Shown: positions 1-64,000 of the stretch, one piece after another | How the letters are laid out: every line of letters begins with the position of its first letter | Numbering within the stretch: the first letter of the stretch is position 1 | From: Chiloscyllium plagiosum | Taxonomy: Eukaryota | Length of the DNA: 64,000 nt | Direction of reading: 5' to 3' | NCBI RefSeq assembly: GCF_004010195.1 | Contig: NC_057718.1 | Coordinates: 77,140,079 to 77,204,078, forward strand | Notes under the pieces: model-generated | What the model saw: the letters and a program-made list of their open reading frames with translations, nothing else | Database searches by the model: none | What the model was told of the DNA's origin: nothing | Program-made: the position numbers and the translations under genes

Positions 1-1004
1 TAGGTACTTTGAATATTCTATTGCTTGTCTTAAAATGTAACTTAATAGAGCTTTGTACTTTGAATTGCTGCACTGGCTTGTTTATTGTTCAGAAACTTTA
101 CTGGGCTATAAGAGTGTCCAGGTTACATTTCTATGGTTACCAATTACAAACTTGTCAATGGTTAAGAAAGTCTTTTGAAAGCACAATGGTGTTTCTTGTA
201 TTATATTTTCCACTTATGCTTATTAGAAAGATCAGGTTTGTTTTCATAACATCTTAAAATAGTTTAGTACAGAAGGAGGCCATTTGACACATTGCACCTA
301 TACTGGGTCCTTGATAGAACTATCTAATTAGTCCTACTCCCCAAATCCTTTCCGTATAATTCTGATAATATTTCCAGATCCATGAGCTACCCTTTTGAGA
401 GCTATTGTTGAATCTGCTTCCAGAAAACATTCAGCTACAAAATTTCAAAATTTCCAGATCCTAATAATTGACTACATAAGAAGATGCATTTCCCTTTCTG
501 GTTCTTTTGTTAATTACTTTAAATCTATCTTTCTGGTTATCTACAACTGAGTAGTGAAGATTCTGTCTCAGGAAGTTTACAAAAGTTGACTTTCTCCATC
601 CTGTTCAAACTGGAATCAATACAGGTACATGTAATATTGAACTTTGTAATCAGCAGTAACACTATTCCTCACAACGTCTGTGAAAGGAATCTCTTTCCCC
701 ACAATCAGTTTGCATCTGTCACTAGGTCAAGGAGATTTAAAAGCAGTGAAGTCATTAAGCAGGTAAACCATCAGTTATATTTATGTATTCTCATGGGGAG
801 CAACCGGAAAGTGTCACTGAAATTCTTTATCTCTACGTGAAATTTAACAGTACACTTATACATCATAGGTTTGAATATTTTGGTAGCAATATTTTGGTAG
901 TTCTAATTAGCGATTGGAATATGGTAATTCCTAATACTATTGTTTCTTGTATAGAGAGAAATGAAGAAAACTAGGTTCATGAAATGAAAATGCAAGAGTG
1001 AATC

Positions 1005-1115
1005 TGAAGGTGTTCAGAAGAAGGTTCACTGGACTTGAAACGTTAACCGTGTTTCTCTTTCCACAGGTGTTGCCGTACTTGCTGAGTTTCTCCAGCAATT
1101 TTTGTTTTTTGTTAC
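1005..1115 (+). mobile_element. Short PLE-type terminal fragment with a degenerate hammerhead motif
   Basis: gttCAGAAGAaggttcactggacttGAAAcgttaac at 1012-1047; related to 32898-33045. Confidence 0.55.
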
Positions 1116-1585
1116 TGCTTTCTATTGTCGTCTTCAACCCAGTTTATGAAACTATATATCCACAAACAATAGTTGAGCAATAAGGTCCACATTACCATCA
1201 GTACCTTGAACACAGTAAAGAGGTTTTGTAACAGTGTTTCAGATACTTGATGTGATAAAGGTAGAATATTATAATTTGGAATTTAAACTTTAAAAAATAT
1301 ATTTTTATTAAAAATAATTTTTTTTCTTTTGAATATTACAACAAATACAAAACCAAACAATTCAAACCAGTATTAAAAACAAAACCGCTAATTGCACAAA
1401 TAAATACTAACAACTAAGCTAAAAAGGAAAATCTTAACAATAATAATGATGATAACAACTGTAACACAGCTCAGCAAGACAAAACAATAGCTCTTGATGA
1501 TCAAACGCACAAGCTTATACATATTCATATGTTCATAGTTCCTCCCCTCTGGATACCAAACCCATTACCTAGCCATTGCCATGGC

Positions 1586-4500
1586 TATATAAAGGCTTTT
1601 ATTAGTTTTGTAGACAAATCTGTACCCAAATAGTCCAAAAAGGGTTGCCACGTCTTATAGAAATTCTTAGTTTTATGGTGCACCTTACTCGTCAGAAAGT
1701 CCAAGGGGATGAGCTCCTTGACTAGCTTATGCCAGCCCGTCAGCCTCAGGCGATTTTCCGACACCCACCCTCAAAGAATGTTCTTTCTGGCACAAAAAGT
1801 GAGGATACTGAAAAGCCTTTTCTCGTGTGCATCTAATGAAAGAGAATTAACAAAGTCAAGAAGAAGAGATACAGGGTCCATCTCCACCTCCGTCCCCAGG
1901 CCTTTTCTATTTTGCCTACTACAGCACTCCAGTATGCCAGCAGGTGGCAAGACTGAAGACCACAAATAACCATGCCTATGCTCACTTTACATTTAGAACA
2001 CATTGGAGATGCTCCCGCTTTAACTTTAGCAAGGTGATCCGGGGCCAGATGTGCCCTGTCGAGAATCTTCAATTGCAAAGCGTGGGTCCTGTTGCAAATT
2101 GAGATCCTTCTTGTATTCTCCCTGATATCCTCCCATATTTCAGAAGACATCTCAACGTCCAACTCCCTCACCCATATCCTACAAAGCCGTTCGGTCTGAT
2201 CCAAGGGGCCGTCTTCCAATAGATGATAAACGTTGCTAACAGATAATGTACTTTCAGTACTGAACACCCAATTCGCCATGTCAGACCTGTAAGGATCAGT
2301 TAGAAGTGTGGTCTGTTTTTGTATGAAGTTTCTAATTTAGAAGGACCGAAAGATGTCCATACTGGGGAATTCATATTTCCTAGCCAACTGGTCAAAAGAC
2401 GTCAGTATGTCCCCTTTGAATAAATCACCCAGGCAAGATAGGCCCCTAGCTGCCCATACTTTAAACCCAGAATCCATTGTCCCTGGCTGAAAGCCTGGCA
2501 TACCAATTATGGGTGTCAAAAATTATGTTTTGGCAATATTGCCCTCACCATGATGCCTTGCCCTTCATGCCTTGACAGTATTGATGACTATTGGGCTGTG
2601 GCAATATTCCTTAACTGCTCTCACTTATTCTAAGAACAGCAGGCTAACAAGGGGGTCATCTCGCCTGAGATGCTTCAAGGTCCAACCAAAGTGAACGACA
2701 GTCTCTCACCCCCACCCCCCCGGGCTCAGTCATTCATGTAAGATAGCAATGAGCTTAACTGATCATTTTTGACATCTGGGAGACCCACTCCTCCCGGTCT
2801 ATAAGGTAACTGCAGTTTAGTCAATTTAATTACGGGCCGCTTGCAATACCAGATAAAAGGACTAAACCAGCCATTCAGTCTTCTAAATATTTGCTTAGTA
2901 AAAAGCAGAGGAAGCATTCACATAAGATACAACAGACAGGGCAGATTGTTCATTTTAATGAGGGCTATCTGACCTAACCAAGAGATTGGAAGTGCCTCCC
3001 ATCGACGAAGGTCCTGCTTGATTCTGTCGAATAAATGGGCAAAATTGGCTTTAATAGCTGATCAAAAACGGGAGTAACAAATACGTCTAAGTAGAGAAAG
3101 CCCTCCTGCGACCATCTAAAGGGGAACCAAGATCCGCCCTCAGGATCAGGCACTTTCGGGAGACCACCCATGGGTATGGCCTCTGACTTCGCAAAATTGA
3201 TCTTATAACCCGAGAAGCTACGAAACAAGTTGATGCATTGTATCAGGTGTGGCACTGAAACTGTTGTGTTTGATAAGGAGACAAGAACGTCATCTGTGAT
3301 CTTATGTGACTTTGTCCCCATTTCTGGAGCAGTTGTATTGGGATCCCTGCGTATTGCTCCACCAGCTGTTCCATCACCAATATGAAAAGCAATGGTGACA
3401 AGGGATAGCCTTACAGATATTAAAATTGCTTGACCGTACACCATTAGTGGCAAGAGGATCACTATACAAAACCTCCACCCACCTGATGGAAGTCTCTCCT
3501 AGGCCAACCACTTCAAAGTATTAAAAAGATATGGTCACTTGACCCTGTCAAGTACCTTTTCCGCACCTAAGGAGATCACCAATCCCTGTACCTATTGCTA
3601 TTGACATACTTGGATCATGATAAGTAATCTCCTGACATTATCTGTCAATCTGCGACCTTTTATGAACCCCTTCTGGTCCTCTTTAATGATGGAGGGCATT
3701 ACAGTTTCTAGCCTTAATGCCATAGTCTTGGATAAAATTTTGAAGTCAACATTCAGGAGTGAGATAGATCCATAGGAAGCACAGTCCTCTGGGGCCTTCC
3801 CTTTTTTCAGAATGAGAGAGATGTTCGCCTCTGTTAGAGATGGTGGGAGGAGGCCACGACTATGTGAGTCATTAAACATACTAAGCATCGGCCCTGACAA
3901 TATACTTATAAATTCCCCACAGAACTCACTGGGGAGCCCATTAGGACCCGACATCTTCCCATTCTGGAGCTGCCTCACAGTCTCCTGAACCTCTTCCTCT
4001 GACAATGGGGCATTGAGGAAAGACTCGTGTTCAGGGGTCATTCCCAGAAGGCCCAAATTCTTAAAAAAGGACTCCATCCTGACCTCCTAACCGGCTCACT
4101 CTCATTGCTTCAGTTTGGTATAATTCAGAGTAAAATTTCCGGAATGCTGCATTAATCCTTTTTAGAATCGTAGGTCAAATTTCAGTGTCCTCTCTGATCA
4201 AGGAAATGGCTTGGAGGGCACTCCTCTTCCTAGCAAGGTATGCTAGATACTTGCCCAACTTATCCCCATGCTCAAACAGCCTTTGACTTGCAAATATAAA
4301 CTCTGTCTTGGCTGTCCATGTGAGCATGAAGTTCAGCGTAGACTGGAGCTCTGTGATCCTCTGCAGTTTAGCCAGCAAGAGCCTGTCAAAGTATGCCTTT
4401 TGAGCTACTTTCAGACATGCCTCGAGCAAGCGTTGCTGCTCAACCATCTATTGCTTCTTACTGGCTGAATACTAACCCCCTAGTATAGGCTTTAGCTGTT

Positions 4501-5342
4501 TCTCAAAGAATGGATGGGCCACTGGCCGAGTCTGAATTAATATCCAAGAAAGCACTGAACCCAGTTGAAAAGAATTCAATAAACTTGCTATCCTTAAGGA
4601 TGAAGGGGTCCAGTTGCCAGTGCCTCGAGCCTTACTCTTAATCATTAAATACACTGGGGCGTGATCGAAAATAGTGATATTGCCAAGTGTACATGACACC
4701 ACAGAGCCTAGATGTGCTGCGGGGGTCAGAAAAAAAATCAATCTTGGTATGGCATCTATGTGAGTTCGAGAAGAATGTGAAATCCCTACCAGTAAGGTGA
4801 TGGTGTCTCCAAACATCTACCAACCCCAATTCAGCACACAAATCCCTTAATAGTTTAGATCGCAAAAAAGATATTGGCACCCTTTGGGCAATCTGTCTAC
4901 CGTGGCGTCAATGAGACAATCGAAATTCTGTCCTACAATGATAGTTTGAGATGCAAGGTTAATCAGTCTAGAAAGTGCATCTGTCAAGAATTTAAGGGGG
5001 TGGGCTGGGGTAAGTACACATTTAAGATCCCATATTCTTCCCCATGTATCAAAGCTTTGAGGATAACAAATCTCCTGTATGTGTCTTTAATGCACTCTAA
5101 TAACTTAAATGAGAGATTCTTTTCAACTAAAATGGCCACCCCCCTACTCCTCATATTGAAAGATGAAAAATAAACCCGGTCATACCCATTCTGTTGCAGC
5201 TTCAAATTGTCTGCGTTATCCAAGTGTGTTTCTTGTAATGAGGCAACATCTACCCTCTCCCTTTTAAGGTAGAAAGTACCTTGACAGGTGAGTGGCTCCC
5301 CTTAATATTCCAGATGCACCACTTAAACACATCCTTAGCCAT
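1586..5342 (-). pseudogene. L1 ORF2 (endonuclease-reverse transcriptase), frameshifted
   Basis: MAKDVFKWCIWNIKG start; SRGVAILV; RDFTFFS..H..KIDFF; ISLLNVDFKILSK; FSGYKINFAKSE; C-terminal KTWQPFLDYL. Confidence 0.88.
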
Positions 5343-6097
5343 AAACTTCTACAGCACCATTCAGACTCCAGAGAGGAAGAGCTACCGATCGCTGAGCTTT
5401 AATGCAAAAGAATCCACAGAACCCTAAAATTACACAGACTAAAATAACTACATTCAACAAATCTACAAACATATAAAAAATATATACGGCAAAAAGAGAA
5501 AAACAAAAAAATCGCCAAAGACACTGATGGAGGAATTTACCCCCCCATTCTATGGAGGTACCTACACATCCTATAACCCTACTAACCATCCCAACCACCC
5601 TCTCAACTCCTACCAGCTAGGGTCGCGCCACATACACTGACCATTCGGTAGAGGGAGAAAAACACCCAAAAGCAAGGTTAGTACGATAGTCAAGAAGACT
5701 AAAAATAAATATGTCACCAACCCCTTAACATAACTTAGAAATTAGAAATAAATACTCTATCCATCCCAGACATCATTTCATGCAACTTATTACCAGAAAG
5801 GAGACTCTACCAAGTCCTTTCAAAGAAAAGCAAATTCGAACAGCTCTGTCCTCTATGCCTATTCGGACATTCGACTTAAGTCAGCACGTCCACAAAGTTC
5901 TTTGCTTTCTCTGACAAGTCGAACAAATGTTGAATCTGTTATGATTGATCCGAAGCACCGCTGGATATCTTAAAGAATACTGGATCCCAAGCTGTCTCAA
6001 TCTCCTCGACGCCATTATAGGGCTTCAAAGTTTGTGAGAAGATTTGTAGCTCGAGTGCTCGTTGTTGTGGTTCTGTTCGCTGAGCTGGGAATTTATT

Positions 6098-6137
6098 GCA
6101 GACGTTTCGTCCCCTGTCTAGGTGACATCCTCAGTGC
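6098..6137 (-). ncRNA. Minimal type-I hammerhead ribozyme motif (PLE type)
   Basis: gca-CUGAGGA-u-gucaccu-agac-aggggac-GAAA-cg-UC-ugc: core boxes, stem I gca/ugc, stem II, palindromic ACGU. Confidence 0.8.
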
Positions 6138-6848
6138 TTGGGAGCCTCCTGTGAAGCGCTTCTGTGATGTTTCCTCCGGCATTTATAGTGGTTTGAATCT
6201 GCCGCTTCCGGTTGTCAGTTCCAGCTGTCTGTTGCAGTGGTCGGTATATTGGGTCCAGGTCGATGTGCTTATTGATTGAATCTGTGGATGAGTGCCATGC
6301 CTCTAGGAATTCCCTGGCTGTTCTCTGTTTGGCTTGTCCTATAATAGTAGTGTTGTCCCAGTCAAATTCATGTTGCTTGTCATCTGCAGTGTGGCTACTA
6401 AGGATAGCTGGTTGTGTCGTTTCGTGGCTAGTTGGTGTTCATGGATACAGATCNNNGGTATCCGTTTTTGGCGAATACATTGTATAGGTGTTCTTCTTCC
6501 TCTTTTTGCAGTTCTGGTATACTGCAGTGTGTTATGGCCCTTTTGAATAGTGTCTTGATGCAACTTCTTTTGTGTGTGTTGGGGTGGTTGCTTTCGTAGT
6601 TCAGGACTTGGTCTGTGTGTGTTGCTTTCCTGTATACCTTTGTGGTGAATTCTCCGTTAGGTGTTCTCTGTACCATGGCACAGAGGCATGGCACTCATCC
6701 ACAGATTCAATCAGTAAGCACATTGACCTGGACCCAATATACCGACCACTGCAACGGACAGCTGGAACTGATAACCGGAAGAGGCAGATTCAAACCACTA
6801 TAAATGCCGGAGGAAACATCACAGAAGCACTTCATAGGAGGCTCCCAA

Positions 6849-6888
6849 GCACTGAGGATATCACCTAGACAGGGGACGAAACGTCTGC
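6849..6888 (+). ncRNA. Minimal hammerhead motif, inverted copy with a stem II G>A change
   Basis: gcaCTGAGGAtatcacctagacaggggacGAAAcgtctgc. Confidence 0.7.
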
Positions 6889-9013
6889 AACACAAATTCC
6901 CAGCTCGGTGAACAGAACCACAACATTGTAGGGCTTCTTTTTCTGGACCACTGCTGCCAAGAAGTCTTGAAAAACATGACCCTGGAGCTGCCACATACCA
7001 ACGCCTTCATTTCCCTCCCCTGGATTTAGAGGCTTCCATGACCCTGTGCTTGTTTTTATAATGATGGAATCTTATCAGGACAGGGCATGGGCGCTAATCC
7101 GCACCTGATTTTCGAGCCACTATCCGTTGGGCTATTTCAATTGTTATCCTTCCCGTCTGAGCTTCCAAACCAAGGAACTCCAGGAACCACTTCTCGAAGA
7201 AATTCACCAGTTGCTCACTTCCGTCCCCTTAAGATTGCCAATGACACGCAGGTTCTTCTTTCTTCTACTCCTGTTTTTGAGATTGTCTACCAGATCCAAC
7301 AGACCTGGACCTGCATTTCCCGGGCTTCAATCTGGCTCTTGGAGGAGTCAGTCTCTGCCTCTACCCCAGCAGCCCAGCGCTTGAGCTCATCAGTCCTTTT
7401 TCCCAGGTCTTGCAGCATAGCAGAGACAGGAGCCAGCTTCTGTTCAATTTTTTCCTGGATCTGCCTCCCCAGGACCTCGAAATTTGGCCAACTCCTCAAC
7501 CAGGGTCTGGTGAGTCAGCAAGCCTGCTGCTTCAGTGGGCTGGACCATGGTCTCGGTCCCGGGCAAGCTTACTCCTTTCTTCGGCATTCTCCAGCTGCAA
7601 GGACAAAGGGAAGTAAAATGTTTCAGGTTTCCAGCTCCTTTACTGTGTTTTTACACACAGTAAAGTATTTTGGATGGGTTCTGGCTCTGTCAGGTTGGTT
7701 TTGCAGTGCAGAGCCCAGCAAACATGATCTTACCAGGGTGCAGCCATCTTGGATCCCCGGAATTTAAATTTTAAACTGGAGATAAAATCAATTTGTAGTT
7801 TCGTTTCTGTAAAGGTAACTTTTTTTTAAAGAAGACAAAATAATTTGGAACAGTGAACTAACTACATAATTTCCAAGAAATCATATGACTTATGATTGAG
7901 TGCATAGCAGGATACTAACATGTGATGTTAATTAATTATAATTACCATCCCTTTCTGAGCTGCATGGCTGTGTGTACAGCTGCTCCGAGGGTCTATGTAT
8001 GGTGATTGATGTACCAACCCAGGGATCTGTGTAAAAGAAAACAATACAAGGAACATTGTTTATAACATAGAGAAAACAGAGCACAGGCTACTCGTAGTAT
8101 AAATTCAGTCCAGAACAAACAGTTTCACCCTAGCAGAAGAGCAAATTAATTTTGTGAAACCCCAAACAGTGTGGGTTTGTGGAGAAATTTTCAAGATGTC
8201 AGAAATTAAAAGAAGTTTGGATCATTAGAACTGGAAAGATGACTCTAGACCATCAATACTGGAGTCAGTTAACTAAGAAATTAAATAGTTACAATGGGAA
8301 TGGTACTTATAGATGCTGTCTTTGTTAACATCTCTCTAAATAATATACATAGCTTTATTTTATTTTCTTTTGCATAATAAACTCATATTATTGTATTTTA
8401 TTAAGGATCAAGAGCAGCCCCCAGTGATTAATTTTCACAGTAACCAACTGTAAAATTTAAACTTATGTCCTATCAAGCAAAGTTTCAATCTGGGATCTCT
8501 CCTATCTAATATTAGAGGAATTTGGGTGTTTAATGCCACAGTCTCTGAAGATTTCATAATTTGCATTCATTGCCATTCAGAATTAGCAGAAAGCAAATAA
8601 ACTAAAGCATATAGATTTGTAGAAATTGCAGCTTTTCATCCACTCAGCCCATTTTACTCTCAACTTGAGCTCTGTGGTCTGATTCCCTTTTATATTCTTT
8701 GTTTATAAAATTATGTTAGTATTTCAGCTTTATTAGTTAATTGTGGTATAGCATTTCCTAATAGGCTCCTATATGAAAATGTCTTCCAGTTTCCACTTAT
8801 AAAGTCCATGAATGTTTTAAAAAAATCTATCAAATCTGCTCCCAACTTTCAACTTGCCAGTGGAAAAAAATGCTAGTTTGTTTCAGCATCCTTTGGTATG
8901 TCAAAAATATTTTACTTGCTCAGATGTACATTATGCTGACCTAAGCTCATGAATGATGTTATATAAATGCAAACTTGTTTTCTTTCTCTCATGTCAATTT
9001 GTATTTACTGCAG

Positions 9014-9265
9014 GTTTTACTTTGCCGATAGGGTTCTCGTCTCCATTGACTGGTCTTTCTGCAGCCTTGTCTCCAGGGATCAACACAACTGCTTTTCAAT
9101 TCTCTGGCCCTTCTGCTAATGAAAATTCTTCAAATGCTAAAGGATCGTTTTGCATTCCATTAGTCCAAATAATCCAATCCCCAGCACAAGAAAGTGCATC
9201 CACATCACCAATTAGCAGTGATCCTACTCAGACAGCAATGTATCCACCCCCACCTCAAAACTCAG
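9014..9265 (+). CDS. CENPJ: CENPJ/CPAP-like gene, internal exon A (252 nt, phase 1-1): GFTLPIGFSSPLTG...MYPPPPQNS
   Basis: Acceptor tttactgcag, donor CAG/gttagt, open frame in unique sequence; phase fits exon 14126. Little recognisable homology on its own. Confidence 0.7.
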
Positions 9266-9339
9266 GTTAGTCAATAAGGTTTTACTTCTGATCTAAAGTA
9301 AATGTAAATATTCTTAGCTGAGAAACAACAAGGCAAAGT

Positions 9340-11260
9340 TAGCAGTAACAAGGTTATTAAGAAGTAAGGTAAAGGCAGGATGGCTCCCAGCTCAAGAGTA
9401 CACATTCCATGCAATGTGGGAGCTGCAGGTTTCTTCCTGTTTCTTGCTTAACGATTTGTGCAGGAAGTATTGTCAGTTGAAACTTGAGCAGCATTTAGTC
9501 ACTGTGTATCCTTGAGGTTGAGAGGTACATTGGCAGCATGTTTATAGCTGTGGCTACCCTACATCTTAAGCATACACGGAGAGACAGTGAATGGGTCAAA
9601 AAGAAAAAGTCTAGATTAGAGTGGTGCTGGAAAAACATGGTCAAGCAGCATCCGAGGAACAGGAAAATTGAGTGCAGGAGTCCTCTAAGTTTATCTTACT
9701 TACTAGCCTGTACTCCGTTCTGAATACTGTTACAAAGTGGATGTAGATACCTCTCTGATAATTAAAACCAAAACACCCCTAGACGATAACCTCGCCTCGT
9801 AATCTGATAAAGAAGCATGACAAGTCGTATAACCTACCTCTCACCCCTACAATCTGTTATAGAGGGTGATTAAATGAAATGAAATCCTTTCACTCACTCT
9901 ACAATTGACAAGCAACAATTTATTTAACTAACTCCAACAGTGAAAAAAATTAACAGAACAACTAACAAACTGAACAATTCCTCTCCATGTACCTATTACC
10001 AAATAAAACAAGATTCTATCGGTATGCTGTTTCAATAACACAGGTCCCACTTATATAAGTTCAGGTAATAACAACAATAAATTAAAACTTAGTTTCTCAA
10101 AGTTCACACAGAATGTGTCCTCCAGAATAGTCCTCATCCTCTTCGCTGATTCTGCTGTTGGGAATGTTTTCTCTGTAATTCTTCCATTCTGTACACCTCT
10201 GTCAAATTCTTCTGTCCAAATTACCTTCTCAGTTATTTTCTGGTCTCAAGAATATTAGCTAAATGTGCTGTGTACCCTTATAGATAATGCTTTTTAGAGA
10301 GCGTGGAGATTTCTTGTAACAGCCCGATATTTCTTTCTCAAATGGCGGGTTTGCTCTCTCTTTAGATGACAGTTGGTGCTCTCTCTCTGTCTAATTGCCC
10401 CTCTGTTATATACCCCTATGACACATCAAATTCTTATAATATGATTGGGTTCAGGATGTCAACACCATTCGATTTGATTTTAATTGGTCCTTAGTCTCCA
10501 AGTGCCTTTTAAAATTAATTGGCTGAATTTAAACTGTTGTCTGCGTAAAAATGCTGCTTGGACCTGCTGACTGGCTCTTTGATACAATATTCTGGATTAG
10601 TTGTGCTGGAAAAGCACAGCAGTTCAGGCAGCATCCGAGGAGCAGTAAAATCAACGTTTCGGGCAAAAGCCATATGTCAATTTGAGCACTTGCAGATGCT
10701 TGCTCACAGACATTCATTTTTAAAACATCTAAGCATAATAAACACTTTATCTTAAAGGGGGTGACACCATGCTTTCCCCCATTTTCCAACTTTACCATTT
10801 TTACATACCAACTTCGTGACAACACTGATGAAACTGATGGTTTATCTGGTGGCTGTGCAACCAGAGCCAGATGGGTGGATCCATGAGCAGTTCAATCGTT
10901 CAGAGTAGTACAAGGAAGATTGGTGAAGGAATAGTGACAAGGACTTCTCAAGGCAAGAGAACAGTTAGGTTTTTTTGTGGCTGCAGTCATGAATTCAGGA
11001 TAGTATGTTTCCTTCTTGGTGCTAGGGTTGTGGATGTCACTGAGCAGTTGTGAATCATTCTGGAATTGCACAAAAAGAGGTCAGGATCCATTTTTAGAAA
11101 CAAGGACATAGGTAGACAAAGGGATGGGGTCCTGAAGGCAATGATTAAGGAATTGGGAAAAACATTAAAAAGCAGGAATTTAAAGGAAGTGATCTCCAGA
11201 TTACTCTCAATGCCATGTGCTAATGAACATAGAAGTAGGAGGTTAGAGCAGACGAGTACT
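9340..11260 (+). mobile_element. Old CR1 5'/ORF1 relic, split by a solo LTR and PLE fragments
   Basis: Degenerate similarity to the CR1 ORF1 at 62948-63877 (e.g. FCGCSHEFRIVCFLLGARV); sequence resumes across the 9728-10821 insertion. Confidence 0.6.
9728..10821. mobile_element. Probable solo LTR (TG...CA)
   Basis: Ends tgttacaaagtgg / ccaacttcgtgaca are imperfect inverted repeats; 4-bp flanks atac/acac; host CR1 joins when removed; contains a PLE fragment at ~10591-10672. Confidence 0.6.
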
Positions 11261-11309
11261 GTAGAGGTGATTTTAAAAAATGATAAATTGTGGATGTTCC
11301 TGATGGGGC

Positions 11310-12290
11310 CATTTATTGGCCATTCCTGGTTGCGCTTGAGAAGGTGGTGGTGAGCTGAGGCTTTGTACCATTACAAACCATTTTGTTTTGGTGGATCCAT
11401 AATGCCATTAGGGAGGGATTTCAGGATTTTAATTCAGCACCACTGAACAAGCAGCAGTATATTTCCAAGTCAGGATAGTGACAGGCTTGGAGGAATTTGA
11501 AGGTCATTTTGTTCCCATGGGTCTAAGGCCCTTGACCTTCTAGATGAAAGTGGTCATGGGTTTGGAAGGTGCTCTATAAGGAGCATTGATGAAATTCTGC
11601 AGTACATCTCGTAGATGGTATACACTGCTGCTACTGAACATCAGTTGTGGAGGGAATGGATGTTTATTGATGTGGTGACAATCAAGTAAGCAGCTTTTTC
11701 TTGTATGACATCAAGCTTCTTGTGTGCTGTTCACCTGCACATCTTTCAGGAGAATTCCATTACACTTCTGACATGTTCCTTGTAGATCATGGACAGGATT
11801 TGGGGCAATTGGGAAATGGTACTTCCTTCTTGCCTGCTTTGCTTTTTTTAACCACTGTATTCATATGGCTAGTCCAGTTTAGTTTCTGCAGAACATTAAC
11901 CCACAGGATGTTAATAATGTGGTATTCAGTGATGATTATGTCATTAAATAGTTTCTCTCTGGATAATATCGTCAATACCTGGTATTTGTGTTGCACAATG
12001 TTATTTGCCACTTGTCAGCCAAAGCCTGGATATTGTCTATGTCTTGCTCCAATTGGACATGGACTATTTCAGTATCTGAGAAATCTGTGTGATCATCAGC
12101 GAATCCTTCAATTCTGACCTCACAATGGAAGGAAGATCATTGTTGAAGCAGCTGAAGATGGTTGAGCCTCGAACTCTGTCCGGAAGGTGGCCAACAAAGA
12201 TTTCTGTGACTGAAATGACTAATCTTTCATAATCACAACCAGCTTCATTTGGACCAGGTATAACTCCAGTCAGTGGAGTTATCAACTCCA
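11310..12290 (-). mobile_element. CR1/L2-group LINE 3' fragment (same family as 60929-62030)
   Basis: GSTIFSCFNNDLPSIVRSE RT motif; similar to 61100-61990 in reverse. Confidence 0.8.
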
Positions 12291-13534
12291 TTCTCATGCC
12301 TGCCTAGGACCTGCATCCTAGGACTTGCTTCCAGAGTTGGTGGGTATGATTCTGATGCCTACATGCAACCATTCCTTAGGGCAAAAATTGCGTGTGGTGA
12401 GATATCATTTTAAACTGAGGCAGTTCTCTCATGTAGGGAAATTTCCTTACTCAAATTGCCTTCCTCGACAGGAAAGGTCTAACTACGGTGCAAAGTGTAT
12501 ACCTACCCCCAGTGAGTTTCAATTCTCCATCTTGGATGGGGTTGAAAATCAGATTTCCGGTTTCCTCTGGTGCAGGATTATTAGAACCCATTAAAAGGAC
12601 ATCAGAACTGACAGTATGTGATAAAGATAGAAGCCAGCCGAGGAATATGGAACATTCTGAAAGGTAATTGTAAAGTATTTTCACAGCTTCAATGTGTAGG
12701 TCTTTATTTCCACTTTCTCTAGTTCTTCAGGTTTACTCTGGGTATCAATAACCCAAGACAGTTCTAACCACAGAATATAACCAATGTCTTTATTAAAACA
12801 AAGTACACTACAAAAAAAACTGTAAAAATATTACCTATAGGCTTACAATCACAAGTGAACCCTTGGCTGAAGATCAGATGAGAACAAGTGATCAATCTGC
12901 TCTATCTCAATTTTGCATTGTTGACCAGTTGACCTTCCCTGAGCTAGCTAATTTTTTGCTGTGAGACAAGTTTGTTCTTTCCTTATTCTTTCCATGTAAA
13001 GAAGTTATGTATTAACAGTCTTTAAAATTTTATTTCATAGATCCTCTTGACTTGCCTCATTGTTGTTTTTACTTCCTAATTTCTTAGCATGCTCCAAATA
13101 TCATACTTCCCTAATGTTTATCTACTTTGTATATCTTCATTACCATCAATTTTACTGTTATATCCCACCATGATACATAATTAGTGACTAGCTTGTTTGT
13201 ATTTTTAAAAGAAGTTTTATTTTCCTGGACTCTGTCAACCTATGTTTCCAGTTCATGTTGTATTGGCAAAATTGTATGATAATACTGTTGTCCATTCTAT
13301 TTTCCCAAGTTCTACTCATGACCCCTCAAAATAAATCTATTATTCTGATTTCTGTCACACTTGTGGACTTCCCTTTTTAAAACCTTGTAGCATAATATAA
13401 TTATCACTAACATCTAGATTTTCCCCTACTTTTATCTCTACTTGATGGAAAGATTTCTCTCCTCCCCTCAATAGAAGGGGCTGAGAAGATGAGTTATTTG
13501 CTTAGAAAACTGCAAGGGTTGGTAATATATTTTG

Positions 13535-13748
13535 TGGGGGAAAGTTTAGCTCAGTCTGATGCCAAAAGTGTGGGTTCAATTCCTATCACTGGCTGAGGTT
13601 ACCATGAAGGACTTTCCTTCTCAAACTCTCCTCTCATCTGAGGTATAATGGCCCTCAGGTTAAATCACCACCAATTGTCTTTCTAATGAAAGAGGAGTCC
13701 TATGGTCTGTTAAGACTATAGTGATACAATGCAATGCAATGCAATACA
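13535..13748 (+). mobile_element. tRNA-derived SINE with (caatg)n tail
   Basis: A-box-like tagctcagt, B-box ggttcaattcc, microsatellite tail. Confidence 0.6.
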
Positions 13749-14125
13749 TTGTACTGATACAGTTGCCTGTTAATGCTATATCTGATTTGGTTGCCAATTT
13801 CCAAAATGAGTGAGGTTATAAGAATTGGGACAAATATCATGACACTTACCAAGAAATAGACAAATGTAACATGTATTAGATATTTCTAATCAGCATGTTT
13901 AGAGACGTTATGGCACACCTTTGGAACAGGTATGACTTGAACCCCAGTTTCCTGGCTAAGCTGTTTGGAATATAAATCTTTAAACATTTCTGTTACAGTA
14001 CTTCAATAACCATTGTATATTTAAGATCTGTGAAATTTCATATTTTATAGCAGCATTAGTTGAAAAAATCATAATTGATATGCTTTAATATTCTTGTTAT
14101 AAACTCTTTGGGTTTTGTGTGATAG

Positions 14126-14236
14126 GTGATTCGATGGCTGAAAATTCTATTTTGGTGCAGCATTTGTCTAATGAGAAACCTGAGATACATGTTTCCAGAC
14201 TACAATTGCAGATGGAGGAGGCAGAAACAAGTCTAG
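14126..14236 (+). CDS. CENPJ: CENPJ-like exon B (111 nt, phase 1-1): GDSMAENSILVQHLSNEKPEIHVSRLQLQMEEAETSL
   Basis: Acceptor ttttgtgtgatag, donor TAG/gtaaga, open frame, phase-compatible with both neighbours. Confidence 0.75.
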   Translation: MIRWLKILFWCSICLMRNLRYMFPDYNCRWRRQKQV

Positions 14237-14659
14237 GTAAGATTAAAAATCAAGTTGTTTAAAGACAAAGGGAATCCTAAATGTTTGTTTTGAGGTACTC
14301 TCCCCTTTGTAGAAGTAAATACTATACTTAGCATCAATTTCTTCTTGGTCAGATTCATTTATCACTGAAGTTAAAGAACAGCTTCAGGACACATGCAGCA
14401 ACCTCCCACTCCATTGACCCAGCCAAAAGGATGACTAAAATGTCAGAGATTGCTGGCATGCACTAATTTTCCTCCTAACTTTCCTTGACACTGATCTGGC
14501 TTTCTTAGAGCCAGCTCTCAGAGTGAATAGATCTTTTTACAATCCTTTATGTATCTGTCAGCCAGGACTCTCTGATTGGACCAGATTAACAACCCCAATC
14601 AGGACACTGATATTCTGTGAGGTCAACCTTGCTGACCTTGTTACAAGCACTATATACCC

Positions 14660-14884
14660 TATCCCTGACACCCTGTACAACCATGGCTAATCATCCTTGG
14701 ATATTATCGGGCAATTTATCTAACTAATCTGCACATTTTTTAGACTTTAGGAGCAGCTGGCAGAAATACACACAGATTCGGGAAAATGTGCAAACTCCAC
14801 GCAGGCTGTCACCCAAGATTGAAATCAAACTCAGGTGCTTAGCATTGTGAAGCAACAGTGCTAACCATAGTGCCAGCATGCCAT
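14660..14884 (-). mobile_element. Degenerate HE1/V-SINE-type element
   Basis: aatgtgcaaactccac core and tRNA-like head, similar to 45823-46128. Confidence 0.7.
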
Positions 14885-15984
14885 TCAAGGAGACATGAAA
14901 AGTTTGAACTTTTTAGTTGGAACTGAGAAGACATCTTATCTTGAAGATTGTAAAAGTTGCTATATGCTTTTAACATTTTAAGTTCGTTCGGTTGAAAAGA
15001 CAGAAATGAAGATTGACAAATTAAGCGTAATCACAGAAAAAGTGAAGGGACAAAAAATGCAGAGAATGGTTAGAACATGTAATTGTCTCCCAGAAACCTG
15101 GAGGTGAGACCATAAATACTTGTAACAAAAAAGTAATTGAGTGGTTTATTGAAAAGGATAAATAATAAAGGCTATTGGCAGGGAACAATATAGTGGATTC
15201 AGAATATATGCAGAAAAACATCAACAGAGACTTTATTAGCTCAAAGACCTGCCCCATCCTTGGAATATTTCTGTCTTGTATTGCTTGACCAGCTTTGCCT
15301 CATTCTGCTATAATCCAAGATATATTGCATGGGGTTATTTGCCTTATTCCAAATGCCTTTTCTTTGCTGTCATAATTATTTGTTTCTGCTCTCTTTCTGA
15401 AAATGTTGTATAGTTCCTCTGTTGTTCGGATTCTTCTGATATATCACAGAACTAACCATTATTCATGTGTGAACCTCAACAGTGATTTACAGAGACTAAT
15501 TTCAGTTCTGTTCTCACAAAATACTTAGCTTCCTTAGAGCCAGCTCTTGCCAGTAGGGTTGCTGAATCAAAATAAGGTGCACAATCCATTAGCTTGGCTT
15601 TTTACTTTTCTGAAAAAAACTGATGCTATTTGTGGTATACCTGCCATTCCTCTGACTGAGATAATTTAATGTTGAGCTCAGTAGGTGTAAAAACTAAAGA
15701 AGTTCTGATGTGACTCATTTACTGACTACATGGTCTCTTGGGCAATTATGTGTCTGTGTGTGGATGTGTGCAATTGTAAATATACATCTTTTGGTTAACT
15801 GTCCATTGCCTGTCTATTGAAAATCCAAGTTTATGCTGTTCTTCGTTTAGAAGCTGAATCTCCATCATTTCTGATCTGCCCAATAGATTTTTCAACATTC
15901 CCAAACACCCCAAAGTGTTTTGAAAAAAGTTAGTTGCATGGTATTCTCCATGTTCTGCTGGAAGATGGCCAGTTTGTGCTTTTC

Positions 15985-16215
15985 TAAACAAAAACTTAGG
16001 GGTAGGTTCTTTACTCAGCGAGTCGTGAGTTCATGGAATGCCCTGCCAGTAGCAGTGGTGGACTCTCCCTCATTATGGGCATTTAAGCGGGCATTGGATA
16101 GGCATATGGAGGATAGTGGGCTAGTGTAGGTTAGGTGGGCTTGGATCGGCGCAACATCGAGGGCCGAAGGGCCTGTACTGCGCTGTATTCTTCTATGTTC
16201 TATGTTCTATGTTCT
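15985..16215 (+). mobile_element. Young-looking 5'-truncated CR1 3' end
   Basis: RFFTQRVVSSWNALP...FKRALDRHM; (ttctatg)n tail; CpGs retained. Confidence 0.85.
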
Positions 16216-16219
16216 AAAA

Positions 16220-16550
16220 CAATCATGGAATGCGAGCATCGCTGGCTAGGCCACCATTTATTTCCATCCCTAATTGTCTAGAGGGCAGTTAAGAATCACC
16301 CGCGTTTCTTGGTCTGACCTACATGTGATTGCAGACACACAGCAAAGATTTCCTTCCCAAAGGGAATTAGTAAACCAAAAGGGTTGAATACCAATTAATG
16401 CCAAGTGGTTACAAGCTACCTATTAGTTTAGATTTTTATTACAGATATTTATTGAATTTGATTTTCCATCCAAATCTACCATGTTGAGATTGAAACTTAT
16501 GTCTCCGGAGCATTCACTCAGAGTTCTGGATTACCAATCTGGTTGTGGAT
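16220..16550 (-). mobile_element. tRNA-derived SINE, family 2
   Basis: Shared core with 31495-31895, 32385-32840 and 54180-54460; tail resembles the LINE end at ~61970-62030. Confidence 0.65.
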
Positions 16551-17447
16551 TTCTAGTCAGTTTGTATTTAAAAACGTTGTCTTCTATCACCAATATATGA
16601 TAGTTGATTTAATGAATAAAGTTAGGTGTATAAGTGCTTTAAAAATCACCTACCTGCTCTTGTAATTGTATTTCTATTTTGAATTCCAGCAAGGTAAATG
16701 TGATAAATTTCTAATTTCTGTAGTAAAGGACAAATATGCCACATGAAATAAGGCTGGCTTCTCTTTGAGTGCAAATCCACAATGCAAAGCGGTTCATTCA
16801 TCAGATCAATTTATCAATGAATTCACATACTTATTCAAGAATGCAAGGTGACATAAGATATCTAATGCATTAATGACTTGTCTAGGAGTAGATCCTCTGC
16901 CATTTTCTACGCCCTCATGGTTTTATGCTTCTTGGTTGCTTGCAGGTGCCTTTTCAATTTCATGTTGTCTAACTCCCCAGTCTTATTTGTCCTCTTGATT
17001 TACATTCGATCTTCCTTAAGTCATCTTCTTAATAAGGGCTCATGTATTAGAATACTCTACTCACTGATAATATTTCCTCCTTCACCATCCTGAGATCATC
17101 TTTACTGATCTTGTCTTATCACAAACTACTTTGTGCTTCCCTAGAGCCACAATTTGCAACTTTCTAGACTTTGGATGGTCTGTTTTCCTCAAGCTTGATG
17201 TTTCAGCCAGGTACAATAAGACATAGAATACAATATAGGATATAGAATGATGAAAAACAAGTAAATTGTTCTGCTCCCCATCCAAGAGCTAAAAAAATCT
17301 GAAACTGGATATGCTTTTCTAATAGATCATGAATTGTTCAAATACTTCAGCCTCTGGACCGACGTGTATTGTTTCATAAAAGTACTTACGATAATGTAAT
17401 GTTGCAGCCACTTAAATGAACTTGAATTAAATCCCATATTTCTGTAG

Positions 17448-17592
17448 ATGAGTGTATTCCTGAGGATGAAAACTGTCCTAGGAATCTTTCTCCAATCAAT
17501 GAGGAAAAAGGTGAACTACAATTAGAGCAACATGCTGTCACTCCATTTGGCATTCAAAGAAATTCCAAGAAACCAGAGGGGCTAGAAGAAAG
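17448..17592 (+). CDS. CENPJ: CENPJ-like exon C (145 nt, phase 1-2): DECIPEDENCPRNLSPINEEKGELQLEQHAVTPFGIQRNSKKPEGLEER
   Basis: Acceptor tttctgtag, donor AAG/gtaaga; splices to 27761 to give EER-PIRPG, matching the CENPJ EERPI motif. Confidence 0.88.
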
Positions 17593-17904
17593 GTAAGAGC
17601 AAAGGATAGCTTATGTTGAATGTTTTCTCTTATATGACATCAGAAGTTTTTTTTAACTTGCAAGCATTTTTGGTTTGTCCTGCATTTTTGTGTCACAATT
17701 TAGCCATACTGTATCTGAAGTATCTTAGTTTGAAATACTTGGAGGGACAATTATTAGTTATTAATTAGATTATAGTTAATACAGATCTATGAATTATAGG
17801 TGACACAATTGTACCAGATGATCTGACCTTGCCCCCGTCTATGTTTTGGGCTTGCAACTCAGACCTGCCCTACACATTTACCTGACTATTCCCATGACAA
17901 ACTC

Positions 17905-18215
17905 AATTAGAAGTGATAGAATTGTTTGAAAGTATGAAGAGGTTAAATAGAGTAAATAATGATAAATTATCTCTAATGGTTATAAGCTTGATAACACAGG
18001 GCAATTGGCCAAACAAAGAGAAAATATAAGGGAGAACCTTTTTAATGCAATGAGCAGTTAAGACTTTGAATGTACTGTCTGACCGATGGTGAAGTAGATT
18101 CATTAGCAGCTTTAAAAAGAGAAAGAGTGGAGAATGGAATTAACTGCTTTGCTCTTCAGAAAGTTGTAAAAGGTTAATGGACAAAATAATCTATTGTCCT
18201 AGCATTCGTTGATTC
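17905..18215 (+). mobile_element. Old CR1 3' fragment
   Basis: Degenerate ORF2 C-terminus and 3'UTR pattern. Confidence 0.55.
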
Positions 18216-18506
18216 TAAAAATTAATCCCAAAGGATGCTTTTCTTTGCTTACTGCTCAATTGCTATTTATGCTGACCCTCTTCATTGCCGTAACCCACAC
18301 TTCTGTTAGCCAACTCCCTATCCAACCATTCAGTATTCTTCAATCTTGCTGCTGTCTTGCTACCTCCCTGGGCCTGCCAGCCTGTTAGCCAAGACCACAT
18401 CTTGTTTCAGCTCTGGCTTATCATGACTAGTAACCCCAATTGTCCCTTTCTTTTATAGTGCATTCACTAGGGATGAATTTACTATTTTTTTTTCCTTCAT
18501 GCAGCT

Positions 18507-19010
18507 CATAGTTATAGAGTTTCACAGCATGGAAACAGACCCTTTGGTCCAACTCATTTAATGACGACTGTATAGCTTAAATTAGTCTAGTCCCATTTGC
18601 TAGGACTTGGACCTTATGCCTCTAAACCCTTCCTATTCATATATCCAACCAGATGTCTTTTGAATGTTGTTATTGTACCAGCCTCCACCACTTCCTCTGG
18701 TAGCTTGTACCATACATGCATTAGCCTCTGCATGAAAAAGTTATCCCTTGGGTTCCTTTTAAATCTCTCTCCTCTCACCTTAAGCCTCTGCCCTCTAGTT
18801 TTGGACTCCCCTACCCCCTGAAAAAGACCTTGTCTGTTGACCCTAACCATGCTCCTCATGATTTTATAAACCTCGATAAGATCACCCCTAAGCCTCAAAT
18901 GCTCCAAGGAAAATAGCCCCGGCCTATTCAGCCTCTTCCCCACAGCTCAAACCATCCAACCCTGGCAACATCCTTGTAAGTCTTTTCTGAGCCCTTTCAC
19001 AAGTTTCATA
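18507..19010 (-). mobile_element. CR1 3' fragment
   Basis: RLRGDLIEVYKIMR...FFMQRLMHVWYKLPEEVVEAGTITTFKRHL. Confidence 0.9.
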
Positions 19011-19024
19011 ACAGCAGTCTCTCT

Positions 19025-19330
19025 CCAGAATGCCTTATCATCCCAGTGCTTTCTGACCTTACTTGACTCCAAGTCATTCAGCATCATGACTTTAACATTT
19101 TCATCATTGTTTTCAACTTTCACATAGTCTTGTCCATTCTTACCTCTCTAATCTAATCCGGACCAACAATCCTGCAAAATATTGGCATCCTTTTCATTTT
19201 GGCCTCTTGTACATCCTCAGTTATTTTACCTAACCAATGGTGCCCTTGCCTTTAGTTGTTTCGGCTCTAAGTTTTGGATCACTCTTTCAACAACTTCTGC
19301 CTCTCTACCTCACTTTACTCTTGTAAGATT
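19025..19330 (+). mobile_element. Old L2-like 3' fragment
   Basis: Degenerate G.AFSC.G.K.W.SL-like ORF2 end at ~19240-19290. Confidence 0.4.
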
Positions 19331-20904
19331 TTTCTGAAAATTAGGGAGAGGTTTTCACTTTCTACATGTATGAACCAGTTTACCATTGTTTATTTGATGA
19401 TGTATGGGAACAGTAAGTGTAGCCAAGAGTTGTAGCGGTGTAGCAGCTTTAAGAACAGAATAGAGGTTAAATGAATTTATGGATAACCTTGAGAAGCAGG
19501 GGATGAAAAGATTATGCAGATTTGATATAGGGTTCTTCACATCAGTGCAGAAAGAATAAAAGATGTGTACGGGAAGCTTTCCTTGATACTCCTGGTGAGG
19601 TCATTAAATTTCGTTCTACAATGCACCTAGAATTTGAAGAAAATGTTGCTCACATTTACATAGGGGCCTTGTCTGATGGTGTCCATTCATTAACTCACCA
19701 GCTGACCATGAAAGGAATAGAAAATCTCACACCTCTTGTGAGCTACTCATTCAGCAAATATTTTAAATTTAGGTACATAAAAACAACTACTATGCAATAC
19801 AATTCTACAAATTCTATTTTAACAGTTGCTCTGAAAATATGTAATTAAAGATTTGAAGAATCATTTGAAGATTTGTTTGAAGACTTGGTAGGAGTTTACA
19901 TTGAACTGATGGTTAACAATTTCTGGTCTCACACATTCTTACAGCATCACCTCCATGCAAAGTGTTTACTTGATAGTAGCTGGGGAAAGTTCAGTCATTT
20001 ACAGCCATAGGTTGTCATGGTATAATGGAATGCCAACATCCTGTGCCAGAAAGTCACCCTGTCCATTTTGATTTTAACATTTAAATTATATTTACAAAAT
20101 GTTAATCAGCAAGTACAGCATAAAGACTAAGGGGATAATTTTAAATAGTAGAAGTATGTTGTACTAAGCATTTCTGGAATAGACTTCATTCTTCACAGAA
20201 CAGCTCACCCATTTGTTTGGCTGTCTGAAAGTTTTGATACATGTCTGAGTTATTGAGTATCTTCCAAGGCACTATTGGATTCTGTACTGCAGGGTTCATT
20301 TATGAAGCTGTGCTAGGTAGACATTGCCCACTTTTATGGCTTAGCTGACTTCCAAACCACTAATAGATTCTGCTGGGAGAGTTTGGTTACACAGCTGTTC
20401 TGGTGAACTTGAGTTTGTTATTTTGACAAATTTATAAGCTTTTAATAAGATAGTTGCTTTCCTAGTACATATTCAAATGATTTGTATGTACTTGGTCAAA
20501 TGTATAATCACCTAAAAGACTTCCAAGTGTTAACTAGACATTGGGTAAGGAAAGGTGAGGTGAGGTGGAGATTGAGGAAAGAGTAGGAGGGTGAGTGACT
20601 CTTACAGTAGTCTGTAAAGATTGTCTTATGTTGCTATGAATGGAAGCTGTCCTTTTACCTAAAACACTGAGAATCCTGGAGAAACTCAGCAAGTCCAGTA
20701 TGAGTCTTCTTCAGAACAGATATCAGTCTGCCTCCATCCATGCCTTGGGCCTGTCAGGAATTGGCCTGACTCCCCTCATCCCAGGAGAACATCCCACCCG
20801 CTGTCATTGCCAGCATAGAGGTGGAGTTACAACATGTAGAAAATTCCGGAATCCAAATTCCCATTTCCATTTTGAAGCTTCAACCAGCCGGCAAGTACAA
20901 CCAG

Positions 20905-21060
20905 CAAGGTGACAAATGATCAAATAAACTGCTTTTGTGATGTTTATTGAGGAATAAATATTGATCTGTACACTTCTTCCAAAAATTGTCATAAGACTTC
21001 TGTCTGCGAGAACAGATGGCGCATCATTTTAATGCCAAAAGACAGCACTGAGGAAGCACT
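20905..21060 (-). mobile_element. Deu-domain SINE fragment
   Basis: Reverse-strand similarity to 50890-51210. Confidence 0.45.
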
Positions 21061-21899
21061 AGGCTTGCGTAAATTACTTGAAACTACAAATATAAGGAAA
21101 CTTGAAGTTTTCAGTTCACTCGTTTCTTTGTGTTTCTAGTTTTGTTCTGGACATATTGGACTAAATCTTACCAGATAAGAGCTGTGCCACTTCTGGCAGG
21201 TTTCATGAAGGATTTCTCTTCATGAGACCAGGCAAGTTCTGTCATGTTATCCTCCTAAGCTTGTCTCAGTAACTACGTGCTATGACCCAATGGCATCCTG
21301 CCTGTATATTCCCCAATTTTCTTGAGGTAGAAATACTCCCTACTGCCAGCACATCCTTGAATTTCCAGCGCCATCTTCAAAGGGCCATTGTGCAGACTGG
21401 AGTTCCCCATCTCTGTACATGTAGTGAACAAGTAACCACAAACCAATGCTTCTCAGGGCACATTGGTGAGAAGATTGCCCATACAAGTCTCACATCTATT
21501 ACTGTTTAAGAACCAAGCTCCACAGCTCACTCATTCTTAGTCATATCCCATCTTACTATGCTGCCAAAGTCAATACTACACTTTCCTAAATCCCAGTGTA
21601 ACCCAACTTCTTGCCATTATTTAATGTGGCACCTCACATACAGGGAAGCCTTCAAACAATTTAAAACATTTGTCTTTATTCAACAACAGTGGAAGCAAAT
21701 AATAAACAGATAAACCAAAGCTGCAGTAAATGAATGATGACTCCACTTGGCTGTCAACTAATTGTACTAGGTTTTTAAATAAGTCTTGTCTGGCTTGTTG
21801 CACCTATCATTGCAGTATTCTACTATGCAGAAGGTGATGTTTGTCTTGCTCAATTTCCTCATCTTCCACCTCATGAGACTGCTACTGCTCTTCCAGCTA

Positions 21900-23020
21900 T
21901 TCAATATTCATTGTATCCCCTCTTTGCCTGTTCCAGTTGTGCAGTATGCAGGACGCAGTTATTCAGCATGCTCTGTCTGGAGTGTGCTACAAGATCTTTT
22001 GAGACAGATCCAAGTTTCAGTACCTCATCTTCAAGAGGCCCATCATCTTGTCCACAATGGCACTGATTAAAGAAGGGGCTATATTGTATCTACATGGTGT
22101 CTTCAGCAGTTGCTTAATGGAGTCATCAGCCATGGTTGCAGACCCTTGTCTCCCAGTAACCAACACTGTAAGGCACCTGGCTCTCCAACTGACACAGCAA
22201 CAAGGGAGTCCTCAAATGTAGGCATCATGGTAGATCCCAGGGTACCTTGTACAGACCTCTAAGATGTGGTACCAATGATTGCAGCTGACTTGCACATTGA
22301 TAGAATGGAACCCTTGCATGAATTCAGCTGCATTTGATATGACACTCATTGTGCAATATGTTGTGGAGGTGCCAGTTTTGGACTGGGGTGGATAAAGTCA
22401 GAAGTCACGCAACATTAGGTTATAGTGCATCTGACAAAGGGGCTGTGCTCTGAAAGCTTATGTGATTTCACATAAACCTGTTGGACTCTAAGCTGGTGTT
22501 GTGTGACTTCTGACTAAGTGCAACATGTGAACAGTCTACTGCACCTGGGGAATCTAGCTATATTGGTAAAGCCTACTGGTAAAGCCCAACTCTGACCTTG
22601 ACATTGGGAAGTAAGATAACACAGTGTGATCTGACACAAATTGTTTTGGTAACAGCCTCAATACATTTGTGGATTGAGGATTGATAGTCTCACATATGGC
22701 CCCAGTAAGTCCTCGGAAGAAGCCAATTGCACAAACGTTTAGTGCAGCTATCATTTTGCCACACACTGGGACAGAATGGCCACCCACTCGTTTAGGCTGT
22801 AGGACTTGCTTCAGCAGGGTTTATTGTCACTGCTGCTTTAGTACAACAAAGGCAAAGAGAAATGGAGGAGGAACAGATGCACCAGCAATCTCAGGACCAG
22901 CAGCAACCTCCAGCAGCTGCTGAACAGCTGAAGAAGTCACTGCTGAAGGGCCCATTAGGATTAGGAGATACAGAAAAGCCCTCAATGCCATTTCAAGACA
23001 AACAAGTCTTGGCAACATAC
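21900..23020 (-). pseudogene. PIF/Harbinger (HARBI1-like) DDE transposase relic
   Basis: Fragments in order: VPVCGKMIAALN, FP(Q)V..DCSHVA, KGFHSINVQVSCNH..ILEVCTRYPGIYHDAYI, WLLGDKG..PWLMTPL, CILHNW. Confidence 0.8.
22362..22517. mobile_element. Non-coding hairpin PLE-derived insertion with a degenerate hammerhead
   Basis: TSD gtgcaa(t/c)atgt at 22351-22361 and 22518-22528; inverted arms; tail shared with 43330 and 27010 elements. Confidence 0.75.
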
Positions 23021-23605
23021 CTTAGCATTACTCACCATTGTGCTGGAAAGTCTATCCCCACAGAGGTGGTGACTGCTGACAACAGCACCCCTTTCCTTTC
23101 CTCCACGGTATCCCATGTCCTCCCATTTACTATCGCCTCCTCCACCTACATGTTAATTTCCTATTTTCATCACTCTTATCCCCTCTGCCATCCAAGTTAC
23201 CTCTAATTCCCAACATTTATTTCTCCAACTTCACTAACACAGAACAGACCCCTAGACCATGTCTTACCCAAAAGGAAACCTGACTATGTCCAGGCCCCTG
23301 ACTAACAGCTGCTCCCCTTAGATTTTGAGACGTGCTCAATTGATTTATGTATTTGCTGCATTTACTGCTGATGCATGCTGAGATTGACATAGCATTAACT
23401 GTACAGCAACATGTCCATACCATGACAGATCACTTTTGACAACCATAATAAGCTGCCTGGTTTTGTGTCATTGCTAAACAGCAAGGTAAGACAGACAGCC
23501 TTTAAGCTTTGGCTGAGACAGGAAAATCCAAGTGAGCATCCAAGTCAGCAGAAAATGATTGAACATTAAGAAACAGAGCAAACTGCCCTGAGATGCTGCC
23601 TGGCC

Positions 23606-26418
23606 CATTCCGTGAGTTAAATGAGATATTATAGCCATTACAGAAACATGGCTAAGAGAGGGACAGGACTGGCAGCTTAATGTGCCAGGGTACAGATGCT
23701 TTAGGTGGGACAGAAGTGGTGGAAAGAGGGGAGGGGAAGTTGCATTTCTGATTAAGCTGAGTATCACAGCAGTAGTCAGAGATGAAATAACTGAAGGATC
23801 ATCCAGTGAGGCTTTGTGGGTGGAGTTGAAAAATAAGAAGAGGATGGTAATGTCATTGGGGTTGTACTATAGACCCCTAAATCATCAGCAGGAATTAGAT
23901 GAACAAATATGCAGGGAAACTGAGGAGACTTGCAGGAGTAAGAGGGTTGTTATAGTAGGGAATTTTAATTTTCGTGACAGACTGAGAATGCCAGAGCATT
24001 AAAGGTTTAAATGGGATGGAATTTGTTAAGTGCATTCAGGAAAGTTTCCTCAAGCAGCAAATAGAGGATCCTACTCAAGAAGGGGCAAAACTTGATCTAC
24101 TCTTGAGAAATAGGGCAGGATAGGTGATGGAGATGACAGTGGAGGAGTACTTTGGGACCAGTGACCATAGTTCTATTAATTTCAAAAAAGTTATGGAGAA
24201 GGACAAAACTGATCCACAGGTTCAAGTTCTAAATTGGGGCAAGGCGATATTTGATGGAATTAGACAGGAGCTTGCAGGGGTTGATTGGATAGTTTGTTTG
24301 CAGGCAAAGGAACCTCCGGCAAGTGGGAGGCCTTTAAAAGTGAGATAGCTGGAGTTCAAGGTCTCTATGTACCTGTGAGGGTGAAAGGCAAAATTGGTAG
24401 GAAGAGGGAATCCTGGATGACGAGAGATATTGAGGATTTGACCAGAAAAAGGGAGACGTGGCTCAGGTACAGGCAGCTGGGATCCAGGAAGTGTAAAGGG
24501 AATACAGGAGTCTACTGGAGAAGGAAATCAGGAGGGTGAAATGGGGGCACAAAATAACATTAGCTGAGAAGATTAGGATGAATCCAAAGAGGTACTTTAA
24601 GTATATTAAAGGAAAAAGAATAACTAGAAAGACAATAAGGCCTTCAAGGAGCAAAGTGGACATGTATGTGTAACTGTAGGGGATGGGCAAGGTTCTCAAT
24701 GACTATTTCTCCTCTGTGTTTATCATGGAGAAAGACATAAAGACTTGGGAACTTGGGGAAGTTAGTGGTGATGTCTTGGGGACAGTCCATATCACAGCAG
24801 AGGAGACGTTGGATGTATTAGAATGTATGAAGGTGGATAAATCTCGTGGTTCTGACCAGATATATCCAAGAAAATACAAGAGGCTAAAAAATAAATTGTG
24901 GGGGCCCTGGCTGGTATTTTTGCATCATCGTTAGCTCTGGGTGAGGTCCCGGAAGTCATGCCATTATTCAAGAAAAACTACATAGAAAAGCCTGGGAACT
25001 ATACACCAGTAACCTAACATCTGGTGGTGGGTAAGTTACTTGAGAAGATTTTGAGGGATATGATACATATTTGGAAATATATCTCTTCTTTATTTCTAAT
25101 CCTACCTCATCAAATCCTGTTTTATTCTATTTGGAAAGACAGGGTTTGATTAGGAGTAGTCAACATGGCTTTGTGAATGGGAGAATCATGCCTCACAAAT
25201 TTGTTAGAGTTCTTTGATGAAGTGACCAGGAAGGTTGACAAGAGCAGAGTGATAGACATAGTCCATATGAATTTCAGTAAGGCCTTTGATGAGTTTCCAC
25301 ATGGTAGGTTGCTCTGGAAGGTTATGTGTCATATAGTCTACAGCAAGCTGGCAAATTGGATACAAAATTGGCTTGTTGGTAGGAAGCAGAGGGTAATAGT
25401 GGAAGGATGCTTGCTGGACAGGAGGCCTGTGACTAGTGGAGTGCCTCATGGGTCGGTGCTGAGCTCATTGCTGTTTGTTATCTATATTAATTATTTGGAT
25501 GAGAACATACAAGGCATGATTAGTAAGCTTGCTGATAATACTAAAATTGGCGGTATCGTGGACAGTGAGGAAAGTTGTCAGAAATTGCATCAGGATCTTG
25601 ATCAGCTGGGAAAGTGGGCCAACAAATGGTAAATGGAGTTTAATATAGATAAGTGTGAGGTCTTGTATTTTGGAAAGTCAAATCAGGGTGGGAGTTTCAT
25701 GGTGAATGGAAGGGCCTTAAGGAGGATAGTGGATAGTGGAACAGAGCGATATTGGAGTTCAGGTTCACAGTTCTCTGAAAGTGGAATCACAGGGCAGTGC
25801 AGAAGGCTTTTGGCACACTGGCCTTCATCAGTCAGGGCATTGAGTATCGAAGTTGGGAAGTTATGTTGCCCAACTTGGAGTATTGTGTTCAGTTTTGGTC
25901 ATCTTCTTATACGAAGAATGTTATTAAACTGGAAAGAATGCAGAAGAAATTGACAAGGATGTTGCCAGGACTCAATAGTCTGAGTTATAGGGATAGGTTA
26001 GACAAGCTAGGATGTTTCTCTTGAAAGTGTAGGAGACTGAGGGGGGAACCTTGTATAAGAGCATGCGTGGCCTGGATAGGGTGAATGCTCTCAGTATTTT
26101 TTCCAGGGTTGGGGACTGGAGGACGAGAGGGCATCAGTTTAAGGTTAGAGGGAAAAGAATAAAAAGGAACCTGAGGGGCAACTTTATTGCACAGAGAGTG
26201 GTAAGCATATGGAATGAACTGCCAATGGAAGTGGTTGAGGCAGGTACATTAATAACATTCAGAAGGCATTTGGACAAATACATGGATAGGAAAGGATTAA
26301 AAGTATGTGGGCCAAGTGCAGGGAAATAGGGTTAGCATGGACAGACATTTCGGTTGGCTTGGACCAGTTTGGGCCACGAGGCCTGTCTCCGTGTTGTAGG
26401 ACTCTATGAGTCTATGAC
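23606..26418 (+). mobile_element. CR1 LINE, near-complete decayed ORF2 plus 3'UTR
   Basis: EN (YRCFRWDRSGGKRGGEVA, GLYYRP), RT (SCLTNLLEFF, FSKAFD, GVPHGSVL, LADNTK), ctatga tail. Confidence 0.95.
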
Positions 26419-27009
26419 TAAACTTATGTGCAAAGTGTCCTTGCAACTGCATTCCAATGAAAGGTGCTGGTGTACTCCAAAGTGCAATATTGAAGTGTAG
26501 AACTGTACTGTAAGTGGATTAGAGGTGTACCATAAGAATTTCAGAAGGCTGTCATGTGTTAACTACCAAGGTTTGTGGAAAGGGGATGTGCGCAGTCAGT
26601 GCCCATACTGAGATATTGATGCCTAGTGATGGAGATCTATAGAGGCAAGCAGCATGTTCGAAATGTCAGAAATTATTGCCATCTAATATCCATCCAACAG
26701 AACAAAAGTAAGAAATTGCATAATAATGAAGTGAGATTAACTAATAATACGATGCTAATACATGAAAATAAGCCTCTTACTAATCCCCAGCAAAAATCCC
26801 ATCTCACCGTTCAAGGTTTGCTTGGGAAGTGGGACTTTTTGCTTTTGAAATCAAGAAGCACCTTGCTGGCCATCTCATGTGATTTTCCCAACTTTTTTGC
26901 TGTGGCCAATTTCCTTTAGGTGCTGGAATTATTCTGCCCATTTCATTTTATTTTGGACAAGAATTTTCTATTTTGTGGTGGCTTTGTTTGAAGACCTTCC
27001 CTATATACT

Positions 27010-27192
27010 GTTAAAAATCACACAACAGCAGGTTATAGTCCAATAGGTTTCCTTGGAAGCACTAGCTTTCGGATCGCTGCTCCTTCACCAGACAGCTAAC
27101 TGCTCCGAAAGCTAGTGCTTCCAAATAAACCTGTCGAACCAAAACCTGCTGTTGTGTGATTTTTAACTTTGTCCACCCCAGTCCAACACCTC
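27010..27192. mobile_element. Non-coding hairpin PLE-derived element with a hammerhead remnant
   Basis: Arms ~27010-27073 and 27104-27167 are reverse complements; gctccGAAAgctagtg; tail tttgtccaccccagtccaacacc. Confidence 0.8.
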
Positions 27193-27760
27193 TGTGACAA
27201 ACTGTAAATTTATTTGATCAAACCACTGGAGTGAAATTTGAACCACAACGCCCTGTGTGAGAGAGATGAGTGTTACCATCTGAGCCGCAGCTGATAAAGC
27301 ACAGTACTTAGGAGGTGGAGTGACCTGTAACAGTAAGGTTTTTACCTTTTCTTACATTTCTCAGGATTTAAAGGCAATTATCTTAATGAGCCAAGAGAAA
27401 TTGTTTTGCTGCACTTCAGTTTCATTTTGGAATACTGCTACTTTTGAGAATGTACCAAATCATTTATCATTAACAGAGGAGTAGACAATAAAGCCAAAGA
27501 ATGCAAACTAAGTCAATTTGTTAACATACTTGATCTGCAGCAAGTCTAAAAATGCAAAAATTTCTTATGATCCATCATCCAGGAAATTTCTCCACAAATG
27601 CTGTTTGACCTTTTGAGATTTTGCAGTATTTTCAGTTTTGATGTTGTTTGACTCACTCTCAGGAGTAAGACTCTACTTATACTTTTTGCTAATAGAGATT
27701 CCCAGAAATTTCCCATATTAGAACAGGATGTAAATATAACCCACTTATTGTTTCTCCCAG

Positions 27761-27860
27761 ACCCATCAGACCTGGAATTAGTGAAAAGCAAAAGACTTTT
27801 GAAGATTTTGTTGAAGAACTACTTAAGGTCGATTCAGAATTAATTCAACAGGATCCGCAG
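27761..27860 (+). CDS. CENPJ: CENPJ-like exon D (100 nt, phase 2-0): PIRPGISEKQKTFEDFVEELLKVDSELIQQDPQ (PN2-3 LID region)
   Basis: Acceptor tttctcccag, donor CAG/gtaaca; resembles CPAP ERPIK..ERKQTFEDYLEEQI. Confidence 0.92.
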
Positions 27861-28227
27861 GTAACAAAGCTATTTTCCAAAGCTATGTACCAAACACAAT
27901 TGAGTTGTTGGTTAAAGTGATTTTATACTTTCAACATTTAAGAAAGATGTATAGAAATTAAGTATTAACTATTGAAAGAAGGATCAGCATCAGTCAGGGA
28001 GAGGTTGGATTTTAGTGCCAACAATGAGTGTGTTGATTATTACTGGGAAGTTAAAATATTAAATATTTCAAACCTGAACGTAATTTATTTGAACTACCCT
28101 TTTTCAAGTTTTAGTGGAAGTGAGATGGAGGGATATGGGCAAGTAACTAACTTGTTCCCAGGAGATATATAGGAAGGCAAGGATATTGCTAAGGTTGGAG
28201 GATTTGAGCAATAGGAAGAGGCTAGCG

Positions 28228-28640
28228 AGTTTTGAAATGTAAGTTTGCTCGCTGAGCTGGAAGATTCATTTTCAGAAGTTTCATTACCATACTAGGTAAC
28301 ATCATCAGTGAGCCTCTGGTGGAGCACTGATGTTAGTGATCTGCTTTCGATTTAGGTGTTTAGGTTTCCTTGGGTTGGTGATGCAATTTCCTGTGGTGAT
28401 GCAATTTCCTGTGGTGACATCATTTCCTGTTCTTCTTCTCAGAGGATGGTAAATGGGGTCTAAATGTTTGTTGATAGAGATCCAGTAGGAATGTCATGCT
28501 TCTAGGAATTCCTGTGCTTGTCTCTGTTTGGCTTGTACTAGGATGGATGAGTTGTCCCAGTCGAAGTGGTGTCCTTCCTCATCTATATGTAAGGATACTC
28601 GTGAGAATGGGTCATGTCTTTTTGTGGCTAGTTGCTCACT
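28228..28640 (-). mobile_element. Penelope-like 3' fragment (GIY-YIG end + pLTR + hammerhead at 28272-28311)
   Basis: EQLATKRHDPFSRVSLHIDEEGHHFDWDNSSILVQAKQRQAQEFLEA; CUGAUGA-uguuacc..gguaau-GAAA; internal 18-bp tandem repeat at ~28378-28430. Confidence 0.85.
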
Positions 28641-30435
28641 GGCTGGGGTAACTAGGGAGAGAATAGGGCCCCTCAAAAATCAGCAAGGCTGTGGATGTGT
28701 GGAGCTACAGGAGATGGGGAGATACTAAATGAGTATTTTGCATCAGTATTTACTGGGGAGAAGGACATGGAAGATATAGAATGTGGGGAAATAGAATGTG
28801 ACATCTTGAAAAATGTCCATATTACAGAGGAGGAAGTGTTGGATGTCTTGAAATGCATAGAAGTGGAAAAATCCCCAGGACATGATCAGGTGTTTCCTAG
28901 AATCCTGTGGAAAGCTAGGGAAGTGTTTGCTGAACTCCTTGCTGAGATATGTGTATCATTGATAGTCAAAGTAAGGTGCTGGAAGACTGGAGGTTGGTTA
29001 ATGTGGTACCACTATTTAAGAAAAGTGGAAGGAAAAGCCAGGAAACTATAGACCAGTGAGCCTGACTTCAGTGATGGGAAAGTTGTTGAAGGGAATCTTG
29101 AGGGACAGGATTTATATGTATTTGGAAAGGCAAAAATTGATTAGGGATAGTCAGCATGGCTTTGTGCATGGAAAATCATGTCTCATGAATGTGATTTGAG
29201 TTTTTTGAAGAAGTAACAAAGAGTATTGATGAGGCCAGAGTGGTGGACGTGATCTATATGGAATTCAGTAAGGCATTTGACAAGGTTCCCGTGGGAGACT
29301 GGTTAGCAAGGTTAGATCTCATGGAATACAGGGAGAACTAGCCATTTGGATATAGAACTAGCTCAAAGGTATCAGACAAGGGATGGTGGTAGAAGGTTGC
29401 TTTTCAGACTGTAGGCCTGTGACCAGTGGAGTGCCACAAGGTTCAGTGCTAGGTACACTACTTTTCGTCATTTATACAAATGATTTGGTTGTGAACATAG
29501 GAGGTAATGTCAGTAAGTTTGCAGGTGACACCAAAATTGGAGGTGTACTGGACAGTGAAGAAGGTTACCTCAGAGTACAACAGAATTTTGATCAGATGGG
29601 CTAATGGGCTGAGGAGTGGGAGATGGAATTTAATTTAGATAAATGCAAGGTGCTGCATTTTGGAAAAGCAATTTAGAGCAGGACTTATACACTTATTGGA
29701 AAGGTCTTGGGGAGTGTTACTAAACAAAGGGACCTTGGAGTGCAGGTTCATACTTCCTTGAAAGTCAAGTCACAGGTAGATAAGATAGTGAAGAAGGCAT
29801 TTGGTATGCTTTCGTTTATTGGTGTGAGCATTCAGTATAAGAGTTGTGAGGTCGTGTTGTGGCTATACAGGACATTGATTAGGCCACTTTTGGAATATTG
29901 CATGCAATTCTGATCTCCTTCCTATCGGAAGGATGTTGTGAAACTTGAAAGGGTTCAGAAAAGAGTTCCAAGGATGTTGCCAGGGTTGGAGGATTTGAGC
30001 TATCGGGAGAGACTGAATAGGCTGTGGCTGTTTTCCCTGGAATGTCAGAGGTGGAGGGGTGACCTTTTAGAGTCTTATATAGTCATGAGGGGCATAAATA
30101 GACAAAGTCTTTTTCCCTGCGGCGGGGGAGTCCAGAACTAGAGTGCATAGGTTTAGGGTGAGAGGGGGAGGATATAAAAGGGACCTAAGGGGCAGCTTTT
30201 TCACACAGAGGGTGGTACGTGTATGGAATGAGCTGCCAGAGGAAGTGGTGGAGGCTGGTAAAATTGCAACATTTAAAAGGCATCTGGATGGGTATAATAA
30301 CAGGAAGGGTTTGGAGGGATATAGACTAAATGCTGGCAAATGGGACTTGATTAATTTAGGATATCTGGTCGGCATGTACGAGTTGGACTGAAGAGTCTAT
30401 TTCTGTGCTGTATATCTCTATGACTGTATATGACT
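28640..30435 (+). mobile_element. CR1 LINE, 5'-truncated
   Basis: [35 protein letters not shown], atgact tail. Confidence 0.95.
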
Positions 30436-31165
30436 CTCTTTAGATTATGCATCATTTTTGAACTGTTGTAATAAACTACCTTAAAACCATTTATTAATTC
30501 TTGACCACCTATTTTGGGTAATTTTTGATTCTCAAATTTTATAACTCAATCCAACATTCCTTTCCCATAATAGGACTTCCTACCCTCAAGTCATAATATG
30601 ACAGACCTGGCCTTATTAATTTCCCCCAGTCCTTCCATTTCCCAGCAGCCCAGCATGGTAACAAGGCCTATCCACTTGACAGCAAGCCAACCCCTCAATC
30701 TGGCTGATCCCCATCTGGAAAATGGAAACAAAAATGTGTTAATTGGATATTATTGTTAACTTCTGCAGGACCTGAGGCAAAGCTAATCTTCTTTTATTCC
30801 TGAATGAAAAACAGCTCCTCTTCTGGTTCCCCAAATGTATCTGATCCAATAGACCAGAAAATATATTATAATCAGTACTAACTGATGTTACAGAATTTAG
30901 AGATCTGAGATGAAACATGGAATAAGGAGCAAATACTATTAAATAAATGAATTGGGTAATAGTGAATATCTTTATCTTCAAGACAGTGATAGCAAAATAG
31001 ATTAGCTACACAGCACTGTCATCATAATTCAGTACTGCAAGAAATCTGCTTGGAGATGGAACTCAATCATTGTATACTGATTGTTGATCACTGTGCCCCA
31101 CCTTTTATCCATTCTGAAAGCATGAAAGTGAACAATATTAACCAAAGGGTGTGATGTTCATAGTC

Positions 31166-31257
31166 GAGAGAGAGGTGCTGCAAAAGCACAGCAGGTCAGG
31201 CAGCATCCAAGGAGCATGAGAATTGATTTTTAGGGTATACGCCCTTCATCAGGAATC
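31166..31257 (-). mobile_element. ~92-bp PLE pLTR fragment with a degenerate hammerhead
   Basis: Homologous to 36795-36887; flanks atgttcat(a/g)gtc at 31154-31165 and 31258-31269. Confidence 0.7.
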
Positions 31258-31494
31258 ATGTTCATGGTCAATAACCTTTGCTTGGTCAAGTGGTAGCTGC
31301 CAGAAACTTTTGCTGGCATTAGTGGTGAAGAAATTTGCAGACTATTATCTAATCCGTGGCAACATTTTTTCTGTTACCTGCTGCATGGCCAGCATGTCAT
31401 CTAGTTTGTTGCCAATGTCTCGCTTGGTTTGTCCCTGTTCTTTTAATGTACAATAGATCTTGTCTCACTTGCTATATCAATTATCTGGACAGAA

Positions 31495-31895
31495 GCATTT
31501 TTTCAAAATTCATTTGTAGGACAAGGGCATTGCTGGTTGGCCAGCCTTTATTGCTCAGCTGTAGCTGTCCTTGAAGGAGTTTTTTAACAATTTTTACAAC
31601 TGAATGCCTTACGAGGCCATTTCAGAGGGTGATTGAGAGGCAATCACATTGCTGTGGGTTGGAGTCACATGTAGACCAGACCAGGTGAAGATGTCCGATT
31701 TCCTTCCCTGAAGGACATTAGTGAATCAGATAGGATTCTCTGACAATTGTTTCATGATCATCAGTAGATTCTTAATTACAGTTATCTTTTTATTCCACCA
31801 TTTGCCACAGTAGCATTCAAACCCAGGTCCCTAGAACATTGACTGAGTTTCTGGATTAATAATCTAATGATGATACTACTAGGCCATTGCCTCTC
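31495..31895 (-). mobile_element. tRNA-derived SINE, family 2
   Basis: tRNA-like head at the right end; shared ggaaggaaatc...acatgtgactcc core. Confidence 0.75.
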
Positions 31896-32384
31896 CCACA
31901 GTAATGATAATGTAATTCCAACTCTTTAGTCACTCTGTATACATTACTAGATTCCTTCTTAGGAATGTGCTTCTCCATGTACAGACTTAGTTCTCTGTGT
32001 ATCCTGTTCAGACTATTGTATGTCTAATGCTTTCATCATCAGTTACATCTTTGTCTCATTTACATTTACCTGTCCTCCAAGAAAGAAAATGCATATGCGT
32101 AAGGGTGAGACCAGAGCAGGGGCCGTAAGTTTAAGAAAATAAGCAATAAATTCACTATGGAATTTACCCGGTTATGACTTGCAAAGTGCCACAGGCATCA
32201 GTGTTGGTGCCTCAACAAATAGTTAGTTAGACAAAAAGACAGCGTAGCATGTCCAAAGTTTGCTGACAATGCAAAGCTAGGTGAGACTGCAGATGTGAGG
32301 AGGACACAGAAGCTGTAAAGACATTCCAACAGATTGGATGGGCAACAGGATGGGAAATGGAATATAATGTGGAAAAGTGAGGAG

Positions 32385-32840
32385 TCAATGGTGTCATGGT
32401 AAAGTTACTGAATTAGTAACCCAGAAACCTATGCTACTGTTGTAAGGATATAGGTTAAACTCCAGTACAGTAACTGTGCGTTCAATTAAAATTCAGTTAA
32501 TAACTGTAAAATTGAAACGTTGAAACTATAGGAAAGGTTTGGAGGGATAGGGGTCAGGTGCAGACAGGTGGGACTAGTTTAGCTTGAGAACGTGTTCACC
32601 ATGGACTGGTTGGATTGTTGTGAAACCCATTTGATCCACTAATATCCTTTAGCGAAGGAAATCTGTTGGTTTTATTTCCACATGACTCCAGACCCACAGC
32701 AGTGTCATTGGCTCTTAACTGCACTTTGAAGTAGTCTGGTAGTCATTCAGTTCAAGAGACATTTCAGGATAAAGAACAAATTCTAGCATTGCCAATGAAG
32801 CCCACATCCCATGATCCCATGAAACAAAGAATAAAAAATG
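32385..32840 (+). mobile_element. tRNA-derived SINE, family 2, with an inserted CR1 3' tail (~32525-32612)
   Basis: Same core as 31495-31895; tail gcccacatcccatga. Confidence 0.65.
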
Positions 32841-32897
32841 TTCACTTTAGTTGTAAGAATGCCAAATTTCTTTTCAAAACAGTTTGAAGTTGTGTAC

Positions 32898-33270
32898 AAA
32901 AACAGAAATTGCTGGAGAAACTCAGCAGGTCTAGTAGCATCTGTGCAGTGAAAGCAGAGTCAATGTTTCTGGTTCATTGACCCTTCATTGGAGAATTGAA
33001 TGGTCACTGGACCCAAAATGCTAAGTTGCCAGACTTGCTGAATTTATAAAGTCATTAGATCATACAGAACAGAAAGTCTTTTCATTTCAACAAGTCCATG
33101 CTGAACATAATCCCAAACTATACCAGTCCCATCTGCCTGCTCCTGACCCATATCCCTCCAAACCTTTCCTATGTATGTACTTATCTAAATGTCTTTTAAA
33201 TATTGTAATTGTAATCATAATTTCTATTTTTGTTTTAGAATTACAGCATCTGCAGTTTGATGTTTTATTT
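32898..33270. mobile_element. Degenerate hairpin PLE-type element, interrupted by a minus-strand CR1 tail (~33050-33215)
   Basis: aaattgctggagaaactcagcagg...gacttgctgaattt inverted arms; related to 1005-1115. Confidence 0.5.
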
Positions 33271-33984
33271 TAATATTGAACTTGGAAATGTTGACATTCA
33301 GAGAGCCTAAGTCTATTCATACAAGGAATTTGGAAAATCAGTATGCAGGTACAGCAAGTACTTGGGAAAGAAAATAGCATGTTAGGGTCTATTTTGACTC
33401 TTTTGTTCTTCTGAGAGTGCTTAGAATGTTGCTGCCCATAAGGAGGCATTAAAGCAAATAACATCGATGTAATTCTTGGGGGAGTTAGATAAGTTCATAA
33501 TATAGAAAGGAAAAGAAGAATATGCTCATGGGGTTAGATGAAGAAAGATGAGAGGAGACTTTAATGGGATATAAACATAGGCATGGAAATAAATAATGGC
33601 CTGTTTCTCTTTCTGTAAATATTATATTTTGCTGTGTAAGGGCACATCAGAAAAATGAGAACAGGAGGTGCCTAGCATAGAGAAAGCGGTTTCAGCAGGA
33701 GATAGGTGTAGGCAAGTGTAGGTATGAGTATTTTTATTTGGAGTAAAAAGACTTTGTGATTTGAAGATTCAAAATCAATTTAGGATGAAATAATATGCTG
33801 AGGTTAAAAACATTATTGTTAAACCTGAGGCAGAAAATGAAGAGGGAATGGAATCAATGATCTGTTTATAGAATTTATGGCAGGGTTGATGGTGGCTTCA
33901 ATCTTCTGATAATTTAACAAGAGACAGTTAAAGACTCATAACATAGTGACAGCAGAAAGTTGGTGGGATGTGGTGGAGAGAAAA

Positions 33985-34620
33985 GGGTGGTGAAGAAACC
34001 ATTTGCATGTTTGTTTTCATTGCTCAGGTTGTTTAGTGTAGGAGTTGGGACATCATTTAAGATTGTACAAGACATTGGTGAGACCTCTTCTGGAGGTGTC
34101 CAGTTCTGGTTGCCCTGTTATAGGAAGGATCTTATTAAGCTGGAGAGGGTTCAGAAAATATTTACCAGGACATTGCCAGCAATGGAAGATTTGAGTTATG
34201 AGGAGAGGCTGGATAGGCTGGGACTTTTTTCACTGGAGCATAGGAAGTTGAGGGTGATGTTATAGAGATTTATATAATCATGAGATGTATGGATAAGGTG
34301 AATAGCAGGTGTCTTTTCCCTACAGTGGGGGAACTTAAAGATTAGGGGACTAGGAGATGTATTTTTAAGGTGAGAGGAGAAAGATTTTAAAAAGACATGA
34401 AGAGTAACTTTTTTACATTGGGTTATTCGTATGTGGAATGAACTTCTCGAGGAAGTAGTAAATGAGAGAAAATTACAATGTTTAAAAGATATTTGGGTAA
34501 GTACATGATTAAGAAATGTTTGGAGAGATATGGGCCAAGTGCAGGCAGGTGTGACTAGTTTAGTTTGTTCGGCATGGACTAGTTGGACCGAAAAGTAGGA
34601 CTGTATGACTATGACTCTAT
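33985..34620 (+). mobile_element. CR1 3' fragment
   Basis: VQFWLPCYRKDLIKLERVQKIFTR; atgact tail. Confidence 0.9.
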
Positions 34621-36756
34621 AATTGGGAGTCATCAATATGCATTTTTATATTTTTTTAAATTTTCTCAGCTATACCTCACTCTTTCTCTGCCTGTCCCAA
34701 ACAAAAGCATGTTTTCTAACACTTTCCCAACCTGATACCCATTTTTACTGCTAAAAATCTCCCCTCACCTGCCCCTTTCCAATTAAGCCCACTGTAGATT
34801 ATTCTCATGATCCTTCATCTGCACTGAGATAGTTATCTTCCTTTGGGGGTCAGTCGGAGCAGCAACAGCAGCAACATCTGAGCAAAGGAGAACGAACCTG
34901 AGGGTTAACAGCAGCAGTGATAGCAGGATAAATATTTTAAGGTGTGGGGTCTGGACCAAGGTAAGTCTGAGCAGCGACAGCAGCAATAACAGAGTGAAGG
35001 AGTGCAAGTCTGGGTCTGTGTGGATCTGAATCTGGGGGGGCAGCTGTGGAGGTGACATTATGATTCAAAAAAGTGACATAGGCTTGGCTGCTCAGGAACC
35101 AGGTTTGCAGACTGAGTGAGAGTGGCTGGAGAGAGATAAAGTACTTACTTTTCATTGGTGTAGTCTACTAGGAATAAAGTGCAAGTGCAAGGGACCTGAC
35201 TTTGGTGAAGAGTGAGTTAGGTTGTGTAATCAGTTCCTGAATTATCATCTGCAGTTGATAAGGCTGAGGAGAACTCAGCTTTGTGGAATGCTCCTCCTGC
35301 AATACATGGAAAATCAGAGACATTTCCATGGAGTAACGGATGGACTCACTATTAATCATTCATGGGTCTGAGAATGTTGTGGATAGCACACTTAGTGAGA
35401 TAGTCACACCACTACTTATAGATACACAGATACAGAAGAGTTGGGTGACCACCAAGAAGACTAGTAAACATGGCCAGGTAGAGCAGGAATCCTCTGTGGC
35501 CATTCCCCTCTCAAACAGGTATAATGTTTTGGATACTGTTGAATGGATGGTCTCTCAGGAAAGTAGCAACAGCAACAAGATCAGTGGCACCAATGCTGAC
35601 ACTGTTGTATAGTGGGGAGATTGAAGTGTAGGTGAGCAGTATTGATGGATGAATCTACAGTCTGGGACATGGACAGATGTTTCTGTGGCTGCAAGAGAGA
35701 CTCTAGGATGTTGTGTTGCTTCACTGGTGCCAGAGTTAAGGATGCTTCAGAGTAGGCAAGAGATATTCCGAAGAAGGAGGGTGAGCAGCCAGAGATTGTG
35801 GTCCATTTTGATACTAATGATATAGGGAAACAGAGAGATGTAAATGGAGTTCAGGAAATTAGGTAAGAAGGATGTCAGGATTACTACCTGTGCCACATTC
35901 CAGTGAGGCTAGGAATAGAAATATAGTACAATTAAAATGTGGCTAAAGAGCAGTTGTAGGAGGGAGAACTTTAGCCATGTAGATCATTAGGATGTCTTCC
36001 AGGGTAGATGGGTCTTGTATGAAAAAGACAGGTTGCACCTAAACTGGAGGTGTACCGATATCCTGGCAAGTGCTACACAGGGAGTGTTTAAACTAGGGTG
36101 GCAGGGAGGCAGGGACTAGAGCAGTAGGTCAGCAAGTAAAATAACTGAGGAGAAGTCAGAAACTAAGGCCAGTAAGATGAAGAGGAAGAACAAACTGAAG
36201 ATGGTAGGACTGGCAGTCTGTGATGTACTCGTCTTAATCTGAGGAGTCTGACAGGTAAGGCAGATGAACTTAGAGTTTTGATTATTTCAAATAACCATGA
36301 TGTTGTAGCCATTACAAAGACTTGGCTAAGAGAGAGAAAGAGAGAGAGAAACAAGACTGGCAAGTTAACGTTTCAAGCGAGACAGAGACTGATGTAAAAG
36401 ATGTGGGGGAGTTATGTTTTTGATAAGGGAGAATATCACAGCTGTACTGATGGAGGACACCTTGAAGAGTACATCCGGCGAGGCCATATGGGAAGGGTAG
36501 GATTGTACCTAGAGTCTTTGATGGGATTGCACTACAAAGCTTCCAAAAGTGAGCGGGTGATAGAGAAACATGAATATGGACAGATTAAGGAAAAATGTTA
36601 AAACAGGATGGTTATTTTGGTGGGTGATTTTAATTTCCTCTATATTGACTGGAATTCATTTAGCATTAGGGGCTTGGATGGTGGGGCAATTTGTTAACTG
36701 TGTCCAGGATGGTTCTTTGAAACAAAATGTAAATAGTCCAATTAGGGGAAATCAAC

Positions 36757-37045
36757 TAGGAGAAATTAAGGACCGCAGATGCTGGAGATCAGAGTCAAGA
36801 GTGTAGTGCTGGAAAAGCACAGCGAGTCAGGCAGCATCCAAGGAGCAGAAGAATCGACGTTTCGGGCAAAAGCCCTTCATCAGGAATGAGGCTTGTGAGC
36901 CAAGGGGTGGAGAGATAAATGGGGGCGGGGAAAGTGGGACTGGAGGGAAGGTAGCTAAGAGTGCAATAGGTGGATAGGTGGGGGTAATGGTGATAGGTCG
37001 GGGAGGAGGGTGGAGCGGATAGGTGGGAAGGAAGTTGGAAGGGAA
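36757..37045 (-). mobile_element. PLE 3' end with an intact hammerhead motif at 36852-36887
   Basis: auuc-CUGAUGA-a-gggc-uuuu-gccc-GAAA-cg-UC-gauu; same family as 59584-60693 and 62373-62503. Confidence 0.8.
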
Positions 37046-37049
37046 CGAG

Positions 37050-37597
37050 GGGTCTTAAAAAAATCCAGGCTCCCAATCGGCTGGGTTGATACCGAGATGA
37101 AAAGGGTATTGTGAGGCCTTTTTCTTTAAATGTAAACAGGTGAGACTTCAGGCGAAAGCTTTCATGTTTTAGAAGTAACCTGTATAATGAAAGAGAAGTG
37201 GTCAGTCCTGCAAGCTGAAGTCTTGGTTGAGTGAGTTCAGCAGTGGGCTATGTGGAAACAGGCTGCTAAACTCTCTGTCCTTCTAACTGCGACCTGTAAG
37301 CCTCTTTCATTTTTACTGTGTTTAAGGGGTTTGTTTATTGGGACTGTCGCACGTATTTTTCGGAACAGCATAATTAAGTCTAGTTTGGATAGACTGAGGT
37401 CTGTGGTATACTATATTCTATTCTTTGTGTTTCATTCCATAATTTTGTGAATAGATTTTTGTCTGTTTTAAAACTTGGTAGTCAACATAACTAACTTCGG
37501 GTAATTTTCACTGTACGCTTACCGAAACAAATTGCAAAGTTAGGGTCTGGGTTACTTGCTTAAGAATGTTTTGAATGATCTGACCTAATCCATAACA
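37050..37597. mobile_element. Possible LTR fragment
   Basis: Non-CR1 block inside the CR1, ending in ...ccataaCA where CR1 ORF2 resumes; left end undefined. Confidence 0.4.
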
Positions 37598-37675
37598 CTG
37601 TATCAGGGTAAAGGAACATCTGGTATTTCGGCATCTTTTGAAGGCAAGTTGATTAGAGTTCAGGACCAGCATATA

Positions 37676-38850
37676 TAGAGTCATAGAATCATAGAATCCT
37701 ATAGCACAGAAACAGGCTTTTTGACTCAAACTGGTCCATGCTGATGAAAATGTTCATCCACGCTAAGCCCATTTCCCTGCACTTAGCACATATCCTGCTA
37801 AACCTTTCCTGTCCATGTGTTTGCCCAAATGCCTTTTAAATGTTGTTACTGTACCCGCCTCAACTACTTCTGCTGGCAGCTCATTCCAAATGCGTACTAC
37901 CCTCTGTGTAAAAACGTTGCCCCTCAGGTTGCCTTTTATTCTTTCCCCTCTAACCTTAAACTGATGCCTTCTAGTCCTTAATTCCCCAACCCTGGGAAAA
38001 AGACTGTGAGTATTCACCCTATCCATGCCTCTCATGGTCTTACACACTTCTATAAGGCCTCCCCTCAGTCTCCTATTCTCTAAAGAAAAAAGTTCTACCT
38101 TTTCCAACCTCTCCCTATAACTCAGCCTGTTGTGTTCAGGCAACATCCTTGTAAATTTCTTCTGCACTCTTTCCAATTTAATAACATTCTTCCTCTAGCA
38201 AGGTGATCAAAACTGAACACAATATTCCAAGTGCGGCCTCACTAACGCCCTGCACAACTGCCCATATAACTTCCCAGCTTCTATACTCAATGCCCTGACT
38301 GATGAAGGCCAATGTGCCAAATGCCTTCTTCACTGCCCTGTCTACCTATGACTCCACTTTTAGAGAACCGTGCACCTGAACTCCAAGGTCCCTCTCTTCC
38401 ACATCCTTCTTAAGGCCCCACCTTTCACCATGAAACTCCTACCTTGTTTTGACTTTCTGAAATACAGTACTTCACACTTATTTATATTAAACTCCATTTG
38501 CCATTTCTCGGCTCACTTCCCCAGCTGATCAAGGTGCTGCTGCAATTTCTGATAACCTTCCACAGTGTCCACACTACGGCCTATTTTAGTGTTATCTGCA
38601 AAGTTACTAATCATGCCTTGTACATTCTCATCCAAATCATTAATCTAGATTACAAACAGCAATGGGCCCAGCACCAATCCCTGAGGCACTCCACTATTCA
38701 CAGGCTTCCAGTCAAATAAGCATTACTCTCTACTATTACCCTCTGCTTCCTACCATCAAGCCAATTGTGTATCCAATTTGCCAGGTCCCCTTGGATTCCA
38801 TGCAATCTAACTTTCTGGAGCAGCCTACCATGTAGAACTATCAAAAGTCT
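37676..38850 (-). mobile_element. CR1 LINE, 5'-truncated, nested antisense in an older CR1
   Basis: ERVQKKFTRMLP...NVFTQRVVRIWNELP; (tctatga)n tail at the left end. Confidence 0.93.
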
Positions 38851-40113
38851 TGTTCTTGTGAAAATGAAGGATAAGGATGGTAAGTTTCGGGAACCTTGGA
38901 TGACGAGAAATTGAGAGCTTAGTCAAAAAGAAAAAGGAGGCTTATGTAAGCTTTAGGAAACTGAAACAAACTGCTCTTGAAGAATACAAAGAAAGCAGAA
39001 AAGAACTCAAACAAGGAATTAGGAAGGCTAAAAGGACCATGATATGTCTTTGGCAAACAGGATTAAGCAAAATCCCATGGCATTTTATCTATATATAATG
39101 GACAAGAGGGTGGCTAGGGAAAGGGTAGGTCTGCTCAAGGACAAAGGAGGAAATTTATGCATGGAGTCAGAGGATATGTTTGAGGTCCTTAATGAATACT
39201 TTGCATTGGTATTCATAAAGGAGAAGCACATCGTAGATGGTGAATCTCAGGAGGGGTATATGGACATAAAAAAGGAGAAGGCATTGTGTGTTTTGAAAAG
39301 CATTAAGGACCTGATGGGATCTATACCACAATGCTAATGGGGCAGTTGGGGCCTTGTACAAAATCTTTGTATTCTCTTTTGTCACAGGAGAGATGCCAGA
39401 GGACTGGAGAATAGCCAAAGTTGTTCACTTGATAAGAAGGGTAACAGGGATAATCTGGGAAATTACAGGCTGCTGATCCTTACATCAGTGGTAGGGAAAT
39501 TATTGGAAAAGTTTCTTAGGGATAGGGTTTACTCCCATTTAGAAAAATATATACTTACTAGCAATAGGCAACATAGCTTTGTGCAGGGGAAAGTTGTCTC
39601 TCAAACTTGATAGAGGTTTTTGAGGAAGTGACAAAGATGTTTGATGAGGGCAGGGCATTGGATGTTATCTACATGGATTTTAGCAAAGCCTTTGACAAGG
39701 TCCCTCATGGCAGGCTGATACAAAAAGTGAGGTCCCATGGGATCCGCAGTGAGCTGGTAAGATGGATGCAGAACTGGCTTAGTCATGGATGATAGAGAGT
39801 AATGGTGAAAGAGCGTTTTTCTGACTGGAGATTTGTGACCAGTGGCAATCCACAGAAATCAGTGCTCAGATGCCTGTTGTTTGTAGTATTTATATATGGA
39901 GAACGAAGGTAGCCTGATAAGTAAGATTGTGGATGATACAAAGATTGCAGATAGTGAGGAGGATTACCAGAAGGATACAGCAAGATGTAGATAGACTGGA
40001 GACTTGGACAGAGAAATGGCAAATGGAGTTTAATCCAGCCAAATGGCTAGGTGATGCGTTTTGCAAGATCTAGTACAAGAGGGAGTATACAGTAAATATC
40101 AGAGCCCTTAGTG

Positions 40114-42255
40114 CAGGGGTGGGCAATTAATTCTTCCAAGGGGCCACATGAGAAACCTGAGTTGTGTTGGAGGGCCGAACCAACAATAAATTGTACATAA
40201 TTCTGCTCAGTATTAATTTTTCTCCCATTGTAAAAAGTACTAAATTATATAGTTTTGCACTGAAACTTATAATCAAAAGAATAAGGATATTCTGTTACAA
40301 TAAAGATATGAAATTGTAGAGTAGGTCAAATATGGAAGAAATAAACAATAAAAACAATAATTTCAGTATTTCATTTTATTTTTAACATGTTAATCTCACA
40401 AACCAATAATGAAGAGTTGTTTCATTATTGTTCAGTATTACAAACAACAAACAACTCTATACAAAAAGCAATAAGTGCTTTTGATGTTTTTCAGTTCATT
40501 TTGCTTGTTTAGTGAGAAAACTCCAGTCTGTTTTGGGCTTGAACAAGTGCACTGAAAACTGGTTGAATGTCTGAGGTGGATATGCGAAGGACAGCTGAGA
40601 GGTGATCATCAGTGATAGAGGATCTGTATTTGGATTTGTTGAACTTCATCACTGAGAATGTCTGTTTGCATATATAGGTAGATACAAAGAGGACTAGAAT
40701 CTTCTGAGCATGCCTCCTCATGTGTGGAAAGTTCTCCTCTTTGAGGGAAGAGTAAAAATCAAGCAGTGAGACTGACCTAAAGTACTCTGCCAGAAGTGTG
40801 TCAGACTGCAGGTCAATGAGTTCAAGCTGAACATCACTAGGTGCATTCTCCACATTGCATGTAAATGGGGAAAAAATCTTGTGCATTTCATTCTCAACAG
40901 TTTTAAAGTCTTGAAATCACCTTGAAAATTCACCATGCAGTGCTTCTAACACAGATGAGTACCTGTGGAGGTGATCAGCTGAAGGTGCGGCTTCCTTCAG
41001 TATTGGCAAGTGGGTGAGAATGTTGTCCTCCATTTGGCTTGAGAGAAGCTGCAACTTTCTCATAAAAGCCTTCACCAAGTTGTACATTTCATGCACAAAA
41101 AGGCCCTTGCACTGCAGTTTCACATTTAGTTCATTCATAAGTGCAGTCAAATCAACAGCAAAACCAAGGTCTGCAATCCAGTCTGCATCTGAAAGCTGTG
41201 GAATGCCATTCCCTTTCTTCACACAGAAATCTTGAATCTCTTCTGTCAGGTCCCATACACTTTTCAGCATTTTGCCCAGGCTGAGCAGTAGCCTATGTCA
41301 TGATGTTCAGTCTCATTTTCCTCCAAAAGTGCAACAAACTGCCTGTGATTCAAAGCTCTTGCCCTGTTGAAGTTAACTATTTTAGTTACAACATCAACCA
41401 CATGGTTAATTTTTAACACTGACTTACACAACACTTCCTGATATATAATACAATGCAAAAATACCAATTTCTGTCAGGGTTAATTTCTGTCACTTTATCC
41501 TGCATTCTCTTTAAGAGTCCAACATTTTTTCCCATTAGATTTGGACAACCATCCGTTGTCACACCCGCCAGCTTGTCCTGTTTTCGTCCCGAGTCCAAAC
41601 ATGCATTTACTTCCGTGAACAAATCATTACCAGTTGTTGTTCCTTTCATTGACTGCATGGCTGCCAGCTCCTCCGTGATTTTAAAGTCCGTAGTTACCCC
41701 ACGTACAAAGATGAGTAGCTGGGCTGTGTCACATACGTCGCAGCTCTCATCCAAAGCCAAGGAAAAAAAGTCAAAGTTGACCGCTCTGTGCTGCAGCTGA
41801 AGCTCCAGATTTCTCATGATGTCCCCATTCCTTCTTGTTACAGTGCGTTGGGAGAGGGGCACATTCTCAAATGCCTCTTTTTTTCTCCGGGCATATTAGT
41901 TCTGCAGAGTCCAACAAGCACTCCTTAATAAACTCTCCTTCAGAAAACGGTTTACTGTTTCTGGCTATTTTGTGGGATATGACATAACTTGTCTTGGCGT
42001 GAGCTGACATTTTGAGGGCTAGCCAGCAAGCATCACTTTTAGCTGTTCACGCACGCACGCACATACACGCGCATGTGCGTCCATATGTAAATAAACAAAG
42101 CATCCTTTTCAAAACAAAAGCAACACAGTTGTATTGCGTGCATTGCGTAAATACTTTTTCATTTATGTTCTAATTTAAGATTGACCTCATGCGGGCCGGA
42201 CAGGAATGACCCAAGCGCCGGATATGGCCCACGGGCCGTAAAATGCCCAGGTCTG
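40114..42255 (-). mobile_element. hAT DNA transposon (Buster/Charlie-type), internally deleted
   Basis: Perfect 8-bp TSD ccttagtg (40106-40113, 42256-42263) with central TA; imperfect TIRs CAGGGGTGGGCAATT / CAGACCTGGGCATTT. Confidence 0.95.
40509..42030 (-). pseudogene. hAT transposase (GTF2IRD2/EPM2AIP1-like family), frameshifted, N-terminus missing
   Basis: FSLALDESCD..DTAQLLIFVRG, GVTTDGCPNL, FLHCII.QEVLC, LMNELNVKLQ, STYICKQTFSVMK..KSKYRSSITDDHL. Confidence 0.92.
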
Positions 42256-43329
42256 CCTTAGTGACATTGACATACAGAGCAATCTAGTTGTACAAATCCA
42301 CACTTCCCTGAAAGTGGCAACACAGTAGATAAGGCGATCAAGAAGGCATATGGTATGTTTGCCTTTATTGGTTGGGGCACAGAGTATAAAATTGGCAAGT
42401 CATGTTGAGCTGTATAATACTTTAGTTAGGCCACATTTGGAATATTTTGTGCAGTTCTGATCACTAGCTACCAGAAGGATATGAAGGCCTTTGAAGATGA
42501 TACAGGAACAGTTTACTAAGATTTGGAGGGTTTTTTTCACTTGAGCATCAAAACATGAGGGTGACGTGATAGAAGCTTACAAAATTATGAGAGGCATAGA
42601 TAGTCAGAGTCTCTTTCCCATGATAGAAATGTCAATTACTAGCAGACATAGGTTTAAGTTAAAAGGGGGAAGTTTGAGGGAGATATGAGTGGTAAACATC
42701 TGGAATGTGCTGCCAGAGGAGGTGGTGGAGGCAGATACAATAGCAATGTTTAAGAGGAATTTGACAGATATATGAATAGGTGGGGAATAGAGGGATGCAG
42801 AACATGCTGAGGCAAAAGAGTTTTAGTTTTGAAAGGCATCGTGTTGGTGCAGTCATGGTGGGCCAGCAGGCCTGTTCCTGTGCAGTATTGTTCTTTATTC
42901 TTGGTTCTTCCAATTCACTTCTCCATCCCTACTCATCATCCCATTTCCTCCAATCCACCCTCTGGCTTCCTCTTACTTTTGTCTTTGATTTTCTCCTATT
43001 CTTCTTAACTCATCTATGTCCAGTTACTTTAATCTATTTTCCATTGACTCAGTTTGACCCAGAAAGTATGCTTAGCATTTGACTTCCTTTATGAGATTAG
43101 GAAATATATCACAGATGTACATTAAAAGGCACACGTTGATGTACATTAAAATCTGACAAACCAGTTTAATCAATGATATAATTTACAGTCTATTTCAAGC
43201 CTCATACAACAAGGATCTAATGTAACACCCACACCCTGTTCACCAGAATGTATCTTTGATGGTAAATAATTTGTAATTTTATCACAGATTGCTAACTAAT
43301 ATCCACAATCATATATGGTGAAAATATTG

Positions 43330-43671
43330 ATTTGGAGATGCCGATGTTGGACTGGAGTGTACAAAGTTAAAAATCACACAACACCAAGTTATAGGCCAAC
43401 AGGTTTATTTGGAAGCACTAGCTTTCGGAGCGCTGCTCCTTCATCAGGTGGTTGTGGAGTATAAGATCGTAAGACACAGAATTTATAATGAAAGTTTAAT
43501 GAATTTATAATGAATTTATAATGAAAGTATAATTTCAGTTACATCACACTGTAAACTTTTGTTATAAATTCTGTGTCTTACGATCTTAGATTCCACAACC
43601 ACCTGATGAAGGAACAGTGCTCTGAAAACTAGTGCTTCCAATTATACCTGTTGGACTATAACCTGGTATTG
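43330..43671. mobile_element. Non-coding hairpin PLE-derived element with two opposed hammerhead motifs
   Basis: Arms ~43375-43488 and 43562-43675; TSD ggtgaaa(a/c)tattg at 43317-43329 and 43672-43684; aatttataatg repeats in the spacer. Confidence 0.85.
43416..43450 (-). ncRNA. Minimal hammerhead motif, intact core
   Basis: cac-CUGAUGA-a-ggagc-agc-gcucc-GAAA-gc-UA-gug; stem I cac/gug; palindromic AGCU. Confidence 0.8.
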
Positions 43672-43844
43672 GGTGAAACTATTGCCATTCATTTAATCTC
43701 CAGTTTTAATTGCTTGACTAGTCAGGAACACAGGATGGCCAAAAACCATGGAATTCTGTAAGTCAGGATTCTCCCCACAGTGTAGCTTTAACTCCAAAGT
43801 ATGTTCATAACATCACTAATTGAATTCACAAAATCACAAATGTT

Positions 43845-44210
43845 AAGAACAGGAGCAGGACCATTTGACACTCAAGCCTGTTCTGCCATTCAATAAGATC
43901 AAGGCTGATCTAATTATGACCTCAACTCCGCCTGTTTGGCCTTCATTGTTTTGATTCCTTTGTCAATCAAAAGTCTACCTAACTCAGCCTTGAATATATT
44001 CAATCACCCAACCTCTTTGCTTCTCTGATGAAGAGAATTCCTCAGAATAACCGTTGTCTCGGAAAATAAAATTGTTCATCACAGACTGAAATGGAAAAGC
44101 CCTAATTTTTAAACATTCTCCAGCTTAATATACTCCTGGAGAATGGGAAACATCATTTCACCATCCATCTTATGAAGTAACTTCAGGATCACCTTTTGTT
44201 CTTGTAAACA
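43845..44210 (-). mobile_element. Older CR1 3' fragment
   Basis: 3'UTR aagaacaggagcaggaccatt...gccattcaataagatc pattern. Confidence 0.65.
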
Positions 44211-44279
44211 CCAATTCACTGCATTGGCTTTCAGTTAGGCATGGAGTATTTTTGATAAAGGTCAACTATTTCACTATTC

Positions 44280-44660
44280 TCACTAGTGGGCAGGGGAGGG
44301 GGAGGTGACCATCTTTAAAGTAGGGGAGAGGGAACAATCGAATGTGGCCAGGGAACAGAGTCAATTAAGGGAATTGTCAAAATCAGGGATGGAATGATGG
44401 AAAGGACTCACAGGCTTGAATGCATGACTGGGGCAAAGATTGTCAGAGACCTTCTGGAAGAGAGATTGGAGGCCTAGGGCAAGGATTGCATTCCTAATGG
44501 AGAACAGAGAGTGTTTTATAACCTTATCTGTGGTGGGATGGAGTGCTAATTCAGATTGTGGAGAGGATGAGATTGTAGATGTTGTGGAGAAGAACAGAGT
44601 TTTGGTAGCATGGGTGTTAAAGAAGTTTCCCAGGTAGGCACAATGCAATCACTAATTTTT
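44280..44660 (-). mobile_element. Old L2-like ORF2 fragment
   Basis: Pyrimidine-rich minus strand with a degenerate LINE-like peptide; weak. Confidence 0.35.
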
Positions 44661-45822
44661 TGGATTTAGCAAAGTGTTCATCTTAATGTAACTGTTAGTT
44701 TCCTTTATGTTTGAGAATCGCTACTGACCAGACCAAACCAGGAATGTTGAATGATAATAAAGTTTAAAATACTAATCTACCTCCTTGAAGTGATTTGGCT
44801 ACCTGCTTAAACTTAGATCAGCAGTCTGATTTTTAAGAATTAAATCCTGACTTCCCCATTACCTGACCTAAACCCATTTATTGTCAATTAAAATTCTGCC
44901 CAGCATGCATCTGAAAGATATGTGCTTGGATGAATGATAATCACTTTAGTTTACAGGCCTTATGGAGAAATCCTGACATATACGATCGGAAACATCCCCC
45001 TTCTGCTTCCTTTGATAAGATTTAGCTGAGTAAGAAGGTTTAAAACAGGAGACCTGAGGTGAAATGGAACTGGGAGTTAAAAAATATGAGGTAATAATCT
45101 TGCAGTTAAAATGGTTAGGTAATGCAAACACCTCACAAAAAGAGTCAGGATTTGTATTTATTATGTTTTCCATTTTTTGGTGAAAGAAATAAATGACTTT
45201 TGGTTTGACTATTACTCTGTATGTTCTGTTGCTATTTAATAAAGCAGCTGAACAGTTCATTCCAGACTTGTTTCACATATGGTTCTCAACTTTCTCTGAT
45301 AGAAACTGGAGCAGTTGAGTACAAGTGAAATGTGCTATATCTGGTTCAGTTATATGTCCAGGTTATATGTACATATAATTAGATATTGGGTAGGACCAAT
45401 ATACTTCTGAATATGGAGCATTTAGACCACTTACAAGAGTAACAAGCATCATTTTGAGAGAACATCCAGAGGATATTCAAAATCAGTAACATTTACCTCA
45501 AATATGATATCAAGTCCACATAAATATCTGAGAAAATAGAAATACTGATGGTCATAAAATTCTTAATTTAGAAATAATCTAAGAAATAGTAGTCAAAATT
45601 TAGATGTGGTTTAAAAAATGGCTAAAAGGTTTTAAAGCAGCTATTTTCAGGTTGTTATCTATTTCTAGTGATGAATAATGTCAGAACAATGGAAGATAGT
45701 TCCAATAAATCTGACTTCATAACAAAGGTTTCAGTGCAGGAATAGCATAGAGAAGTTACAGAATCAGAAAAAGACTGGAGAGAATATTGCTGAGAAAAAG
45801 AGACATGCTATCAAAATGTTTT

Positions 45823-46128
45823 GATTACATTAGATTACTTACAGTGTGGAAACAGGCCCTTTGGCCCAACAAGTCCACACCGACCCGCCGAAGCGTAATC
45901 CACCCAGACACATTCCCCAACATTTACCCCTTCACTTAACACTACGGGCAATTTAGCATGGCCCTAACCTGCATATTTTTGGATTGTGGGAGGAAACCGG
46001 AGCACCCGGAGGAAACCCACGCAAACAATGTGCAAACTCCACACAGAGAGTCACCTGAGGCTGGAATTGAACCCGGGTCTCTGGCACTGTGAGGCAGCAG
46101 TGCTAATCACTATGCCACCGTGCCGCCC
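45823..46128 (-). mobile_element. HE1/V-SINE-type tRNA-derived SINE, full length
   Basis: Head GGGCGGCACGGTGGCATAGTG (A box), GGTTCAATTCC (B box), V-domain-like core, CR1-like tail. Confidence 0.88.
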
Positions 46129-46242
46129 AAATATTTGTTTAAATGTTCCACTGTTCATTTATTAATCTTCCCATTAATCTATTTTCACATTAGATACTCT
46201 TTCTTCATTCCTCTGTAAATGCCCTTGTTTGAGTTGTGGTTA

Positions 46243-46372
46243 TTGATTAGATTACTTACAGTGTGGAAACAGGCCTTTCAGCCCAACAAATCTACACCAA
46301 CCCTCCGAAGAACAACCCACCCAGACCTATTCCCTTACATTTTACCCCTTCACCTAACACTACGGGCAATTT
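46243..46372 (-). mobile_element. 3' fragment of the same SINE
   Basis: Near copy of 45829-45952. Confidence 0.8.
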
Positions 46373-47612
46373 GTCTACTTGCCAACAAATTAGCACCCTT
46401 TTCTCACATAATATAAATTCTTGTTCCCTTTGAAATTTGGTATTTTTGCAATTCTGTCCAGATTAATAAAAAAATGAAAAGCTTCAGTGGTTTATTTTTT
46501 TTACAGAAATACAACATTTTTTGTTGGAGCAAGTCATAATTGGAAAATATGACAGTAAACATTTGCAAAGGATCACATTTTGCAACAAGCTAAATCCTTA
46601 TTTAATGTGTAACAATTGCATTGTTGTGACCATTACTAGTTTCCTTTTATTTTTTTCTCATTTTCGGTTTGGAACTGAGTTGCATTTGAGAATAGAACTT
46701 TGAATTTTGAACAGCAGCTTGTTTCGATAAAGAACAGAGCACAAAAAACAGATGTTTTCCTGGAAACATAATGCAGGTTGATTACTGTACTAAGGACACT
46801 AGATGATTCAGCACAAGATGTTATGCTAAAGGACTGGTTAGATGTTGAATTTCTCAATCAAGGGAGGACTGGTACTGACTAGCCAATTACAGAAAATGTT
46901 GAAGAAGAATGGAAGACAAGGAATGAACTGGCTCTACTTGAGTTTTTGAGCAAGAAGCAGTTTTTTTTTAGAAACTGCTAAACCGGAAAGCAGTTTTTTT
47001 TTAGTTTTGCTCTTTCTCACCATCATTGACTTGTTGAAAGTCCTGAGGAAAGAACTCTATAAGAAGTAAGTATAATATCTCAAGAAATCTGCAGAAGCTG
47101 TTTGCATTGACTGGTGACTCTGGAATTCACCAGTCTATAAGACTGTAAGACATACAATTCTGTGCACCTTTACAAGGGATTTCATAAAGACCAAATGTGC
47201 ATCATTGAAACAACTATAAAACTATCAAATTATAAATCTTTTATTTTCTTCTACTAATTTCTTAACTGTGTCTGTCCATCTGTGTGTGAGTGGGCTATAT
47301 ATTCAAAGAGATTTGGAGATCATAGATATTAATTAGGTTGCCTTGTTCATCTGTGTTCTACTATAATTTATTAAGACTACATTGTTGATTTTTTTCAAGT
47401 TAAAAACTTGGTATCATGTATCTGTTATTTGTAAAGTCTGATTAGGCGCAATAAAGCAATTTTGAGGGTCATTAAATATTCTAACGTCACTCTGTTACAA
47501 ATCCAGTGATAAAAATGCTGATTTGGTCTGGTTTGCTATCTTTATATTGTATCAGCATCATAGCGTTTCTTTGAATCTAATGCAAAAACAAATCTTTTTG
47601 GTTGTTCTACAG

Positions 47613-49221
47613 GATATTAATGAAGTGAAGGTGGCTCCAAAAAAGACTTTCCTGAAGCGTGGAGAAGGCATTGCACGCTTTGAGAAGAACAAAGAAAATA
47701 TCCTCAAGGAAGAAAACAGGAGTCCAGTTTGCAAATCCACCAAACAATTTCCTAAAAAAGTTAGTTTTAGCAGTCAACACCGATTTTCCTTACCCTTGCT
47801 CAATGAGAATAAAAAACATCAGAACAAAAAGCAATTAATTTCAAAAAAACAAGTTGATAGTTCAGAACTTGTGGAATCAAAAGCAATGAAGTCTGTCTGT
47901 ATTGATAACTCCCTGGAAGAGACCAAAATAAAGGATCACACATTGAAAGAAAAACTGGACGAAATCAAGAATAGTACAGATGAGGGTATTCAAAGTGACA
48001 TAAACGTAGCAGAACCACCAATCAAAGTTGAATCGCCTCATAAATACTCTGACAGAAGGAAGAGTGGATGCCACCATGTTCAGCAGGACAGTCAAGAAGA
48101 GGATATTACCACTCTAGAGGAATCCCAAGGAAGAACTAGTAAAGGAAGTTTAAACATAAATGCTCTAGAAAATCAGCACTTAATTGGAGTTGATTTACAA
48201 TTAAAGAATTGCCCAAATAGTTTTTCCCATGAAAGCATGGAGAGGCAGAACCAAGGCCAACAAATTGGACAGATTAAGATGAACCAGCTACAGGAATCTT
48301 CAAATGAACAGCCATATTTCAATAAGGTTTCTCATCTGGAATGCTTAAGTAATAAGAGAACAGAAAATATAGACCAGACGACCAATCTGGACCAACAGCA
48401 GGCAGAGAAAGCCCAAAATGAAGATATAGCCAGTAACACAGATTCCAAAAAGTTGCTGGACAGAATAAGTCCAAGCATAGGCTTTAAAAGAATAAATGAC
48501 AAAATAATTCAAGTTGCTACTGATGGTTTACTGTGCCAGAGTGCAAATTTCAGAAACCAGCAAATAAAAGATCATGACATGGATAGTTTTAGAACTACGG
48601 GATTGGTACCACTCGCGAATAATGAACATAGTCTGGGCTTTGTTTTAAAGAACAACAGTCTAAGTTGTGGTGCATCAAATGCTGAAACAGACAGTACTGA
48701 CAATGAGGATGTTTGTCCAAAATCTCAGTACCACACACACCCTATGAAAGAAATTCTACAAACTTCTGGTCAGACTGACAAAAACTTAGACTTGTCAGAT
48801 GATGTGGACTATGCGAGTGATGCCCCAAGTGAAATAGAAGAAACAAGTACAAGAGTTCAAACTTCTCAGCATTCTATATACTGTAGGTCAAAATCTGGAA
48901 AGTCTACTGTGAAACATAATGCACTGAGCAGCACCAGTAGCAGTGAAAATGAAACTTTAGAGCTCAAGACAAATGAAAGGAGATTTCATTTTCCAAATAA
49001 CAGGCCAACAAGAAATAAAAACAAGGTTATGAGAAGGAAGGCAAACTTTGTAAAAAAATGTGGCAGTAGTTTTACGAACACTCAAACTTGTGATTCTAAA
49101 GAACCAGATCTGATGCAACTTTCTACTTCTGGTCAGTCAGCAGTACTTCATTCTCAACCAAAGATGTCAAGAAATTCTGACCTTCCAGCGCAGATGAACT
49201 CAAGCAGTGCAAATATTCAAG
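47613..49221 (+). CDS. CENPJ: CENPJ-like large exon E (1609 nt, phase 0-1) with SAC motif KKTFLKRGEGIARF and a long low-complexity region
   Basis: Lies in the 570-aa ORF 47523-49235; acceptor gttctacag, donor AAG/gtatgt; FLKRGEGxARF is the SAS-4/CPAP tubulin-binding signature; also NLDLSDDVDYASD and RRKANFVKK resemble CPAP segments. Confidence 0.93.
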
Positions 49222-49814
49222 GTATGTATCTGTGAAGTGAAATTATTCAAATTCACACTCGAGCTGTGCAACTACAATTCATAATTTTGCTCATTTTAGC
49301 AAGTAGAGTATGGTGGAATGTATATAGGAAGTTCTGTTGTTGGAAGAGAATCTTTGAGGAGTGAGGAAGATATATTCTGATGTACTGCTTATAACTTTGA
49401 TTAAAGATTGATCGAAACTCTGAGCACTTAATACAAATAATCCTGCTTACACCACTTGACTGCTGCAACTTGGTGATGATGACCTTGATAACTCTCAAAC
49501 AAGCAGAATTGCAGATAAACAAATTGTGGTCATTGCTAAAAGCGACCTATTCTGATACACACTATGGTATTTAAATGGGTTTATGTATAAAGTCATTCTC
49601 AAGTAAAGTCTTTGAAAGATTAAAAGGAGAAAAAACATGACTATATTGCTGTACCATTCCTTTGTAGTAATTAATCTCCCGTGACGTTGCATACAGGCAA
49701 AAAAAGAAAAGTATGTGTGCACTAAATATGTTATATTTTGCCAATGCCATAAATAGTTGCAATAATTTTATAATAAGCAAGGAAAAAAATGCCAAAACAA
49801 GTCCTTCCTTATTA

Positions 49815-49932
49815 ATGGGAGAACGCTGGTAAGTGGAGCTGAAATGCGCATCAGCCATGATTGAATGGCGGAGTGGACTCGATGGGCCGAATGGCCTTAC
49901 TTCCACTCCTATGTCTTATGGTTTTATGGTCT
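49815..49932 (+). mobile_element. CR1 3'UTR tail fragment
   Basis: gatgggccgaatggcct...cctatgtcttatggt repeats. Confidence 0.65.
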
Positions 49933-50241
49933 TAATGTATCAGCACTGCCAAGTAATGCTACGTGTCTCTTTGTCAGAAGGTTGTTGGTTTAAACCTCAC
50001 ACGAGATTCTTTAAAACATAAAGGTAGAGTTTCAGTTTTGGATTTAGTCATTAATTCCAAAACAAATTGCCAATTTTGCAATTCGTTTACAGTAACTTCA
50101 ATGAACCAACAGGCTTGGGTGATGTTTTAATTTTTTTTGTACTGTTCTTGTAATATTTAAGAATGCTAACTTGGTACAGATTGAGTAGCTAGAATGGCTT
50201 GATCACAAAAAACAATAATTTTAGTAATGCTTTCTGCCTCT

Positions 50242-50551
50242 TTAGATTAGATTCCCTACAGTGTGGAAACAGGCCCTTCGGCCCAACCAGTCCACAGCAA
50301 CCTTCCGAAGAGTAACCCACCCAGCCCCATTTCCCTCTGACTAGAGCACCTAGCACTATGGGCAATTTAGCCTAGCCAATTCACCTAACCTGCACATCTT
50401 TGGACTGTGGGAGGAAACTGGAGCACCTAGAGGGGACCCACGCAGACACGGGGAGAACGTGCAAACTCCACACAGCCCGAGGCTGGAATCGAACCTGGGA
50501 CCCTGGTTGTGTGAAGCAACAGTGCTAACCACTGAGCCACCATGCCACCCC
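50242..50551 (-). mobile_element. HE1/V-SINE-type SINE, full length
   Basis: A/B boxes (TGGCTCAGTGG, GGTTCGATTCC), same core as 45823-46128, (atcta)n tail. Confidence 0.88.
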
Positions 50552-50889
50552 AAAATTTGAGAAAGCCTACATGCCTTGCTGTAATTGTAATAAGCATTTT
50601 CAAGGTAGATTGGGGTAAAGTAGTTCCTTATTTTTTAAAAACATTCATTTTGACAGTAGTTGGTAATGTTCTTGCATCCTAAAGTTCCAATTTAATTATT
50701 GGATCATCCTTGAAAGCCTACAAATCAATAGAAACTTCTAGTGATGAGTAATTCATCTTAGAGTCAGTGTTTCTTTTAAAATGTAGCTGTTGCACGCGGC
50801 TAGTTTTTTCAATGTGTGATCCCATCAGATTTATCTATCCTGGTCAAAACTTATCAAGTTATGTGTGTTGTCTAAACCAGCACAATTAT

Positions 50890-51210
50890 GTGGACACTCC
50901 AGGCCATATCTTAGTTCAGTGAGATACTGAAGGAGTATTGCAGTGTTGGAAGTGCCTATGTTTGGATGAGATATTGAACTCATGCCCTTCCAGATGGATG
51001 TAAATGAAATGCTAGCATAATTTGAAGAAGAGCAATGGAGCTCTTCCTAGTGTATTGGCCAATATTTAGCCCTGACCCAGTAACACAAGGGTGGACATTA
51101 TCTCATTTCTGTTTTCTGTTAGATTTTGCTGTGCTCAAGTTGGCAGATACATTTCCCTTATTACAATAATGATTACAATTCAAACGTATTTCAGTCTGTA
51201 AAGCAATTAA
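50890..51210 (+). mobile_element. Deu-domain SINE (SacSINE1/AmnSINE1-like), degenerate
   Basis: ggatgaga...ggatgtaaa...tttgaagaagagca...ggccaatattta...ttgctgtgc...attacaa...ctgtaaagc matches my recollection of the Deu consensus. Confidence 0.65.
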
Positions 51211-51759
51211 GGTTAAGTTAAAACAGATCTCTGACATCTTGGTGATGTTATCCCTTTCTAAGATCATGTCGTTATCATAGACCAGTGTACTGTAATCACC
51301 ATAAAGGGTGGAGAAGAGGAGACAGAAAAGAGATGTGAAGGAAGGTAAGAGAATAGGAAGAGAAGAATAAAAATGTTGGTTGAAATGAGTGTATAGAAAG
51401 ACGAAGAGTAGAAAGGTTAAAAAAAAAGCAGAGGAAAAGGGGAAGAAGATGATGGAGAAAGGGAGAGGAGGGAAAATAACTGTCCTCCAAAAGCCTTAGA
51501 ATGTAATTTCATCTCCTAAATTTATACTTATCTTTTCTACAGTTATTTGTTGAATAATCCTTGTAATCCAATTTCCACCCCTGCCCATGCAATTAAATGG
51601 CTGTAATGAAAGTCAGAAATGATACTGTCTGATACTTGTCAGTGCCTCCCAAATCAACTTGATCGCATTCTTCAGCATGATTGACCCTGCACCATTCCCT
51701 TTTAGTTTGGAATCCAACTAGGTGGGAATACTATCCTTATCTAGTTTCTCCCTTACATA

Positions 51760-51885
51760 TGTTTGGAGGAGTATGGGCCAAGCACAGACAGTCAGACTAG
51801 TTTAGTTTGGGATTATGGTCAGCATGGACTGGTTGGACTGAAGGGTCTGTTTCCCTGCTGTATGACTCCATGATTCTATGAATAT
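51760..51885 (+). mobile_element. CR1 3' tail fragment
   Basis: ggaggagtatgggccaag...ggactgaagggtctgtttccctgctgtatgactc. Confidence 0.7.
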
Positions 51886-52049
51886 CCAGCCTCTACTTCT
51901 GAATTCCAAAAAGATCTATGCTCGTCTCCTTCTCATTTCACATTTATGTGTTTTCCTCTAGTGGCATTAACTGGATCCACAACTTTGGATTCTATATTCA
52001 CCAAACTGATTCAACCTCTTTATAATCTCTGATTTTGCAAACAAACAAA

Positions 52050-54160
52050 ATAAACTAAATTAGCCCCTCTTGCCTGCATTTGGCCCATATCCATCTAAAC
52101 GTTTCCTATTCATGGACCCATCCAAATGTTTTTAAATGGTTTAACTGTACTTGCATCCACCACTTCCTCTGGCAGTTCATTCGACACATGAACCACCATC
52201 TGTGTAAAAAAAAAAGGGGCCCTCAAGTCCCTTCTAAATCTTTCTCCACTCACCTTAAAAATATGCACCCTTGTTTTGAACTCCCCACTCTAAGGAAAAG
52301 ACCTTTGCTGTTCACCTTAGCTATGCCTCTCGTGATTTTATAAACCTCTATAAAATCATCCCTCAACTCCCAAACTCCTGTGAAAAAAGTCCCAACCTAT
52401 CCAGCCTCTCCTTATAATTCAAACCCTCCAGTCCCAGCAACATTCTGATGAGTTTTTTCTGAACCCTCATAATATCCTTCCTATAGCAGGGCAACCAGAA
52501 CTGTACACAATACTCCAAAAGTGGCCTCACCAACATCCTGTACAATCTTAACATGATGTTCCAAATCCTATACTGCATTCTCAAGCAATGAAGGCAAGAG
52601 TGCTAACTGCCTTCTTAACCAATCTGTTTACCTGTGACACAACTTTCAAAGAACTATATACATGAACTCCTAGGTCTCTCTGTTCTGCAACACCACCCAG
52701 GGCCCTACCATTAATTGTATAAATCCTGCCCTTGTTCACTTTACCAAAATGCAATACCCCACATTTATCCAAATTAAACTCTATCTGCTTCTCCTCAGCC
52801 TATTGGCCCAAAACATCAAGATTCATTTGTAATCTTAGATAACCTTATTTACTGTCGACTATGCCATCTATTTTGGTGACATCTGCAAACTTACTAACTT
52901 CTTCCTAAATTCTCATCCAAATTGTTTAATAAATGACAAACAACAGTGGACCCAACACTGATCTTTATGGAACATAAGCCTTCAGTCCAAAAAAACGACC
53001 CTCCACTACTACCCTCTGTCTCCCACTGTCAAGCTAATTTAAGCTCTCCCCGAAACCCATATAAACTAATTTTACTGATCAGTCTACCATGTGGAATCTT
53101 GTTAAAGGTTTTACTAAAGTCCATGTAGACAATGTCTGCTGCTCTGCTCTCATCAATATTTTTTGGTTACATCTTCAAAAAACTCAATCAGGTTGTGAGA
53201 CACAATTTCTCATGCACAAAGCTATGCTGACTATCCCTAATCAGACCTTGCCTTTCCAAATGGATGTAAATCCTATCTCTCAGAATCCCCTCCAACAACT
53301 TAGATGCTAGACTCACCAGTCTATAGTCTCTAGTCTTCTCCTTGCAGCCTTATAAAATAAAGCACAACAGTAGCCATCCTCCAGTCCTATGGCACCTCAC
53401 CCATGTCTATAGGTGATACAAATGTCTCTGCTAGGAGCCTCGCAATTTCTTCCCTAACTTGCCACAACATCCTGGGATACGTTTGATCAAGTCCTGGACA
53501 TTCATCCACCTTATGTTTTTTAAGACTCCAGCACCTCATCTTTTGTAATGTGGACTACTTTCAAGGCATAAATATTTATTTCCCTGAGTTTCCTAGCCTC
53601 TATGTCTTTCTCTACAATACGCTCTCTTTGACAAAGCCATGTTGACTCCTCTGATTTCCTTGAACTTATCAAAGTACACTGTTATAATGTTTTTAATAAT
53701 ATTCTAACATTTTCCTATAACAGATGTTAAGCTAAAAGGCCTGTACCTTCTTGTATTTTTCCTCCCTTCATTTTTGAACAACGGGGTTACGTTAGCGGTT
53801 TTCCAAACTAAAGGAATCTTTTCAATCCAAATTTTGGAAAATTAAAACCAATTTATCAAATGTCACACTAGCTACTTCTTTTAAGGATGTGGGGATTTAT
53901 CAACTTGCAGTTCCAACTATTTACTCAGTACCACCTCTGTAGCAATTGTAAATTTCTTGAGTACCTCCTTCCCTCCCTCCCTTATTTCCTTTCAATTCTT
54001 GGTTTATAGCTATTTCTGAAGTGGTATTTGCATCCTGTATAGTTAAGAGTGGTGAAAACTATCTGTTCAGTCTATCTGTCATCTGTTTATTCTCCACTAC
54101 TAAATTTCTGGAAATGTTTTTCTACTGGGCAAACACTTACTTTATTAACTCTTTTCCTTT
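52050..54160 (-). mobile_element. CR1 LINE (52050-~53620) followed by an older CR1 fragment
   Basis: LVRPLLEYCVQFWLPCYRKD, DKCGVLHFGK, RT motifs in reverse. Confidence 0.88.
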
Positions 54161-54179
54161 AGATTTTATAGTAGTTGAT

Positions 54180-54460
54180 ATAACTGAATGACTTTTGGCC
54201 ATTCATAACTCAGTTTAGAGTCAACCATATTGCTATGGGTCAGGAGTTACATGTAAGCCAAATAAGGTAAGGACAACAGTTTCTTTCCTTCAAGGACATG
54301 AGTGAACCTGATTAGCTTTTACAACATTATTAGACTTTTAATTCTAGACTTTTTGCAATTGAATGCAAATTCCATCATCTGCTGTGTTATGATTTGACCC
54401 TGAATTCCCAGAACATTAATTGGGTTTCTAGATTACTAATCCAACAACAATACCACTAGG
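54180..54460 (-). mobile_element. tRNA-derived SINE, family 2
   Basis: Similar to 31600-31890. Confidence 0.6.
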
Positions 54461-55019
54461 TCTCTGATGTATCCACAAGAAAGAGACCTCACTCTCTTAG
54501 GTGAGCTTCTCAATAACTTGCAGCTATACCTGCTTTGTTACAGAGACATCTCTCTCACATGTGCTGGGAAAGCATCTGCCTGCAGGCCCTTTAAGGTTAT
54601 AAAATGACCTCCCGAGTACCAATGTGGTATTTAGTTGGGACGTTCTTTCATCTTTGAGACTCCAAAATTGAAGTGTGTTCTGACAGTTGTGGCATGCATC
54701 CTTCTGATCCATGTTCAGTTCCTTTTAGTTACCGAGGTTTGAACAGTTAAGTGTGGTTCATCATTGTATCTATCTGCCCCTGTTGGTCAGGAAATCCAGA
54801 AACAGTAAACTAATTCAGTAGCTGAGTTAAAAAGCTACATTAAAGCCCATTCTACTCATGTTCGCCTTTTTAACCCAGTGCCACCTACCCTCTATGTGAA
54901 CATGTTCATTAGTTAAAATTTTTACAATTATCTTCACTCTCCGCCCTCTGCTCTGTCCTCCCTTCTGGCTGTTGTTTGAGAGAGCAGATGGGACCTCAGT
55001 TATATATGATCTTTATTAT

Positions 55020-57260
55020 TGTTTAGATTAAGGGCTGTTATATTTGCTAATGGTACAAATACAGTCGGAGAGGAGTTGTGACGAAAATATAAAGAGTCTG
55101 CAAAATAAATAGATAGGTAAAGTGAGTGAGCAAAAAAAAATGGAATGTGATGTAGGAAAATTAGAGATTGTCCACATTGATGGGAAGAATGGAAAGCAGA
55201 TTATTGAATGAAGAGACTTCAGAATGTTTCTGCACAGAGGTACTAGGTCACCTTGTACATGAATTACATAATGTTTGCATGTAGGTACTGCAAATAATTA
55301 GTAAAGCAAACTGAATGTTGGTCTTTATTGCAAGGGGATTAGATTATAAAATTAAATCTGTTTTATCAGAACTGTACAGGACATTGTTGGAAAGCTGTGT
55401 ATAATTTTGGTTGTTATACATAAGAAGAGATATACCTAAATTGAAGACAGGTAAGTAGGCTGATTTCTGAGAGAAAAGATTTGCTTTATGAAGAAAGGTT
55501 GAACATATTGGATTTAGTCTTTTTGAAGTTGGAAGATGCTTTTATTAAAACAAATAAGATTCTGCAGGAGTTTGACAAGATGAATGCTGAGAGGATTCAA
55601 GTTCTCCCTTGTGTGGGAGCTTAGAACTAATGAGCTCAGTTTAACATTAAGATGTTGGCCTGTTAAGAAGTAGAAGGAGAGAATTTTCTTCTTTCAGAAG
55701 TCTTTGAAATTCTGTTCCACTGCTAATACTGGAGACCGGATCTTTGAATCCTGAATTAGACACAATTTTGCTTTAAAGGAGTTGAGATTTGTTTGGGACA
55801 GCAAGAAAATGGAGTTAAAGTAACAATTAGATTAGACATAAATTATTGCATGGGGAATGGGGTTGAGGAATTGAATTAATCCCCCTCTATTTTTAGTGAT
55901 ATCTGACTATTAATGTTTCATCTGGTAAATAGCTGTCTGTCAGTATTGCTCTGATATAGACAATTTAGAGTAGTGATATGTGTGGTCAAAATGTCTCAAG
56001 CATTGTTCCAACCTCCTGAACTTTACTAGCTGTCAGGAACACTTTCTCCATACTTTGTTCCTCACCACACCTGGAACTTAGAATCTATCTTATATGCTCA
56101 CAACCCTCTAACTGTAAGTTTAGTGTTTCCCAATGCCATTCCATTGTTCCTAGACAATGAGAATACCTTTCCCAATATCTGTGTGAATCCTATGCCTAGG
56201 ATTCCTTTCCTAATAATTCGAGCATTTCTTAAAACTCCCTCTTCAGTGTTGTTGCAATCTGGGATTCTCTCCCGCATTTCTGGAGCCTGCCATAAAGTAT
56301 TGGTATGACTGCCAACACTGCATGATCCCAGGACAATCTTTAAAGCTAGTGAATCAGTTTGCCGGTAATACTACATAGCACAACAATTCTATGCATTAAA
56401 AAAAAAATCACTGATTTACCATGAGCAATGACATAAGATGTAATAATACTTTAAAAACTTTTATTTTCAGACACTACGTTTCTACTTTCGCCATTAAAAC
56501 TTGCTACTTTCACATTTATAATGGAATAAAGAAGAGAGTAGCCAATATAGATATATATGCCATAGACCAGATAAATTATTATGGAGACTGAAGAAATGGC
56601 AGAGACATTGAACAAATATATCTGTTTTCATAATAGAAAATTGAGGATTACTTACTAGAAATAAAACAATGGTAACAATGGTAACAATTGGCTGGTAACA
56701 ATGATGAAATTAGGATAATTACTGGCAGCAGAAAAAGTATACTGAAAATAATTTGAGTGATTAAAATCTGCCAAACTCCCAGGACCTTATAATCTATGCA
56801 TTCAGGTTCTAAAAGAAACAGTAGCAGAGACAGTAGATGCACAGGCTAATACTTTAGAAAAAAATCCAGATTCTGGACTAGTCTGTGCAGATTGGAAGTT
56901 AGCAAATTTAGTGCAGCTATTCAAGAATGGAGGAAGAAAGAAAACAAGGGAACTATAGGTCAATTAGGGTGACATCAGTCATTGGGAAGATGCTGGAATT
57001 ATTTATTGGAGAAAACTTAACAATGCAAAGTGTGATTAGCTCAAATAGCAAATTTGACATATTTATTAGTTTTCTGGGGGGATAAAAATAATGGAATTAA
57101 TAAAAGGAAGTCTATGGATGTGGTTTACTTGGATTTCAAAAAGAAAATTGGTGAGGTACCCTAAAAAAGGTTAACACAAGATAACGATTTGTACACTTGA
57201 AAGTTTTAAATTAGTATGAATAGAGGATTTGTTGATAGAAAGTAGGAAGCCAGGACATTT
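55020..57260 (+). mobile_element. Highly decayed CR1 fragments (~55020-55880 and ~56460-57260)
   Basis: Degenerate RT and C-terminal motifs (gaaatggcagagacattgaacaaata, gatgtggtttacttggatttc). Confidence 0.6.
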
Positions 57261-57444
57261 ACAACTTGTGGCTAGAACTTCAACTTATGTTGATGAGAGA
57301 GTAGGACAAGTGGTATACATAGTGTGACACACAGTTAATGAGGCATGTTTGGAAAAAAATAGCACAAGAAAACTCACTCAGTCTCTTCAAAATGCTACTA
57401 AGCTGACTTCTGGCAAGCTTCAGCCCTATGATGTGATGGAAATT

Positions 57445-58550
57445 CATAGACTTGTGCAGCACAGTCCAACTCGTCCATCCTGACCAGATATCCTAAGTTA
57501 ACCTAGTCCCATTCACTAGCACTTGGTCTATATCCCTGTAAACCTTCCAAATTATATACCCATCCAGGTGCCTTTCAAATCTTGTAATTTTACCAGCATC
57601 CATCACATTCTCTGTCAGTTCATTCCATACACTCACCACCCTCTGCGTGAACAAGTTGCTCCTTAGATCACTTTTATATCTTTCCCCTCTCATCTATGCC
57701 ATCTACTTTTGGACTCCAGTAACTTGGGAAAAAGACCCTGGGTATTCAGGAAAATTAACGTTTCGGGCAAAAGCCGTTCATCACTTTCAACCTGGTTATT
57801 CACCCTATCCATGCCCCTCATGATTTTATAAACCTCTATCAGGTTACCCCTCAATCTCCAAGGAAAATAGTCCCAGCCTGTTCAGCCTCTCCCTATAGCT
57901 CAAACCCTGGTAACATACTTGTAATTTTTTTCTGCCCCCTTTCAAGTTTAACAACATTTTTCCTATAGAAGTGAGACCAGAATTGAATGCAGTATTCCAA
58001 AAGTAGCCTAACTAATGTCCTGTACAGCCATCACATAACATCCCAACTCCTATACTCAATGCACTGACCCATAAAACAAGTGTACCAAAAGTCTTCTTCA
58101 CTACTCTATTTACCTGTGATTCCACCTTCAAGGAACTATGAACCTGTACCCTAAGGTCTGTTTCTTTTGCAATAGTCCCCAAGACCAACTGTTAAGTGTA
58201 TAAGTCCTGCCCTGATTTGCCTTACCAAAACGCAACACTTCGCATTTACCGAAATTAAATTCCATCTGCTGCTCCTCCTATTGGCCCATCTGATCAAGGT
58301 CCCTTTGTACTCTGAGATAATCTTCACTCTCCACCACACCACCAATTTTGGTGTCACCTGCTAACTTACTAACCATTCCTCCTATATTCACATCCAAATC
58401 ATTTACACAAATGACAAAAAACAGTGGACTCAGCACTGATCATTCTGGTACACTGCTGGTCACAAGCCTCCAGTCTGAAAAACAAACCTGCACCATCAAC
58501 CACGCCTCTTACCTTCAAGCCAATTTTGTATCTAAATGGCTCGTTCTCCC
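57445..58550 (-). mobile_element. CR1 LINE, 5'-truncated, with a 42-bp insertion
   Basis: NLFTQRVVSVWNELT; DDTKIGGVV-like RT end. Confidence 0.9.
57749..57790 (-). mobile_element. 42-bp insertion consisting almost entirely of a hammerhead-like core
   Basis: Minus strand ttgaaagTGATGAacggcttttgcccGAAAcgttaattttcc; flanks cctgg(g/t)tattca at 57737-57748 and 57791-57802. Confidence 0.7.
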
Positions 58551-58686
58551 TGGATAGTGACTTCCTGGATGTTATTTTTAAATTAGAAATAATAACCAGG
58601 ATCCAGTAAATCATTTGATGTTGTTTCGGCTGTTAAACAAAACAATTGTCGTTTTAAATTATTATGTATTGTTTTAAATCATATAG

Positions 58687-58816
58687 AAGATGATCAATCC
58701 AGACAACTCCAAGTCAAACTTCTACAACTGGAAACAGAAATTGAACGCTTCAAAGTAGAAAACACAACATTAGCCAAAATGAAAGAGAAACAAGAACTAG
58801 CCATGGAAAGTCTCAG
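58687..58816 (+). CDS. CENPJ: CENPJ-like exon F (130 nt, phase 1-2): EDDQSRQLQVKLLQLETEIERFKVENTTLAKMKEKQELAMESLR (coiled coil)
   Basis: Acceptor atatag, donor CAG/gtaggt; resembles CPAP [25 protein letters not shown]; phase fits exon E. Confidence 0.92.
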
Positions 58817-59583
58817 GTAGGTTTCAAAATTATGATCATGTCTGCTTGTAAGCAGATTCTATTCCACACTTACTGAAGTGAAACGACCAATAACTGCAGA
58901 CAAAATGACTTGTCACATTATCATCCTCTGAACCCTCCACACACACTGTCTAGCACCCAAGTTCAGTCCATTGTGGTGCAAAGGCTGACACTATTATTAA
59001 AATGTCGTCATGCCCATCCAACCACTGATATCCTTTAGCATCTGGAATTGACATCATCACAATTTGTTCCACCTTTAGATAAAAGATGAAATGTTGAAAG
59101 AAAATGACTGTGTCATAATTGTCTTGCTGTGACCATTTCAACCTGTGTTTATTCTCTGTCATGTGTTATGTATGTTCAATCAGTTGAGGAAGTAAAATTG
59201 GTGGATAAGGATTGCTGAATGACAGAAACATGGAAGGTTTAATCTCTATATCTGTTGATAAATTACATAATCCTATTTCAATGTTAGGGGTTATTACTGT
59301 AGTCAGTGTCTGCTCTGAGCACTTCTCAGTGGTCTCCATAGTCAATAGTGCAGAGTTATATAATGGAATGGAACTCCACCTGATGTGTTTGCAAATTGAT
59401 TACCTCAGTCTTATTTCATCTATACAGTCAGAACCTTTAAAGGTTCATGCTTTAAAAAGTGTCCCCAATCGCATTGTAGTGAATTCGTGTTAACGAAACA
59501 CGTTATAGCAGAATAACCTGTACTATTGATGGAAAGTTCTTCTTTTCATTGTCCATAAATCTGAATGACTGTAGATTTATAGG

Positions 59584-60693
59584 AGAAAGTGAGGTCTGCA
59601 GATGCTGGAGATCAGAGCTGGAAATGTGTTGCTGGAAAAGCGCAGCAGGTCAGGCAGCATCCAGGGACCAGGAGAATCGACGTTTCGGGCATAAACCCTT
59701 CTTCAGGAAGATTCGCGACCCCCGTGGCTATGGGGAATAACTCTGTCTCTGCGGTCGCCGCAGCCACTTCCGCCCCCAGTGACGTCACTAACCTACACGC
59801 CCACAACGCCGCATGTGTCTCCGCCCCCACGCCGATCTCCACGCCTAACCCCGCCCCCCTGGCGAGTTCCGTCACCACGCCTAACCCCGCCCCTTCGCCG
59901 ATCTCCGACTGCATGCCTAACNNNNNNNNNNNNNNNNNNNNNNNNNNNNNNNNNNNNNNNNNNNNNNNNNNNNNNNNNNNNNNNNNNNNNNNNNNNNNNN
60001 NNNNNNNNNNNNNNNNNNNNNNNNNNNNNNNNNNNNNNNNNNNNNNNNNNNNNNNNNNNNNNNNNNNNNNNNNNNNNNNNNNNNNNNNNNNNNNNNNNNN
60101 NNNNNNNNNNNNNNNNNNNNNNNNNNNNNNNNNNNNNNNNNNNNNNNNNNNNNNNNNNNNNNNNNNNNNNNNNNNNNNNNNNNNNNNNNNNNNNNNNNNN
60201 NNNNNNNNNNNNNNNNNNNNNNNNNNNNNNNNNNNNNNNNNNNNNNNNNNNNNNNNNNNNNNNNNNNNNNNNNNNNNNNNNNNNNNNNNNNNNNNNNNNN
60301 NNNNNNNNNNNNNNNNNNNNNNNNNNNNNNNNNNNNNNNNNNNNNNNNNNNNNNNNNNNNNNNNNNNNNNNNNNNNGGAACGTTTGGACGTTTCGGGCAT
60401 AATCCCAGACCGTCCATAACCTCATCACCTCGGGGGATCTCCCATCCACCGCCTCCAACCTCATAGTCCCACAACCCCGCACCTCCCGCTTCTACCTCCT
60501 GCCCAAAATCCACAAACCTGACTGCCCCGGCCGACCCATTGTCTCCGCCTGCTCCTGCCCCACCGAACTCATCTCCGCATACCTTGACACCGTCCTGTCC
60601 TTTCCTGAAGAAGGGCTTATTCCCGAAATGTCGATTCTCCTGTTCCCTGGATGCTGCCTGACCTGCTGCGCTTTTCCAGCAACACATTTCCAG
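59584..60693. mobile_element. Penelope-like element with inverted pLTRs, RT fragment and two hammerhead motifs (59675-59709 minus, 60602-60636 plus); spans an assembly gap
   Basis: Perfect 15-bp TSD ctgtagatttatagg (59569-59583, 60694-60708); + strand 60406-60600 reads PQPRTSRFYLLPKIHKPDCPGRPIVSACSCPTELISAYLD. Confidence 0.9.
59922..60376. other. Assembly gap (455 N)
   Basis: Run of n; a 3-N gap also occurs at 6454-6456. Confidence 1.
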
Positions 60694-60928
60694 CTGTAGA
60701 TTTATAGGGCTTTGTAATCTATACATTGTGGTTACTTGAAACTGCTAATTATTTTCTCAATGAATTGGAACTGGCCATCAAAATATCTGGGAGGTTTGAT
60801 CCTAAATCTTCAAAGCAATAGTGCAAGCATTTGTCTTTGGTGACAGAGATTTTCAGTGCAGAAGATATTGCCATATAACTCAAGGGTAGACATCATTATT
60901 TCAGTATTTATGTATAATGCAAGCATTT

Positions 60929-62030
60929 GCCCGAATATGGCATCAAAGAGTCCTAGCAAAACTGGAATCAATGGGTATTGGGAGCAAACTCTCCAGTGGC
61001 TAGACTCATATCTGACACATAGGAAAATGGTCGTGGTTGTTGGAGGTCAGTCATCTTATCTGCAGGATATCTCTTAGGAATTCCTCAGTGTAGTGTCCCC
61101 GACCCAACCATCTTCAGCTGCTTCATTAATGACCTTCTTTCTGTCGTAAGGTCCGAAGTGGGGATGATCACCGACAATTGTACAATGTTCAACACCATTC
61201 ACGACACTCAAACGCTAAAGCAGTACGTGTCCAAATGCAACAAGATCTGGACAATATCCAGGCTTGGGCTGACAAGTGGCAAGTAACATTCACGTCACAC
61301 AAATGCTAGGCTATGACCATCACCAATAAGAGACAATCTAAGCACCGCCCCATGACACCATCGCTGAATCCCTCACTATCCAACATCCTGGGATTTATTA
61401 TTGATCAGTAACTCAACCGGACTCACCACATAAATGCAGTGGCTGCAAGAGCAGGCCAAAGGCTAGGAATACTGATTGAATAACTCACCTCCTGACTCCT
61501 GAAAACCTGTCTGCCATCTACAAGGCACAAGTCAAGAGTGTGTGATAGAATACTCCCCACTTTCCTGGATGAGTGCAGTCCCAACAATACGCAAGAAGCT
61601 TGATATCGTCCAGGACAGAGCAGCCCGCTTGATTGGCACTGTATCCATGAGCATCCACTCTCTCCACCTGTAATGCTCAGTAGCAGCAGTGTATACTATC
61701 AACAAGATGCACTGCAGATTTTCATCAAAGATCTTCAAGTAGCACCTTCCAAACCCACAACCACTTCTATCTGGAAGGACAAGGGCAGCAGATATATGGG
61801 AACACCACCACCATCAAGTTCCCTTCCAAGATTCTCACCTTCCTGACTTCGAAATACCTTGGTGTTCCTTTATTGTTGTTGGGTCAAAATCCTGGAATTC
61901 CCTCCCTAATGGCATTGTGGATCAACCCACAGCAGGGGGACTGTAGCGATTCAAGAAGACATTTCATCCCTACCTGCTCAAGGGGAGCTAGGAATGGCCA
62001 GCCAGCAATGCCCACATCGCATAAAAAAAG
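60929..62030 (+). mobile_element. CR1/L2-group LINE, 5'-truncated
   Basis: QWLDSYLTHRKMVVVVGGQSS, PTIFSCFINDL, QQDLDNIQAWADKWQVTF, A-rich end. Confidence 0.9.
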
Positions 62031-62372
62031 TTTTAAAAATGCCATATTCATGAATAATGGCATATTTGGTGTTGAACTACTTCACACCACTGACATATGT
62101 CTCACTGTCATGTGCAAGGAGTTATTTGACTCTTCAGTACTGATCTATTTCTGTAAGGGACTTCCATTTCAAATCAAGGCCAATAGGTTTCCATGCAACA
62201 CAAGCAGAGATCACAGTTTGCTGAAACTTATCATGTTTCAGTTAATCTCACTTCAATCATGATTATTTTTATTCATATATTTACATAGCACTTCATCTTC
62301 CCTGAATAATGGGGAAATTATTGAAAGTGTTATGTTGATTAACCTGCAAGACTGCCTCATAAATGCTCCAAG

Positions 62373-62503
62373 AGAAAGTGAGGACTGCAGATGCTGGAGA
62401 TCAGAGCTGAAAATGTGTTGCTGGAAAAGCGCAGCAGGTCAGGCAGCATCCAAGGAACAAGAGAATCGACGTTTTGGGCATGAGCCCTTCTTCAGGAATG
62501 AGG
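62373..62503 (-). mobile_element. PLE pLTR fragment with a core-mutated hammerhead (GAAA>AAAA)
   Basis: Near copy of 59584-59709. Confidence 0.8.
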
Positions 62504-64000
62504 AAAAAAAAAGTCAAAACAACAGCAGTTTTAAAAGGGTGAAGAGCAGACAAAGGAAGCACGTGATGAGGACAGTGCAGGAGAGAGAGAAAGAGAGAGA
62601 ACACCTGCACTGTTACCGCCTTTGCTGTTTGAATTCATGAATCGCTGGACATCGGAGTGCATCTGGGAAAATTAACAAACAGTGAAATTCACAACTAATC
62701 TTGGAGGAACTGTTGGGCGAAGTTCACAACACAGAATCAAATAAGTTAATTGTTGTTTTAAGTCTGTCCAAGAGAAAGGCTGGATTAGTGAGTACAGTGG
62801 GTTCTTTATGGATTGTATGTTTTTGGAGATAAGTCTCTTGATTAAACTTAAAATATAAGCCATAGCTATTAATTTAACCTGGGGCAGTGATTGTAGAGGA
62901 ATAAGACGGTGTTGTTTTCTGGGTCTGTAGATTGTGAAGGAGCAAAAATGGCCTTTGCAGTGATATGTACTTCTTGTCAGATGTGGGAGTTTAAAGAGAG
63001 TTTAAGGGTTACTGCGGATTATATCTGCATAAATGCTGTTGGATGCAAATATTGTCAGATCGAGTGGATCGGTTGGAGAGACAGACAGAAGCGATGAGGA
63101 ATTTGCAACAGCAACATTATGTGATGGATGGCAGTTATAGGAAAGGGGGAAAGGCTCAGATACAGTTACATAGATGGGTTAACTCCAGGAAGGGTAAGAG
63201 AGGTAGGCAGCTAGTGCAGGAGCCTTTTGTGGATATACACATTTCAAACAGGTATGCTATTTTGGAAAATGTAGAGGGTGATGGATTCTCAGAGGAACGT
63301 AGCACGAACAGCCAAGTTTCTGGTATTGAGACTGGTTCTAATGCAACGAGGGGTATGTCGGCTTCCAAGAGATCAATTGTGTTAGGGGATTCTGTAGTCA
63401 GAGGTACAGACAGACGTTTCTGTGGTCAGCAGAAAAAAGAAGGATGGTGTGCTGTTTCCCTGGTGCCAGGATCAAGGATGTCTCAGAGAGGGTGCAGAAT
63501 GTTCTCACGGGGGAGAGGGGAAGCAAGAGGTCATTGTCCATATTGGAACCAACAATATAGGAAGGGAAAAGGTTGAGATTCTGAAGGGAGATTACAGAGA
63601 GTGAGACAGAAATTTAAAAAGGAGGTCCTCAAGGGTAGTAATATCTGGATTACTCCCAGTGCTACAAGCTAGTGAGAGCAGGAATAGGAGGATAGAACAG
63701 ATGAATGCATGGCTGAGGAGCTGGTGTATGGGAGAAGGATTCACATTTTTGAATCATTGGAATCTCTTTTGGGGTAGAAGTGACCTGTACAAGAAGGACG
63801 GATTTCACCTAAATTGGAAGGGGACTAATATATTGGCAGGGAAATTTGCTAGAACTGCTTGGGAGGATTTAATCTAGGAAGGTGGGAGGGTGAGACAGTG
63901 AGGAAAGAGATCGATCTGAGTCGGGTACAGCTGAGAACAGAAGTGAGTCAAACAGTCGGGGCAGGCAGGGACAAGGTAGGACTAATAAATTAAACTGCAT
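62504..64000 (+). mobile_element. CR1 5' end: 5'UTR and ORF1 (Zn-finger + SGNH esterase-like), frameshifted; runs off the window
   Basis: MAFAVICTSCQMWE, ISNRYAILE, IVLGDSVVRG, VHIGTNNI, KKDGFHLNWKG. Confidence 0.88.

Follow-up and report, generated by a model that had tools for sequence, protein, structure and literature searches.

Three Non-Coding Hairpin Insertions

The 64-kb window, that is, the whole stretch of DNA that was analysed, contains a CPAP/CENPJ-like exon at 47466–49235, remnants of LINE and hAT elements, and several insertions folded as hairpins. Three of the hairpins, E1 (22362–22517), E2 (27010–27192), and E3 (43330–43671), are non-coding, measure 156, 183, and 342 bp, respectively, and share one layout, in which a tail, an arm, and an inverted arm are arranged head to head. 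They match one another with BLASTN E-values of 1e-8 to 1e-28; E2 and E3 are up to 90% identical (E ~1e-28), whereas E1 is only 75–83% alike to either of them, and E1 forms a diverged, separate subfamily. A profile built from the six arms recovers only those six arms within the window, and the longest stop-free frames in E1, E2, and E3 span 32, 42, and 59 amino acids. The description given in the earlier note, that of three related elements built as tail, arm, and inverted arm without coding sequence, is confirmed. The paired parts of the arms comprise 34 nt at 82% identity in E1, 64 nt at 89% identity in E2, and ~145 nt in E3, where identity is 89% over an ungapped 125 nt.

In E1, the 34-nt tail (22362–22395, minus strand) lies outside the paired arms, is present on one arm only, and aligns to 43330–43364 of E3. 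The short tail-bearing arm that follows (22396–22429, minus strand) ends downstream of the hammerhead, at the E3 equivalent of ~43394, and the inverted arm (22428–22517, plus strand) carries a decayed minimal hammerhead with its core at 22431 (plus strand) and starts where the 5′ strand of stem I begins. The order is reversed in E2, which begins with the inverted arm (27010–27098, minus strand, inner end approximate), containing a mutated hammerhead core whose first base is 27091, and continues with the tail-bearing arm (27099–27167, plus strand), which starts within hammerhead stem II and retains only the 3′ half of the ribozyme, and with a partial tail (27168–27192, plus strand). E3 is the largest of the three. 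Its tail and tail-bearing arm (43330–43498, minus strand) include the usual short end of the family at 43361–43365 and an intact minimal type I hammerhead (43416–43450, minus strand), recognized with a descriptor taken from PMC4209133. The junction of E3 (43479–43533, plus strand) consists of a tandem 11-nt unit, present in four copies at 11-nt spacing, which probably represents filler produced by template slippage; a loose contig end at 43487 matches the other E3 arm. The inverted arm (43530–43671, plus strand) contains a decayed hammerhead at 43603 (plus strand), and its end falls ~14 nt before the usual short end is reached.

E1 is flanked by an 11-bp TSD (22351–22361 and 22518–22528, plus strand) and E3 by a 13-bp TSD (43317–43329 and 43672–43684, plus strand), each with one mismatch, as had been claimed for two of the elements; the last two bases of the left E3 copy also match the usual tail end of the family at 43328. 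Among 400 random position pairs used as a null set, the score of the E1 TSD was reached by two and that of the E3 TSD by none. The flanks of E2 yielded no convincing TSD. The tail is one-sided throughout, with 34 nt in E1, a partial copy in E2, and 49 nt in E3 relative to its own shortened arm. A tail common to all three elements had been proposed, but the tail of E2 is shortened and lacks the ggagatgcc end.

Hammerhead Ribozyme Remnants

The hammerhead in the tail arm of E3 has a stem I of 3 bp, then the core and an unpaired base, then a stem II of 5 bp, and its stem III is palindromic; cleavage is predicted to occur between 43419 and 43418 on the minus strand. The hammerhead in the inverted arm of E1 passes the same descriptor with one core mismatch, and those in the inverted arms of E2 and E3 are mutated; together with the half-ribozyme of the E2 tail arm, remnants are thus found in four arms besides the intact one. 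All three elements carry hammerhead remnants, as the earlier note had described, but only one of the six arms retains an intact motif, and the tail arm of E1 has none. Stem I of E1 differs from that of E3 by one compensatory pair change, which, as a single pair, is weak evidence. At the gathering score, no Rfam family was found within the 64-kb window, and no hammerhead match was returned either for the window at that score or for E3 at E-values up to 10.

Junctions, Arm Ends, and Age

When projected onto E3 coordinates, the junction lies at ~43394/43450 in E1, at 43431–35/43447–55 in E2, and at 43498/43537, with the 11-nt tandem filler, in E3; the three turn-around points are distinct, as the earlier note had reported. 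The tail-less arm extends further in the 5′ direction than the tail arm in all three elements. At the outer side, the limit of the inverted arm lies at 43365–43366 (E3 coordinates), which corresponds to the short site, in E1 and E2, and at ~43379, off the usual short site, in E3.

The two arms of one element are 47/60 identical in E2 and 60/69 identical in E3, and the tail arm of E3 is 61/69 identical to the inverted arm of E2. The arms have thus diverged equally within and between elements, as expected of old copies that decay independently. A variant at the equivalent of E3 position 43384 is present in both arms of E2 and absent from both arms of E3. In addition, contigs from two related organisms cross the unique flank into the E3 tail, over 43030–43354 with 8 differences in organism B and over 43030–43372 with 8 differences and a 10-nt gap in organism C, indicating that E3 is an old, shared insertion.

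Abundance and Joints in Public Sequencing Contigs

The unique flank and the tail arm of E3 (43030–43545) served as bait at a likeness of 80 against public sequencing runs, from which three contig sets (X1, X12, and X11) were taken, representing three organisms (A, B, and C) and three studies; X1 may derive from the same species as the window. In all, 4 of 24 listed runs were used, and the fourth, X22, a raw polyA single-cell RNA run sampled at ~6 in 100, placed 0 reads on the bait, an outcome that carries no weight for or against expression. The contig pieces placed on this bait numbered 55,270, 65,283, and 69,972, and the summed contig depth was 12–41 on the flank and 6–16 million on the arm. 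The resulting arm/flank depth ratio of 3–6 × 10^5 is a rough measure of great abundance and not a copy number; with 55,000–70,000 contig pieces per run on a single arm, the very high copy number that the three neighbouring elements had been taken to imply is supported. Forms that are rare are lost from contigs, and a hairpin with perfect symmetry would break off a contig instead of producing a joint.

The contig ends reveal two outer ends. Among the rows listed, 683, 1374, and 1347 contig ends fall at 43328 in X1, X12, and X11, respectively, and a second outer end at 43361–43365 gathers 376–423 ends per row in X12 and X11 (18 of 856 rows listed), so that the two clusters lie ~35 nt apart. On the inner side, the best 15 of 159 joints include nine that connect opposite strands, at nine distinct pairs of positions, two skips, and four steps back, three of which return by 40–47 nt and one by 60 nt, at low depth. 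Among these 15, there is no dominant common fold-back point, and the top joint reaches ~20x the flank depth, which amounts to less than 0.01% of the arm depth. The joint 43373/43477 stands at ~20x the flank depth and 43417/43449 at ~15x in X1, and the junction pair of E1 (43394/43449–50) recurs in all three runs at ~3–4x.

The positions of these joints are not random. One side lies at 43449–43456 in six of the nine opposite-strand joints (among the best 15 of 159), loose contig ends accumulate at 43449–43450, and inner ends are concentrated where the hammerhead has its 5′ edge; two joints, at 43415 and 43417, are located 1–3 nt from the predicted cleavage site. Given the non-random joints and the recurring E1 pair, small amplified sub-lineages may exist. 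Beyond 43450, depth drops to 7–11% at 43462–43479, a decrease that is partly explained by a subfamily with other upstream sequence, as seen in the loose-end consensus, and by the edge of the E3 filler at ~43498.

Larger Hairpins and the Search for a Parent Element

Two longer hairpins of like design serve as comparators. The one at 6027–6923 (minus strand), from another PLE (Penelope-like retroelement) family, again consists of a tail, an arm, and an inverted arm, and has a 14-bp TSD and a minimal hammerhead; its arms are 95% identical and its tail is 36 nt long. Its interior is 64–95% identical to the nine proteins that were found, which are all named from carpet sharks and of which several bear an RT, and covers the RT thumb and the GIY-YIG-like end of these proteins, the latter being scored by Pfam at E 0.027, below the cut-off. 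The attribution of the window to a shark-type genome is based on these named matches. The repeat and tail of this hairpin encode residues 1–56 of one gene model, corresponding to where the ORF begins. The other comparator, at 59584–60693 (minus strand), belongs to a third family and has an exact 15-bp TSD, an internal assembly gap, and an RT N-terminal remnant at 60403–60600. This remnant is linked to DUF8422 clusters (29–40% of members, Atlas), and DUF8422 is also found in the RT proteins that match the 6027–6923 hairpin. Pfam and PDB sequence searches with two short coding remnants of the larger hairpins returned no family. Within the window, hairpins of this design thus range in size from 156 bp up to 1.1 kb, and the longer ones include coding sequence.

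A tblastn comparison of 126 PLE-type RT relatives with E1–E3 gave no convincing match, the best E-value of 0.006 having been obtained against a database of only these three short sequences. A homolog search from the RT of the 6027–6923 hairpin retrieved mostly flatworm proteins, and no credible parent, among the matches listed (120 of 1617). No ORF combining RT with a C-terminal GIY-YIG domain was found flanked by the pLTR of E1–E3, such parts being linked only for the family of the 6027–6923 hairpin. Scans of viral, metagenome, and prokaryote genome contigs with the E1–E3 pattern gave 0 matches, and a literature search, mostly of open-access papers, retrieved no description of the E1–E3 family or of a self-propagating Penelope hairpin.

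Truncated Penelope-Like Insertions as the Most Probable Origin

The unit formed by EN+ PLEs comprises a pLTR, an adjacent inverted and 5′-truncated copy, a one-sided tail of 30–40 bp, and a TSD (described in the available parts of PMC8557442, PMC3846280, and PMC8969392). E1–E3 display an inverted 5′-truncated copy, a one-sided tail, a TSD (in two of the three), a minimal hammerhead, and variable truncation, and their two outer ends ~35 nt apart match a PLE tail bounded by two RT start sites, as reported in the portion of PMC11167929 at hand. E1–E3 are very probably old, separate, dead-on-arrival stubs of an EN+ PLE and not self-propagating units, the assignment of their parent to the PLEs resting on analogy with these systems. 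Truncation with inversion of a PLE, one of the two origins offered in the earlier note, is supported by the differing junctions, the clustered outer ends, and the neighbouring hairpins that bear coding sequence. As the outcome that would speak against a self-propagating family, the note had named breakpoints unique to each copy and derivation of every copy from a catalogued Penelope family, together with a lack of RNA evidence, and this is largely what was found: the breakpoints differ, but the parent family of E1–E3 was not identified.

In the proposed mechanism, which draws on the anatomy of the insertions and on in vitro results for the anole element, an RT/GIY-YIG protein would nick both target strands 11–13 bp apart, and each nick would serve as primer for a cDNA started within the pLTR RNA, at either of two sites ~35 nt apart, so that one arm would receive a tail and the other would not. 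Both cDNAs would be left incomplete, in many cases ending close to the hammerhead's 5′ edge; repair or template switching would then connect their inner ends head to head, with the addition of filler in E3, and leave the TSD. The hammerhead would travel as part of the pLTR and decay later.

Joining may instead have involved a single molecule, with a cDNA or an antisense RNA folding back and priming its own extension, an idea that PMC3846280 advances for PLE junctions of the head-to-head type; in its available part, that paper favours self-priming on an antisense template. The tandem filler at the E3 junction fits polymerase slippage, and variants common to both arms of one element fit one template; however, the tail-less arm is longer at its 5′ side in all three elements, so that it contains sequence for which a tail arm simply folding back would offer no template, and nicking of both strands with extension from two start sites has been demonstrated in vitro (accessible text of PMC11167929). 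This route is on balance unlikely and, being limited to the joining step, is compatible with an origin as truncated PLE stubs. A more distant departure would be a non-autonomous fold-back family, whose whole hairpins are transcribed and put back into the genome in trans by PLE machinery, each keeping the junction of its master copy. Sequence bounded by pLTRs can be a substrate for PLE proteins acting in trans (PMC3846280, in part), putatively non-autonomous PLEs have been described (PMC8557442, in part), and the joints 43373/43477, 43417/43449, and 43394/43449 exceed single-copy depth, but a hot spot, orthologous loci, or duplication of the flank would give equally small counts, and the smallness of even the top joint relative to the arm depth, in a contig-based view of the best 15 of 159, argues against such a family. 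The 43384-equivalent variant shared by both E2 arms and neither E3 arm would suit inheritance from a master, yet it is also expected if both cDNAs share one source locus, and the three junctions in the window all differ; a fold-back family is accordingly improbable.

The resemblance to metazoan non-LTR retrozymes, in which a small circular RNA arises through self-cleavage of a hammerhead and gives rise to genomic copies, lies in a length of 150–340 bp, a type I hammerhead, low GC content, and TSDs longer than 4 bp, all of which overlap the description in the available text of PMC7229834. However, each of E1–E3 is one inverted unit lacking direct tandem monomers, its hammerhead is of the minimal type, and the ribozyme is damaged, partial, or missing in five of the six arms; release of a monomer of unit length would take two hammerheads in direct orientation, which none of the elements has, and a retrozyme origin is highly improbable. 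The retrozyme-like, self-copying fold-back element that the earlier note had offered as its other origin is thus disfavoured by the three differing junctions, the lack of a dominant joint, the lack of direct tandem monomers, and the minimal form of the hammerhead. Long inverted repeats are also typical of MITE-like DNA transposons and hairpin miRNA genes, and plant miRNA precursor models do score on the E3 hairpin. The ends of E1–E3 are asymmetric, with a tail on one side, and TSD lengths and centres vary, in contrast to a fixed TIR with a fixed-length TSD; the Rfam score of 75 bits compares with a gathering score of 200 bits, and such scores reflect any long hairpin, and an origin of this kind is extremely improbable. 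At E-values up to 10, E3 gave 11 Rfam matches, all below gathering and mostly to long-hairpin miRNA models, which were rejected.

Comparison with Known Systems

The closest counterparts of E1–E3 are the EN+ PLEs Penelope/Poseidon and Neptune, with which, as far as the available descriptions extend, they share head-to-head copies, a one-sided tail (34 nt in E1), TSDs, variable truncation, and a hammerhead within the repeat. The published examples carry ORF sequence and have TSDs of 8–10 bp, whereas E1–E3 are non-coding with TSDs of 11–13 bp, and the E1–E3 family differs further in being extremely abundant and reduced to two repeat ends. Similar arrangements are documented in the available part of PMC4209133, where pairs of minimal hammerheads are located 100–700 bp apart on opposite strands and most dispersed motifs are ascribed to truncated PLEs. 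Like the minimal hammerheads of metazoan PLEs in that study, the E3 motif is of type I, has an unpaired base ahead of stem II, and is palindromic at positions 15.2–16.2, although its stem I of 3 bp and stem II of 5 bp are shorter than those of the Schistosoma families treated there. Sharks are not mentioned among the minimal-hammerhead hosts in the portion of PMC4209133 consulted; Penelope is listed among the repeats of the whale shark in that of PMC8455134.

The Poseidon element PAc of Anolis carolinensis provides a biochemical counterpart, for which the accessible part of PMC11167929 reports both-strand nicking and extension in vitro with two internal start sites bounding the tail. In both PAc and the E1–E3 family, the tail is bounded by two ends ~30–40 nt apart, a hammerhead lies upstream, and an AC-rich stretch surrounding the ends is predicted to form a stem-loop, the fold being weak in the E1–E3 family. 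The PAc ORF starts inside the hammerhead, whereas the corresponding frame of the E1–E3 family stops after 8 codons, and a hint of a start codon appears only just past the tail end, in a weak loose-end consensus. The same text does not treat the inverted junction; it states that hammerhead cleavage was not required in vitro and was not seen in the RNA-seq data of the anole study. Metazoan non-LTR retrozymes, as presented in the available part of PMC7229834, are direct tandem repeats of 150–450-bp monomers with canonical hammerheads and abundant linear and circular RNA of unit length. They resemble E1–E3 in being small and non-coding with a type I hammerhead and long TSDs, and differ from them in that E1–E3 are single and inverted, with mostly decayed minimal hammerheads whose stem I has 3 bp and whose stem III lacks a loop.

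As found, E1–E3 would constitute an ordinary, abundant family of truncated PLEs, with an architecture known since at least 2013, and their practical value lies in the data set, as a census of junctions could test the origin of the inverted pLTR and hammerhead cleavage in vivo. A bolder and unlikely reading takes the stubs, which on this view number in the hundreds of thousands, as a genomic record of PLE insertion that includes cleavage by the minimal hammerhead in vivo. A dimeric RT-endonuclease would prime two cDNAs, one from each nick; one cDNA would reach the 5′ end of the RNA just upstream of the hammerhead, giving the pile-up at 43449–43456, and the other would often run off hammerhead-cut RNA, giving the joints at 43415 and 43417. 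If this were true, the junctions would provide in vivo evidence of hammerhead cleavage during transposition and would explain the inverted pLTR. At the level of annotation, stubs of this kind could be mistaken for miRNA hairpins or MITEs.

A Tail Joint and Loose Ends of the E1–E3 Family

In the public contigs, the usual long tail end of the short non-coding hairpin insertions E1–E3 (43328, on E3 coordinates) is connected with the short end by an opposite-strand joint, 43328/43362, which was seen in six contigs of organism B and five of organism C and was not seen in organism A; this joint possibly represents a tail-to-tail arrangement. The consensus of the loose contig ends is weak both before 43328 and behind 43449 (agreement of about 0.4). 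It suggests that some copies extend beyond the tail end and have a start codon there. It also suggests a common subfamily whose sequence immediately upstream of the hammerhead (behind 43449) differs and is complementary to the bases around the predicted hammerhead cleavage site.

Other Hammerhead-Bearing Elements

A hairpin of another hammerhead family (59584–60693) is flanked by an exact 15-bp target-site duplication (TSD) and contains a reverse transcriptase (RT) remnant and an assembly gap (N); in both of its arms, the hammerhead core lies only a few bases from the stop of the arm. Seven more short pieces of this family, none hairpin-shaped, are dispersed in the window (9621–9671, 10592–10671, 31129–31255, 32909–32986, 36757–36886, 57747–57783, and 62372–62498), the last of which ends about 8 nt beyond the hammerhead core and adjoins an A-run.

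The Poseidon-like Penelope-like element hairpin at 6027–6923, with a 14-bp TSD, has arms of 244 nt that are 95% identical to each other, and retains RT-thumb and GIY-YIG remnants. An older, related hammerhead-bearing fragment lies at 28279–28634.

Gene and Other Repeats

An open frame of 589 codons (47466–49235) matches the CPAP tubulin-binding domain and is probably the large exon of a CENPJ/CPAP-like gene. A broken hAT transposase remnant on the minus strand (40509–41895) matches the C-terminal dimerisation domain. Two local inverted repeats overlap (31598–32752 and 32528–33172), and the second sits amid LINE-like 3′ fragments.
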